Shown here: positions 1 to 64,000 of the stretch, in pieces
How positions within the stretch are numbered: position 1 is the first letter of the stretch
Layout: each line of letters opens with the position of its first letter
From: an uncultured Gammaproteobacteria bacterium
GTDB lineage: Bacteria; Pseudomonadota; Gammaproteobacteria; Natronospirales; REEB76
NCBI GenBank assembly: GCA_964584665.1
Contig: CAZPAO010000010.1
Location: 435 to 64,434, forward strand
Length of the DNA: 64,000 nucleotides
Direction of reading: 5' to 3'
Translations under genes and position numbers: made by a program
Notes under the pieces: model-generated
Seen by the model: only the letters and a program-made list of their open reading frames with translations
What the model was told of the DNA's origin: nothing
Databases searched by the model: none

Positions 1-691
1 CACCATCGAGCACCTGTTGTCAGCCTTCGCGGGGCTCGGCATCGACAACGCCTTCGTGGACCTCTCGGCTCCCGAAGTCCCGATCATGGATGGCAGCGCC
101 GGCCCCTTCGTGTTCCTGTTGCAGTCGGCGGGCATCGAGGAGCAGAACGCGCATAAGCGCTTCATCCGCATCAAGAGTCCGGTCGAGGTGCGCGACGGCG
201 ACAAGTGGGCGCGCTTCGAACCCTTCGACGGGTTCAAGGTCAGTTTCCAGATCGACTTCGACCATCCCATCTTCAAGAAGCACACCCAGACCGCGACGGT
301 GGACTTCTCCACCACCTCCTTCGTCAAGGAAGTGAGCCGCGCGCGCACCTTCGGCTTCATGCGCGACATCGAGATGCTGCGGCAGAAGCACCTGACCCTG
401 GGCGCCTCGCTGGACAACGCCATCGCGCTGGACGATTACCGCATCCTCAACGAGGACGGCCTGCGTTACGAAGACGAGTTCGTGAAGCACAAGATCCTCG
501 ATTCCATCGGCGACCTGTACCTGCTGGGCCACAGCCTGATCGGCGCCTTCAGCGCCTACAAGTCAGGCCATGGCCTCAACAACGCGCTGCTGCGCGCACT
601 GCTGGCGAAGCAGGAGACCTGGGAAGAGGTGACCTACGACGATCCGGCGACGGCGCCCATCTCGTATCTCGCGCCCGCCCACGCATTCTGA
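1..691 (+). CDS. lpxC: UDP-3-O-acyl-N-acetylglucosamine deacetylase, 5'-truncated at the window edge
   Basis: The frame is open to position 2. The translation [21 protein letters not shown]...[11 protein letters not shown]...[21 protein letters not shown] is a typical LpxC C-terminal two-thirds. The stop is at 689-691. Confidence 0.95.
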
Positions 692-728
692 CCTTCGAAG
701 AAAGAACAAGAATCCGGTTATTTGGATA

Positions 729-1181
729 TTAAGGACGCGGCTTGTGGCCGCGGGCAAGACGCTTCAGCGATTCGGCCAGGGCCGGGTCGTCCACGCCACC
801 GGCGGTGCTCTCGAGCAGCTGCTGGGTCTCGGCGGACAGGACGCGCGGTCCGGGCGCCGGTGGGACGCCGGGCAGTGGCTCGGGAAGGACCTTGAGCTTG
901 AGCGTATGGCAGGGCTGCCGGACTTGCGTCTGCACCGCCGCCAGCACCACATGGTGTTGGTAGCGGAGCGCGGTGGTCCAGGCGCCGCTGTCGAGATACA
1001 GGGTGAGGGTGCCGTCCTTAAGGTCGGCGCCCAGACAATGGGGTGCAGTCTCGGGTGTGAGGCACTTGAGAATGCACTGGCGCAGGCTTTCGAGCCTGCG
1101 GGCTTCCGCCGCGAGGGACGCGAGTTGAGCGTTCTGCGATGAGAGCAGTCCGGACAGGGTTGAGGGTGACTTGTCGGCCAT
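729..1181 (-). CDS. DUF721 / DciA-like small protein
   Basis: 150 aa. The core 'LGADLKDGTLTLYLDSGAWTTALRYQHHVVL' fits the DUF721 pattern (..L.dGtL.v.v.s.aWa..Lry). Its position between lpxC and the M23 peptidase/secA matches Pseudomonas- and Xanthomonas-type genomes. Confidence 0.55.
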   Translation of the reverse strand: MADKSPSTLSGLLSSQNAQLASLAAEARRLESLRQCILKCLTPETAPHCLGADLKDGTLTLYLDSGAWTTALRYQHHVVLAAVQTQVRQPCHTLKLKVLPEPLPGVPPAPGPRVLSAETQQLLESTAGGVDDPALAESLKRLARGHKPRP

Positions 1182-1231
1182 GGGCGAATAGTAAGCCCAA
1201 GACCGGCCGGATTTGAACGGGGATAGGGTTT

Positions 1232-2185
1232 ATGAACCTGATCGTATTCAACCGCTACGGCGAAGCGCGCCAGCTGAACCTGCGTCATCCGCTGGTGGGC
1301 GGGGGCGTGGCCCTGGCGGCGCTGGCCTTCTGTGCTGGTGTGTTCTCCGCAGGCTACTACACTGCAGACCGCCTGGCCGCTGCCCGTGCCGCTGCGGACC
1401 CTGTGCAGGTGGAACTCAAGTCCCAGGCCGATGAGATAGCCCGCACGAAGCGCGAGGCCCAGGCCAACATGGATGCCCTCTCCGCCAAGGTGGCGCAGCT
1501 GCAGGCCCACGTGATGCGCCTGGATGCTCTCGGCACCCAGCTCACCAGCATCGCCGGCCTGAAACGCGGCGAGTTCGACTTCAGCAAGGACCCGGCCGAG
1601 GGCGGTCCCGAGGCCAAGGGCCCGGTGCAGCACACCTCGACCCAGGACTTCATGGCCCAGCTGGACCAGCTGGCGGCCCAGGTCCAGGACCGGGAGCAGA
1701 AGCTGGGGGTACTTGAAAACCTGTTGATGAGCCGCAACGTACAACTGGCGGCCCAGCCCAATGGTCCGCCGGTGGCGGACGGCTACGTCTCGTCCCTGTT
1801 CGGCATGCGCATCGACCCCTTCGACGGGGAACTCTCGATGCACAGCGGCATGGACTTCGCCGGCACCGAGGGCGAGTCGGTGGAGGCGGTGGCCGCGGGG
1901 GTGGTGACCTGGGCCGGGGAGCGCTCCGGCTACGGCAACCTGGTCGAGATCGACCATGGCAACGGTTACGCCACGCGCTATGGGCATAACGAGTCGATCC
2001 TGGTGCACGTGGGCCAGATCGTGAAGAAAGGAGAAGAGATCGCTCTCATGGGGTCCACCGGGCGTTCCACCGGCCCCCACGTGCATTTCGAAGTCCTTTA
2101 CAATGGCGTGGCCGTGAACCCGGCCCGCTTCGTGAAGAGCCTCGGGGCGCCCCAGGTGGCCGTACTGTCCAAGGGCCAGGACTAA
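1232..2185 (+). CDS. M23 family metallopeptidase (membrane-anchored, coiled-coil N-terminal part)
   Basis: LytM/M23 motifs are present: 'HSGMDFAG', 'GYGNLVEIDHGNGYATRYGH' and 'GSTGRSTGPHVHFEV'. There is an N-terminal TM segment. The ATG is at 1232. Confidence 0.9.
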   Translation: MNLIVFNRYGEARQLNLRHPLVGGGVALAALAFCAGVFSAGYYTADRLAAARAAADPVQVELKSQADEIARTKREAQANMDALSAKVAQLQAHVMRLDALGTQLTSIAGLKRGEFDFSKDPAEGGPEAKGPVQHTSTQDFMAQLDQLAAQVQDREQKLGVLENLLMSRNVQLAAQPNGPPVADGYVSSLFGMRIDPFDGELSMHSGMDFAGTEGESVEAVAAGVVTWAGERSGYGNLVEIDHGNGYATRYGHNESILVHVGQIVKKGEEIALMGSTGRSTGPHVHFEVLYNGVAVNPARFVKSLGAPQVAVLSKGQD

Positions 2186-2350
2186 TCCCCTCCCGTCTCC
2201 TGCCCGCGCACCGGCCAGGCGCCGGGCCGGGCGACTCCCCGGCAGACGCATCCCGAAGATGCAGCGCGGCGAACCGCAGTGCGGACGCGCCGATACACAT
2301 ATATATGAGCGCCGCCCGCGCGGCGCGCCAGCGAGCGAAGAAAAAGGCAT

Positions 2351-5101
2351 ATGGAACTCAACATCCTCAAGACGATCTTCGGCAGCCGCAACGACCGTTT
2401 GGTGCGTGGCATGCGCCGCGAAGCCCAGAAGATCAACGCGCTGGAACCCTCTACCCAGGCGCTCAACGACGAGGCACTGAAGGCGAAGACCGCCGAGTTC
2501 CGCAAGCGCCACGCCGCCGGCGAATCCCTGGACCAGTTGCTGCCCGAGGCCTTCGCCTGTGTGCGCGAGGCCGCTTACCGCCGTCTCGGCATGCGCCACT
2601 TCGACGTGCAGCTCATCGGCGGCATGACCCTGCATCGCGGCAAGATCGCCGAGATGCGCACCGGCGAGGGCAAGACCCTGGTGGCGACGCTCGCCGCCTA
2701 TCTCAACGCCATCCCGGCCCAGGGCGTGCACGTGATCACGGTCAACGACTACCTGGCTTCCCGCGACGCCAACTGGATGCGGCCGGTGTTCGAGGCGCTC
2801 GACCTCACGGTCGGCGTGGTGCTCTCGGGCCAGGATCCGGAAGCCAAGCGCGCCGCCTACGCGGCCGACATCACCTACGGCACCAACAACGAATTCGGTT
2901 TCGACTACCTGCGCGACAACATGGCCTTCCGCCTGGAGGGCAAAGTGCAGCGCGGGCTGTTCTACGCCATCGTCGACGAAGTGGACTCCATCCTCATCGA
3001 TGAGGCGCGCACACCCCTCATCATCTCGGGTTCGGTGGATGACAACACCGACCTCTACCGCAAGATCGACGCCATCCTGCCGAACCTCATCCGCCAGAAG
3101 GAAGAGGACGGTCCGGGCGATTACAGCGTCGACGAGAAAGCCAAGCAGGTCTACCTGACGGAGGACGGCCACCAGCACGTGGAGGAGATGCTGGCACGCG
3201 AGGGGCTCATCGCCGAGGGCGGTTCGCTCTATGACGCCACCAACATCGGCCTCATGCACCACGTCAATGCCGGTCTGCGTGCCCACGCGCTGTTCAAGTG
3301 CGAAGTGGATTACATCATCAAGAACGGCGAGGTGGTGATCGTCGACGAGTTCACCGGCCGCACCATGCCGGGACGTCGCTGGTCCGACGGCCTGCACCAG
3401 GCCATCGAGGCCAAGGAAGGCGTGAAGATCCAGGCGGAGAACCAGACGCTCGCCTCCATCACCTTCCAGAACTACTTCCGCCTCTACAAGAAGCTCTCGG
3501 GCATGACCGGCACCGCCGACACCGAGGCACGTGAGTTCCACGAGATCTATGCGCTCGAGGTGGTGATCATCCCCACCAACCGGCCGATGGTGCGCCAGGA
3601 CAACCCGGACCTCGTGTACCTGTCAGCCAAGGGCAAGTTCCGCGCGGTGATCGCCGACATCAAGGACTGCATCCAACGCGGCCAGCCCGCGCTCGTGGGA
3701 ACCGCTTCCATCGAGGCCTCCGAGCAGCTCTCCGCGCTGCTGGAGAAAGAAGGCGTGCCGCACCAGGTGTTGAACGCCAAGCAACACGCCCAGGAGGCCC
3801 AGGTCATCGCCCAGGCGGGCCGACCCGGCACGGTCACCATCGCCACCAACATGGCCGGCCGCGGCACCGACATCGTGCTGGGTGGCAGCCTCGAGGCTGA
3901 ACTCGCGGCCCTGCCGCCGGAGACCGACGAGGCCGAGAAGGCCCGCATCAAGGCCGACTGGCAGGCGCGCCACGACGCGGTGCTGGCCGCCGGCGGTCTC
4001 CACATCATCGGCAGCGAGCGCCATGAATCGCGGCGCATCGACAACCAGCTGCGCGGTCGTTCCGGCCGCCAGGGAGACGCGGGCTCGAGCCGTTTCTACC
4101 TGTCGCTGGAAGACAACCTGATGCGCATCTTCGCCGGTGACCGCATCAAGGGCATGATGCAGCGCTTCGGCATGCAGGAGGACGAGCCCATCGAGTCCTC
4201 GCTGGTGACCAAGGGCGTGGAGAACGCCCAGCGCAAAGTGGAAGCCCACAACTTCGACATCCGCAAGTCGCTGCTGGAATACGACGACGTCGCCAACGAC
4301 CAGCGCAAGGTCATCTACGAGCAGCGCAACGAACTCCTGCACGCCTCCGACATCCACGAGACCGTACAGGCTGTGATGGTGGACGTGCTGAACGGCGTGA
4401 TCGATGAATACATCCCGCCCCAGAGCGTGGAAGAGCAGTGGAACATCCAGGGCCTCATGGAGGCGCTGGAACGGGACTTCCTGCTCAAGCTGGACATCAA
4501 GGGCTGGCTGGACAAGGAGCCGGAGCTGCACGAAGAGCCGCTCAGGGCCCGCATCCAGAAGGCTTTCCTGGAAGCCTACCAGGCCAAGGCACAGCAGGTG
4601 GGCCCGGACGTGATCCGCTACTTCGAGAAGGAGATCATGCTCCGCAACCTGGACACCCTGTGGCGCGAGCACCTCGCCAACATGGATTACCTGCGCCAGG
4701 GCATCCACCTGCGCGGCTATGCCCAGGTGGACCCACGCCGCGAGTACAAGCGCGATGCTTTCGAGATGTTCTCGCGCATGCTCGACCGCCTGAAGTTCGA
4801 CGTGGTGACCATCCTCTCCAAGGTGCAGGTGCGCACCGAGCAGGACGTGGCCGCCATGGAAGAGGAACGCCGTCGTGTGCGCGCCATGCAGTTCCAGCAT
4901 GCCGAGGCCCCGAGTGTCACGGCCGCAGCGCCGGCCCCCGAAGCGGCTGCGCCGGCCGCGGGCGCCCCCCGCGCCACCGCTCCTGCCGCTGCTGCGGCTG
5001 TCGCACCGTTCGTGCGCGAGAACCCGAAGGTGGGGCGCAACGATCCCTGCCCCTGCGGTTCGGGCTTGAAATACAAGCAGTGCCACGGGCGCTTAAGCTG
5101 A
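2351..5101 (+). CDS. secA: Preprotein translocase ATPase SecA
   Basis: 916 aa. N-terminus '[11 protein letters not shown]', DEAD-motor motifs '[13 protein letters not shown]' and '[10 protein letters not shown]', and the C-terminal zinc-binding tail '[14 protein letters not shown]'. Confidence 0.98.
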
Positions 5102-5111
5102 TTTGAACCGG

Positions 5112-6083
5112 ATGCCTCCCGTCGCATCCGCTCTCCGCATCCAAGTCGTCGCCGCGGTGCTGCGTGACCGGCAGGGCCGCGTGCTGGTGGCCGATCGTCC
5201 CGCCGGCAAGCCCATGGCGGGTTTCTGGGAGTTCCCCGGCGGCAAGCTGGAACCCGGTGAGAAGCCCTTCGATGCTTTGCGGCGTGAACTCAAAGAAGAG
5301 CTCGGCATCGAGGTGCGCTGCGCCTACCGGCTGCTGCGCTTCGCCTATCGTTATCCTGAAAGAGAAGTAGAACTGGACGTGTGGCGCGTCACCGCCTGGG
5401 ATGGCGAACCTTCCGCCCACGAAGGCCAGCGGCTCGCCTGGCACCGGCCCCGTGATCTCATGGGCATCGGGCTCCTGCCCGCGGACGAACCCATCGTGCG
5501 CTCGCTCGAACTGCCGCCGCTGATGCTGGTGACCCCCTCGCCCGGGGACGAACCTGCGTTCCTGCAGGGCCTCCAACGTTCCCTGGATGCCGGCGTGGAC
5601 TGGGTGCAGTTCCGCGCACCCTGGATGGATGCGGCGCGCTATGGGCGGCTGGCTGAGCGGGTGGTCGCCACCTGCCGTGCATCCGGTGTCCAGGTGAGCC
5701 TGCACGGGGATGCGGCTCTCGCGCGGGAACTGGGGGCCGACGGCGTACACCTCGGCCAGAAGGACCTGGATGCCTATGACGGTCGCGATGGTCGGCTGCG
5801 TTTGGGCATCTCATGTCACACGGCAGAGGAATTGCGACGCGCGCTGGAATCGAAACCAGCCTATCTGATCCTGGGGCCGGTGCAGGAGACCGCCAGCCAT
5901 CCGGGGACCAAATCTCTGGGATGGGAGGGCTTCAGGAGCATCGCTGCTGCAAGCACAGTGCCGGTCTACGGCATCGGCGGACTAGGTCCCGATGATCTGA
6001 CAGCAGCGCATTCCCATGGAGCGCACGGCGTGGCCTCCATCCGCGCCCTCTGGGATATCCCTCAGCTCTCCGGATCGTCCTGA
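5112..6083 (+). CDS. mutT: Nudix (MutT-like) hydrolase fused to a ThiE/TenI-like TIM-barrel domain
   Basis: The N-terminus carries the Nudix box '[24 protein letters not shown]'. The C-terminal ~190 aa ('VQFRAP...[12 protein letters not shown]...ISCHTAEEL...DYLILGPV...VYGIGGL') resembles thiamine-phosphate synthase-like domains. The ATG at 5112 is preferred over the TTG at 5103. Confidence 0.8.
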
Positions 6084-6247
6084 TCCAGGGGAGTGTCGTC
6101 AGTGGGGATGGCGTGCTTCTCCGCCAGCCAGTCGCCCAGGTCGATGAGCCGGCAGCGGTCGCTGCAGAAAGGCCGCCACTTCGAGGCTTCCGTCCACGGC
6201 ACCGGCTTGCCGCAGTGCGGGCATTCGACTGTCTGGATATCGGACAT
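6062..6247 (-). CDS. yacG: DNA gyrase inhibitor YacG (zinc finger)
   Basis: 61 aa with '[10 protein letters not shown]...[16 protein letters not shown]'. Conserved neighbourhood with zapD and coaE. Confidence 0.9.
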
Positions 6248-7053
6248 TACAGCTGGCAGCAGACGAGTTTGAAACCGATGTCGCGCTTGGTCTGCTGGGG
6301 ACGGGCGTTGGCGTCGTGGCGCTCGAGGAAACGGATGGTCATGCGGTGCTTGCCGGCGCTGATCTCCGGGAATACGCCGCTGGGGGCCGGCACCATCACC
6401 CGCACCATGGGCGAGAGCACGTTCGTATCGAAGTTGCGCTGGTAGACCCCTTGCTCCGCGATCTCGCGGGTGGGGAGTGCGCTCTCCCGGGTGAGCGCCA
6501 TCAGCAGCGCGATGGTGTCCTTCAGGGGTTTCAGTTCCGTCAGCCAGCCCTGCAGGTCGCGGGCACGGCGCGGATAAGGGTGGGTCAGCCAGGCATGGTA
6601 AGAGGGCAGGTCGAACTGGCAGGTGCCGCCGGGGATGGCGAGCCGGTTCTTGATGGAGTTCAGGAACTCGCTCTCGCGCAGACAGGCACCCAGCGGGCGG
6701 CCGTCACCGTCCATCTCGTTCCGCAGCCGGTCCAGGTCCGAGAGCACGGTCTGCAGGCGCACGTTGTCCACTTCGGGGCTGCCCTTGAGCCGCTGCAGCA
6801 GCATGCCGCAGCGTTCCAGCTCCTTCAGCACCTCGGTGCGCACGTCGCCGCGCGTCAGCAGCGAGACGATCTCGAGGATGGATCCGACCGCGGCACGGCT
6901 GTCCCACACGGAGGAGAGGCCGCTGTGATGCCCGGCCTGCTCCATGAGGAACTCGAGGCGCAGGAATGTGCGCACACGCTCGCTAAGCGGCTGCTCATAG
7001 ATGAGCCAATCCGCGGCAGCCTGTTCCTCGACGTGTTGATCCACGTTCAGCAT
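6247..7053 (-). CDS. zapD: Cell division protein ZapD
   Basis: 268 aa. It has '[18 protein letters not shown]', '[20 protein letters not shown]' and the C-terminal '...FKLVCC' as in E. coli ZapD (YacF). TAATG overlap with the yacG start. Confidence 0.85.
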
Positions 7054-7066
7054 CCGGATCCCCGGG

Positions 7067-7699
7067 TCACGGCAGCGCTATCCCACGGCGTCTGAAGTCG
7101 CCGCACGCAGCCAGTTCGAGGTAGAACCCATGCAGTCGGTCCACGGCGCCTTCGAGGGCAGCCGTGTCGCTGGCGTTGGACAGAATATCATCCGCGGCGG
7201 CGAGCCGGGCAGTGCGGCTGGATTGGACGGCTAGGATGGCCCGGGCCGAGGCCTCTGTCTCATGGTCGCGTGACATAAGACGGGCCAGTTGCAGTTCTTC
7301 GGAGCAGTCCACCACCAGCACCCGGTCCACCAGGGCCCGGGCGGCGGGCTTCTCCACCAGCAGGGGCATGACCGCCAGGGCATAAGGGCCTTGGGAAGCC
7401 TTCAGTTGCGCCTCCAGGCCTCTGAACACCAGGGGGTGCAGCACCGACTCCACCTCCTGGCGCAGGGCCGGGTCGGCGAATAACCGCTGCCTGAGGGCTC
7501 GCCGGTCCAGCTCCCCTGTCGCATCGAGGATGCCAGGCCCCAGGGCTTCCACCAGGGCTGCGAGACCGGGTTGGCCATGCCGGGTGAGGGCATGGCTGAG
7601 GACATCCGCATCCGCCACCGGCACGCCACGACGGGCCAGTGCGGCGGCTGCCAGGGACTTTCCGCTGGCGATGCCGCCGGTGAGACCGACCTTGAGCAT
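7067..7699 (-). CDS. coaE: Dephospho-CoA kinase
   Basis: P-loop 'GLTGGIASGKS' at the N-terminus, 210 aa, classic position next to pilD. Confidence 0.92.
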   Translation of the reverse strand: MLKVGLTGGIASGKSLAAAALARRGVPVADADVLSHALTRHGQPGLAALVEALGPGILDATGELDRRALRQRLFADPALRQEVESVLHPLVFRGLEAQLKASQGPYALAVMPLLVEKPAARALVDRVLVVDCSEELQLARLMSRDHETEASARAILAVQSSRTARLAAADDILSNASDTAALEGAVDRLHGFYLELAACGDFRRRGIALP

Positions 7700-7702
7700 G
7701 GT

Positions 7703-8560
7703 TCAGTGGGCGCCGCTGACGGCGAGGTAGGCGTTGGTGAGGGGATGGCCCCAGATGAGCGTGATCCAGCCGGCCGCCGCCAGGAAGGGACCGAAGGGCA
7801 GCGGCACGCCCTGGCGGATGCGCTTCAAGCCCAGCAGGGTGAGGCCGGTGACGGCACCGACGCCGGCGGACATGAGGATGATGAGCGGAAGCTGCTGCCA
7901 GCCCAGCCAGGCACCGAACAGGGCGTAGAGCTTGAAGTCGCCGTAGCCCATCCCTTCTTTGCCCGTGAGCAGGCGGAACAGGTGATAGATGGACCACAAG
8001 GACAGGTAGCCCGCCGCGGCGCCGATAACCGCCGAACCGAGGTCGATGTAGGTGCCGGTGATGTTGAACAGGAGACCGAGCCAGAGCAGCGGCAGCACGA
8101 TGCGGTCCGGCAGGAGTTGGGTCTCGATGTCGATGCCCGCGAGCGCGATTAGCCCCCAGGTGAGGGGCAGCGCGCCGAAGGCGGCGGCACCGAAACCGAA
8201 GTGCCAGGCGACGAAACCGGAGAGGAGGCCGGTGAGCGCTTCGATGATCGCATAACGCGGCGAGATGGATGCGTGGCAGCCGCTACAGCGTCCGCGCAGC
8301 ATCAGGTAGCTCAGGATCGGCACGTTCTCGAGAGCGGTGATGCCGTGGCCACAGTGCGGGCAACGCGATCGCGGCATGACGAGATCGAAGCGTTCCGCCG
8401 GCGCCTCTTCCTGAGCGTACTCCGTGCGCCACTCGCGCTCGAGCATGATCGGAAGGCGGTATATCACCACGTTGAGGAAGCTGCCGACCAGCAGCCCTAG
8501 CAACACGCTGAGGAAGGTGAAGGCGAGCGGGCTTTGCTCTAGCAGGAGCGTGATGGTCAT
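7703..8560 (-). CDS. pilD: Prepilin peptidase / N-methyltransferase (A24 family)
   Basis: 285 aa polytopic membrane protein. Cys-pair region 'RSRCPHCGHGI...RGRCSGCHASIS' and catalytic region 'GKEGMGYGDFKL'. Confidence 0.95.
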   Translation of the reverse strand: MTITLLLEQSPLAFTFLSVLLGLLVGSFLNVVIYRLPIMLEREWRTEYAQEEAPAERFDLVMPRSRCPHCGHGITALENVPILSYLMLRGRCSGCHASISPRYAIIEALTGLLSGFVAWHFGFGAAAFGALPLTWGLIALAGIDIETQLLPDRIVLPLLWLGLLFNITGTYIDLGSAVIGAAAGYLSLWSIYHLFRLLTGKEGMGYGDFKLYALFGAWLGWQQLPLIILMSAGVGAVTGLTLLGLKRIRQGVPLPFGPFLAAAGWITLIWGHPLTNAYLAVSGAH

Positions 8561-8611
8561 GTATTCCCCAAAGGTATTTCGCGGAACGCCATCAACACTT
8601 TTTCTTTCAGT

Positions 8612-8755
8612 GAAGTCGTCTCAGAAACGTCGCGAGCGAAGGTAGAGCGAGGCGCGCGACGGCGAGGAACCGGAGTGTACTTGATTAGTACATGAGGATT
8701 CCGAGCTGGTGCACAACGAAGCTATACCGAGCGCAGCAGTTTATGAGACGGCTTC
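8612..8755. repeat. ~144-bp imperfect palindromic element in the pilC-pilD spacer
   Basis: Terminal inverted repeats GAAGTCGTCTCAGAAAC (8612-8628) and the reverse complement of 8739-8755 (GAAGCCGTCTCATAAAC) match at 15/17. A central palindrome TGTAC-N7-GTACA (8676-8692) lies exactly at the element midpoint. Patchy internal arm complementarity (GGTAGAGC/GGTATAGC, GGAACC/GGAATC). Confidence 0.4.
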
Positions 8756-9968
8756 AGATGACCGAACCCAGCTTGAAGATGGGTAGATACATGGCGACCA
8801 CCAAGCCGCCCACCAGCACGCCCAGCACCGCCATGATCAACGGTTCCATGAGGCTCGTGAGGTTGTCCACCGCGTTGTCCACCTCTTCCTCGTAGAAGTC
8901 GGCGACCTTGGCGGCCATGGCGTCGATGGAGCCGGCTTCCTCGCCGATGGCGATCATCTGGATCATGACGTGCGGGAACAGGCCGGTCTGGCTCATGGTG
9001 ATGTTGAGCTGCTGGCCGGTGGACACCTGGTCGCGGATCTTGAGGGTGGCCTGCTCGTAGATGATGTTGCCGGTGGCGCCCGCCACGGAGCCGAGTGCGT
9101 CCACCAGGTTGACGCCGGCGGCGAACATGGTGGAGAGGGTGCGGGCGAAGCGCGCCAGGGAGGACTTGGTGAGGATGTCGCCTACCACCGGGATCTTGAG
9201 CGACAGCCGGTCCAGGTTCTCGCGGAACTTGCGCGAACGCTTCTTGAAATAAGTGAAGGCGGCGAAGGCCGCGCCGATGACGATCAGATAGATGTAGCCC
9301 TGGCTGCGCACCGACCGCGACATGTTCACGACCATCTGGGTGAACGCCGGCAGGTCTGCGCCGAAGCCCTTGAACAGCTCCTCGAACTGCGGGATCACGA
9401 ACACCAGCAGGATGCCCGTCACCACGAAAGCCACCACCAGCACGGCTATGGGGTAGGAGAGCGCCTTCTTGATCTTCTTCTTGATGCGCTCGGTCTTCTC
9501 TTTATAAGTAGCGATCTTGTCCAGCAGGGTCTCGAGGGCGCCCGCCTGCTCGCCGGCACGCACCAGGCTCACGAACAGGTCGTCGAAGTACAAGGGATGC
9601 TTCGCGAGCGCGTCGGCCAGGTTGTTGCCGGCCTCCACGTCGCCCTTGATGGCCATCACCATGTCCTGCATGTTCGGGTTGGCGTGGCCCTTGCCGATGA
9701 TGTCCATGGACTGCACCAGCGGCACGCCGGAGCTCATCATGGTGGCCATCTGGCGGCTGAAGAAGGCGATGTCGGAGCTCTCGATCTTCTTGCCGGCCTT
9801 GCGGCGGGCCTTGCTGATCTTGACCGGGGCGATACCCTGGCGGCGCAGGTCGGCTTTGACCGCAGCTTCGCTGGGAGCGACGGTCTTGCCCTTGATGCGG
9901 TTGCCCTTCTTGTCCGTCCCTTCCCAGACGAAGTTAAGGTTCTTTGCTGCTGCGGCTGCGTCGGCCAT
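8754..9968 (-). CDS. pilC: Type IV pilus inner-membrane platform protein PilC
   Basis: 404 aa with duplicated GspF/PilC domains ('FSRQMATMMSSGVPLVQ', 'FARTLSTMFAAGVNLVDAL', 'IGEEAGSIDAM') and a C-terminal 'LPIFKLGSVI'. Confidence 0.95.
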   Translation of the reverse strand: MADAAAAAKNLNFVWEGTDKKGNRIKGKTVAPSEAAVKADLRRQGIAPVKISKARRKAGKKIESSDIAFFSRQMATMMSSGVPLVQSMDIIGKGHANPNMQDMVMAIKGDVEAGNNLADALAKHPLYFDDLFVSLVRAGEQAGALETLLDKIATYKEKTERIKKKIKKALSYPIAVLVVAFVVTGILLVFVIPQFEELFKGFGADLPAFTQMVVNMSRSVRSQGYIYLIVIGAAFAAFTYFKKRSRKFRENLDRLSLKIPVVGDILTKSSLARFARTLSTMFAAGVNLVDALGSVAGATGNIIYEQATLKIRDQVSTGQQLNITMSQTGLFPHVMIQMIAIGEEAGSIDAMAAKVADFYEEEVDNAVDNLTSLMEPLIMAVLGVLVGGLVVAMYLPIFKLGSVI

Positions 9969-9988
9969 GGCGATATGTTCTCGTCCGG

Positions 9989-11710
9989 TTATTCGGCGAC
10001 GGTGACGCGGTTGAGTTCGGCCAAGCCGAAGTCACCACGCTTCACCTTGGTGAGCGCCGAGCGGCGCAGGTCAGGGACGCCCTCCGCCGTCGCCTGGTCG
10101 GCGATCTGGATGGCGTTACCGCCTTCCATGATGATCTTGCCCATGGCCTCGGATACGGGCATTACCTGATACACGCCGGTACGGCCCTTATAGCCCTCGT
10201 TGCACTGGTCGCAACCCACCGGCTCGAAGATGGTGATGCCGGCATCGATCTCGGTCTCGGTGAAACCTTCCTTGAGCAGGGCTTCGCGCGGGATATCAGC
10301 CGGCTTCTTGCAGTTCTTGCAGAGCCGGCGCGCCAGGCGTTGCGCGATGATCAGGTTCACCGCGGTGGCGATGGAGTAGGGCGCCACGCCGATGTCGGCG
10401 AGGCGGGTCAGGGTCTTGGGCGCATCGTTGGTGTGCAGCGTGGCCAGCACCATATGGCCGGTCTGGGCCGCCTTGATGGCGATCTCGGCGGTTTCGAGGT
10501 CTCGGATCTCGCCCACCAGGATGATGTCCGGATCGAGTCGGAGGAAGGACTTGAGCGCCGCGCCGAAGGTGAGACCCACCTTGGGGTTCACGTTCACCTG
10601 GTTCACGCCGGGCAGCTGGATTTCCGCCGGGTCTTCGGCGGTGCAGATGTTGCGGTCCTCGGTGTTGAGGATGTTGATGCCGGTGTACAGCGACACGGTC
10701 TTGCCGGAGCCCGTGGGTCCCGTGATCAGTATCATGCCGTAGGGCTTGTCCAGGTTCTCCAGATAGAGCTTCTTCTGGAAGTCCTCGTAGCCCAAGGCAT
10801 CGATGCCGAGCTTGGCGCTGGAAGGGTCCAGGATACGCATCACGATCTTCTCGCCGAAGAGCGTGGGACAGGTGGCCATGCGGAAATCGATGGCGCGGGT
10901 GGCCGAGAGCTTGAGCTTGACGCGGCCGTCCTGGGGGATGCGGCGTTCGGAGATGTCGAGCTTGGCCATGACCTTGAGGCGCGCGGCGATCTTGGGGCCG
11001 AGCACCAAGGGCGGCTTCACCACTTCGCGCAGCATGCCGTCCTGGCGGAAGCGCACGCGATATTCCTTCTCGTAGGGCTCCCAGTGGATGTCCGAAGCAC
11101 CCTTGTTGATGGCGTCCAGCAGCACCTTGTTGACGAACTTCACCACCGGCGCATCGTCGATTTCGGCGCTGGCCTCGTCGGTGGGCGCGGCATCATCGTC
11201 CCCGGCGGTGATGTCGAGATCGCCGATGTCCCCGTCCGCCAGGTCCTTCATGGACGTATCCATGGACTGGACGGCCTTCTCGATGGCCTTGGCTAGCTTG
11301 TCTTCCTCGGCGATGACCGCGTCCACGGTCATGCCGGTCTTGAACTTGATCTCGTCCAGCGCCTGCAGGTTGGTGGGGTCGGAGACCGCCACGAACAGCT
11401 TGCGGCCGCGCTTGAACAGCGGCAGCGCGTGGTGTTTCTCGATGAGTTGGGCTTCTACGTCCTTGAGGGGTGCCTGGCCCAGGTCCATGGCATCAAGATC
11501 CACCGTCGGTACGCCGAACTCTTCGGAGGCAGCCCCGGCGACGGCTCGCGCGTTGATCTTCTTGTTGCGGACCAGGTAGCTGACCAGCAGCATCTTCTCG
11601 GCTGCGGCGTCGCGCTGTGCGTCGGCCGCATCGGCCTCGGACAGCAGACCGGCAGCCACCAGCCGCCGGGGGAGGCCGGTCAAGTTCGTCTTGACGGTGG
11701 TCGTGACCAT
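9989..11710 (-). CDS. pilB: Type IV pilus assembly ATPase PilB
   Basis: Walker A 'GPTGSGKT', 'GEIRD', 'GHMVLATLHTND' and the tetracysteine motif 'CKNC...CDQC'. The ATG at 11710 (MVTTTVK..., preceded by GGTAGGG) is preferred over the upstream GTG at 11746. Confidence 0.95.
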   Translation of the reverse strand: MVTTTVKTNLTGLPRRLVAAGLLSEADAADAQRDAAAEKMLLVSYLVRNKKINARAVAGAASEEFGVPTVDLDAMDLGQAPLKDVEAQLIEKHHALPLFKRGRKLFVAVSDPTNLQALDEIKFKTGMTVDAVIAEEDKLAKAIEKAVQSMDTSMKDLADGDIGDLDITAGDDDAAPTDEASAEIDDAPVVKFVNKVLLDAINKGASDIHWEPYEKEYRVRFRQDGMLREVVKPPLVLGPKIAARLKVMAKLDISERRIPQDGRVKLKLSATRAIDFRMATCPTLFGEKIVMRILDPSSAKLGIDALGYEDFQKKLYLENLDKPYGMILITGPTGSGKTVSLYTGINILNTEDRNICTAEDPAEIQLPGVNQVNVNPKVGLTFGAALKSFLRLDPDIILVGEIRDLETAEIAIKAAQTGHMVLATLHTNDAPKTLTRLADIGVAPYSIATAVNLIIAQRLARRLCKNCKKPADIPREALLKEGFTETEIDAGITIFEPVGCDQCNEGYKGRTGVYQVMPVSEAMGKIIMEGGNAIQIADQATAEGVPDLRRSALTKVKRGDFGLAELNRVTVAE

Positions 11711-11955
11711 GTCCCTACCCTTGAAGAAGAGAAGAATCCCGGACACCCAGGAATGGGTATCCCCCAGGCCTTAGATAGTAGTGCGTAGAGGGTTAAATTG
11801 TCCAACGGGGACAGGGGCCTGGAGCCTTTTTGGCAGCTAAAATCCCCTCGCGCCCGGCTGTCCGGAGGTCCCGGCAGGCGGGCTCCCGGTATGGGCCCAT
11901 CGGCCCAGTACGACAGATCGTGCGGGCACGGCTACCACCTCGACGAGGAGCGGAT

Positions 11956-13212
11956 TTGTTCAGTCTCGGGGCCCTGGGCCGCAATACCTTGTGGATGATC
12001 CTGGGCCAGGGTGCGCGCATCCTGGTGCAATTCGTCTACTTCATCCTCATCGCCCGCACCCTGCACCGGGATGGCTACGGCGCCTTCTCCGGAGCGGTGG
12101 CGCTGGTGGCGGTGCTGGCGCCCTTCGCCGGCTGGGGCAGCGGCAACCTGCTGGTCAAGAATGTGGCGCGGGCGCCGGAGCACTTCCGCACCTACTGGGG
12201 CCGAGCGCTCACGGTGCACCTGCTGAGCGCCGGTGCGCTGACGCTGCTCGCTCTCCTCCTCGCGCACCTGGTGTTGCCTGCGGCGGTCCCCCTCACCATG
12301 GTGCTGTGGATCGCCATCGCCGACCTGCTCTTCACGCGCTTGCTGGACACCTGCTATCTCGCGTTCCAATCGGTGCAGCGCCTGTCCCGGACCGCCGTCC
12401 TGGGCGTGCTGTTCGCCCTGGCACGGCTAGGGAGCGTCTTCTTGCTGCTCCAAGTGAGGACAGAAGCGGCGCTCGTCACCTGGGCGCTGTTCTATCTCTA
12501 CGCCACGATCGCGGCGGCTGCCATCGGCGTCGCCTGGGTATCGCTGGAACTCGGTATGCCGCGTTGGGACATGCGCGGCTGGCGCCGGGAATCCGGCGAG
12601 GGTTTCTACTTCGCCTCGAGCTTGAGCGCCCAACGCATCTACCTGGATAGCGATAAGGCGCTGCTCACGCGCCTGGGTTCGCTGGAAGCGGCAGGCATCT
12701 ATACCGCGGCAGCGCGCATCGTCGAGGTGGCCTTCATCCCGGTCTATTCGCTCCTGGCAGCGGCCTATGCGCACTTCTTCACCTCCGGCCAGCAGGGCGT
12801 GCGGGGCACCCTGGCACTGTCGAAGCGCCTGCTGCCCTATGCGCTCGGCTATGCCGTGGCGGCGGGCATAGGGCTCTATTGCCTCGCACCGCTCTTGCCC
12901 TGGCTCCTGGGCGCCGAGTTCTCTGAATCCGTGACTGCGATGCGCTGGCTTGCGGCGGTACCGCTGCTCATGACGTTGCATCGTTTCGCCGCCGAATCGC
13001 TCACCGGTGCCGGCTGGCAGTCGACCCGCACCCACATCGAGTTCGGTGCCGCCGGCATCAACGTGGTGCTCAACATCATCGTCGTGCCGATCTATTCCTG
13101 GCGTGGGACTGCCGCCATCACCATCGTCACGGAAGTGTTGCTGGTGATCGCTCTCGGGATCGCGCTCCGCGGCATCGCCCGTTCGGCCCGAGGGCATGAG
13201 GCTCGGACGTGA
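11956..13212 (+). CDS. MOP-superfamily (Wzx-like) oligosaccharide flippase
   Basis: About 12 predicted TM segments. The N-terminus 'LGRNTLWMILGQGARILVQFVYFILIARTL' is typical of polysaccharide-biosynthesis/Wzx proteins. TTG start at 11956, 5 nt after a GAGGAG Shine-Dalgarno (11945-11950). The upstream part of the ORF (from 11830) looks like Arg/Pro-rich non-coding read-through. Confidence 0.65.
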   Translation: MFSLGALGRNTLWMILGQGARILVQFVYFILIARTLHRDGYGAFSGAVALVAVLAPFAGWGSGNLLVKNVARAPEHFRTYWGRALTVHLLSAGALTLLALLLAHLVLPAAVPLTMVLWIAIADLLFTRLLDTCYLAFQSVQRLSRTAVLGVLFALARLGSVFLLLQVRTEAALVTWALFYLYATIAAAAIGVAWVSLELGMPRWDMRGWRRESGEGFYFASSLSAQRIYLDSDKALLTRLGSLEAAGIYTAAARIVEVAFIPVYSLLAAAYAHFFTSGQQGVRGTLALSKRLLPYALGYAVAAGIGLYCLAPLLPWLLGAEFSESVTAMRWLAAVPLLMTLHRFAAESLTGAGWQSTRTHIEFGAAGINVVLNIIVVPIYSWRGTAAITIVTEVLLVIALGIALRGIARSARGHEART

Positions 13213-14198
13213 GCGGCGCTCCACGCATCCGGCGCAGCGACCGTTTCGCCGTCTTCTGGGGCGGTGGTCTGGGGGACATCCTGGCCTTGCGCCCCTTGCT
13301 GCAAGCGCTGGAAGGGACTCTGGACCGGCCGCCGGACTTCTTCACCACGGCGACTCACCTGCAGGGCTTGTTCCAGGAGTTGGGTCTACGGGTCACGCCG
13401 CACATCCTGCCCGCGCAGCCGTTCCCGGCGCTCAAGCTGTTCCGGGACCTCGGCGTGCGGTTCGACTGGCTCTACCTCGGCGCCTATCCACGCATCAAGA
13501 CACGCATGCTCGCCCATGTGGTGGGCGCCGGGCGCATCTGGAGCAGCCGGCATCCGGACGCCGATGCTTTCATCGGCGAACAGGTGCTGGCGGATGTGCG
13601 TGCCTTGGGGCTCGCCACCGATGGTCAGCCCTATGGCGGCGGCGCAGGCATGCCCCGCGCGTCGGCGGCGTCGCCCCCGGATTACCTGCTGTTCCATCCG
13701 GGTGCGAAGGCCCGCTGGGAGACCACCCGGTGGGCCGCCGACCATTGGCGGGCTTTGCTGCAGCAAGTGCTGGAGGCATCCGCGACGGACGTGATGCTGG
13801 TGGGCGTGGAAGCGGAACGTGGCGGCCTCGAAGCGCTACAGCAGGGGCTCGAGCCGAACCTGCGTGGGCGCACGCACATATCGACCCAGTTGCCGCTGGC
13901 GGGCTTGGTCTCTGCGGTGGAGCGCAGCCGGGGCGTGGTCTGCCACAACTCCGGCATCCTGCATCTCGCCGCTCTGCTGGGGCGGCCTACGGTTGCGATC
14001 ACGGGTTCTTCGGCTCGCTTCTGGCGCCCGCCGTATCCGCATGTGCAGAACGTGACATCCGGCGCCTGTGAGCTGGCCTGCAACCAATACCGCTGCCCGG
14101 TGCCCTTCTACCGCGCCCGCTGCATCCGCGAGCTGGGTGTGGAGCAGGTGCTGGCCGCGGTGCTGCCCATGCTCACTCTCAAGACCGCCGCGCGCTGA
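13209..14198 (+). CDS. Glycosyltransferase family 9 (heptosyltransferase-like)
   Basis: GT9 pattern: 'GGGLGDILALRPLLQAL', 'LLFHPGAKARWETTRW...HWRALL' and 'LAGLVSAVERSRGVVCHNSGILHLAALLGRPTVAI'. The GTGA start overlaps the flippase stop. Confidence 0.7.
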   Translation: MSGAPRIRRSDRFAVFWGGGLGDILALRPLLQALEGTLDRPPDFFTTATHLQGLFQELGLRVTPHILPAQPFPALKLFRDLGVRFDWLYLGAYPRIKTRMLAHVVGAGRIWSSRHPDADAFIGEQVLADVRALGLATDGQPYGGGAGMPRASAASPPDYLLFHPGAKARWETTRWAADHWRALLQQVLEASATDVMLVGVEAERGGLEALQQGLEPNLRGRTHISTQLPLAGLVSAVERSRGVVCHNSGILHLAALLGRPTVAITGSSARFWRPPYPHVQNVTSGACELACNQYRCPVPFYRARCIRELGVEQVLAAVLPMLTLKTAAR

Positions 14199-15372
14199 TC
14201 AGCCCTTCATAGAGCGCGCGGTAGCGTTCTGCCACATCCTGCCAATCGTAGGCCTCGATCACTTGCTGTCGGCCTGTGGCGGCGGTCGATCGTGCCATTT
14301 CCGGTTCGGCCGACATGCGCTCTATGCACCCCGCGAGAGCGACGGCATCACCAGGCGTGAACAGCAAGCCGGTCTCTCCATCCCGCACCACTTCGCTCAC
14401 CGCCGGCAGGCGACTAGCGATCACCGGGCAACCGCAGGCGAGCGCTTCCAGGGGCACCAGACCCATGCCTTCTTGTTGCCCCTTGGAGCCCAGTAGGGAG
14501 GGGAAAACCAATGCTGCCGCCCGGCGATAGAACTCCGGCAAGGTATCGTTGGGCAATGCACCCAGGAACTCCACTTGCGGTGTGAGCTCCAGAGCCTGCA
14601 CGAGCGATCGCAAGTCCGTTTCGGCCGGGCCGGTACCGATGATCTTCAAGTGCGGATGCAGGCCCCGGGCCTGCAATGCTGCCAGGGCATGCAATAGCGT
14701 CTGTACGCCCTTGTCCTGCACCAGCCGCCCTACATAGAGCAGGCCATCCCGCGACGCACCTGCGACGGGCGGTGTGAAGTGTCGCGTATCTATGCCCATG
14801 GGCAGGATCCGTGGAACGAGGCCGGGGAGGAGATTCACGGCCTTCGCGCCGAGCGCGCCGCTCACCACCGTCACCGCATCGGCGTGCGCCAGGGCATGGC
14901 GCTTGAAAGGCCGCGCCCAGGGGGCATCCAGCGCGAAGAGATCCGAGCCGTGGCTGGTGCAGAGCAGCGCGCGCGCACCCTTGAGCCGTGCACCGATGAA
15001 GCCGTGGGGTACGGCCCAATGGGCGTGGATGAGGGCGTAATCTTCCTGTCGCAGCAGTCGCGAGCCAGCGAGATACTCCGCGGTTAACAGCGGCAATAGG
15101 CCGGCCGCGCGCCAGGGATATCGGCGCAGGCCCGGCAGCATGCCGCCGCCGTAGGCCAGGGTCTCCATGCGTTCCGGCAGATAACGGAAACGATGCATAT
15201 GCACGCCATCCAGTTGCTCCTCGACCGCGCTGCCGGGTGCGTGGGGTGCAAGCACGTGCATCTCGAACCAGGCGGTCAGCCGGCGCGTGAGTTCGTGCAC
15301 GAACGGCGGCACGGTCGCATCTCCCGCGTAGCGCGGGTAGGTCGAGGTGAGCACCAGGATGCGGCGCTGCAC
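14179..15372 (-). CDS. Glycosyltransferase family 4 (GT-B, RfaG-like)
   Basis: 397 aa with 'ILVLTSTYPRYAGD' and the C-terminal EX7E region 'EGMGLVPLEALACGCPVIAS...E'. Its 3' end overlaps the GT9 gene convergently by 20 bp. Confidence 0.85.
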   Translation of the reverse strand: MQRRILVLTSTYPRYAGDATVPPFVHELTRRLTAWFEMHVLAPHAPGSAVEEQLDGVHMHRFRYLPERMETLAYGGGMLPGLRRYPWRAAGLLPLLTAEYLAGSRLLRQEDYALIHAHWAVPHGFIGARLKGARALLCTSHGSDLFALDAPWARPFKRHALAHADAVTVVSGALGAKAVNLLPGLVPRILPMGIDTRHFTPPVAGASRDGLLYVGRLVQDKGVQTLLHALAALQARGLHPHLKIIGTGPAETDLRSLVQALELTPQVEFLGALPNDTLPEFYRRAAALVFPSLLGSKGQQEGMGLVPLEALACGCPVIASRLPAVSEVVRDGETGLLFTPGDAVALAGCIERMSAEPEMARSTAATGRQQVIEAYDWQDVAERYRALYEGLISARRS

Positions 15373-15382
15373 TCGGTCCCCG

Positions 15383-16252
15383 TCAGGCGTTGCGGCTGTA
15401 GAGGAGGGTAGTGATCTGTTCCGACACCAACCCGATCAGGAACACCAGCACCGAGGTGATGATGAGCAGCGCCGTCATGTTGGTGAACCGGTGATACTCG
15501 ATGAAGGTATACAGGTAGTAACCGACGCCGGTGCAGAAGAACAGCGCGCTGATGGGCAGGAAGATCTTGAGCGGCGAATAGAGCGTGGCGATCTTGAAGA
15601 TGATGAGGAGGAAGCGCACGCCGTCACGCAACGGGCGGATATGGCTCTTGCCCTCGCGCTTCTTCACTTCGATCGGCAGGTAGCCCACCCGGTAGCCGGC
15701 ACGGAAGAACGCCATGGTGATGGTGGTGGGATAGGAGAAGCCGTTGGGCAGGAGATACAGGAACTGACGGAAGCGTTCCGCATCCGCCGCCCGGAAACCC
15801 GAGGTGAGATCCAGGATGCGATGACCCGTCATCCAACTCGACAGCAGGTTGTAGAAACCGTTGGCGAGATGCCGCCAGGGAGATGCTTGGGAACGGCCGC
15901 CGCTGCGGGCACCCACCACCATGTCATAGCCCTGGGCCTGCATCTCCAGGAGGCGCGCCACGTCTGCCGGGGCATGCTGACCGTCCGCGTCCATGCATAC
16001 CACCAGCTGGCCGCGGGCCGCGCGGACGCCGGCCTTCACCGCCGCGCCGTTGCCGAGGGAATAAGGGTTGCGCACCACCACGGCACCCGCCTGGTGTGCC
16101 GCATCGCCGGTACCGTCGGAGGAGCCATCGTCCACCACGATGAGTTCCGCGTCCGGATGCAGGCGCCGGAGTTCCTGCAGCACGCCGGGCAGGCTGCGGG
16201 ACTCGTCTTTGGCTGGGATCACGATGGACAAGCGCGGTGGGGTCGCGTTCAT
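15383..16252 (-). CDS. GT2 polyprenyl-phosphate glycosyltransferase (GtrB/ArnC/DPM1-like)
   Basis: GT-A motifs 'LSIVIPAKDE', 'VVDDGSSDGT' and 'VVCMDADGQH', plus two C-terminal TM helices ('LLIIFKIATLY...', 'ALLIITSVLVFLIGLVSEQI'). The helices are characteristic of the lipid-phosphate-sugar synthase subgroup. Confidence 0.85.
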   Translation of the reverse strand: MNATPPRLSIVIPAKDESRSLPGVLQELRRLHPDAELIVVDDGSSDGTGDAAHQAGAVVVRNPYSLGNGAAVKAGVRAARGQLVVCMDADGQHAPADVARLLEMQAQGYDMVVGARSGGRSQASPWRHLANGFYNLLSSWMTGHRILDLTSGFRAADAERFRQFLYLLPNGFSYPTTITMAFFRAGYRVGYLPIEVKKREGKSHIRPLRDGVRFLLIIFKIATLYSPLKIFLPISALFFCTGVGYYLYTFIEYHRFTNMTALLIITSVLVFLIGLVSEQITTLLYSRNA

Positions 16253-16298
16253 GGGACTCTATGCCGGCCGCTCGGTATGTCGCGCCAATATAGCATCT

Positions 16299-18254
16299 TC
16301 AGCGCGGATGTTCGGCGGCGGGAAGGCTGTCGATCTCATCCTGGAGTTCGGCGATGACCGGATCCAGGTGGCCGAGGTAGTTCAACCGGCGCAGGCCCTC
16401 CAGATCCTGCCGCGCCAGATCCGGATTCCCGAGACTGATGTCCATGGTCACTATGTTCTCCTGGTACTGGGCCTCGTTCGGCACCAGGGCCGCCGCCTGC
16501 ACCATGAGTTCGCGCGCCTTGCGCACGTCGTGGCTGCTGAAAGCGGTGTAGTTGCCGTAGATCACCAGGATGTTGGCGTGGGTGTCCCGTAGCGTCACGA
16601 GATAGGGGTTGGCCAGCGCCGAGTCGAAGATTGCTTGCATGTCCTTGGGGTCCACCACGCAGTTGCGCTTGTAGACGCATTCCCCCAGGGCCGCGAGGCC
16701 CTGGATATCCGAGGCCGAGAGCTTGCGGTCGCCGAGTTTCCGCGCGATGCGGGGCAGCACATCCGGGTCCACTTTGCCCTTGAGTTGCGCCTGCACCAGC
16801 ACCAGCGAGACGTCTGGGATCACGGTGGAGTGGGGCACCAGCGACGCCGCGCGCAAGGAGGTCACGGCATCGGCATACTCGTCCTTGTCGGTCATCAGCG
16901 CCAGGTTGGCGTAGGTCTGGCCCAGCATATAAGTGGCATAAGGGGACTGCGGATGGTGGCGCGCTTCGGCGGAGGCGAAATCCAGGTTGTCACGCCAGTC
17001 ATAGGCGCGCTGCCAGGTCATGGCGGCACAGAGCACGACCAGCATGCCTACCACTGCGTAGCGCAGCCGGGGAAACTGCGGTTGCGGGGTGAGGGGACAG
17101 ATGAGCGACATCAGCGCCAGCAATAGCCCTAGGTCCGGCAGGTAGCAGCGGTGCTCGTAGGCGAGTTCCAGGGGGAAGATCGTCGATTCCATGAGTTGGC
17201 CGCCCAGGAACCAGGCGAGCCCTAAGGCCACTAAGGGCAGGCGTCTGCGCAAGACGAAACAGGCGGCCGCGAGGCCCGCGAGGCCGAGGATGGAGATGAG
17301 CGTGGTGATGGGCTGCAGCAAGCCCCGCGAAGGCAGGATATCGTCGTGATAGAGCCCGAGTTCCGCCGGGTAGGGGACGAAGGTCCAGCGGATATAGAGC
17401 CATACCACCCGCGCTTCCGACAATAGGCGTTCCCGCAGGTCGTAGTCACGCCCCGAGTAGTCGAGGAAGGCGCCGTGATGGGCGAACAGCATCCAGCCGA
17501 GGCCGGCACAGCCGGGCAACAGCAGGAACAGCCCATAGAACCCTGCGATGCCGCGGTCGAAGCCGCCGTGCGCATCGCGGAAACGGAATATGAAGCACTC
17601 GATCGCAAGCGCATAGACCGGCAGCAGTGCACCGGATTCCTTGCAAAGCACCGCCACCAGCGTGGCGAGCGGGACCAGGATCCACAGCATCCAGCCCCCG
17701 CGACTGCCATCCAGGCCGTGTGTGCGCGACAGGAGGTAGGCGTTGAGCCCCAGTAGCACGAATACGGCCGACAGCGATGTCTCGCGTTGCACCACGTACA
17801 GCACCGGCATGGCGTTGAGCGGATGCAGCAGCCAGAGTGACGTGGTGAGCACTGCGAGCCAGGCGAGGGGCATCTCCGGCAACTGCGGTGCCTGCAAGCG
17901 GCGATACGCCGATAGCAACTGCATCAGCAACCACCCCATCAGCATGCCGTTCACGAGATGGATGGCCAGGTTCGTGGTCTTGAACGCCGCCGCGCCATCG
18001 GCCCCGGTGAAGTAGGCGTTGACGGCGAAGCTCAGCATGCTCACCGGCCGCATGGAGGGGCCGGCTTGGAACGAGAACATGGCATGGCTGAGGGAATCCC
18101 AGGAGAAGTCATGTATGGCGATGGCGCCGTTCTGTACCACGTTGGTGTAATCGTCGAGCGCGAAACCGCCAGTCAGCCCCGGCCAATAGACCGCCACCAC
18201 GGCCAGGCATGCCAGCAGTAGGGCCAAAGGGCGCAATGGCAGGGTCTTGTGCAT
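16299..18254 (-). CDS. GT-C-fold membrane glycosyltransferase with a C-terminal periplasmic TPR-like domain (TfpW/TMTC/PMT-like), copy 1
   Basis: 651 aa. About 10-11 TM helices in the first ~400 aa. First-loop acidic motif 'GGFALDDYTNV'. Conserved blocks 'LHPLN..VLYVVQRETSLSA', 'CKESGALLPVY' and 'LMESTIFPLELAYEHRCYLP' (DUF1736-like). The helical C-terminal ~230 aa is soluble. Confidence 0.6.
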   Translation of the reverse strand: MHKTLPLRPLALLLACLAVVAVYWPGLTGGFALDDYTNVVQNGAIAIHDFSWDSLSHAMFSFQAGPSMRPVSMLSFAVNAYFTGADGAAAFKTTNLAIHLVNGMLMGWLLMQLLSAYRRLQAPQLPEMPLAWLAVLTTSLWLLHPLNAMPVLYVVQRETSLSAVFVLLGLNAYLLSRTHGLDGSRGGWMLWILVPLATLVAVLCKESGALLPVYALAIECFIFRFRDAHGGFDRGIAGFYGLFLLLPGCAGLGWMLFAHHGAFLDYSGRDYDLRERLLSEARVVWLYIRWTFVPYPAELGLYHDDILPSRGLLQPITTLISILGLAGLAAACFVLRRRLPLVALGLAWFLGGQLMESTIFPLELAYEHRCYLPDLGLLLALMSLICPLTPQPQFPRLRYAVVGMLVVLCAAMTWQRAYDWRDNLDFASAEARHHPQSPYATYMLGQTYANLALMTDKDEYADAVTSLRAASLVPHSTVIPDVSLVLVQAQLKGKVDPDVLPRIARKLGDRKLSASDIQGLAALGECVYKRNCVVDPKDMQAIFDSALANPYLVTLRDTHANILVIYGNYTAFSSHDVRKARELMVQAAALVPNEAQYQENIVTMDISLGNPDLARQDLEGLRRLNYLGHLDPVIAELQDEIDSLPAAEHPR

Positions 18255-18337
18255 CTGTCGCTTTGGGACGGAAAGGGGGGATGGCAGCGCCAGATTCTAT
18301 CCGTAAGCCCGCTCGCCTGGAATCCGTTGTGGCCCTG

Positions 18338-28811: not shown

Positions 28812-29795
28812 ATGAATCCCCGCCTACCGGCCGAAAACCCCGCCGAAGAAGTGCACGAGTCCGAGGTGTCCCAGGAACTGTCGGGACAGCGCTTCGACCA
28901 GGCCCTGGCGCGGCTTTTCCCCGAATATTCCCGCAGCCGCCTGAGCCAATGGATCAAGGACGGCCGGGTGCTGCTGGATGGGCAGCCGGCGCGCCCGCGC
29001 GATGCGGTGATGGGCGGGCAGAAGGTGCGGCTCACGGTGGTGGAGGAGGCCATCTCGGACGTGGGTCCCGAGGCACTGCCCCTGACGGTCGTCTACGAGG
29101 ATGCCGCGCTCATCGTGGTGAACAAGCCCGCGGGGCTCGTGGTGCATCCCGGCGCCGGTAACCGGGCTGGGACGCTGCAGAACGCGCTCCTGCACCATGC
29201 GCCGGAACTGGCGCAGGTGCCGCGCTCCGGTCTCGTGCACCGCATCGACAAGGATACCTCGGGTCTCCTGGTGGTGGCCCGCACCCTCGAATCCCACACC
29301 AAGCTCGTGGCCGCGCTGCAGGCGCGCGAGTTCGAGCGCGGCTACGTGGCAGTGGCCATGGGCGTGATGACCGGCGGCGGCACCATCGATGCGCCCCTGG
29401 GCCGTCACGCCACGGACCGGCTGCGCATGAGTGTGCGGGAGGGCGGCCGCGAGGCCGTGACCCACTACCGGGTGCTGAAGCGATTCCGTGCCCATACCTA
29501 TATAAGCGTGCAGCTGGAGACCGGCCGCACCCATCAGATCCGTGTGCATCTCGCGCACATCCGCTATCCGTTGGTGGGGGACTCGGTCTACGGCCGGCGC
29601 CTGGCGTTACCTCCTGGAGCCACGCCACTGCTCAAGGAGGCATTGCATGCCTTCCGCCGCCAGGCGCTGCATGCCCAGAGCCTCGGTCTCATGCACCCCG
29701 TGAGCGGCGAGATGATGAAGTGGGAAGCGCCTCCGCCCGCGGATTTCCAGGGACTGCTGGCTGCGCTGGAGGACGATCTCGCCCATGCGCGCTGA
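28812..29795 (+). CDS. rluD: 23S rRNA pseudouridine synthase RluD
   Basis: S4 domain at the N-terminus. Catalytic motif 'GLVHRIDKDTSGLLVVA' and 'TGRTHQIRVHLAHIRYPLVGD'. Confidence 0.93.
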   Translation: MNPRLPAENPAEEVHESEVSQELSGQRFDQALARLFPEYSRSRLSQWIKDGRVLLDGQPARPRDAVMGGQKVRLTVVEEAISDVGPEALPLTVVYEDAALIVVNKPAGLVVHPGAGNRAGTLQNALLHHAPELAQVPRSGLVHRIDKDTSGLLVVARTLESHTKLVAALQAREFERGYVAVAMGVMTGGGTIDAPLGRHATDRLRMSVREGGREAVTHYRVLKRFRAHTYISVQLETGRTHQIRVHLAHIRYPLVGDSVYGRRLALPPGATPLLKEALHAFRRQALHAQSLGLMHPVSGEMMKWEAPPPADFQGLLAALEDDLAHAR

Positions 29796-30522
29796 ATGGC
29801 TGCGGCCTGACTGGCCCGCCCCGGCTCAGGTGCGCGCCTTGAGCACCACGCGCGCAGGTGGCGTGAGCGAAGGTGTGTATGCCTCCCTCAACCTCGGCGA
29901 ACACGTGGCCGATGCACCCGCGGCCGTGGCGGAGAACCGCCGGCGGCTGCAGGCGGAGATCGGTACTACGCATCCGCGCTGGCTCGCGCAAGTGCATGGC
30001 ACGCGGGTGGCATCCCTGGGCGGTGCTGCAGTGAAGGAACCGGCCGATGCTTCCGTGACAGCGAAGGCAGGCGAAGCCTGCGTCATCATGACCGCCGATT
30101 GCCTGCCGGTGCTCTTCTGCGATCGCAGCGGTACCGAGGTAGGCGCGGCCCATGCCGGTTGGCGCGGCTTGTCAGCGGGTGTGCTGGAGACCACGGTGGC
30201 GGCCATGCAGGCGGGGCCCGCCGAGTTGCTGGCTTGGATGGGGCCGGCCATCGGACCGCGGTCCTATGAGGTGGGGGACGAGGTGCGCCAGGCCTTCCTC
30301 GCTTCGGCGCCTGAAGCGGCCCAGGCGTTCCGGCCCGGCAAGGAACGGGGCAAATGGCGCTGCGACCTTTATCTCCTGGCGCGGCAGCGCCTGGAGGCAG
30401 TGGGTGTGAAGGAGATCTATGGCGGTGGTCTCTGCACCTATACCGACAAGGACAGGTTCTTCTCTTTCAGGCGCGATGGGCAGACGGGCCGGATGGCGAC
30501 CCTCATATATATGGAAGGGTGA
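29785..30522 (+). CDS. pgeF: YfiH/PgeF family purine nucleoside phosphorylase / peptidoglycan editing factor
   Basis: 245 aa with 'TTRAGGVS...YASLNLG', 'TADCLPVLF' and 'HAGWRG'. Conserved rluD-yfiH linkage. Confidence 0.88.
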   Translation: MRAEWLRPDWPAPAQVRALSTTRAGGVSEGVYASLNLGEHVADAPAAVAENRRRLQAEIGTTHPRWLAQVHGTRVASLGGAAVKEPADASVTAKAGEACVIMTADCLPVLFCDRSGTEVGAAHAGWRGLSAGVLETTVAAMQAGPAELLAWMGPAIGPRSYEVGDEVRQAFLASAPEAAQAFRPGKERGKWRCDLYLLARQRLEAVGVKEIYGGGLCTYTDKDRFFSFRRDGQTGRMATLIYMEG

Positions 30523-32442
30523 TCAGCCCACAGCTTCGAGCGCGGCCTGCTTCTCCAGCCATTCCGCTTCCACTTTCTCCAGCTCCTTCTTCACTTCCGT
30601 CTGCTTGCGCAGGCTCTCCGTGAGCAGGGCCTTGTTGGCATCCTGGTAGGTCTTCTCATCCGCCAGCAGCGCGTCCAGCCGCGCCTTCTCGGCGTTGAGT
30701 TTCTCCAGGCGCTTCTCCAGGGCCGTGATCTCCTTCTGCAGGGGCTTGCGCAGTTCGGCCAGGCGCTGGCGCTCCTGGGCTTCCACCCGGCGCTGCTCCT
30801 TGCGGTCGCTGCCCGAGTCCTTCGCGGTGGACTGGCCGGTGAGGCCGGCGCGGCGCGCCGCCGCGTTCTGCAGCAACCAGACCCGGTATTCATCCAGGTC
30901 CCCGTCGAAGGGCGTGAGTTTGCCGTTGCCGACGAGCATGAACTCATCTGCGCAGGCCCTGAGCAGATGCCGGTCGTGGGACACGAGTATCAGGGTGCCT
31001 TCGAACTGGGCCAGGGCCACCGTGAGGGCCTCGCGCATGTCGAGATCCAAGTGGTTGGTGGGCTCGTCCAATAACAAGAGGTTGGGGCGCTGCCAAATGA
31101 GCAGCGCCAGCGCGAGCCGCGCCTTCTCGCCGCCGGAGAAGGGGCCCACCGGGGACATGGCCATCTCGCCGCGGAAATTGAAGGAGCCGAGGAAATCCCG
31201 GAGATCCTGATCCCGCACGCCAGGAGCGATGGCCGAGAGTTGCTGCAGCGGCGAGCGGTCCTCGCGCAGCGTCTCCAGCTGATGCTGGGCGAAGTAACCG
31301 ATGGCGAGCCCCTTGCCCTGGCCGATGCGGCCCTTGAGCGGCGCGAGGGTCGCGGCGAGGGTCTTCACCAGGGTGGACTTGCCCTGGCCGTTGGCGCCGA
31401 GCAGCCCGATGCGCTGGCCGTTCAGCAGAGAGAACTCCAGGCCGCCGAGGATGAGCTTCTCGCCCTTGTCGGTCTGGTATCCGCAATCCACATGTTCCAG
31501 CGTCATCATGGGGCTGGGGGAAGCGAGGGGTTCCCGGAACTCGAAGCTGAAGGGGGAACTCACATGCACCGGTGCGAGCTTCTCCATCTTCTCCAGCATC
31601 TTGATGCGGCTCTGGGCCTGGCGTGCCTTGCTGGCCTTGTAGCGGAAGCGGTCCACGAAGCTCTGCAGGTGCGACACCTCGCGCTGCTGGCGCTCGTAGG
31701 CGGACTGCTGCAGCACCAGTTGTTCAGCGCGGCGCGTCTCGAAGGCGCTGTAGTTGCCGGTGTAGCGCTTGATCTGACGGTTCTCGAGATGGAGCGTCAC
31801 GTCGCAGATGCCGTCCAGGAACTCCCGGTCGTGGGAGATGATGAACAGCGTGCCGGCGTAGCGCTTCAACCAGTCTTCCAGCCAGACTATGGCATCCAGG
31901 TCGAGATGGTTGGTGGGCTCGTCCAATAAAAGCAGGTCGGACGGACACATCAGCGCCTGCGCGAGGTTGAGGCGCATGCGCCAGCCGCCGGAGAAGCTCG
32001 CCACCGGCTGCTCGATCTCGGCCAGCGTGAACCCGAGCCCCATGAGCAGGGCGCTGGCGCGGGAGGCGGCGGTATAGCCGTCCGCGTCCGCATAGGCGAT
32101 GTGGGCTTCGGCTTCAGCGTTGCCGTCATGGGCCGCCTGGGCTTTCGCCATGCGCACCTCGATCTCCCGCAGGCGCGTGTCGCCGTCCAGGGCATAGTCG
32201 AGTGCGCTGCGCTCCACCGGCGGTGTCTCCTGGGCCACGTGGGCCACGCGCCAGGCTGCAGGGATGTATAGCTCGCCCGCGTCGGAATGCAGCTTGCCGC
32301 GCAGGAGCGAGAACAGGGTGGACTTGCCGGAGCCGTTGGAGCCCACGAGACCGGCCTTTTCGCCGGGGTGGACCACGGCGCTGGCGTTCTCGAACAGCGG
32401 CTTGGTGCCGCGCTGCAGGGTGAGGGATTCGATGCGGATCAC
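30523..32442 (-). CDS. ABC-F family ATPase (YheS-like, two ABC domains + C-terminal coiled coil)
   Basis: GTG start at 32442 ('VIRIESLTLQRG'). Two Walker A motifs ('GSNGSGKST' and 'GANGQGKST'), two signature motifs ('FSGGWRMR' and 'FSGGEKARL') and a Lys/Glu-rich coiled-coil tail. No TM domain. The track ORF to 33084 is a 5' over-extension. Confidence 0.9.
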   Translation of the reverse strand: MIRIESLTLQRGTKPLFENASAVVHPGEKAGLVGSNGSGKSTLFSLLRGKLHSDAGELYIPAAWRVAHVAQETPPVERSALDYALDGDTRLREIEVRMAKAQAAHDGNAEAEAHIAYADADGYTAASRASALLMGLGFTLAEIEQPVASFSGGWRMRLNLAQALMCPSDLLLLDEPTNHLDLDAIVWLEDWLKRYAGTLFIISHDREFLDGICDVTLHLENRQIKRYTGNYSAFETRRAEQLVLQQSAYERQQREVSHLQSFVDRFRYKASKARQAQSRIKMLEKMEKLAPVHVSSPFSFEFREPLASPSPMMTLEHVDCGYQTDKGEKLILGGLEFSLLNGQRIGLLGANGQGKSTLVKTLAATLAPLKGRIGQGKGLAIGYFAQHQLETLREDRSPLQQLSAIAPGVRDQDLRDFLGSFNFRGEMAMSPVGPFSGGEKARLALALLIWQRPNLLLLDEPTNHLDLDMREALTVALAQFEGTLILVSHDRHLLRACADEFMLVGNGKLTPFDGDLDEYRVWLLQNAAARRAGLTGQSTAKDSGSDRKEQRRVEAQERQRLAELRKPLQKEITALEKRLEKLNAEKARLDALLADEKTYQDANKALLTESLRKQTEVKKELEKVEAEWLEKQAALEAVG

Positions 32443-32536
32443 GGGGGTTCTGGATGGTGCGGCCGGGCGCGCATTGTACCGGAACCCGGCCGGAAGCTGC
32501 CGTGGCGCCGGCGGGCGGGGTAGAATCCGCGCCAGT

Positions 32537-33307
32537 ATGGACCTGTTGCTCTGGATCATCCCCGCGACGCTGCTGGGGGCCGTGCTGAGCGCGCTCCTGG
32601 CCTCGGTATTGCTCCTGTTCCCGGCGCGCATCCGCACGCTGCTCCTGCCCTCGCTGGTGAGCTTCGCCGTCGGCGCGCTCCTGGGCGCAGCCTTCCTGGA
32701 CCTCCTGCCGGAAGCGCTGCACAACGCGAGCCCCTCCCAGGTGCAGGGCGTGGGCCTCGCCATCGCCCTCGGGGTGCTGGGCTTCTTCCTGCTGGAGAAG
32801 CTCGCCTTCTGGCACCACGGGCATGAAGGCCACCTGGACCATGACGAGCTGCGCAAGCACGCCGCCGGCACCATGATCCTGGTGGGCACCGGGCTGCATA
32901 ACCTGCTGGACGGCGTGTTGCTGGGCGCCACCTTCCTCACCAGCGTGCATCTCGGGGTGGTGCTGGCCATCGCCATCATCGCGCACCAGATCCCGCAACA
33001 GGTGGGGGACATCTCGGTGCTGTTGTCGGCAGGCGTGGCCCGCGGTCGGGCGCTCATGCTCTCGGCGCTCTCCGGCGCCACCATGGTGGTGGGCGGCGTG
33101 GCGGCCTACTTCCTGCTCGGAGCAGTGCAGGGCTATATCCCCTACGTGCTCGCCATCGCCGCCGCCAGCCTCATCTACGTGGCGGTTGCGGACCTCATCC
33201 CCGGCCTGCACCGCCATGAGGGAGCCCGCCTCTCGTTCCTGACCGTCATCCTCATCGGGGCCGGCATCGGCTTGATCTGGGTCATCCAGGCTGCCCTAGG
33301 CGGATAG
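32537..33307 (+). CDS. ZIP family divalent-metal (zinc) transporter
   Basis: 256 aa polytopic protein. His-rich loop 'HHGHEGHLDHDE'. ZIP signature helices 'GLHNLLDGVLLGA' and 'IIAHQIPQQVGD'. Confidence 0.85.
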   Translation: MDLLLWIIPATLLGAVLSALLASVLLLFPARIRTLLLPSLVSFAVGALLGAAFLDLLPEALHNASPSQVQGVGLAIALGVLGFFLLEKLAFWHHGHEGHLDHDELRKHAAGTMILVGTGLHNLLDGVLLGATFLTSVHLGVVLAIAIIAHQIPQQVGDISVLLSAGVARGRALMLSALSGATMVVGGVAAYFLLGAVQGYIPYVLAIAAASLIYVAVADLIPGLHRHEGARLSFLTVILIGAGIGLIWVIQAALGG

Positions 33308-33328
33308 CCGGGCTGGGCGATCGGCGCG

Positions 33329-33357
33329 GTTGAAAACCCCGTCCTAGACCCCTATTT
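33329..33357 (+). promoter_or_regulatory. Sigma-32 (RpoH) heat-shock promoter candidate for clpB
   Basis: GTTGAAA (33329-35), a 13-nt spacer, then CCCCTATTT (33349-57). This matches CTTGAAA-N13/14-CCCCATNT. It is ~63 nt upstream of the clpB ATG. Confidence 0.5.
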
Positions 33358-33419
33358 ATTGTCTATACCAGTTTGCCCCTTCGATTTAGGGGCCTAGACT
33401 CTTTTTGAGAGCCAAAACA

Positions 33420-36026
33420 ATGCGTATAGATAAGCTCACCAGCAAGTTCCAGATGGCCCTGGCCGACGCCCAGTCCCTGGCCGTGGGGCAGGACCACGCT
33501 TATATGGAGCCGGTGCACCTCATGCTCGCGCTCCTGGACCAGGAGGGCGGCAGCGTGCGCCCCCTGCTCACCAAGGTGGGGGCCAACCTCAACCTCTTGC
33601 GCAACGCCCTGGATACCCAGCTGGACAAGTTGCCCACGGTGCAGGGCTCGAGCGGTGACGTGCAGGTGTCCCAGGATCTCAACCGCCTGCTCAACCTCAC
33701 GGACAAGCTGGCGCAGAAGCGCCAGGATCAGTTCATCTCCTCCGAACTCTTCGTGCTCGCGGCTGTGGACGCCAAGGGTCCGTTGGGCGATGCGCTCAAG
33801 GAATCAGGCGCCACCAGGGCCGCCATCGAGAAGGCGGTGGAGGAGTTGCGCGGCGGCCAGCAGGTGAACGACGCCGGCGCAGAGGACCAGCGCCAGGCGC
33901 TGGAGAAGTACACCATCGACCTCACCGCCCGTGCCGAGTCCGGCAAGCTGGATCCCGTGATCGGCCGCGATGATGAGATCCGCCGCACCATCCAGGTCTT
34001 GCAGCGGCGCACCAAGAACAACCCCGTGCTCATCGGCGAACCCGGCGTCGGCAAGACCGCCATCGTCGAGGGCCTGGCCCAGCGCATCATCAACGGTGAG
34101 GTGCCGGAGGGTCTCAAGGGCAAGCGCGTGCTGACGCTCGACATGGGCTCGCTGCTGGCCGGCACCAAGTTCCGCGGCGAGTTCGAGGAACGCCTGAAGG
34201 GCGTGCTCAAGGACATCGGCAAGGCGGAAGGCCGCATCATCCTCTTCATCGACGAGATCCACACCATGGTGGGCGCCGGCAAGGCCGAAGGCTCCATGGA
34301 TGCCGGCAACATGCTGAAGCCCGCGTTGGCGCGCGGCGAGCTGCACTGCGTGGGCGCCACCACCCTGGATGAATACCGCCAGTATGTGGAGAAGGACGCG
34401 GCGCTCGAGCGGCGTTTCCAGAAAGTGCTGGTGGACGAGCCCAGCCTCGAGGACACCATCGCTATCCTGCGCGGCCTCAACGAACGCTACGAGGTGCACC
34501 ACGGCGTCGAGATCACCGATCCCGCCATCGTGGCCGCGGCCACGCTCTCGCACCGTTACATCGCCGACCGGCAGTTGCCGGACAAGGCCATCGACCTGAT
34601 AGATGAAGCGGCGAGCCGTATCCGGATGGAACTGGATTCCAAGCCCGAGGTCATGGACAAACTGGACCGCCGGCTCATCCAGCTCAAGATCGAGCGCGAG
34701 GCCCTCAAGAAAGAGAAAGACGAAGCCTCCAAGCGCCGTCTGGCCACCCTCGAGGACGAGATCAAGAAACTCGAGCGCGAGTACTCCGACTTCGAGGAAG
34801 TCTGGAAGGCCGAGAAGGCCCAGGTGCAGGGCGCGAGCCAGATTAAGGAAGCTTTGGAGAAAGCCAAGGCGGAGTTGGAGACGGCGCGCCGCGCGGGTGA
34901 CCTCTCGCGCATGTCCGAGATCCAGTACGGGCGCATCCCGGAGTTGGAGAAGAAGCTCACCGTGGCCAGCGCCGCCGAGAACCAGCCCACGCAGTTGCTG
35001 CGCAACAAGGTGACGGCCGAGGAGATCGCGGAAGTGGTCTCCCGCTGGACCGGCATCCCCGTGTCCAAGATGCTGGAGGGCGAGAAGGAGAAACTACTGC
35101 GCATGGAGGACTCCCTCAAGACCCGCGTGGTAGGCCAGGAGGAAGCGGTACGCGCGGTGGCGAACGCCATCCGCCGCTCCCGCGCCGGTCTCGCGGACCC
35201 GCACCGGCCCTTGGGTTCCTTCCTGTTCCTGGGGCCCACCGGCGTCGGCAAGACCGAACTCACCAAGGCCCTGGCCTGGTTCCTGTTCGACACCGAGGAG
35301 TCCATGGTGCGCATCGACATGAGCGAGTTCATGGAGAAGCACTCCGTGGCGCGGCTCATCGGCGCGCCGCCGGGCTACGTGGGCTACGAAGAGGGCGGTT
35401 ACCTGACCGAAGCCGTGCGCCGCAAGCCCTATTCTGTGATCCTGCTGGACGAGGTGGAGAAGGCGCACCCGGACGTGTTCGGCGTGCTCTTGCAGGTGCT
35501 GGATGACGGCCGCCTCACGGACGGCCAGGGCCGCACCGTGAGCTTCAAGAACACGGTGATCGTCATGACCTCGAACCTGGGTTCCCAGGTGATCCAGGAG
35601 ATGAGCGGCGAGGAGAACTACGAGAAGATGAAGGACAAGGTGATGGAGATCGTGGGCGGCCACTTCCGCCCCGAGTTCATCAACCGCGTGGATGAGACGG
35701 TGGTGTTCCACCCGCTCGGCCAGTCGCAGATCCGGTCCATCGCCCGTATCCAGATCGAGCATCTATATAAGCGTCTGGCTGACAAGGACATCGGCCTGGA
35801 AGTCAGCGAAGCCGCCCTGGACAAGCTCGGCAAGGCCGGCTTCGACCCGGTCTACGGTGCGCGACCCCTCAAGCGCGCCATCCAGCAGCAGCTGGAGAAC
35901 CCGCTGGCCCAGAAGCTACTGGCCGGGGAGTTCGGTGCGGGCGACACCATCTCGGTGGACGCACGGGACATCGGTTTCGAGTTCCGCAAGGCCAAGCTGC
36001 CCAAGCCCAAGGCTGCCAACGGCTGA
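33420..36026 (+). CDS. clpB: Disaggregase chaperone ClpB
   Basis: '[11 protein letters not shown]', two AAA+ modules ('GEPGVGKTA' and 'GPTGVGKTE') and a long middle coiled-coil domain. 868 aa from the ATG at 33420. Confidence 0.97.
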
Positions 36027-36050
36027 GGAGCTTAGGGTCTTCAAGAAAGA

Positions 36051-36085
36051 AGAAGCCCGTCCGTGAGGACGGGCTTCTGTCTTTC
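36051..36085. terminator. Bidirectional rho-independent terminator (clpB / convergent secreted-protein gene)
   Basis: 12-bp perfect stem AGAAGCCCGTCC/GGACGGGCTTCT with a GTGA loop (36051-36078). T-rich runs are present on both strands. Confidence 0.7.
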
Positions 36086-36099
36086 AGGACCTGGAACGC

Positions 36100-37527
36100 T
36101 CAGAAGATGTGACGGCCTCCGCCGCCACCCTGATCCGAGGTACTGCATTCATCGTCGGACAGCGCCTTCACCGGCTGGAGCAGGAAGCCTGGCAGATCCG
36201 CGTCCGTGAAGGCGAACACGAAGAACTGGTTGGGGTTGTCCACGGTCACGGCGTTGTCATCCGCGACGCTCGCGAGATAATCGTTGTCGTTGGAGATATA
36301 GAGAGTGTGCTCCGTCGTGCCGCTCACCACCACGTCCGGACCGAAGCTCAGGCCCTCGAGCTTGGCGGGGATCTGGTCGGTAAGGTAGCCGTGGGACACC
36401 AGGTCCAGCTTCACGTCCAGGAACAGGGTCTTGTTGGTGATGGCGTGGGGAGCCAGGTTGGTGGCCCCACTGATGGTGGTGACGTCATCGGCGCCGCTGA
36501 TATCCACCAGGTAGATCTGCTTCACCTTGGCCACGGAGCCGTCGCCGCGACCCTTGCCGTCACGCTCATCCATGAGGAACTGGTGGTCGTTCACGGCCAC
36601 GAGGTCGCTCACGGTCACGTATTTGTTGGTGCCGGTGCTGGTGAGCGGGTAGGCGTACTCGTGAGTGGTGCCGCTCTTGATGTCGATGGTGACGAGTCGG
36701 GTGTAGGGGCCGGCGTCGCCGCCGTCCTGGATCAGGGCTTCCTGCATCACGCCCACGAGAGTCTTGCCGTCCGGGGTGATGGCAAGGCCTTCCATGCCCT
36801 TGTTGGCCACGCGGCCGGAGGTGTTGCCGGAGATCTCCACCGCGCCCTGGGCGCTCAGGTTGGTGACGGCCAGGTTGGCGGGAAGCTTGAAGGCCTTCAC
36901 GCGCACGCCGCTGACACGGTCGAACTGGTACACGAAGGGGCCGTACTCGTCAGAGATGAACACGCTCTTGCCGTCGTTGGAGACGCGGATGCTCTCGGTG
37001 TCGAAGCGGGCGTTGTTCGGGTTGGTGGACGGCTTGGAGGGATCGAAGCCGTCGGAGCGGCCCGTGAAATAGAAGCTGCGGCCGTGGTTTAGCGCCGGGA
37101 CGCCGCTACCCACCAGGTCGCCGTACACCAGCGGGGTGCTGCTGGAGAGCAGGGTGGTGTCGCGCAAGGTCGGGGTCAGCACGAAGGGCAGGGCCGAGCC
37201 GGCGTCGCTCGCAGCCAGCTTGAGGTCGAAGGTCTGGAAACGGTTGATGTAGGTGACGGTGTCATCCAGGCTGCTGTCGAAGGGTACCGCGTTGGGGCCG
37301 CGATCCGGGATGGCGAGGAAGGTGGTGCCGCCGGCCCAGGTGAGGCCGGAGCCGATGCCGCCCAGGCGGTTGCCGGCCACGCCGTTCTCCAGGGTGCCGG
37401 TGGTGGCGGAGAGGTCCTGATAGGTACCGCTGATGGAGCCCACGGCGATGAGGTCAGGTGCGGCCTGGGCGAGAGGCGCGGCGACGAGGGCCGCCAGCGC
37501 CAACGGGGCGAGTTTGATCCGGTTCAT
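36100..37527 (-). CDS. Secreted protein, probably of the 'esterase-like activity of phytase' beta-propeller family
   Basis: Signal peptide 'MNRIKLAPLALAALVAAPLAQA'. Repeated 'GMEGLAITPDG'-type and 'IPDRGPN' motifs are typical of phytase-like propellers. The family assignment rests on motif recall only. Confidence 0.45.
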   Translation of the reverse strand: MNRIKLAPLALAALVAAPLAQAAPDLIAVGSISGTYQDLSATTGTLENGVAGNRLGGIGSGLTWAGGTTFLAIPDRGPNAVPFDSSLDDTVTYINRFQTFDLKLAASDAGSALPFVLTPTLRDTTLLSSSTPLVYGDLVGSGVPALNHGRSFYFTGRSDGFDPSKPSTNPNNARFDTESIRVSNDGKSVFISDEYGPFVYQFDRVSGVRVKAFKLPANLAVTNLSAQGAVEISGNTSGRVANKGMEGLAITPDGKTLVGVMQEALIQDGGDAGPYTRLVTIDIKSGTTHEYAYPLTSTGTNKYVTVSDLVAVNDHQFLMDERDGKGRGDGSVAKVKQIYLVDISGADDVTTISGATNLAPHAITNKTLFLDVKLDLVSHGYLTDQIPAKLEGLSFGPDVVVSGTTEHTLYISNDNDYLASVADDNAVTVDNPNQFFVFAFTDADLPGFLLQPVKALSDDECSTSDQGGGGGRHIF

Positions 37528-37646
37528 GGAGGTCTCCTGGGAATGGTTGGCAAGACCGCAGGAGAGTGCTGCATGAGCGTGACGTGCCGGTGACTGGATT
37601 CTTTCAGCGCCGCGTAAAAATTATGTTGAATCTCGCCGGAGGGTTT

Positions 37647-38282
37647 TCATGCCGCGAGCCAACCGCTCAGGGCCGTGACGGTCGCCGCCAGCACCAGCAT
37701 GCCTCCCACCACTTGCCCGATGCGCGCCACGGCCGCGGGATTGCGTTCGAGATGCGCGCTGACCGCGGATGCCAGCAGCGCCACGCTGCCGTAGATGGCG
37801 ACCTGACAGACGGCGCCTATGCCCCAGAGCACGGCGCCCTGTAACCACAGCGGGCCGTATGCGGGCCTGAGGAACTGGGGGATCACCGCCAGCGTGAAGA
37901 GATAGGCGTTGGCGTTGAGGAGGTTGTTGACCACGCCCTGGCGGAAGGCGACGCGCGGCGGACGGATCGCCGCATCGGGTCGCAGCCGCAGCAGCGTCGC
38001 TTTCCTGAAGATATTCACGCCGATCCAGGCGAGGTACGCGGCTCCCGCCAGCAGCAGGAGCTTGAAGGCGGCGGGGTAGAGCGTCAGGAGCACGCTCACG
38101 CCCAGCACCGCGGCGGCCATATGGAATACCGCGCCGCTGACGATGCCCGCCACCGCGGCGAGGCCGCCGCGCCGCCCGCCCGTGAGGGCGCTCGCGAGCA
38201 CATAGGCCATGTCCATGCCCGGCAGCAGGATCACGCCGAACACAAGCAAGAAATAAACCCACAGCATCGCGGACTGGCTCAT
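37647..38282 (-). CDS. LysE/RhtB family amino-acid exporter (copy 1)
   Basis: 211 aa with six TM helices and 'PGMDMAYVL', 'FRQGVVNNLLNANAYLF', 'PQFL'. The ATG at 38282 (MSQSAML) is preferred over the longer ORF. Confidence 0.85.
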   Translation of the reverse strand: MSQSAMLWVYFLLVFGVILLPGMDMAYVLASALTGGRRGGLAAVAGIVSGAVFHMAAAVLGVSVLLTLYPAAFKLLLLAGAAYLAWIGVNIFRKATLLRLRPDAAIRPPRVAFRQGVVNNLLNANAYLFTLAVIPQFLRPAYGPLWLQGAVLWGIGAVCQVAIYGSVALLASAVSAHLERNPAAVARIGQVVGGMLVLAATVTALSGWLAA

Positions 38283-38440
38283 GCGGTCTCCAAAAAATGG
38301 ATCTTTTGTCCTCTGGCGGTGTTGCGGCCGGCCTCGCAATCCTCACGTACTGGAAAGTACGCTCCGGTATGCTCGGCCATCCGCGCCTAGCCAGAGAACA
38401 AAATCTCTCATTTTTGAGGCGATGTTTGTAGAGGTTTTAT

Positions 38441-39076
38441 TTAAACACCGCGCCAGCCGTCCACGGCGGTGAACACCGCCACCAGCACGAGCATCGCGCC
38501 CACCGCGCGGCTCACGGTCACGCCGGAAGCCGGGTTGCCTTCGAGCCAGCTGCGCACGCTGCCGGCCGCATAGGCGAGTGGCCCATATACCCCCGCCATG
38601 CTGGCGAGGATGATGAGCCACATGACGATGCCCTGGATCCACAGCGGACCGTATTCCGGCCGCAGGAACTGCGGGAACACTGCCAGCATGAAGAGATAGG
38701 CCTTGGGGTTGAGCAGGCAGGTGAGCACGCCCTGGCGGAAGGTGGCCCAGGCGGAGCGCTTGCGGCCTTCCGGATGCAGGTGGAAGGCGGAAGCGCTCCT
38801 CAGTATCGAGAAGCCGATCCAGGCGATGTAGACGGCACCCGCCAGCAGCATGAAGCGGAACGCAGCGGGATAGAGCTTCAGCAGCACGCTGATGCCGAGC
38901 ACGCCGGCGATCACGTGGCAGGTGCCGCCGGCCGCCACCCCCGCCAGTGCCATGAAGCCGGACTTGCGCCCGCCCGCGAGCGCGCTGCCGAGGATGTAGG
39001 CCATGTCCAGGCCCGGCAGCAGCATGATGCCGAGCACGAACACGAAGAAGAGCCAGAGATGGCCGTAGTCGCTCAT
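38441..39076 (-). CDS. LysE/RhtB family amino-acid exporter (copy 2)
   Basis: 211 aa, roughly half identical by eye to copy 1 ('PGLDMAYIL', 'FRQGVLTCLLNPKAYLF', 'PQFLRPEYGPLW'). Confidence 0.85.
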   Translation of the reverse strand: MSDYGHLWLFFVFVLGIMLLPGLDMAYILGSALAGGRKSGFMALAGVAAGGTCHVIAGVLGISVLLKLYPAAFRFMLLAGAVYIAWIGFSILRSASAFHLHPEGRKRSAWATFRQGVLTCLLNPKAYLFMLAVFPQFLRPEYGPLWIQGIVMWLIILASMAGVYGPLAYAAGSVRSWLEGNPASGVTVSRAVGAMLVLVAVFTAVDGWRGV

Positions 39077-39190
39077 GGGCAGGTTTCCCTCAACGCCGTT
39101 TGCAGCGGCCCATTATCGCCGTCTCGGTCCAGTCGGGTACAGCGCCGCGGAAGGGCGTGAGCGCCACGGTGCCTGCGCACGGGAGGGAAG

Positions 39191-39217
39191 CACCGCGGGC
39201 CACGGAGGCCCGCGGTG
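39191..39217 (-). terminator. GC-rich hairpin downstream of the 39253-39849 gene
   Basis: 11-bp perfect stem CACCGCGGGCC/GGCCCGCGGTG with a 5-nt loop. There is no U-tract, so terminator function is uncertain. Confidence 0.35.
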
Positions 39218-39252
39218 TGAGCGCCGATCGGATCCAGCGCAACGCGGACATC

Positions 39253-39849
39253 TCAATCCTCGTCGCGGGTCAGGTCGTTGGTGAAGTTGGGTTCCCATGT
39301 CTTGCCGCCGTCGGCGGAGAAAGCCTGCTCGAAGTGCGCGGTGATGGGCGAGCCCTTGGGGTTCACCGTCCAGGTGTAACGCACCACGATGGGCTTGCCG
39401 TCGTAGGTGTCCGGTCCCTCGAACACGCCCACGTTGCCCGTGAACTTGCCCACCACCGAAGTCCCCATCTCACCGGGCTGGCTCATGCTGTCCACCCAGT
39501 AGATGCGCCACAGGCCCGTCTTGGGGTTGTAGAGCCGGAACGTCAGGCCCACGAAGCCTTTCGCGAAATAGTCGGTGCGGTACACGTCCTCGTTGCCGAT
39601 CACGCCCGGCATCGGGTGGGCTTCGCTGTGGGAATCGAACTCCACCCAGTCGTGGGAACCCACGAACTTCTTGGGGAGGCGGCGGTTGTGCATCTTCCAC
39701 TTGCCCATCTCGAAATCGAAGTCATGGGAGCCGTCCCGCATGGCCGGGCCGGCGGTGGCGGCAGGTGTCTCGGCGTAGACCACGCCGCCGAAGGCCGCGA
39801 GCAGCATGACGGTGGCGAACAGGGTCAGGGGTCGGGGAAGCTTCTGCAT
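39253..39849 (-). CDS. Secreted conserved protein of unknown function
   Basis: Signal peptide 'MQKLPRPLTLFATVMLLAAFGGVVYA'. The motif 'FDFEMGKWKMHNRRL...WRIYWVDS...FSADGGKTWEPNF' recurs in a widespread uncharacterised beta-rich family. GAGGAG-like RBS. Confidence 0.6.
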   Translation of the reverse strand: MQKLPRPLTLFATVMLLAAFGGVVYAETPAATAGPAMRDGSHDFDFEMGKWKMHNRRLPKKFVGSHDWVEFDSHSEAHPMPGVIGNEDVYRTDYFAKGFVGLTFRLYNPKTGLWRIYWVDSMSQPGEMGTSVVGKFTGNVGVFEGPDTYDGKPIVVRYTWTVNPKGSPITAHFEQAFSADGGKTWEPNFTNDLTRDED

Positions 39850-39954
39850 GAGGATCTCCTGGGGTGTGGCCGGCGGCGGGTGCGGCCGGTGCTGGGCCCA
39901 CGGTAGGGTTCAATTAGGGCATTTTCCGCCCTGATTATGGGTAGACTGTTTCCC

Positions 39955-40914
39955 ATGGCACATCCCACCACCCGCGTGCTGGCGGTCCTCGAACTCCTGC
40001 AGACCCATGGGCGCATGAGCGGGGCGGAGCTGGCGCGCCGTCTGGAAGTGGATGGAAGGACGTTGCGCCGCTACATCAGCGCGCTGGAAGACTTAGGGAT
40101 ACCCATCACCAGCGAGCGGGGACGCTACGGTGCCTACATGCTGGTGGCGGGATTCAAGCTGCCGCCCATGATGTTCAACGAAGACGAGGCTCTCGCCCTC
40201 TCGGTGGGATTGCTTGCTGCGCGCAGTTTGGGGCTGGCGGAAGCGAATGCCGCGGTGGCCAGCGCCCAGGCCAAGCTCGAGCGGGTGATGCCGGCGAAGC
40301 TGAAGCAGCGCATCCGCGCCGTGGACGAGACGGTGGCGCTGGACCTGAGTTCCGCGCCCGCGCCCGGAAGCAACCAGGCGCTCACGTTGCTGAGCGCCGC
40401 GGCGCAGCAGGGACGGCGCGTGCACATGCGCTACCGGTCGTCGAAGGGTGAGGGCAGCGAGCGCGACTTCGACCCCTACGGGCTCCTCTATAGGAAGGGT
40501 TGCTGGTACGTGGGCGGCCACTGCCACCTGCGCCAGGGCCTGCGCTCATTCCGGCTGGACCGGGTGGAGGAGGTGACGACGCTGGACACGCATTTCACGC
40601 GCCCTCCGGACTTCGATGCGGCTGCGCATCTGGATTTCAGCATCGCCACCCTGCCGCGGGCGACGCCGGTGGAGGTCCTGCTCAGGACCGACCTCAAGAC
40701 CGCCATGCTGGAGTTGGGGGAGCACATCGGTCTCTTCGAGCCACACCCCGAAGGTGTGTTGTTCAAGACCCGCACCGATGGCATCGAGTGGATGGCGCGG
40801 CAGCTAGCACGGTTGTCGTTCGGGTTCGTGATCCGGTCTCCTGCGGCACTGGACCAGGCGCTGCAGCGGCACCTCGCCAAGCTGCTCGCACCGCCGGGGA
40901 AACGCGGCAGATAG
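39955..40914 (+). CDS. YafY-family transcriptional regulator (wHTH + WYL + WCX domains)
   Basis: 'RVLAVLELLQTHGRMSGAELARRLEVDGRTLRRYISALEDLGIPI' is the HTH_11 part. The central 'RRVHMRYRS...RDFDPYGLLYRKGCWYVGGHC' is the WYL domain. The start could also be the ATG at 39937. Confidence 0.8.
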   Translation: MAHPTTRVLAVLELLQTHGRMSGAELARRLEVDGRTLRRYISALEDLGIPITSERGRYGAYMLVAGFKLPPMMFNEDEALALSVGLLAARSLGLAEANAAVASAQAKLERVMPAKLKQRIRAVDETVALDLSSAPAPGSNQALTLLSAAAQQGRRVHMRYRSSKGEGSERDFDPYGLLYRKGCWYVGGHCHLRQGLRSFRLDRVEEVTTLDTHFTRPPDFDAAAHLDFSIATLPRATPVEVLLRTDLKTAMLELGEHIGLFEPHPEGVLFKTRTDGIEWMARQLARLSFGFVIRSPAALDQALQRHLAKLLAPPGKRGR

Positions 40915-41027
40915 ATGCCGTGAAATTACAACAACCAATCCGTGGATTTACAACAAACTCGACGCAGGCATTGGGCTAACATCTTGTTGCTTTGCAGGCG
41001 TCGTGCCCGCTTCCCGGAGGTTTATAT

Positions 41028-41405
41028 ATGAGCGACCCCGCCGTCTTCCCCTACGAGACCCACCTCGATGTGAAGTTCCAGCCGCTGGAACTCGTGGACC
41101 TGGCGCCGCTGATCGATTCGGTCAAGCATCCCTGGTACAACCAGACGCTCGCCAAGGTGAACGGTTCGGTGGTGCGCCTCGGGGTGATGCAGGGTGAGTA
41201 CCACTGGCACAAACATGACGACGACGATGAGTTCTTCTACGTGGTGGAAGGCCTCTTCTGCGTGGACCTGGAGGACCGGGTGGTGGAATTGAAGCCGCGC
41301 CAGGGCTTCACCGTGCCCAAGGGCGTGGTGCACCGCACCCGCGCCCCGGTGCGCTCCATCATCCTCATGATCGAGAACGCCGGTATCATCCCCACGGGAG
41401 ATTGA
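41028..41405 (+). CDS. Cupin domain protein
   Basis: 125 aa with 'GEYHWHKHDDDDEFFYVVEG...VPKGVVHRTRA', the cupin motifs 1 and 2. Confidence 0.7.
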   Translation: MSDPAVFPYETHLDVKFQPLELVDLAPLIDSVKHPWYNQTLAKVNGSVVRLGVMQGEYHWHKHDDDDEFFYVVEGLFCVDLEDRVVELKPRQGFTVPKGVVHRTRAPVRSIILMIENAGIIPTGD

Positions 41406-41408
41406 GAG

Positions 41409-42014
41409 ATGGGCAAGAAAGACCCGCGCGTGGACGCCTACATCGCGAAGGCCCAGCCTTTCGCGCAACCCATCCTGCGCAAGCTGCGCATGCTCATCCA
41501 CAAAGCCGATCCGGACATCGAGGAGACGGTGAAGTGGGGCATGCCCAGCTTCACCCACGCGGGTATCGTCTGCGGCATGGCTGCTTTCAAGCAGCATGCC
41601 GCCTTCGGTTTCTGGAAGAGCAAGCTGATACTGGATGGGAAGGGGCGGCCTGCGGACGAGGCCATGGGCAGCTTCGGCAAGCTCGCCAGCCTCAAGGACC
41701 TGCCCAGCGATGCCAAGCTCATCGGCTACATCAAGAAGGCAGTGCGGCTGAACCTGGAGGGGGTGAAGGTGCCGGGCCGCGCGAAGCGCAAGGCCGTGCC
41801 GCTCAAGGTGCCTGCCTATCTCAGCCAGGCCCTGAGGAAGGCCCCCAAGGCCGCCGCCGGCTTCAAGGCGCTCAGCACCAGCCACCGCAACGAATACGTG
41901 GAATGGCTCACCGGCGCCAAACAGGAAGCCACCCGCCTGAAGCGCCTCGCCACCACGCTCGAATGGCTCGCCGCGGGCAAGAACATGAACTGGCGCTACG
42001 AGCGGCGCACCTGA
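41409..42014 (+). CDS. DUF1801 (YdhG-like) + YdeI-like domain protein
   Basis: N-terminus 'VDAYIAKAQPFAQPILRKLRMLIHKADPDIEETVKWGMPSF'. The C-terminus 'FKALSTSHRNEYVEWLTGAKQEATRLKRL' is typical of YdeI/OmpD-associated proteins. Confidence 0.7.
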   Translation: MGKKDPRVDAYIAKAQPFAQPILRKLRMLIHKADPDIEETVKWGMPSFTHAGIVCGMAAFKQHAAFGFWKSKLILDGKGRPADEAMGSFGKLASLKDLPSDAKLIGYIKKAVRLNLEGVKVPGRAKRKAVPLKVPAYLSQALRKAPKAAAGFKALSTSHRNEYVEWLTGAKQEATRLKRLATTLEWLAAGKNMNWRYERRT

Positions 42015-42096
42015 CGGCGGATTCCCTCCCGGCGTAAAATAGCGCCATCGAGGGCCGGTCTGGTCAAGACTGAGTCCAAATAGGGGGATCCACGGC

Positions 42097-43254
42097 TTGA
42101 ACCTCACGGCCCTGCTGCTGCTGTGCCTGCTCATGATGAGCATGCTGATGGGCGTGCTCGTGCTGGTGGTCGCGCGGGGCGAGCGCAAGTCCGTGGCGTT
42201 ACGGCTGTGGGGCTGGGGCCTCATCGCCTATGCCGTGGGCATGCTCATCATCATCTCCTCGTTCTTCTTCCCTTACGACATCACCCAGGTGCTGGGCAAC
42301 ACCGTCATCTCCCTCTCGGCGCTGCTCACTTCCCGCGGCGTGTTCAGGCACGTCCCGGAACGTCCGGGCTGGCGGCTGGTAGGTGCGGGCCTGGCGCTGG
42401 TGGTGCTGATCCTGGTGCTGAACCACGTCTTCTTCGACCACCTCATCATCGACATCGCCGCGCCCACCTTCTACGCCACCTTGCTCTACATCGGCGTGTC
42501 CTGGCAGCTCATCCGGCGGCCGCCTCCGGCGGCGCGCGCGGCAGCCAACTTCCTGGTCACCACCATCCTGCTCACCCTGGTGGTGTGGAATGCGCGCCTG
42601 GCGGTGATGTGGATCACGCTCGGCGGCAGTTCCGACACCGGCAAGGTGGATGCGCTGCAGGCGGGATTCTCCATCTTCCAGATGCTGCTGGTGGTCTCTT
42701 CCACCCTCGGTCTCATGTGGGTGGAGGTGCGCCTCATGGAGGCGGACCTGCGCCGCTCGGCCTTCACCGACCTGCTCACGGGCCTGCCCAACCGGCGCGC
42801 CATGCACCAGCGCTTCGACGAGGAGGTGGCCCGCTGCCGGCGCCAGCGCCAGACCTTCGGACTGGTGCTGTTCGACATCGACCTCTTCAAGCAGATCAAC
42901 GACACCTGCGGCCACTACGTGGGGGACGCGGTGCTGCGCCATATCGCCTCAACCCTCGAGCGCCACAAGCGCGGGGAGGACGTGCTGGGCCGCATCGGCG
43001 GCGAGGAGTTCCTGGTGATCCTGCCCCAGCATGCACGGGATGAGTGCATCCGCGCCGCCGACCGGCTGCGCCAGGCGGTGGAAGGTTCCCGCACCCATGA
43101 CGAGGCCGCCACGCCCACCGCCACCATCAGCGGGGGCGTCGCGGTGTTCCCGGAGGACGGCGATGACTGGGATCGCCTCTACATGGCCGCGGACCGGCGC
43201 ATGTACCGCGCCAAGCGCGCGGGCCGCAATCAGGTCGCGGGCCACGACGACTGA
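42097..43254 (+). CDS. Membrane-anchored diguanylate cyclase (GGDEF)
   Basis: About six N-terminal TM helices, then 'DLLTGLPNRR', 'FDIDLFKQINDTCGH' and 'RIGGEEFLVIL'. Start codon uncertain (TTG at 42097). Confidence 0.88.
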   Translation: MNLTALLLLCLLMMSMLMGVLVLVVARGERKSVALRLWGWGLIAYAVGMLIIISSFFFPYDITQVLGNTVISLSALLTSRGVFRHVPERPGWRLVGAGLALVVLILVLNHVFFDHLIIDIAAPTFYATLLYIGVSWQLIRRPPPAARAAANFLVTTILLTLVVWNARLAVMWITLGGSSDTGKVDALQAGFSIFQMLLVVSSTLGLMWVEVRLMEADLRRSAFTDLLTGLPNRRAMHQRFDEEVARCRRQRQTFGLVLFDIDLFKQINDTCGHYVGDAVLRHIASTLERHKRGEDVLGRIGGEEFLVILPQHARDECIRAADRLRQAVEGSRTHDEAATPTATISGGVAVFPEDGDDWDRLYMAADRRMYRAKRAGRNQVAGHDD

Positions 43255-43383
43255 CGCCCCGTCATCTGTCCCGTGGAATGGCCCGTACATCAGGGATTCC
43301 GATGGGTCCGTCAGGTTTGAAACATTCCATGCCCGGGAAGGTCTATGCTCTAGCCCACCACGGGGATAACAGGGTCCTAATCC

Positions 43384-44256
43384 ATGCGTAAGTCCATGCT
43401 GATGATCGCTCTCCTGCTGCCGGCTGCCGCCCTCGCTTCGAAACCGGTGAGCCTGGTGCAGAACGAGTACGATTTCGCCGCTGACACCGCCAAGCTGGGT
43501 GTGCACGACGGGTTCCTGCTCTACCTCGACAAGCAATCCGTCACCTTCGCGCCCAAGCCGGTGAACGCCTACGACTACTACGCGGGCCAGAAGCCCGGTT
43601 CCACGGTGTTGAAGTGGTACCCCGCCTATGCGCTGGTGGCTGCGTCCGGCGACTACGGCGTGGACACGGGCCCGTGGGTGGCTGAATGGAGCAAGGACGG
43701 GAAACCGCAGCAAGCCTATGGCGAATGGCTGACCATCTGGTCCAAGGATGCCGGCGGCAAATGGAAGGCGCTCTACGATGGCGGCATAGGCCATCCGAAG
43801 CCGGATGCCCCTGCCAAGGCCTTGGCCCACGATTCCAAGGTACCGCAGATGCCGGCGGTCACCGCCGCCGTGCCGGCGGAAGATGACGTGCATGACCAGC
43901 TGATCCGGGCCGAGACCGTGTTCTCCAACGATGCCGCCAAAAGCCTGCGCTCGGCCTACGACGGCGGCGGCTCCGACGACATCCGCCTGTTGCTGGAAGA
44001 CGGCCAGCCCATGCTGGGCAAGGAACTGGCGGATAAGGTGGTGCCTGCCGTGTCATCCGGCCTGGTATGGGTGCCGCTGGGCGGCAGCGCCGCCCGTTCG
44101 GGCGACCTCGGCTATATCTACGGCATGACCTACAAGACAGCGGATACCGCCCATGTGGCCCCGCAAGGGACCTACATGCACGTCTGGCGCAAGAGCGTGG
44201 ACGGCTGGAAACTCATCATCGCTATGGAAAGCCCGCTCCCGGCGGACACCAAATAG
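43384..44256 (+). CDS. Secreted protein with two NTF2/DUF4440-like repeats
   Basis: Signal peptide 'MRKSMLMIALLLPAAALA'. Two halves each end in 'G(K)WK(A/L)' motifs typical of SnoaL/DUF4440 folds. The fold assignment is tentative. Confidence 0.5.
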   Translation: MRKSMLMIALLLPAAALASKPVSLVQNEYDFAADTAKLGVHDGFLLYLDKQSVTFAPKPVNAYDYYAGQKPGSTVLKWYPAYALVAASGDYGVDTGPWVAEWSKDGKPQQAYGEWLTIWSKDAGGKWKALYDGGIGHPKPDAPAKALAHDSKVPQMPAVTAAVPAEDDVHDQLIRAETVFSNDAAKSLRSAYDGGGSDDIRLLLEDGQPMLGKELADKVVPAVSSGLVWVPLGGSAARSGDLGYIYGMTYKTADTAHVAPQGTYMHVWRKSVDGWKLIIAMESPLPADTK

Positions 44257-44270
44257 CAGGAAGGGCACCA

Positions 44271-44298
44271 AGCCGCTCCGGCATCAGCCGGAGCGGCT
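44271..44298. terminator. Bidirectional hairpin between convergent genes (overlaps the argR stop)
   Basis: 12-bp stem AGCCGCTCCGGC/GCCGGAGCGGCT with an ATCA loop. Confidence 0.45.
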
Positions 44299-44697
44299 CT
44301 CCAGGATCCCGCGCACCGTCTCCACGGCCTCGCGCATCTTCTTCTCCGGCGTCACGGCGATGAACACCGTGTCGTCACCCGCAAGCGTACCCACCACGCC
44401 GTCGATGGCGTGCTCGTCCAGCAGCACCGCCAGGGCCTGGGCGTAGCCGGGGCGCGTCTTGATGATCACCAGGTTCGGCGGAGCCGACGACACGGCATAG
44501 GCGGGGAGTTCCGTGGGCATGGGCTCCACCCGCTGATAGCGGCCCGCGAGCTTCTGTATCCCCAGCTTGTTCAGGTGCCGGGACAGGGTCGGCTGCGTGA
44601 CCTTGTGGCCTTCCTTCTTGAGCAGGTCCAGGAACACCGCCTGGTCCGTCACTTCCCGCTCTTCCGTCAGTCTCAGGATCGCTTCATCCAGCGTCAT
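44284..44697 (-). CDS. argR: Arginine repressor ArgR
   Basis: 137 aa. Winged-helix 'VTQPTLSRHLNKLG'. C-terminal oligomerisation/arginine-binding block 'TRPGYAQALAVLLD...GTLAGDDTVF' matches E. coli 'TSPGAAQLIARLLD...GTIAGDDTIF'. Divergent from the arg operon. Confidence 0.85.
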   Translation of the reverse strand: MTLDEAILRLTEEREVTDQAVFLDLLKKEGHKVTQPTLSRHLNKLGIQKLAGRYQRVEPMPTELPAYAVSSAPPNLVIIKTRPGYAQALAVLLDEHAIDGVVGTLAGDDTVFIAVTPEKKMREAVETVRGILESRSG

Positions 44698-44812
44698 GTG
44701 TGGCCTCGGTCATGGGGCGGTAAAGATGCATGCATATAGTATTGCATTAAACAGAATTACTGTGTATATAACAGCATTATATACCATTTAAATCACAATT
44801 ATTCATACATAG
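44698..44812. promoter_or_regulatory. AT-rich divergent control region between argR and the arg operon
   Basis: About 90 bp of strikingly AT-rich DNA in a GC-rich genome. It contains a perfect inverted repeat GTATATAA-cagca-TTATATAC (44764-44784). ATGCATAT occurs at 44730-44737 and again at 44813-44820, across the argD ATG just outside this interval. Confidence 0.5.
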
Positions 44813-45982
44813 ATGCATATTTTTAAGGATTCCCCGCAAAACGAGCCCCTGCCGGCGCTCCTGCCCACCTATGCGCCTTATCCGTTCCCGCTGCTCTCGG
44901 GCGAAGGGGAGCGGGTGCGGGACGATGCGGGCCGCGACTATCTCGATTTCTACGGCGGCCATTGCGTGGCCGCCACCGGCCACAGCCACCCGAAGGTGGC
45001 TGCCGCCGTGGCCACCCAGGCGCGTGAACTCATCTTCTATTCCGCCGCCGCGCGCCTGCCGGTGCGGGATGCGGCGGCAGAGGCCCTGGTGGCCTTCGCC
45101 CCCGCGCATATCGCATCGGTGTTCTTCTGCAACTCCGGTGCCGAGGCCAACGAGAGCGCCTTGAAGATCGCGGCGCAGCTCACGGGCCGCGCGCGCTACA
45201 CCGCGTTCGCCGGTTCCTTCCATGGCCGCAGCCTCCTGGCCCTCTCGGTCACGGACTCACCCTCCCTGAAGAAGGGGCTCGAACCTCTGCTGGCCCCGGT
45301 GGACTTCCTGCCGTTCGGCGATCTCGCCGCGCTTGCAGGCGCGGACTTCTCCAAGAGCGCAGCGGTGATCGTCGAGCCTATCCAGTCCATGGCCGGCGTC
45401 AGCACCGCATCCCGCGAGTGGTTCCAAGAGCTCTCCGAGAAGTGTCATCGTCAGGGTGCGCTGCTCATCTTCGATGAGGTGCAGACCGGCATGGGGCGCT
45501 TAGGGACGCCCTTCGCTGCGCAGTTCTACGGCATCGAGCCGGACCTCATGACCCTGGCCAAGGGCATCGCCTCCGGCGTGCCCATGGGTGCCCTGCTCAT
45601 GACGGCGGAAGTGGCGCGCGCGCTCAAGTCCGGCGACCTTGGCAGCACCTTCGGCGGCGGGCCGCTCGCCTGCGCGGCACTGCTCGCGACGCTCGAAGTC
45701 ATCCGCGAAGAGAAACTCATGGACAACGCCGCTGCCCAGGCGGCGCGCATCCGCAAGGTCCTCGCGGGCAGCTTCGTCACGGAAGTGCGGGGCGAAGGCC
45801 TGTTGCTGGGCCTGAAGTGCGGCGGGCACGCCTCATCTCTCAAGAAGGAGTTGCAGGAGTCCCGCATCCTGGTGGGCGGCTCATCGGATCCGGAAGTACT
45901 GCGCCTCATGCCGCCCCTCAGCGTCAGCGCCAGCGCGGTGGAGGCCTTGCTCTCGGTCATCCTCCGGTCCGGCACGAAGTGA
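44813..45982 (+). CDS. argD: Class-III aminotransferase, N-acyl-ornithine aminotransferase (ArgD-like)
   Basis: 389 aa with 'DFYGGHCVAATGHSHP', 'FDEVQTGMGRLG' and 'LAKGIASGVPMGA' (the PLP lysine region). First gene of the arg operon. Confidence 0.85.
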   Translation: MHIFKDSPQNEPLPALLPTYAPYPFPLLSGEGERVRDDAGRDYLDFYGGHCVAATGHSHPKVAAAVATQARELIFYSAAARLPVRDAAAEALVAFAPAHIASVFFCNSGAEANESALKIAAQLTGRARYTAFAGSFHGRSLLALSVTDSPSLKKGLEPLLAPVDFLPFGDLAALAGADFSKSAAVIVEPIQSMAGVSTASREWFQELSEKCHRQGALLIFDEVQTGMGRLGTPFAAQFYGIEPDLMTLAKGIASGVPMGALLMTAEVARALKSGDLGSTFGGGPLACAALLATLEVIREEKLMDNAAAQAARIRKVLAGSFVTEVRGEGLLLGLKCGGHASSLKKELQESRILVGGSSDPEVLRLMPPLSVSASAVEALLSVILRSGTK

Positions 45983-46983
45983 AGCACTTCACCCACATCG
46001 CCGACCTCGGCGTCCCGGGCGTGCAGTCGGTGCTGGACCAGGCGTTGCACTGGAAGCGCTACGCGCCCGGCGCGCACCTCGCGGGGAAGCTGCTCGGCAT
46101 GGTGTTCTTCAATCCCTCGCTGCGCACCCGCGCCTCCTTCGAGGCGGCGATGCTCCGGGGCGGCGGCAACGCCCTGGTGCTGGACGTGGGTAACGGCGTG
46201 TGGAAGCTGGAGGACCGGACCGGTGCCATCATGGATGGCGATCGGCCGGAACACATCAAGGAAGCCATCCCGGTGCTCGGCCGCTACGCGGACGCACTGG
46301 CGGTGCGCACCTTCGGTGCGCTCCTGGACGACGACGCGGACGCGGCGGACCCGGTGCTGAACGCCTTCCGCGCGCTGGCGGGTGTGCCGGTGATCAGCAT
46401 GGAGTCGGCACGGGAGCATCCCTGCCAGGGTCTCGCGGACATGCTCACCCTGCGGGAGAACTTCGAAGATACGCACCGTCTGCCGGTGACCCTCACCTGG
46501 GCGCCGCACATCAAGCCGCTGCCGAAGGCCGTGCCCCACTCGTTCCTGTTGAGCGCCGCCGCTGCGGGCTGCGAAGTCCGCGTCACCCATCCGCCGGGCT
46601 TCGAGCTGCATCCTGGCGTGCTGGCGGAAGCGCAGGATTACGCCCGCGAGAGTGGTGGCTCCGTGACGGTGACGCATGACCGCAAGGCGGCTCTCGCGGG
46701 CAGCCGTGCGGTATACGCCAAGGCCTGGGGACCGGACACGCATCAGGTGAGTGCTGCAGACGCGCCCGCGCGTATCGCCGCCCACGAGGACTGGCTGGTG
46801 GATGCCGCGGTTCTGGCCGCCGCCCAGGATCCCGTCTTCCTCCACTGCCTGCCGGTCAGGCGCAACGTGGAGGTGGCGGACGCGGTGTTGGACGGCAAAG
46901 CCAGCCGCGTCATCGATGAAGCCGAGAACCGTTTCCACGTGCAGCGGGTGCTCCTGCACCGCTTGCTCAACCCGGATGCCTGA
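45979..46983 (+). CDS. argF': N-acyl-L-ornithine carbamoyltransferase (ArgF' type; acetyl or succinyl specificity unresolved)
   Basis: 'VFFNPSLRTRASFE' replaces the OTCase 'STRTR' context. 'MDGDRPEHIKE...LGRYADALAVRTF', 'HPCQGLAD' and 'HCLPVRRNVEV' resemble Xanthomonas/Bacteroides ArgF' rather than classical ArgF/ArgI. GTG start in a GTGA overlap with the argD stop. Confidence 0.8.
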   Translation: MKHFTHIADLGVPGVQSVLDQALHWKRYAPGAHLAGKLLGMVFFNPSLRTRASFEAAMLRGGGNALVLDVGNGVWKLEDRTGAIMDGDRPEHIKEAIPVLGRYADALAVRTFGALLDDDADAADPVLNAFRALAGVPVISMESAREHPCQGLADMLTLRENFEDTHRLPVTLTWAPHIKPLPKAVPHSFLLSAAAAGCEVRVTHPPGFELHPGVLAEAQDYARESGGSVTVTHDRKAALAGSRAVYAKAWGPDTHQVSAADAPARIAAHEDWLVDAAVLAAAQDPVFLHCLPVRRNVEVADAVLDGKASRVIDEAENRFHVQRVLLHRLLNPDA

Positions 46984-46999
46984 GTAGAGGAGAGATGCC

Positions 47000-47920
47000 A
47001 TGTCCGTAGCCCCCGACAGTTATGCCACCCTGCGTTCCGCCGCCCAGTACGTGCGCGCCTTCCGCGGCAAGACCTTCGTCTTCAAGCTGGGGGGCGAGGT
47101 GCTGGAGGACCCGAAGATCCGCCGCGCCGTGTGCGAGCAGCTGGCGGTGCTGTGGAGCTTCTCCATCAAGCTGGTGCTGGTGCACGGCGGCGGCACGGGC
47201 ATAGACGCCCTCTGCGAGAGCCTGCACCTGCCGGTGGAGAAGGTGGCGGGAAGGCGCGTGACCACCGCCAAGGTGCTGGATGCCGCCAAGATGGTGTTGG
47301 CGGGGACGCTGCACACCGACCTCCTGGCGGACCTGCGCGCCGCGGGCCTGCCGGTGGCGGGCATCAGCGGGGTGGATGGCGGGCTGCTCACGGCCCACAA
47401 GCGCCAGCCGGTGCAGATGAAGGATGACCTGGGCCAAGTCCAGTTCGTGGACTTCGGCCTGGTGGGGGACATCGACAAGGTGAACCCGACGCTCTTGCAG
47501 CATCTCCTGGCCGGCGAATACGTGCCGGTGGTGACGCCGCTGTCCGCCAACGACAAGGGCGAGGTGTTCAACACCAACGCTGACACGGTGGCGGCCGAGG
47601 TGGCGGCGGCGCTCGGCGCCGAGAAGCTCTTCTTCCTGTTGAAGGTGCCGGGGCTGTTGGAGGATCTCACCCGTCCCACCAGCCTCGTGCCCTATGCGAC
47701 GCTGGAAGGCCTCGAAGGCCTGGAGGGGTCCGGCAAGATCAGCGGCGGCATGCGGCCCAAGCTCGCGGCGGTGCGCCGCGCGCTCTCGGGCGGTGTCGCC
47801 AGCGCGCACCTGGTGAGCGGCATGCTGCCGGATGCGGTGCTGACGGAGGTCTTCACCAACCAGGGCAGCGGCACCATGGTGGTGGCGCGGGAAGCCAAGG
47901 CGAAGGAACAGGCGGCGTGA
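47000..47920 (+). CDS. argB: N-acetylglutamate kinase (kinase domain only)
   Basis: 'FRGKTFVFKLGGEVL', 'VLVHGGG', 'NTNADTVAAEVA'. 306 aa with no fused acetyltransferase domain. GAGGAGAG RBS. Confidence 0.92.
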   Translation: MSVAPDSYATLRSAAQYVRAFRGKTFVFKLGGEVLEDPKIRRAVCEQLAVLWSFSIKLVLVHGGGTGIDALCESLHLPVEKVAGRRVTTAKVLDAAKMVLAGTLHTDLLADLRAAGLPVAGISGVDGGLLTAHKRQPVQMKDDLGQVQFVDFGLVGDIDKVNPTLLQHLLAGEYVPVVTPLSANDKGEVFNTNADTVAAEVAAALGAEKLFFLLKVPGLLEDLTRPTSLVPYATLEGLEGLEGSGKISGGMRPKLAAVRRALSGGVASAHLVSGMLPDAVLTEVFTNQGSGTMVVAREAKAKEQAA

Positions 47921-49284
47921 GCGCCCAACTCTGGTCCAAGGGCCTGCCCCTGGATGAGGCCATCCACCGTTTCACGGTGGGCGACGATCCCGAGCTGGAC
48001 GTGCAACTGCTGGTGCACGATGCTCAGGGCAGCGCGGCCCATGCGCGCATGCTCGCGAATTCCGGTCTCATGCCGGCGCAGGATGCGGCAGCCCTCGTGA
48101 CAGCGCTCGCGGGCATCAGCCGCAAGGCGCGGGCAGGGCAGATACGCATCGCCCGGGAGCAGGAGGATGCCCATACCGCCATCGAAGCCATCCTTACGGC
48201 GGAGTTGGGGGATGCGGGTAAGCGCATCCATCTCGGGCGCTCGCGCAACGACCAGGTGATCCTGGCGCTGCGGCTCTACATGCGCGAAGCCTTGTTGGAT
48301 ATCGCAGGACAGACCGCGGCGCTGGCGCGTAACTTCGCGGTCTTCGCCCGCAGCCATGCCCATGAACCCATGCCGGGCTATACCCACCTGCGCCGGGCCA
48401 TGCCCTCCAGTTTCGGTCTATGGGGCGCCGCCTTCGCCGCGGGCCTCGCGGAAGAACTGCAGGCCCTGCAAGCCCTGTATGCGCGCCTGGATCGTTGCCC
48501 CCTCGGGGCCGCCGCCGGTTTCGGTGTTCCGCTGCCCATCGAGCGCGAGTACACCGCGCAGTTGCTTGGGTTCTCCTCGGTGCAGGTCTCGCCGGTGGAC
48601 GTGCAGAACTCCCGGGGCCGCCACGAACTCGCTTTCCTGAACGAGTTGGCCTCCATCGGTCTAGTGATGGAGAAGTTCCTCTGGGACGTCTCCCTCTATT
48701 CCATGCCGGAGTTCGGTTTCCTGAAGCTGCCGGATGCCTTCACCACCGGTTCCTCGATCATGCCCCAGAAGCGAAACCCGGACGTGGTGGAGCTGGCGCG
48801 GGGCCGCTGCCGCGAACTGCGCGGCTACGCTGCCATGCTGCAGGAGCTGGCCGCGGGCCTGCCTTCCAACTATCACCGGGACTTCCAGTTGCTGAAGAAG
48901 CCGCTGTTCGGGGCGGTGGCCGCGGCCCGGGGTTGGCTGAATGTGCTCATCGCGCTCGTACCCGCGCTGGAAGTGGATGCTGCCAAGGCCGCCGCCGCCT
49001 GCAGCGACGACACCTATGCTGCGCACCAGGCTTACGTCCTGGCCCAGGGCGGCATGCCGTTCCGGGATGCCTACCAGCAGGTGGCGAAGCAGTTGCAGAG
49101 CGGGACATTCAAACCGGACCGGGGCGCCTTGACCGCAACGCATCTCGGCGGCGCCGGCAATCTCGGGCTGGACCGGATCGAAGCGGACATCGCCGGCGTC
49201 GAGCAGTGGACGGCGCGCACCCGCGCCGCGCTCGCCCAGGCTGAGAAGAACCTATGGAACCCTCAAGCGGAAGGTGAGCAGTGA
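47917..49284 (+). CDS. argH: Argininosuccinate lyase
   Basis: 'GRSRNDQV', 'PGYTHLRRAMPSSFG' and 'GSSIMPQKRNPDVVE', the fumarate-lyase signature. GTGA overlap with the argB stop. Confidence 0.92.
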   Translation: MSAQLWSKGLPLDEAIHRFTVGDDPELDVQLLVHDAQGSAAHARMLANSGLMPAQDAAALVTALAGISRKARAGQIRIAREQEDAHTAIEAILTAELGDAGKRIHLGRSRNDQVILALRLYMREALLDIAGQTAALARNFAVFARSHAHEPMPGYTHLRRAMPSSFGLWGAAFAAGLAEELQALQALYARLDRCPLGAAAGFGVPLPIEREYTAQLLGFSSVQVSPVDVQNSRGRHELAFLNELASIGLVMEKFLWDVSLYSMPEFGFLKLPDAFTTGSSIMPQKRNPDVVELARGRCRELRGYAAMLQELAAGLPSNYHRDFQLLKKPLFGAVAAARGWLNVLIALVPALEVDAAKAAAACSDDTYAAHQAYVLAQGGMPFRDAYQQVAKQLQSGTFKPDRGALTATHLGGAGNLGLDRIEADIAGVEQWTARTRAALAQAEKNLWNPQAEGEQ

Positions 49285-50480
49285 TGAAGAAGCATGTGGT
49301 GCTGGCGTACTCCGGCGGCCTGGACACGTCCTTCTGCGTGGTGCACCTGAAAGAGCAGGGCTACGAGGTCACCACCGTCACCGTGAATACCGGTGGGTTC
49401 AGCCCGGCTGAACTGAAGCGCATCGAGGAACTCAGCCCCAAGCTCGGTGCCAAGGCGCACCGCACCCTGGATGCCCGGAGCGAGCTGTTCCAGCGTTACC
49501 TGCGCTACCTCGTGTACGGCAACGTACTGCGCGGCAACCTCTATCCACTCAGTGTCTCGGCGGAGCGGGTCTGCCAGGCGGTGAGCGTGGTGGCGGTGGC
49601 GAAGGAGCTGAAGGCGGACGCGGTGGCCCATGGTTCCACCGGCGCCGGCAACGACCAGATACGCTTCGACGTGGCCTTCCGCGCCCTGGCGCCGGAGCTG
49701 GAGCTCATCACACCTATCCGTGCATTGGAATTGAGCCGCGCGCAGGAGATGGAGTTCCTGAAGCAGCACGGCTTCGAGTTCCCGGCCAAGACCGTGCAGT
49801 ACTCGGTGAACGAGGGCATGTGGGGCACCTCCGTGGGCGGCCGCGAGACGCTCGATTCCTGGAGCCAGCTGCCGGAAGCCGCCTTCCCCGGGGGCGAACT
49901 CGATGCGGCGGGCCTGAAGCCCCGCAAGCTGACCCTGCGCTTCGAGCAGGGCGTGCCGCTCGCCGTGGACGGCAAGGGCATGGACCCGGTGACGCTCATC
50001 GGTGAGTTGAACGCGCTGGGCCACAAGTACGGCATCGGCCGCGGCGTGCATCTCGGCGACACCATCCTCGGGATCAAGGGGCGCGTCGGTTTCGAAGCGC
50101 CGGCGGCCCATCTCCTCATCGGCAGCCACCGGGAACTGGAGAAGCTCACCCTCACGGGCAAGCAGCTCTTCTGGAAGGACACCCTCGGCAACCTCTACGG
50201 TCAGTTGCTGCACGAGGGGCATTTCTTCGATCCTCTGGCGCGCGACCTGGAGGCCTTCCTGGAATCGAGCCAGGCCCAGGTCACCGGCGAGGTACAGCTC
50301 ACGCTCTACCCCCGCGCCTTCGGCGTGGACGGCGTGCGCTCGCCCCATTCGCTCATGGATGCCAAGGTGGCGAGCTACGGCGAGGCCAACCGCCTCTGGA
50401 CCGGCGCCGAGGCCGCGGGCTTCGCCAAGCTCTATGGCGTGCAGCAGATACTCGCACTCCAGGCGGGAGGTCAGTCGTGA
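49284..50480 (+). CDS. argG: Argininosuccinate synthase
   Basis: 'KKHVVLAYSGGLDTS', 'VAHGSTGAGNDQIRF'. TGATG overlap with the argH stop. Confidence 0.95.
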   Translation: MKKHVVLAYSGGLDTSFCVVHLKEQGYEVTTVTVNTGGFSPAELKRIEELSPKLGAKAHRTLDARSELFQRYLRYLVYGNVLRGNLYPLSVSAERVCQAVSVVAVAKELKADAVAHGSTGAGNDQIRFDVAFRALAPELELITPIRALELSRAQEMEFLKQHGFEFPAKTVQYSVNEGMWGTSVGGRETLDSWSQLPEAAFPGGELDAAGLKPRKLTLRFEQGVPLAVDGKGMDPVTLIGELNALGHKYGIGRGVHLGDTILGIKGRVGFEAPAAHLLIGSHRELEKLTLTGKQLFWKDTLGNLYGQLLHEGHFFDPLARDLEAFLESSQAQVTGEVQLTLYPRAFGVDGVRSPHSLMDAKVASYGEANRLWTGAEAAGFAKLYGVQQILALQAGGQS

Positions 50481-51532
50481 GGATAAACGCGGACAAGATC
50501 GCTTCCGTCACCCGTAACCTGAAGCTGGACCGCAGTCTCACGCTCTCGCCCACCATCCGCGCCGAGCATGGTGCGGTGGTGGCGGGGCGGATACTGGGGG
50601 ATAAATCCGGCTACAACCAGCTCGAGGACGTGCACGGCCGCATGAACGTGATCCATGGCGACGACGTGATCGTCGGCGCCCTGGGGCACCGCAACGCGCT
50701 CCATGGCTACGAGGGTGTGCTGCCGAAGCAGGTGGTGCAGGGCCAGGTGCTGCATGTGCTGAACCTGGGAGGCGTCATCGGCGAGTGCGTCTCCCACAAC
50801 CCGGAAGTGGGTTCGCCCTTCGAGTTCGAGGTGCTGGGCCAGGTGCTGATCTATCCCGAGTTCCAGTCCCGCGAGGGCCAGGCCGCCAACATCCGCATGG
50901 GTGCCTTGCAGCAGGAGGGCCGCAAGCTCGACTGCAAGGTCATCTACGTGGCGGGCACCTGCATGAACGCCGGCAAGACCGCCGCCGCCTGCGCCCTGGT
51001 GCGCCGGCTCTCCCAGGCCGGTTATCGCGTGGGCGGCGCCAAGCTCACGGGTGTCTCGCTCATGCGCGACACCTTGAGCATGCGGGACTACGGCGCCGAG
51101 GTGACCTACGACTTCACCGACGCGGGCATCGTCTGCACCGGCCAGGACAGTGCCAACCAGGTGGCCCGCACGCTGTTCGCACAACTCTCGGGCCGCGGCC
51201 TGGACGTGATCGTGGCGGAGACCGGCGACGGTATCATGGGCGATTACGGCGTGCAGACCATCCTCGCGGATCCGGAGCTGAAGGCCCTCACCGCCGGCTT
51301 CGTGTTCTGCGCCAACGATCCCGTCGGCGTCGCGGGCGGCGTGCGCCACCTGCAGCGCGAATACGGCATCGATGCCGACGTGGTCACGGGCCCCGCCACC
51401 GACAACAACGTGGGCGTGCGCTTCGTGGAGCGGGAGGTGGGCATGACCGCCATCAACGCCCGCACCCATTCCAAGGCCTTCGGCGAGCACCTGCTGAAGC
51501 TGCTCACGGAGCGGGGCATCCGCAGGCAATGA
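50477..51532 (+). CDS. Uncharacterised 351-aa protein with a BioD/CobQ/DUF1611-type deviant P-loop, embedded in the arg operon
   Basis: GTG start in a GTGA overlap with the argG stop. GGAGG RBS at 50466-50470. The stop is in an ATGA overlap with the argC start. C-terminal half: 'VIYVAGTCMNAGKTAAACALVRRLSQAGYRVGGAKLTG' (G-x5-GKT spacing as in BioD 'GTDTxVGKT' and DUF1611 'GTDCxxGK'). The N-terminal ~150 aa is beta-rich with no motif I recognise. Confidence 0.8.
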   Translation: MRINADKIASVTRNLKLDRSLTLSPTIRAEHGAVVAGRILGDKSGYNQLEDVHGRMNVIHGDDVIVGALGHRNALHGYEGVLPKQVVQGQVLHVLNLGGVIGECVSHNPEVGSPFEFEVLGQVLIYPEFQSREGQAANIRMGALQQEGRKLDCKVIYVAGTCMNAGKTAAACALVRRLSQAGYRVGGAKLTGVSLMRDTLSMRDYGAEVTYDFTDAGIVCTGQDSANQVARTLFAQLSGRGLDVIVAETGDGIMGDYGVQTILADPELKALTAGFVFCANDPVGVAGGVRHLQREYGIDADVVTGPATDNNVGVRFVEREVGMTAINARTHSKAFGEHLLKLLTERGIRRQ

Positions 51533-52590
51533 GCGGCCTTCCTGTCTATATCCTCGGCGGCTCGGGTTACGGCGGCGGAGAGTTGCTGCGGCTCCTGTCC
51601 GCACATCCCAAGGTCGGTGTGCTGCGCGCCGTGTCCCGCAAGCAGGCCGGCGAGCCTTTCTGGAAGATGCACCCGAACCTGCGTGGCGTAGTGCAAGGAA
51701 GCTTCGATGGGGAGCCGGATTGGAGCGCCCTCGCGGATGCCGCGCACCCGGTGGTGTTCGCCGCCATGCCCCATTTCGAACTAGCCCAGCAGCTGCCGGC
51801 GCTGGAAGCGGCATGGATGGCGGTGGGCATCGCCGACAGACTCACGCTCATAGATCTCTCGGGGGATTTCCGGCTGGATGATGCGGCGGCCTTCGCCGCC
51901 GCCTACGGTAAGCCTCACCCCTATCCTCAAGGCCTGGGGAGTTTCGTCTACGGCCTGCCGGAGTGGCGCCGGCAGAAGCTCGCCGGCGCACGGCGCATCG
52001 CCAGCCCCGGCTGCTTCGCCACTGCCATCCAGTTGGCGCTGCTGCCTTTCGCCGGGATGGAAGACTTGGGTTTCATCGCCGTGAGCGCCGCCACGGGCTC
52101 CTCCGGTTCCGGTACCTCACCGGGGGAGGGGACGCACCATCCGACCCGCGCCCAGGATTTCCGCGCCTACAAGGTGCTGACGCATCAGCATGAGGCTGAG
52201 ATCACGCGACTCCTAGATGCGGAAGGCAGCTCCAATTATTCACTGGGCTTCGTCCCGCATTCGGCGCCCATGGTGCGTGGCATCTACGCCACGGTCCAGT
52301 TCCGTGCCCCGGGGCTGGATGCGACGGCCATCGGCAAGCACATCGAAGAGACATACGAGGATGCGCCTTTCCTGCGGCTGCTCGGCAGTGAGGCCCCGCG
52401 CGTCGGTGCCGTGGCGGGTTCCAACTTCTGTGACGTCGGTTGGCAGGTGAAGGACGGGACGGTGGCGGTGATGACCGCCCTCGACAACTTGGTGAAGGGC
52501 ATGGCGGGCCAGGCCATCCAGAACATGAACCTCGCCCTGGGATTCCCGGAGACCGAAGGCCTCCTGCATGCCGGGACTTACCCAGGCTGA
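51529..52590 (+). CDS. argC: N-acetyl-gamma-glutamyl-phosphate reductase
   Basis: 'VYILGGSGYGGGELLRLL', active-site 'IASPGCFATAIQLAL', 'DNLVKGMAGQAIQNMN'. 353 aa from the ATG at 51529. The longer track ORF is a 5' artefact. Confidence 0.93.
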   Translation: MSGLPVYILGGSGYGGGELLRLLSAHPKVGVLRAVSRKQAGEPFWKMHPNLRGVVQGSFDGEPDWSALADAAHPVVFAAMPHFELAQQLPALEAAWMAVGIADRLTLIDLSGDFRLDDAAAFAAAYGKPHPYPQGLGSFVYGLPEWRRQKLAGARRIASPGCFATAIQLALLPFAGMEDLGFIAVSAATGSSGSGTSPGEGTHHPTRAQDFRAYKVLTHQHEAEITRLLDAEGSSNYSLGFVPHSAPMVRGIYATVQFRAPGLDATAIGKHIEETYEDAPFLRLLGSEAPRVGAVAGSNFCDVGWQVKDGTVAVMTALDNLVKGMAGQAIQNMNLALGFPETEGLLHAGTYPG

Positions 52591-52743
52591 TCCTACAGCT
52601 CGAGATGGTTTGAGGGGCAAGGAGACATATTCAAGCCGATCTCGTCGATTGTCATATTCTCAGATACAAGCATATGCTCTGACATAGAGACCGATCACAG
52701 GGGCTGTCCCTAAGGAGCGGATGCCTGGCTGGATGCCACCCAT

Positions 52744-54543
52744 GTGAAGGATGCCCCATTAAGTCCCGCTGAAGAACACTTCCGCATCGTAGTGGAAGAG
52801 TCGCCCATCGCCATGGTCATGGTGAACGAGGCTGGTGTCATCACCCTGATCAACTCCCAGGCTGAGAAGCTCTTCGGTTATTCTCGCCAGGAGCTGCTCG
52901 GCCAGCCCATCGAGATACTGGTGCCGGAGCGCGTGCATTGGGCACATCCCGCGCTGCGCAAGAATTACTTTCAAGATCCGCAGCCTCGTGCCATGGGCGC
53001 GGGGCGGCGTCTGTCTGGCCGGCGTAAAGACGGCACGGAGATGCCGGTGGAGATAGGGCTCAACCCCATCATCACCAAAGAAAGCCGCTCCGTGCTGGCT
53101 TCCATCATCGACGTCACGGAAGGCAGGCTCGATGAAGCGCGTTTCCACGCCATGCTCGAGGGCGCACCCACGGCCATGGTGATGGTGAGCGAGAGCGGCA
53201 TCATCACCCTCATCAATTCCCAGACCGAGAAACTGTTCGGTTACCGGCCCGAGGAACTGCTGGGCCAGCCTCTGGAGGTGCTGGTGCCGGTGCGGTTCCG
53301 TGACCGACTTCCGGCCATGCGCGCCGCATTCTTCGAGGATCCCGATACCCGTACCACGAGCGCGGGCGTGGAGCTGCATGGTTTGCACCGGGATGGCACG
53401 GAGATCCCGGTGGAGATAGGGCTCAACCCCATCACCACCCGCAAGGGCCGCTTCGTGATGATCTCCGTCGTCAACATCTCAGACCGTAAGCGCGCCGAGG
53501 ATCTCTTCCAGGCCATGGTCGAGGGCGCGCCCACCGTCATGATAATGATCAACGAGGCGGGCATCATAACCCTGGTCAATTCCCAGACCGAGAAACTCTT
53601 CGGCTATCGCCGTGAAGAGCTGCTGGGGAAGCCTGCTGAGATCCTGGTGCCTATGCGGTTCCGTGGCCATCACGCCGCTATGCGGGCGAACTTCCAGCAG
53701 GATCCGAATATGCGTTCCATCGGCATCGAACAGGATATGTACGGCCTGCGCCGGAATGGGACGGAGATGCCGGTGGAGATCAACATCAACCCCGTCGTCA
53801 CCCAGGGAGGCCACTTCGTGATGGCTTCCATCATCGATATCAGCGAGCGCAGGCAGGCGGAATTGCGAGTACAGGCCTATGCGGAGGAGTTGCGGCAGAT
53901 GTCGCAGCGCCTGCTGGAGGCCCAGGAGATGGAACGCCGTGGTATCGCCCGGGAGCTGCACGATGAGGTGGGTCAGTCCCTGACCGCGGCCAGCATCAAC
54001 CTCGGAGACCTGGAGAAGCAGGCGGCGGGTGGACCATTGGCGGCGCAACTTGCCGAGGTCTCCGCCATCATCGCGCGCTTATTGCAGCAGATCCGTCAGC
54101 TGTCCTTGGACCTGCATCCCACGGTGCTGGATGACCTGGGGATCGCGCCGGGCTTCCGATGGCTGATACGTGAGCGCGCCGCCCGCAGCGGCTTGGATGT
54201 GACGTTGAGCGTGGCGGATGATCTTCCGCGCTTCAGCGCCATGGTCGAGAACACGCTGTTCCGGGTGTTCCAGGAATCGCTATCCAACGTCCTGCGCCAT
54301 GCGCAGGCGAAGAAGCTGGCCGTGGAATTGCGTTTTGAAGCGGACAGCCTGAAATTGACCATCCGCGACGACGGACGTGGTTTCGACCCGGCAGCTGCCC
54401 ACAAACACGCCCTGGAAGGCACGAGTCTAGGGGTCCTCGGCATGGGAGAACGGGTGCGGCTTGCGGGTGGCACCATCGACTTCAAGTCGGCGATAGGCCA
54501 GGGCACGGAGATACGCGTGACCCTGCCCGCGATAGCGCGCTGA
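52744..54543 (+). CDS. Cytoplasmic sensor histidine kinase: three tandem PAS domains + HisKA_3 + HATPase (NarL-class partner type)
   Basis: Three near-repeat PAS modules ('VITLINSQAEKLFGYSRQELLGQP', 'IITLINSQTEKLFGYRPEELLGQP', 'IITLVNSQTEKLFGYRREELLGKP'). H-box 'IARELHDEVGQSL'. ATPase 'RDDGRGFD...GVLGMGERV'. No TM segment. Confidence 0.85.
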   Translation: MKDAPLSPAEEHFRIVVEESPIAMVMVNEAGVITLINSQAEKLFGYSRQELLGQPIEILVPERVHWAHPALRKNYFQDPQPRAMGAGRRLSGRRKDGTEMPVEIGLNPIITKESRSVLASIIDVTEGRLDEARFHAMLEGAPTAMVMVSESGIITLINSQTEKLFGYRPEELLGQPLEVLVPVRFRDRLPAMRAAFFEDPDTRTTSAGVELHGLHRDGTEIPVEIGLNPITTRKGRFVMISVVNISDRKRAEDLFQAMVEGAPTVMIMINEAGIITLVNSQTEKLFGYRREELLGKPAEILVPMRFRGHHAAMRANFQQDPNMRSIGIEQDMYGLRRNGTEMPVEININPVVTQGGHFVMASIIDISERRQAELRVQAYAEELRQMSQRLLEAQEMERRGIARELHDEVGQSLTAASINLGDLEKQAAGGPLAAQLAEVSAIIARLLQQIRQLSLDLHPTVLDDLGIAPGFRWLIRERAARSGLDVTLSVADDLPRFSAMVENTLFRVFQESLSNVLRHAQAKKLAVELRFEADSLKLTIRDDGRGFDPAAAHKHALEGTSLGVLGMGERVRLAGGTIDFKSAIGQGTEIRVTLPAIAR

Positions 54544-54864
54544 CACACCGATGAGTGCTCCCGCAGTGCCCGTCTTTTGCATCCCGTGTTGCCGGCAGGA
54601 TATGTAACCTCGATGGGTGTGCTCCCGAGGCCATCATCGACTGTTTTGGCCGTTCACTGAATGACCGACCTGCGGTGATTGCCAGACTGCAAACCTATGT
54701 TGTCTGGCGCACATACCGATATGGCAACTTGGTGGATACTTCGGGTATCCGTCAGGGCGCCATGCCTTCCCTGATCAGTCCGGATCTTTGAGTCCAATCC
54801 TGCGAACCTTCACCCGTATGATCCGGTTCCAAGGCGATCCCAACCCAATGACAGGAAGTCACAG

Positions 54865-56028
54865 GTGGCTATCGGCGATCCAGGTCCAGAAGTCATCAGT
54901 CACGTCGACGCTCTCAAAAATGCCGAGACACATCTGGCGCAGATGGAGGTCAGGTATCGCGGGCTGCTGGAGGCTGCTCCGGATGCGATGGTGGTGGTCA
55001 ACCAGGCCGGTGAGATCGTCCTGCTGAATCTGCAGACTGAAAAACAGTTCGGCTATCAGCGTGATGAACTGCTGGGGCAGAAGGTCAAGGCCATCATACC
55101 GGAGGGGTTCGCCGAACGGCTGCTCGCTGACGGCAGCCGCTCCGCGGAGGAGGCCCTGGCGCAGCATATCGGTACCGGCATCGAGCTTTACGGGCGGCGC
55201 AAGGACGGCAGCGATTTCCCGATCGAGATCATGTTGAGCCCGTTGAAGAGCGCCGAGGGGGTTCTGGTGACGGCCGCGATCCGCGACATCAGCGTGCGTA
55301 AGACCGCTGAGGCTAATCTTCTGCAGAAAGTGGTGGAGTTGAACCGCTCGAACGAGGAGCTGGGGCAATTCGCCTATATGGCCTCCCACGATCTGCAGGA
55401 ACCGTTGCGGATGGTATCCAGTTATACGGAGCTCCTGTCCAGGCGGTACAAAGGGAAGCTGGATGCCGAAGCCGATGAATTCATCGCATTTGCCGTCGAT
55501 GGGGCCAACCGGATGCAGCGGTTGATCAGGGATCTTCTGGTCTATTCCCGCGTCGGGACCGCTGAGATGGATGTGCTCGACATCTCGAGCGAAGCAGCGC
55601 TGGAGCAGGCGCTCATCAACCTGCGCGTCGCCATCCAGGAGAGCGGTGCGCTGGTGACGCACGGTCCATTGCCCAAGGTCATGGCGGACGAGATACAACT
55701 GATCCAGCTATTCCAGAACCTCATCGGCAATGCCATCAAGTATCAAAGTCACGGAGTGCCCCGGGCACACATCTCCGCGATCAAGGATGGTGTGAAGAGA
55801 TGGGTGTTTTCGGTACGGGACAATGGTTTGGGGATAGATTCGCAATATTTCGAGAGGATATTCGGCATGTTCCAGCGCCTCCACAAACGTGAAGATTTCG
55901 CGGGCACCGGCGTTGGGTTGGCCATCTGCAAGAAGATCGTAGAGCGGCACGGGGGCGACATCTGGGTCGAGTCACAACTCGGTACAGGCTCGACATTCCA
56001 TTTCGCCCTGGTTGGGAAGGAGTACTGA
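54865..56028 (+). CDS. Cytoplasmic sensor histidine kinase: one PAS + HisKA + HATPase
   Basis: PAS 'IVLLNLQTEKQFGYQRDELLGQK...GRRKDGSDFPIEI'. H-box 'ASHDLQEPLRM'. N and G boxes 'NLIGNAIKY', 'RDNGLGID', 'GTGVGLAICKKIV'. GTG start at 54865; the exact start is uncertain. Confidence 0.85.
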   Translation: MAIGDPGPEVISHVDALKNAETHLAQMEVRYRGLLEAAPDAMVVVNQAGEIVLLNLQTEKQFGYQRDELLGQKVKAIIPEGFAERLLADGSRSAEEALAQHIGTGIELYGRRKDGSDFPIEIMLSPLKSAEGVLVTAAIRDISVRKTAEANLLQKVVELNRSNEELGQFAYMASHDLQEPLRMVSSYTELLSRRYKGKLDAEADEFIAFAVDGANRMQRLIRDLLVYSRVGTAEMDVLDISSEAALEQALINLRVAIQESGALVTHGPLPKVMADEIQLIQLFQNLIGNAIKYQSHGVPRAHISAIKDGVKRWVFSVRDNGLGIDSQYFERIFGMFQRLHKREDFAGTGVGLAICKKIVERHGGDIWVESQLGTGSTFHFALVGKEY

Positions 56029-56030
56029 CC

Positions 56031-56492
56031 ATGAAGACTCTCGGCGGGAAGCCGGCACACATCGATGTCCTGCTGGTCGAAGATAGCCCTGGCGACGTCA
56101 GGCTGACTCAGGAAGTCTTCCGCGAGGCCAATAGATCCATCCATCTGCATGTAGTCGTCGATGGTATAGAGGCCATGGCATTCCTGAGGCACGAGGGCGT
56201 CCACGCCCACGCCCCACGTCCGGATATGATCCTGTTGGATCTGAACCTCCCCAAGATGGATGGCCGCGAGGTCCTGGCCGTCATCAAGGAAGACGACGGC
56301 TTAAAAAGCATCCCGACGGTCATCCTGACCACATCCGAGTCTGAAGTCGATATCGTGAAAAGCTATCAATTGCACGCGAACAGCTATCTCAACAAGCCTG
56401 TGCAATTGGATGCCTTCGAGAATCTCGTGAAGAGCATAAATGAATTCTGGCTGGTCAACGTCAAGCTGCCCAAGCACAGCCGTGGTGAGTGA
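56031..56492 (+). CDS. Single-domain response regulator (Rcp1/CheY-like receiver)
   Basis: 'DVLLVEDSPGDVRL', phospho-acceptor 'PDMILLDLNLPKMDG', 'ILTTS', 'NSYLNKP'. It starts 3 nt after the kinase stop. Confidence 0.9.
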   Translation: MKTLGGKPAHIDVLLVEDSPGDVRLTQEVFREANRSIHLHVVVDGIEAMAFLRHEGVHAHAPRPDMILLDLNLPKMDGREVLAVIKEDDGLKSIPTVILTTSESEVDIVKSYQLHANSYLNKPVQLDAFENLVKSINEFWLVNVKLPKHSRGE

Positions 56493-56525
56493 ACAGGGTG
56501 TCGGCGCTCGCCTAGGCTGAAATGA

Positions 56526-56549
56526 AACCGGGGCCTTTCGGCCCCGGTT
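56526..56549. terminator. Hairpin terminator between convergent genes
   Basis: AACCGGGGCC-tttc-GGCCCCGGTT, a 10-bp stem. The T-rich tail is on the minus-strand side (TTTCATTTC). Confidence 0.6.
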
Positions 56550-56575
56550 CGATCTCAACTATATCTAAGCGATGA

Positions 56576-57082
56576 TCAGTGCGTGGCGGCCGCGGGAGCC
56601 GGCGTCGCCGGGCCGTCGCTGTTGTAAGAGTCGCGATGGATCTTCCAGCCCTGCTCCGTGTGCTTCAGCACTTCCAGGAACTTGCCGTGATCCAGGGTCG
56701 AATTGTTGTCGCCCAGGAGCGTGTAGTAGCCGGAGCTGTAGGCGGTATCGCTGCCCGTCACCACCGTCTCCGCGACGTTCAGCAGCAGGCCCGACACCGG
56801 CGGCTGCAGCTCCTGCCGCTCGTAGGTCTCGATGGCGATGGCGGTCTTCACCGACGGATAGTTCGGCGGCATGAGGATGGCATCCGTGGTGTAGGTGGCG
56901 GCGATGCCGGCCGCATCCTTGGCGTTGAACGCCTTCAGGTACTGGTTGTGCAGCGCCGAGATGTCGTCCTGGGCGGCTTGCGTGGTGCGTGCATCAGGCT
57001 GGCCGCCTTGGGCGGCGCAGCCGGCCAGGGAAGCGAGGCCGAGGATGAGGGACGCGATCGAGATGCGACGGAGGGTGTTCAT
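56576..57082 (-). CDS. Lipoprotein with a DUF4440/SnoaL-like (NTF2 fold) domain
   Basis: Lipobox 'LASLAGC'. 'NAKDAAGIAATYTTDAILMPPN...GKFLEVLKHTEQGWKIHRD' is typical of DUF4440. Confidence 0.6.
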   Translation of the reverse strand: MNTLRRISIASLILGLASLAGCAAQGGQPDARTTQAAQDDISALHNQYLKAFNAKDAAGIAATYTTDAILMPPNYPSVKTAIAIETYERQELQPPVSGLLLNVAETVVTGSDTAYSSGYYTLLGDNNSTLDHGKFLEVLKHTEQGWKIHRDSYNSDGPATPAPAAATH

Positions 57083-57147
57083 CGAGGAAGCCCTTTTGTG
57101 TCGGATGACAGGTCCCGAAGTATAGCCCGGCAGGTCTCCGGCGCAAG

Positions 57148-57972
57148 TCAGATGCGGGCCAGCACCGCGTCCAGCCAGGCGGTGGGCAGGATGCAGCGTG
57201 CGGCGGAGAGGATATAGGCGGGTACGGTGACGTAATAGCGGGCCTGGGGGCGCCGGCTCTCCAGCGCGCGGGCGATGCGCCCGGCCACCACCTCGGGACC
57301 GACGGTGAAGGGCTGGTCGTCCTTGCGCGCGCCGGTCTCGGCCCGCAGCCTCGCGTAGGTGCCGCCGTGGGTGCCCGAATCCTCCACCTCGGCGTCGAAG
57401 TTCTTGAGGGAGTTGTCGCGGAAGCGGCTCTTCACGGGCCCCGGATTCACCAGCGCCACGTGGATGCCGGTGCCGCGCAGTTCGAGCCGCAACGTGTCGG
57501 TGAGGCCCTCCAGCGCGAACTTGCTGGCGTTGTAGGCGCCGCGCCAGGGCAGCGCCACCCGCCCGAGGATGCTGCTCACCATGACGATACGCCCGCGGCC
57601 CCGGCGGCGCATGGCCGGCAGCACGCCGCGGGTGAGTTCCACCAGGCCGAAGAAGTTCACATCGAACTGCCGTTGCAGGTTGGCGCGGGACAGGTCCTCG
57701 ATCGCGCCGGGGATGGCGATACCGGCGTTGTTCACGAGCGCATCCAGCGCGCCGCCCGTGAGGGTGTAGGCCTCAGCGAGGGCGCGTTGAATGGAAGCGT
57801 CGTCCGCCACGTCCAGGCGCACCGCATCAAACCCCAGGGATTGGAGCCGGGCCACGTCCTCGGGCTTGCGGGCGCTCGCGATCACGCGCCAGTTGCGCGC
57901 ACGCAGTAGTTCCGCGGTGGCGAGACCGATGCCGCTGGAACAACCGGTGATGAGCACGCTCTTCTGGGTCAT
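57148..57972 (-). CDS. Short-chain dehydrogenase/reductase (SDR)
   Basis: 'VLITGCSSGIGLATA' (TGxxxGxG), 'NNAG', catalytic 'YNASKFAL'. Confidence 0.9.
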   Translation of the reverse strand: MTQKSVLITGCSSGIGLATAELLRARNWRVIASARKPEDVARLQSLGFDAVRLDVADDASIQRALAEAYTLTGGALDALVNNAGIAIPGAIEDLSRANLQRQFDVNFFGLVELTRGVLPAMRRRGRGRIVMVSSILGRVALPWRGAYNASKFALEGLTDTLRLELRGTGIHVALVNPGPVKSRFRDNSLKNFDAEVEDSGTHGGTYARLRAETGARKDDQPFTVGPEVVAGRIARALESRRPQARYYVTVPAYILSAARCILPTAWLDAVLARI

Positions 57973-57975
57973 GGC

Positions 57976-59772
57976 TTACTTCAGCTTGAAGGCGGGTTCC
58001 GATACCACCGCCTGTTGCTCTTCAGCTTCCCGTTGCTGTAGCGCCCACATCCTGGCATACAGGCCCTCCACCTTCAGCAGTTGGCGGTGGGTGCCGCGCT
58101 CGGCCACGCGGCCCGCGTCCAGCACCAGGATCTCGTCTGCGTCCACGATGGTGGACAGGCGGTGCGCGATGGCGACGGTGGTGCGGTGGGCCGCCAGCTC
58201 TTCCATGGCCACGAGGATGGCCTGTTCGGCGTTGGAGTCGAGGCTGGAGGTGGCCTCGTCGAAGATCAGCACCGGCGGGTTCTTGAGGATGGCGCGGGCG
58301 ATGGCCACGCGTTGCTTCTCCCCGCCGGAGAGCTTCAAGCCTCGTTCACCCACCGCGGTCTCGTAGCCCTGGGGCAGGGACTCGATGAAGGCCTTGAGGT
58401 GCGCGAGTTCCGCCGCCCGTTCCACCTCGCCGTGGGGCGCTCCGGGCCGGCCGTAGGCGATGTTGTATTCGATGCTGTTGTTGAAGAGCACCGTGTCCTG
58501 GGGGACGATGCCGAGCTGGGAACGCAGGCTCGCGCGGGTGGCGTCGCGGATGTCGCGGCCGTCGAGCGTGATGCGCCCGCCGGTCACGTCATAGAAGCGG
58601 TAGAGCAGCCGCGCGATGGTGGATTTGCCGGCGCCGCTGGGGCCGACGATGGCGACCTTGGTGCCGGCCTGCACCTCGAAGTCCACGCCGTGGAGGATCT
58701 CCCGGTCCGGGCCGTAACCGAAGCGCACGTTCTCGAAGCGGATCTGGCCCTTGGCATGGCGCAGGGGTTCCGCGCCGGGACGGTCCGCCACCTGGGCATG
58801 CCGGTCCAGCAGCGCGAACATGCGCTCCATGTCCGTCAGGGAGCGCTTCATCTCGCGGTAGATGAAACCGAGGATGTTCAGGGGCTGGAACAGCTGGGTC
58901 ATGTAGGCGTTGACCATCACGAACTCGCCGAGCGTCATGCGCCCGTGCACCACCTCGCTGCCCGCCAGCAGCATCATGGCCGTGATGCCGAGCGCGATGA
59001 TGAGCGCCTGGCCGCTGTTGAGGGTGGACAGGGAATACTGGGTCTTGAGGGCCTCATGTTCCCACTTGGCCAGGTCCGCGTCGTAGCACTCCGCCTCGAA
59101 CTCCTCGTTGCCGAAGTACTTAACCGTCTCGTAGTTCAGCAGGCTGTCGATGGCGCGGGTGTTGGCCTTGGAGTCCAGCTCGTTCATGAGCCGCACATGG
59201 CGGGTGCGCCACTCGGTGACGGCGATGGAGAAGCCGATGTAGAGGGCCACGGCGGTTAGGATGATCACCGCGAACCAGCCGGAGAAGTTCCACAGGAACA
59301 CCACCGTCACCAGCGCCACCTGGATGATGGTCGGCAGCACGTTGAACAGGATCGCGCTCATGACGAAGCTCACGCCGCGGCTGCCGCGCTCGATGTCGCG
59401 GGACAGGCCGCCGGTCTGGCGCTCCAGGTGGAAGGCGAGGTCGAGGTCGTGCAGGTGGCGGAACACCTTCAAGGCCACCCGGCGGGCGGCCCGGAGCGTG
59501 GCCAGCTCGAACACCACGTCCCTGAGTTCCCCCAAGAGGGTGCCGGTGAAGCGCAGGGCGCCGTAGCCGATGAGCAGGGCCACGGGCAGCACCAGCAGCG
59601 CGTGCTGTGGGCTCAGGCCGTCCACCACCCGCTTCAGCAGCCAGGGCACCGCCACCGTGGCCAGGTCCGCCAGGATCAGGAGCACCAGGGCCAGGGTGGC
59701 CCGGCCGCGGAATTCCCAGAGGTAGGGGAGCAGGGAACGCAGGGTGGTGTTGTGGCGGGGGGCGGACTGCAT
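57976..59772 (-). CDS. ABC exporter, fused TMD-NBD half-transporter (ATM1/HMT1-like)
   Basis: Six TM helices, then the NBD with 'GPSGAGKST', 'LSGGEKQRVAIARA' and 'ILIFDEATSSLD'. The length and signature resemble bacterial Atm1-type exporters. Confidence 0.85.
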   Translation of the reverse strand: MQSAPRHNTTLRSLLPYLWEFRGRATLALVLLILADLATVAVPWLLKRVVDGLSPQHALLVLPVALLIGYGALRFTGTLLGELRDVVFELATLRAARRVALKVFRHLHDLDLAFHLERQTGGLSRDIERGSRGVSFVMSAILFNVLPTIIQVALVTVVFLWNFSGWFAVIILTAVALYIGFSIAVTEWRTRHVRLMNELDSKANTRAIDSLLNYETVKYFGNEEFEAECYDADLAKWEHEALKTQYSLSTLNSGQALIIALGITAMMLLAGSEVVHGRMTLGEFVMVNAYMTQLFQPLNILGFIYREMKRSLTDMERMFALLDRHAQVADRPGAEPLRHAKGQIRFENVRFGYGPDREILHGVDFEVQAGTKVAIVGPSGAGKSTIARLLYRFYDVTGGRITLDGRDIRDATRASLRSQLGIVPQDTVLFNNSIEYNIAYGRPGAPHGEVERAAELAHLKAFIESLPQGYETAVGERGLKLSGGEKQRVAIARAILKNPPVLIFDEATSSLDSNAEQAILVAMEELAAHRTTVAIAHRLSTIVDADEILVLDAGRVAERGTHRQLLKVEGLYARMWALQQREAEEQQAVVSEPAFKLK

Positions 59773-59885
59773 GTCTCTCCGGAAGATGGCGCTGTCAGCG
59801 GCTATAATGGCACGCCCCGCCAGCCGGCGGGACCTGGGAGGACGCCGTATCTATATATACCGGCCGTCCCGATTGAGACCCGTCC

Positions 59886-60227
59886 ATGCCGATATACGAA
59901 TACGAATGTGCGGCCTGCGGCCATAGGCTGGAGGCGCTGCAGAAAGTCAGCGACAAGCCGCTCCGGAAATGTCCCGAGTGCGGCAAACCCAAGCTACATA
60001 AGCTCATGTCGGCACCCTCGTTCCGGCTGAAGGGCGGCGGCTGGTACGAGACCGACTTCAAGTCGGGCCAGAAGAAGAACCTCGCCGACGGCGGCGGCAA
60101 GGACGAGAAACCGGCCGCAGCGAAGGCCGAGTCGGCGAGCGCCAAGCCTGAGCCCAAGGCGGCGGACAAGCCCAAGCCGGCCGAGAAGAAGACCAAGACC
60201 GAGAAAACCAAGGCGAAAGACAAATGA
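59886..60227 (+). CDS. FmdB-family zinc-ribbon protein with a Lys/Ala/Pro-rich tail
   Basis: 'MPIYEYECAACGH...RKCPECG' followed by the low-complexity tail 'KPAAAKAESASAKPEPKAADKPKPAEKKTKTEKTKAKDK'. Confidence 0.85.
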   Translation: MPIYEYECAACGHRLEALQKVSDKPLRKCPECGKPKLHKLMSAPSFRLKGGGWYETDFKSGQKKNLADGGGKDEKPAAAKAESASAKPEPKAADKPKPAEKKTKTEKTKAKDK

Positions 60228-60937
60228 ACGGCGAGCAAGTGCAACAGACCAAGCGGACCCTGATGGCGCGCCTGCGCCGCTACCTGCTCACGGGGCTGGT
60301 GGTGTGGATCCCCCTGGGCGTGACCCTGTTCATCTTCCAGCTGTTCATCGGCTACATGGATCGGCTCTTGCTGGTGTTCCCGCACGCCTGGCAGCCGGTC
60401 CAGCTCGTGGGATTCAACATCCCGGGCTTGGGCGTGATCCTGGCGCTCTTGATCCTGCTGCTCACCGGTTTCATCGCCAGCAACTACCTGGGCCGGGCGC
60501 TCCTGAACCTGGGCGCCGAACTGCTGGAGCACATCCCGCTGGTGCGCTCGGTCTACTCCGCCGCCAAGCAGATCTCCGACACCATGTTCTCCAACAAGGG
60601 CCGCTCCTTCAGCAAGGTGGTGCTGATCCGCTACCCGCAGCAGGAAACCTGGAGCCTGGCCTTCCAGACCAGCGAGTCCCTGGGCGAGGTCAACAAGAAG
60701 CTGCCGGAGCACATGGTGAGCGTGTTCGTGCCCACCACGCCGAACCCCACCTCCGGCTTCCTGCTGATGGTGCCTCAGGACGACATGATCGAGCTGGAGA
60801 TGAGCGTGGATGACGCCCTCAAGATGATCATCTCCCTGGGCGTGATCGTGCCGCCCTGGCCCAAGCCCCAGGAGAAGACGGACGCCACCGGCGGGGATAC
60901 CCTGCCTGAACTTGCGCATCCGCCGAGGCGCCCGTAA
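60224..60937 (+). CDS. DUF502 family membrane protein
   Basis: Two N-terminal TM helices ('YLLTGLVVWIPLGVTLFIF', 'GLGVILALLILLLTGFIA') and 'IPLVRSVYSAAKQI...P.TPNPTSGF..'. ATGA overlap with the fmdB stop. Confidence 0.8.
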   Translation: MNGEQVQQTKRTLMARLRRYLLTGLVVWIPLGVTLFIFQLFIGYMDRLLLVFPHAWQPVQLVGFNIPGLGVILALLILLLTGFIASNYLGRALLNLGAELLEHIPLVRSVYSAAKQISDTMFSNKGRSFSKVVLIRYPQQETWSLAFQTSESLGEVNKKLPEHMVSVFVPTTPNPTSGFLLMVPQDDMIELEMSVDDALKMIISLGVIVPPWPKPQEKTDATGGDTLPELAHPPRRP

Positions 60938-61004
60938 CATTCCCCGCCCCCAAGGGGGCGGTCGTCTTAAACCCAAGCTAACCAGCTGATTTCCAGGATC
61001 TTCC

Positions 61005-62792
61005 ATGCGTAGCCACTATTGCGGCCAGGTCAACGAAACCCTCCTCGACAAGGAGGTCCAGCTCGCCGGCTGGGTGCACCGTCGCCGCGACCACGGCGGG
61101 GTGCTGTTCATCGACCTGCGCGACCGCGAGGGCCTGGTGCAGGTGGTGTTCGACCCGGACCGCGCCGCGGTGTTCGCCGAGGCCGAGCGGCTGCGCAGCG
61201 AATACGTGGTGAGCGTCAAGGGCAAGGTGCGTCCGCGCCCCAAGGGCACCGAGAACGCCAACCTGCCGAGCGGCAAGGTCGAGATCCTGGCCACCGAGCT
61301 GACGTTGCTGAACCCGGCCGAGACGCCGCCTTTCATGCTGGACGAGGAGGGCATCAACGAGGAGCGCCGCCTGCAGTTCCGCTACGTGGACCTGCGCCGC
61401 CCGGTGATGCAGCAGCGCCTGCGCCTGCGCCACAAGATCGTGAGCACCCTGCGCAACTACCTGGACGACCAGGGGTTCATCGACCTCGAGACGCCGATCC
61501 TGACCAAGCCGACGCCGGAAGGCGCCCGCGATTACCTGGTGCCGAGCCGCACCCATCCGGGCCGCTTCTTCGCGCTGCCCCAGTCGCCGCAGATCTTCAA
61601 GCAGCTGTTCATGATGTCCGGCTTCGACCGCTACTATCAGGTGGCCCGTTGCTTCCGCGACGAGGACCTGCGCGCCGACCGCCAGCCGGAGTTCACCCAG
61701 CTCGACATCGAGACCTCGTTCCTGGACGAGAAGCAGATCACCGACATCATGGAAGGCATGATCCGCCACACCTTCAAGAAGGTGCTGAACGTGGACCTGC
61801 CGGACCCCTTCCCGCGCCTGAGCTACGACGAGGCCATGCGCCGCTTCGGCTCCGACAAGCCGGACCTGCGCATCCCGCTGGAACTGGTGGACGTGGCCGA
61901 CCTGGTCAAGACCTGCGACTTCAAGGTGTTCGCCGGCCCCGCCAACGACAAGAACGGCCGCGTCACGGCGCTGCGCCTGCCCAAGGGCGGCGAGATGCCG
62001 CGCAGCGAGATCGACGAGTGCACCGCCTACGTGGCCCGCTACGGCGCCAAGGGCCTCGCCTATATAAAGGTGAACGAGACCGCCAAGGGCAAGGACGGCC
62101 TGCAGTCGCCTATCGTCAAATTCCTGTCAGATGACGCGATCAAGGGCATCCTGGAGCGCACCGGCGCCCAGGATGGGGACCTCATCTTCTTCGGCGCCGA
62201 CAAGGCGCGGGTGGTGGCGGATTCCCTCGGCGCGCTGCGCCTGAAGCTCGGCCATGACCGCGGCCTGGTGAAGGGCGAGTGGGCGCCGCTCTGGGTCGTG
62301 GAGTTCCCGGCCTTCGAGTGGGATGAGAAGGACAACCGCTGGGTGTTCCTGCACCACCCCTTCACCGCCCCGCGCGTGGACTCCGTGGCGGAGCTGGAGA
62401 AGGACCCGGGCGGCATCCGCTCCCGCGCCTACGACATGGTGCTGAACGGCACCGAACTGGGCGGCGGCTCCATCCGTATCCATGACCAGGACATGCAGGC
62501 GGCGGTGTTCCGCATGCTCGGCATCAGCGACGCGGATGCGCGCATGAAGTTCGGCTTCCTGCTGGACGCGCTCAAGTCCGGCTGCCCGCCCCATGGCGGC
62601 CTCGCCTTCGGCATCGACCGGCTGGTGATGCTCATGACCGGCGCGCCGAACATCCGCGAGGTCATCGCCTTCCCCAAGACCCAGACCGCCTGGGACCCGC
62701 TCACGGACGCCCCGGGCACCGCCAGCGACGATCAGCTCAAGGAGCTGCACGTGCGCGTGCGCTTGCCGGCCGTGGAACCGAAGGCGACGTAA
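61005..62792 (+). CDS. aspS: Aspartyl-tRNA synthetase
   Basis: 'MRSHYCGQV', OB fold '[19 protein letters not shown]', class-II motifs '[18 protein letters not shown]' and '[14 protein letters not shown]'. 595 aa. Confidence 0.98.
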
Positions 62793-62807
62793 GAACTCCT
62801 TAACGTA

Positions 62808-62837
62808 TGCTGAAAAGCCCGTCCCTGGGCTTTTCAG
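62808..62837 (+). terminator. Hairpin after aspS
   Basis: GCTGAAAAGCCC-gtccct-GGGCTTTTCAGC, a 12-bp stem 16 nt after the stop. There is no distinct U-run beyond the stem. Confidence 0.45.
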
Positions 62838-62928
62838 CTCGCCGGGCAAAAGCGTGGTTTTGCCCGGCTCCATTCCCCTGACGGGGAATGTGCAGCCCAT
62901 CCTTGGGGCTGCAGTCCAAGCGGTGAAT

Positions 62929-63372
62929 ATGAGCGCATTCAAACGCCCTGAGTCTGTATTGGTTGTAGTGCACACCGACGACGGCCAAGTGCTTAGGCTC
63001 CTTCGCCGTGAACCGGAAGGTTTCTGGCAGTCCGTCACCGGCAGCCTCGATCCCGGCGAGTCGCCCCTGAAGGCAGCATTGCGGGAAGTGCGGGAGGAGA
63101 CCGGCCTCGATCCGAGCGTCGGCCTCGCCGACGGCGGCATCATCAACCGCTATCCCATCCATCCCGCCTGGCGCCACAAGTACGCGCCCGAGGTGCAGGA
63201 GAACCAGGAATACGTGTTCCACCTGTGCGTGCCCGAGCCCTGTGACATAAGCCTGTCCTCCGAGCACAGCGAGTACCGCTGGCTGCCGCGGGAAGAGGCG
63301 GCGGAGCTGGCGGGCTCCGCCACGGACCGGGCCGCCATCCTTGCATTACTGCCGGCCCGCCCCCAGGTGTAA
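62929..63372 (+). CDS. nudB: Dihydroneopterin triphosphate diphosphatase (Nudix)
   Basis: 'RPESVLVVVHTDDGQVLRLLRREPEGFWQSVTGSLDPGESPLKAALREVREETG' parallels E. coli NudB ('FWQSVTGS'). aspS-nudB linkage is conserved. ATG at 62929. Confidence 0.85.
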   Translation: MSAFKRPESVLVVVHTDDGQVLRLLRREPEGFWQSVTGSLDPGESPLKAALREVREETGLDPSVGLADGGIINRYPIHPAWRHKYAPEVQENQEYVFHLCVPEPCDISLSSEHSEYRWLPREEAAELAGSATDRAAILALLPARPQV

Positions 63373-63418
63373 AATACCGAGTCAATCGCCGGCCCTCCCG
63401 GCTGTCCCTGAGGCCTCA

Positions 63419-64000
63419 ATGGCTGCCGTCCATCCCCTCGACTACGCGCCTTATTCCGAACTCGATGACCAAGACTGCGACGCGCGCATCCGCGCCGCCA
63501 AGGCCAAGCTCGGCAAGCGTCTGGTCATCCTCGGTCACCACTACCAGCGGGCCGAGGTCTACAAGCACGCGGACAAGACCGGCGATTCCCTCAAGCTCGC
63601 GCGGCTCGCGGGCGACTGCGACGCGGAATACATCGTGTTCTGCGGTGTGCACTTCATGGCCGAGGTGGCGGACATCCTCTCCAAGCCCGGCCAGCAGGTG
63701 ATCTTGCCGGACCTCGCCGCCGGCTGCTCCATGGCGGACATGGCCAACCTCGCCAAGGTGGAGACCGCCTGGCGCGAACTCGCCACGGTGCTGAAGCCCG
63801 ATGAGCAGGTCACGCCGATCACTTACATAAATTCAGCCGCGGACCTGAAGGCTTTCTGCGGCCGCCACGGCGGCATCGTCTGCACCAGCACCAACGCCCC
63901 CGGTATCCTCAAGTGGGCCTTCGAGCGGCGCGAGAAGGTGCTGTTCTTCCCGGACCAGCACCTCGGGCGCTGGACCGGCCACAAGCTCGGCATCCCGCTG
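63419..64000 (+). CDS. nadA: Quinolinate synthase NadA, 3'-truncated at the window edge
   Basis: My own translation from the ATG at 63419: 'MAAVHPLDYAP...LVILGHHYQRAEV...FCGVHFMAEVADIL...LAAGCSMADM...TYINSAADLKAFCG'. The frame is open to the end of the window, which is why it is absent from the ORF track. Confidence 0.88.
   Translation, partial: MAAVHPLDYAPYSELDDQDCDARIRAAKAKLGKRLVILGHHYQRAEVYKHADKTGDSLKLARLAGDCDAEYIVFCGVHFMAEVADILSKPGQQVILPDLAAGCSMADMANLAKVETAWRELATVLKPDEQVTPITYINSAADLKAFCGRHGGIVCTSTNAPGILKWAFERREKVLFFPDQHLGRWTGHKLGIPL

Follow-up and report, generated by a model that had tools for sequence, protein, structure and literature searches.

The arginine operon of the window (the whole 64-kb stretch of DNA analysed here) holds, locked between argG and argC, a real and conserved gene, X, whose product is likely to be an N-succinyl- (or N-acyl-) L-glutamate synthase of non-GNAT type, as judged from its sequence and genomic context. 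X would N-acylate L-glutamate to N-succinyl-L-glutamate, the missing first step of a succinyl-variant arginine pathway. ArgB, ArgC and ArgD would then carry N-succinylglutamate to N-succinylornithine, ArgF', acting as a succinylornithine carbamoyltransferase, would form N-succinylcitrulline, a desuccinylase (in most lineages the M20 enzyme encoded in the operon) would free citrulline, and ArgG and ArgH would complete arginine. Within X, the C-terminal BioD-like P-loop domain would hold the acyl donor or the energy source by its nucleotide part, and the pocket for glutamate and succinate most likely lies in the all-beta N-terminal domain, where S10, E50 and R72 are conserved. As to the donor, we infer that, if X does make N-acylglutamate, transfer from succinyl-CoA, in the manner of DgcN (EC 2.3.1.312), is somewhat to be preferred over ATP-dependent ligation of succinate to glutamate. 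The N-protection of glutamate has been revised repeatedly, with ArgA, the bifunctional ArgJ, Arg(A) fusions, short GNATs, LysW/ArgX and the succinyl intermediates of Bacteroidota. If the assignment of X is right, its family, widespread among bacteria of soil and freshwater, would add another, structurally unrelated way to N-protect glutamate, and the succinyl-type arginine pathway would reach well beyond Bacteroidota.

The operon of the window and its acyl group

Pfam and NCBIfam confirm argR, argD, argF', argB, argH, argG and argC (Table 1), and argR is kept at the same position in most related loci. X is translationally coupled on both sides, just as the sequence-only reading had described: the GTG of X (50477-50479) forms a GTGA overlap with the TGA of argG (50478-50480), and its TGA (51530-51532) an ATGA overlap with the ATG of argC (51529-51531). 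The GGAGG ribosome-binding site reported ahead of X was also located. Moreover, coupling in the operon extends beyond what had been listed, with further overlaps of 4 nt between argD and argF' (45979-45982, GTGA), argB and argH (47917-47920), and argH and argG (49281-49284). The GTG start of X is right, because homologues align from residue 1, and the GC3 of X is 0.91 against an overall G+C of 0.65, with the neighbouring genes alike. No argA, argJ, argE or GNAT gene was found among 38 further GC3-supported ORFs scanned in the window (a few, such as 52744-54543, 54865-56028 and 56031-56492, were left out of the scan), nor did a search of the window return extra ArgB/ArgA-like kinase domains.

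Table 1. Coordinates of X, its parts and the neighbouring genes, numbered along the window
Feature	Position	Strand	Remarks
argR, arginine repressor	44284..44697	-	divergent from operon; Pfam Arg_repressor and Arg_repressor_C
argD-type N-acylornithine aminotransferase, class III	44813..45982	+	PF00202 308 bits; TIGR00707 351 bits, under the equivalog cut-off
argF', knotted N-acylornithine carbamoyltransferase, SOTCase signature	45979..46983	+	NF003384 415 bits; GTG start
argB, N-acylglutamate kinase	47000..47920	+	TIGR00761 206 bits (cut-off 151)
argH, argininosuccinate lyase	47917..49284	+	TIGR00838 293 bits; 455 aa, no fused Arg(A) extension
argG, argininosuccinate synthase	49281..50480	+	TIGR00032 317 bits
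GGAGG ribosome-binding site of X	50466..50470	+	within argG end; 6 nt before start; read from sequence
X, predicted N-succinyl-L-glutamate synthase (non-GNAT, P-loop)	50477..51532	+	351 aa; GTG start
X, N-terminal all-beta domain	50477..50881	+	~residues 1-135; AF2 models, conservation
X, motif GALGHRNALHGYEG	50675..50716	+	residues 67-80, N-terminal domain
X, C-terminal BioD-like/SIMIBI P-loop domain	50924..51529	+	~residues 150-351; Foldseek, HMM alignment
X, Walker A GTCMNAGKT	50954..50980	+	residues 160-168 (G160-T168)
X, K189 codon	51041..51043	+	C-terminal domain
X, E248 codon	51218..51220	+	C-terminal domain
X, D281 codon	51317..51319	+	C-terminal domain
argC	51529..52590	+	TIGR01850 333 bits; ATG in ATGA overlap with X stop

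Succinylornithine carbamoyltransferases (SOTCases) carry A/S/P/V/Q at E92, P at N185 and V/I/E at K302, in the numbering of the X. campestris acetylornithine enzyme, AOTCase (PMC4581275). Aligned with the latter, ArgF' of the window has Pro at E92, Pro at N185 and Glu at K302, and its best match in the PDB is 3L04, the E92P mutant. The X-linked ArgF' reads A/P/Q-P-E in 51 of 51 loci (position 92 is A in 32, P in 18 and Q in one, and the SOTCase pattern holds at 185 and 302 too) and E-N-K in none. In the B. fragilis enzyme the succinyl group is bound by H176, R178 and R278; the comparison made here covers the three discriminator positions. An acetyl-pathway reading of ArgF' was rejected on the three discriminator residues, despite its NCBIfam name, acetylornithine carbamoyltransferase; as a correction, the signature of the window's enzyme is that for N-succinylornithine, P/P/E at the specificity positions, and not that for N-acetylornithine. 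These residues of ArgF', the sole basis on which we name the acyl group of the pathway, suggest that it is probably succinyl and not acetyl.

Domains, fold and conserved residues of X

Searched against Pfam and NCBIfam, X has nothing over any curated cut-off and no GNAT, AAK-GNAT, ArgJ or M20 peptidase domain, which agrees with the view taken from the sequence that it is unlike the canonical arginine enzymes. The AF2 model (pLDDT 90.6) bears out the two-part architecture proposed for the protein, an all-beta N-terminal domain followed by an alpha/beta P-loop domain. Mean column identity reaches 73% among 25 members from three phyla, and the family is enzyme-like and under strong constraint. 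The N-terminal domain carries the motif GALGHRNALHGYEG and the residues S10, E50 and R72, conserved family-wide; a model of this domain on its own had no significant fold match in the PDB (best E 0.63).

The C-terminal domain bears the marks of the BioD-like/SIMIBI class, namely the deviant Walker A G160-x5-G166-K-T, found at residues 160-168 with the G-x5-GKT spacing noted before, K189, a Walker-B-like E248 and the alpha/beta fold; the segment AGYRVGGAKLTG spans residues 181-192. Foldseek matches this domain to FtsY, BioD, MeaB and HypB at probability 1.0 (TM ~0.54-0.58 per target for BioD and HypB), and also to ParA/MinD-type proteins, with FtsY and BioD nearest by fold. The sequence-profile search likewise returns BioD (3FGN, E 1.3e-4) and FtsY, not DgcN, as the closest solved relatives. 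Only four columns, G166, K167, K189 and E248, are invariant in 65 diverse members of the family (27-66% identity). In the HMM alignment K189 falls on K37 of BioD, and the P-loop on G14-K15-T16, so that three of the four invariant residues align with phosphoryl-transfer residues of BioD, whose G14-K15-T16, K37 and E115 act in phosphoryl transfer and Mg2+ binding. By contrast with these family-wide positions, C104, C162 and C278 are invariant among close relatives only. Sequence and model thus place X in the BioD-like/SIMIBI P-loop class, with putative NTP binding or hydrolysis. P-loop proteins of the BioD-like class are usually NTP-dependent kinases or ligases, or G-protein chaperones, and not acyltransferases.

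The sequence-only reading had matched the Walker A arrangement of X to a branch comprising BioD, CobQ, Pta-N and DUF1611; the BioD-like/SIMIBI part of this comparison stands, and the DUF1611 part does not. DUF1611_C (PF07755) reaches 20.8 bits, below its cut-off of 25, in a match that covers only residues 148-186 and positions 7-45 of the 201 in the profile, and DUF1611_N (PF17396), which is Rossmann-like, has no match in X or its family at E<=0.01. Neither sequence nor profile searches recovered the DgcN structure 7XRJ at E<=10, and it is not among the top 50 Foldseek PDB matches of the X model. Weak matches to DUF1611 occur in 20 of the 65 family members, beside 31 to MobB and 24 to CbiA. 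With a sub-threshold match confined to the P-loop, a different N-terminal domain and 7XRJ not recovered, membership in DUF1611/DgcN was rejected: X is not a DUF1611 member, and its similarity to DgcN, the sole characterised acyltransferase of the fold class, appears weak. BioD (PF13500) shares with X the P-loop, the Lys after strand 2 (K37/K189) and the Walker-B-like Glu (E248), but belongs to a biotin context rather than to arginine and lacks the extra 135-residue N-terminal beta domain; against the dethiobiotin synthetase model TIGR00347, X scores 17.6 bits (cut-off 83.3).

The X family and the step it may serve

Clustered at 90% identity, the family forms more than 7000 clusters; at 50% identity it is represented by 1752 sequences. 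In 80 of 80 genome loci, drawn from Gammaproteobacteria MAGs, Holophagae/Geothrix, Myxococcus and Hyalangium, X (62-96% identity) is flanked by argG and argC as far as the contigs extend. More distant relatives show the orders argR-X-argC-argD-argF'-argB (41% identity), X-argC (34%) and, in locus L089 (28%), aminotransferase-X-argC-argB, with argD opposite and without argF', argG and argH; the last arrangement is the module for the first four pathway steps. The distant members in L085, L086 and L089 are likewise inside arginine-biosynthesis clusters. The gene-neighbourhood comparison suggested together with the original observation of X has found its homologues linked to arg genes both in the 80 loci and in relatives at 28-41% identity. 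In P0210, a protein of 626 aa encoded on four contigs, each from a different sample, X is cleanly fused to an AAK domain. For the C-terminal half of P0210 the best-scoring assignment is argB, and the fusion mirrors the layout of the classical ArgA (AAK plus acyltransferase). Another protein, P0198 (687 aa), which joins X and an ArgC domain, has long, out-of-frame-looking stretches of low complexity and was treated as a frameshift artefact. One distant X homologue adjoins CoA-transferase genes.

In 42 X loci an ArgE/DapE-family M20 deacylase is encoded between argB and argH, so that in these operons only glutamate N-acylation is left without a gene. Because of this co-occurrence, of the ArgB-like kinase fused to X in one lineage and of the X-argC-argB/argD module of the 28% relative, the first step is favoured for X. 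X had been proposed as a replacement for either glutamate N-acylation or the final deacylation, or as an ArgJ-like enzyme covering both; it remains the best candidate for the missing step, the comparative evidence favouring the first, whereas the dual function has no positive support, the in-operon deacylase arguing against it in most lineages. That X might nevertheless desuccinylate N-succinylcitrulline, or act like ArgJ as a transferase passing the succinyl group from succinylcitrulline or succinylornithine to glutamate, at least in argE-less lineages, could be argued from the clade of the window (L001-L030), whose operon is without an M20 gene; none occurs among the ORFs scanned in the window, and tblastn with the M20 gene from related operons matched nothing in these 64 kb. 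S. denitrificans, too, is described in a preprint as having no recognisable ArgE genome-wide (bioRxiv 10.1101/2024.10.14.618325). However, X shares its operon with the deacylase in the 42 loci above, and X proteins with and without an M20 partner are ~65% identical and have the same invariant residues, which makes a different function in the two groups unlikely. Moreover, neither the P-loop fold nor the conserved residues recall an amidohydrolase or an Ntn-type ArgJ, X is fused to the kinase of step 2, and the minimal module of L089 is without a carbamoyltransferase, so that there would be no acylcitrulline to deacylate. We consider such a role highly improbable; an ArgJ-like dual function may apply to the ArgE-less clade of this window. 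Improbable as well is an accessory role, in which X would be a SIMIBI NTPase serving as a chaperone of the MeaB/HypB/UreG type, which would protect a pathway enzyme or supply it with metal, or as a regulatory or scaffolding subunit of ArgB/ArgC. The Foldseek matches to MeaB/ArgK-like, HypB and ParA/MinD-type proteins, and the weak Pfam matches to MobB and CbiA, are in line with it, but X has no NKxD-type guanine motif, its family has no conserved Cys/His metal motif, and it is found in operons both with and without the M20 metalloenzyme. The strictly conserved polar residues of the N-terminal domain are those typical of a small-molecule site, and if X were accessory, prototrophic hosts would have no gene at all for the first step.

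N-acylation of glutamate by X could also proceed by another chemistry, nested within the main assignment and giving the same product, if X were an ATP-dependent succinate:L-glutamate ligase. The carboxylate of succinate would be phosphorylated to succinyl phosphate, the alpha-amine of glutamate would attack, and ADP and Pi would be released, making X a functional analogue of the ATP-dependent protection of glutamate by ArgX/LysX. Acyl-phosphate C-N ligation is used by BioD, CobB/CobQ and CTP synthase. The restriction of the invariant columns to G166, K167, K189 and E248, the alignment of K189 and the P-loop with their BioD counterparts, and the finding of BioD and FtsY, not DgcN, as nearest solved relatives by both profile and fold all speak for a ligase, for which LysX/ArgX offers a precedent of ATP-driven glutamate N-protection (as cited in PMC4490483). 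On the other hand, DgcN, the only characterised glutamate N-acylating enzyme of the fold class, is classed as an acetyl-CoA transferase, and the same P-loop residues are presumably kept in DUF1611 proteins, so that their conservation does not discriminate. To our knowledge, every ArgA analogue that yields free N-acylglutamate uses acyl-CoA or acyl-ornithine as donor, and the CoA-transferase genes beside one distant homologue are a weak hint in the same direction. We therefore hold the ligase to be possible, though doubtful. A little more tentative still is the proposal that X founds a new enzyme class, a succinate:L-glutamate ligase combining a BioD-type acyl-phosphate P-loop and an N-terminal beta domain unmatched among solved structures; it would be a further stretch to suppose that in ArgE-less lineages X or a partner also removes or recycles the succinyl group.

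Relation to known systems

The core inference on X has been reached independently. A preprint (GapMind 2026) proposes, as a prediction only, that Steroidobacter ACG33_RS14135 and its homologues are N-succinylglutamate synthases; the host is an arginine prototroph without ArgA, the homologues never co-occur with ArgA homologues, and the argument leans on a Foldseek similarity to DgcN (E 1.4e-7, own model) (bioRxiv 10.1101/2024.10.14.618325). As described there, ACG33_RS14135 is, like X, a hypothetical protein of a gammaproteobacterial arg cluster without argA and argE; its homologues lie nearly always in arg operons, some beside argE, and it is a remote relative of DgcN; the functional conclusion is the same as for X. 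The ArgF' linked to them has A/P/S/V, rarely Q, at position 92, compared with A/P/Q in the X-linked enzymes. From these matching descriptions we infer that X belongs to the family of ACG33_RS14135 (A0A127FCT3). The latter is not named among the best 120 matches of X, the 80 loci or the cluster members, and its absence from the best 120 matches implies an identity to X probably below ~63%. Relative to the available text of the preprint, the present analysis adds the fusion to a kinase, an N-terminal domain without structural match, the invariant residues of BioD type and the exclusion of X from DUF1611. The GapMind 2020 supplements are silent on Myxococcus and Geothrix, and our literature searches on DUF1611 with arginine, and on DgcN or D-glutamate N-acetyltransferase, surfaced nothing useful.

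DgcN is a D-glutamate N-acetyltransferase (EC 2.3.1.312; as cited in PMC11747546). It resembles X in its alpha/beta P-loop domain, which is C-terminal and has the G-x5-GKT spacing, and, as proposed for X, in using a glutamate substrate and N-acylating the alpha-amino group. In contrast, DgcN has a DUF1611_N domain in place of the all-beta domain of X, and acts in D-Glu catabolism, whereas X would act in arginine anabolism, on L-Glu and probably with a succinyl group. The same reaction and pathway position as we propose for X are occupied in Bacteroidota by GNATs of the BT3761/Cabys_1732 type, which are N-succinyl(acetyl)glutamate synthases encoded in arg operons with a SOTCase-type ArgF' (PMC7311316, PMC8121099). 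The folds of these GNATs, and of ArgA and ArgJ, are unrelated to that of X, which would be a case of non-orthologous displacement. PGAP labels X as 'hypothetical' or 'DUF1611 domain-containing'; together with the NCBIfam name of ArgF', these labels will lead automated reconstructions to score X-bearing organisms as arginine auxotrophs or to assign the wrong intermediates.

The gene for X and its surroundings

X, the 351-aa protein encoded between argG and argC, is the product of a real ORF, and both the ORF call and the raw sequence place it exactly where the sequence-only reading had put it (see the table). The gene begins with GTG, is preceded by GGAGG (50466-50470) and overlaps both of its neighbours: its start codon (50477-50479) overlaps the TGA of argG (50478-50480), and its own TGA (51530-51532) overlaps the ATG of argC (51529-51531). 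Overlaps of 4 nt occur at five of the six junctions of the operon, and the third-position G+C of X is 0.91, against 0.65 overall, with the flanking genes alike. X matches no Pfam or NCBIfam model above the curated threshold; its top matches below threshold are to P-loop fragments, those of DUF1611_C (20.8 bits for a cut-off of 25; residues 148-186), followed by MobB and BioD.

Features of the window discussed in the text
Feature	Coordinates	Strand	Basis or description
pilB/C/D	7703-11746		
651-aa ORF	16299-18254	-	no Pfam match
652-aa ORF	18338-20296	-	no Pfam match
type IV pilin gene	20377-20841		
pilR/pilS	21038-24132		
LysE-type translocator gene	37647-38339	-	basic amino-acid exporter family
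LysE-type translocator gene	38441-39076	-	basic amino-acid exporter family
argR	44284-44697	-	Pfam + NCBIfam
argD	44813-45982	+	Pfam + NCBIfam
argF'	45979-46983	+	Pfam + NCBIfam (NF003384)
argB	47000-47920	+	Pfam + NCBIfam
argH	47917-49284	+	Pfam + NCBIfam
argG	49281-50480	+	Pfam + NCBIfam
X	50477-51532	+	ORF call
argC	51529-52590	+	Pfam + NCBIfam
599-aa ORF	within 52744-56492		read from translation
second kinase-like ORF	54865-56028		read from translation
153-aa receiver-like ORF	56031-56492		read from translation

The tandem LysE-type genes precede the operon by about 5 kb. Directly downstream of argC, the 599-aa ORF has three tandem repeats and a histidine-kinase-like C-terminus; none of the three ORFs of this region is conserved beside the arginine operon in those other loci that were checked. 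Elsewhere in the window, the adjacent 651- and 652-aa ORFs are paralogous (37% identical), have hydrophobic N-termini and lie immediately downstream of the pilin gene and near the other pil genes; their products may be pilin-modifying membrane proteins.

Fold, family and gene neighbourhood of X

The AlphaFold2 model of X, made with the family alignment (pLDDT 90.6), has an all-beta region (residues 1 to ~135) and an alpha/beta P-loop domain (~150 to 351). Only the C-terminal domain found matches when Foldseek was run against the PDB, to the SIMIBI-class proteins FtsY/Ffh, BioD, MeaB and HypB (probability 1.0); a separate model of the N-terminal domain (pLDDT 87) had no significant PDB match (best E 0.63). 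Family sequence profiles matched BioD best (3FGN, E 1.3e-4), with FtsY second, and did not recover the DUF1611 protein DgcN (7XRJ) at E<=10. Among 65 members (27-66% identity) only G166, K167, K189 and E248 are invariant, and S10, G32, E50, R72, T168, D198, D215 and D281 are conserved in at least 90%; the P-loop of X aligns with that of BioD, and K189 with BioD K37. Weak Pfam matches in the same 65 proteins are to MobB (31), CbiA (24), DUF1611_C (20) and AAA_26 (7). Thus, by structure, profile, conservation and Pfam matches, X is a member of a separate, unmodelled family within the BioD-like/SIMIBI class. The earlier placement in DUF1611 has to be abandoned, as X has no DUF1611_N domain and its DUF1611_C match is below the cut-off.

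Relatives of X form more than 7000 clusters in a 5.8-billion-protein index, all annotated as "hypothetical" or "DUF1611 domain-containing", and an exhaustive profile search gave 1752 representatives at 50% identity, of which 268 had E<=1e-30. Mean column identity is 73% among 25 members from Gammaproteobacteria, Acidobacteriota and Myxococcota, whose long invariant motifs include GALGHRNALHGYEG, GTCMNAGKT, KLTG, DFTD, AETGDG, CANDPVG and GPATDN. When the arginine proteins of the window were mapped onto 80 fetched genome loci, the order argG-X-argC was found in all 80, as far as each contig reaches. Linkage to arginine genes persists at deep divergence: a marine homologue (41% identity) lies in argR-X-argC-argD-argF'-argB, and one of 34% identity is followed by argC. 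A homologue of 28% identity (locus L089, 5761-11032) belongs to a class I/II aminotransferase-X-argC-like-argB-like module in which an argD-like gene lies on the opposite strand and argF', argG and argH are all missing; this is exactly the gene set leading from glutamate to N-acylornithine, and the module may serve an ornithine-only or another N-acyl-amino-acid pathway.

The acyl group of the pathway

NCBIfam (NF003384) labels the window ArgF', a knotted N-acylornithine carbamoyltransferase, as an N-acetylornithine enzyme. Its specificity positions were read from an alignment to the X. campestris enzyme, the numbering being verified by counting and by mutant PDB entries. Positions 92, 185 and 302 are Pro, Pro and Glu; according to the review of Shi and colleagues (PMC4581275), enzymes acting on N-acetylornithine have Glu, Asn and Lys, and those acting on N-succinylornithine have A/S/P/V/Q, P and V/I/E. 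The top PDB match of the window ArgF' is the E92P mutant (3L04). Moreover, ArgF' linked to X reads A/P/Q-P-E in all 51 scoreable loci and E-N-K in none, and that of the distant marine locus reads P-P-V. These residues argue that the pathway most likely runs through N-succinylated intermediates and, being of the succinyl type in all 51 related loci, suggest that the misnaming of such ArgF' proteins is probably systematic. N-succinylated arginine intermediates are established for Bacteroides, where a GNAT, BT3761, catalyses the first step (PMC7311316, PMC8121099), whereas no GNAT, and no argA or argJ, was found among the scanned ORFs of the window.

The step assigned to X

We consider it probable that X makes N-succinyl-L-glutamate, which would be the product of glutamate N-acylation, the first arginine step. 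The central proposal of the sequence-only reading, that X may stand in for a step lacking from the operon, is sound, with the acyl group corrected to succinyl in view of the P/P/E residues of ArgF'. Of the 80 loci, 42 encode a ~355-aa M20 deacylase (ArgE/DapE family) at the argB/argH junction, namely all Holophagae, Geothrix and Myxococcota loci that span this junction and the more distant Gammaproteobacteria (within L031-L080); in these operons every step has an assigned gene except glutamate N-acylation, and X is the sole unassigned protein. No M20 gene was found in the operon throughout the clade of the window (L001-L030), nor in the window itself. That X is a deacylase or an ArgJ-like recycling enzyme is unlikely, and so is a role as an accessory NTPase or chaperone. 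In one lineage, represented by four contigs from four JGI samples (L081, 7887-9881; also L082-L084), a complete X domain is followed, within a called protein of 626 aa, by an amino-acid-kinase domain matching argB best; in L081 the X match extends ~110 nt 5' of the called start, and the fusion gene divergently adjoins a bona fide arginase gene (TIGR01229, 230 bits). This pairing mirrors that of classical ArgA and bifunctional ArgA/B, in which an acyltransferase domain is fused to an amino-acid-kinase domain. A second candidate fusion, X-ArgC (P0198, a database protein of 687 aa), was set aside: its long stretches rich in Ser, Arg and Ala are what out-of-frame translation typically gives, so that a frameshift or assembly error at the overlapping stop and start is the probable cause.

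Such a role has already been predicted in the literature and is thus not new. A preprint (bioRxiv 10.1101/2024.10.14.618325) describes Steroidobacter denitrificans as growing in minimal medium, as lacking ArgA and ArgE, and as encoding the hypothetical protein ACG33_RS14135 (A0A127FCT3) within its arginine cluster. Proteins homologous to the latter are there said to lie virtually always in arginine operons, at times beside argE, never to co-occur with ArgA homologues, to resemble DgcN weakly (Foldseek match to 7XRJ with E 1.4e-7 and rmsd 5.6 A) and to be accompanied by ArgF' in which position 92 is A/P/S/V, or glutamine in two cases; GapMind carries the role as a computational prediction (same preprint). 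Compared by description, every one of these features fits X and its relatives, including the rare glutamine, and X very probably belongs to this family, as a further member.

As to the acyl donor, succinyl-CoA transfer to glutamate would have a precedent in DgcN, a P-loop protein classed in PMC11747546 as an acetyl-CoA:D-glutamate N-acetyltransferase (EC 2.3.1.312). ATP-dependent ligation of succinate and glutamate via succinyl phosphate is a serious alternative, since the invariant residues of X are those that BioD-type enzymes use for acyl- or carbamoyl-phosphate and since the family is no more distant from BioD than from DUF1611. BioD-type enzymes form such phosphates for C-N bond formation. 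We lean modestly towards the CoA ester. In a single case (L092, 119-3061), a homologue of 29.5% identity divergently adjoins two CoA-transferase subunit genes (PF01144), a possible hint of a CoA-thioester donor.
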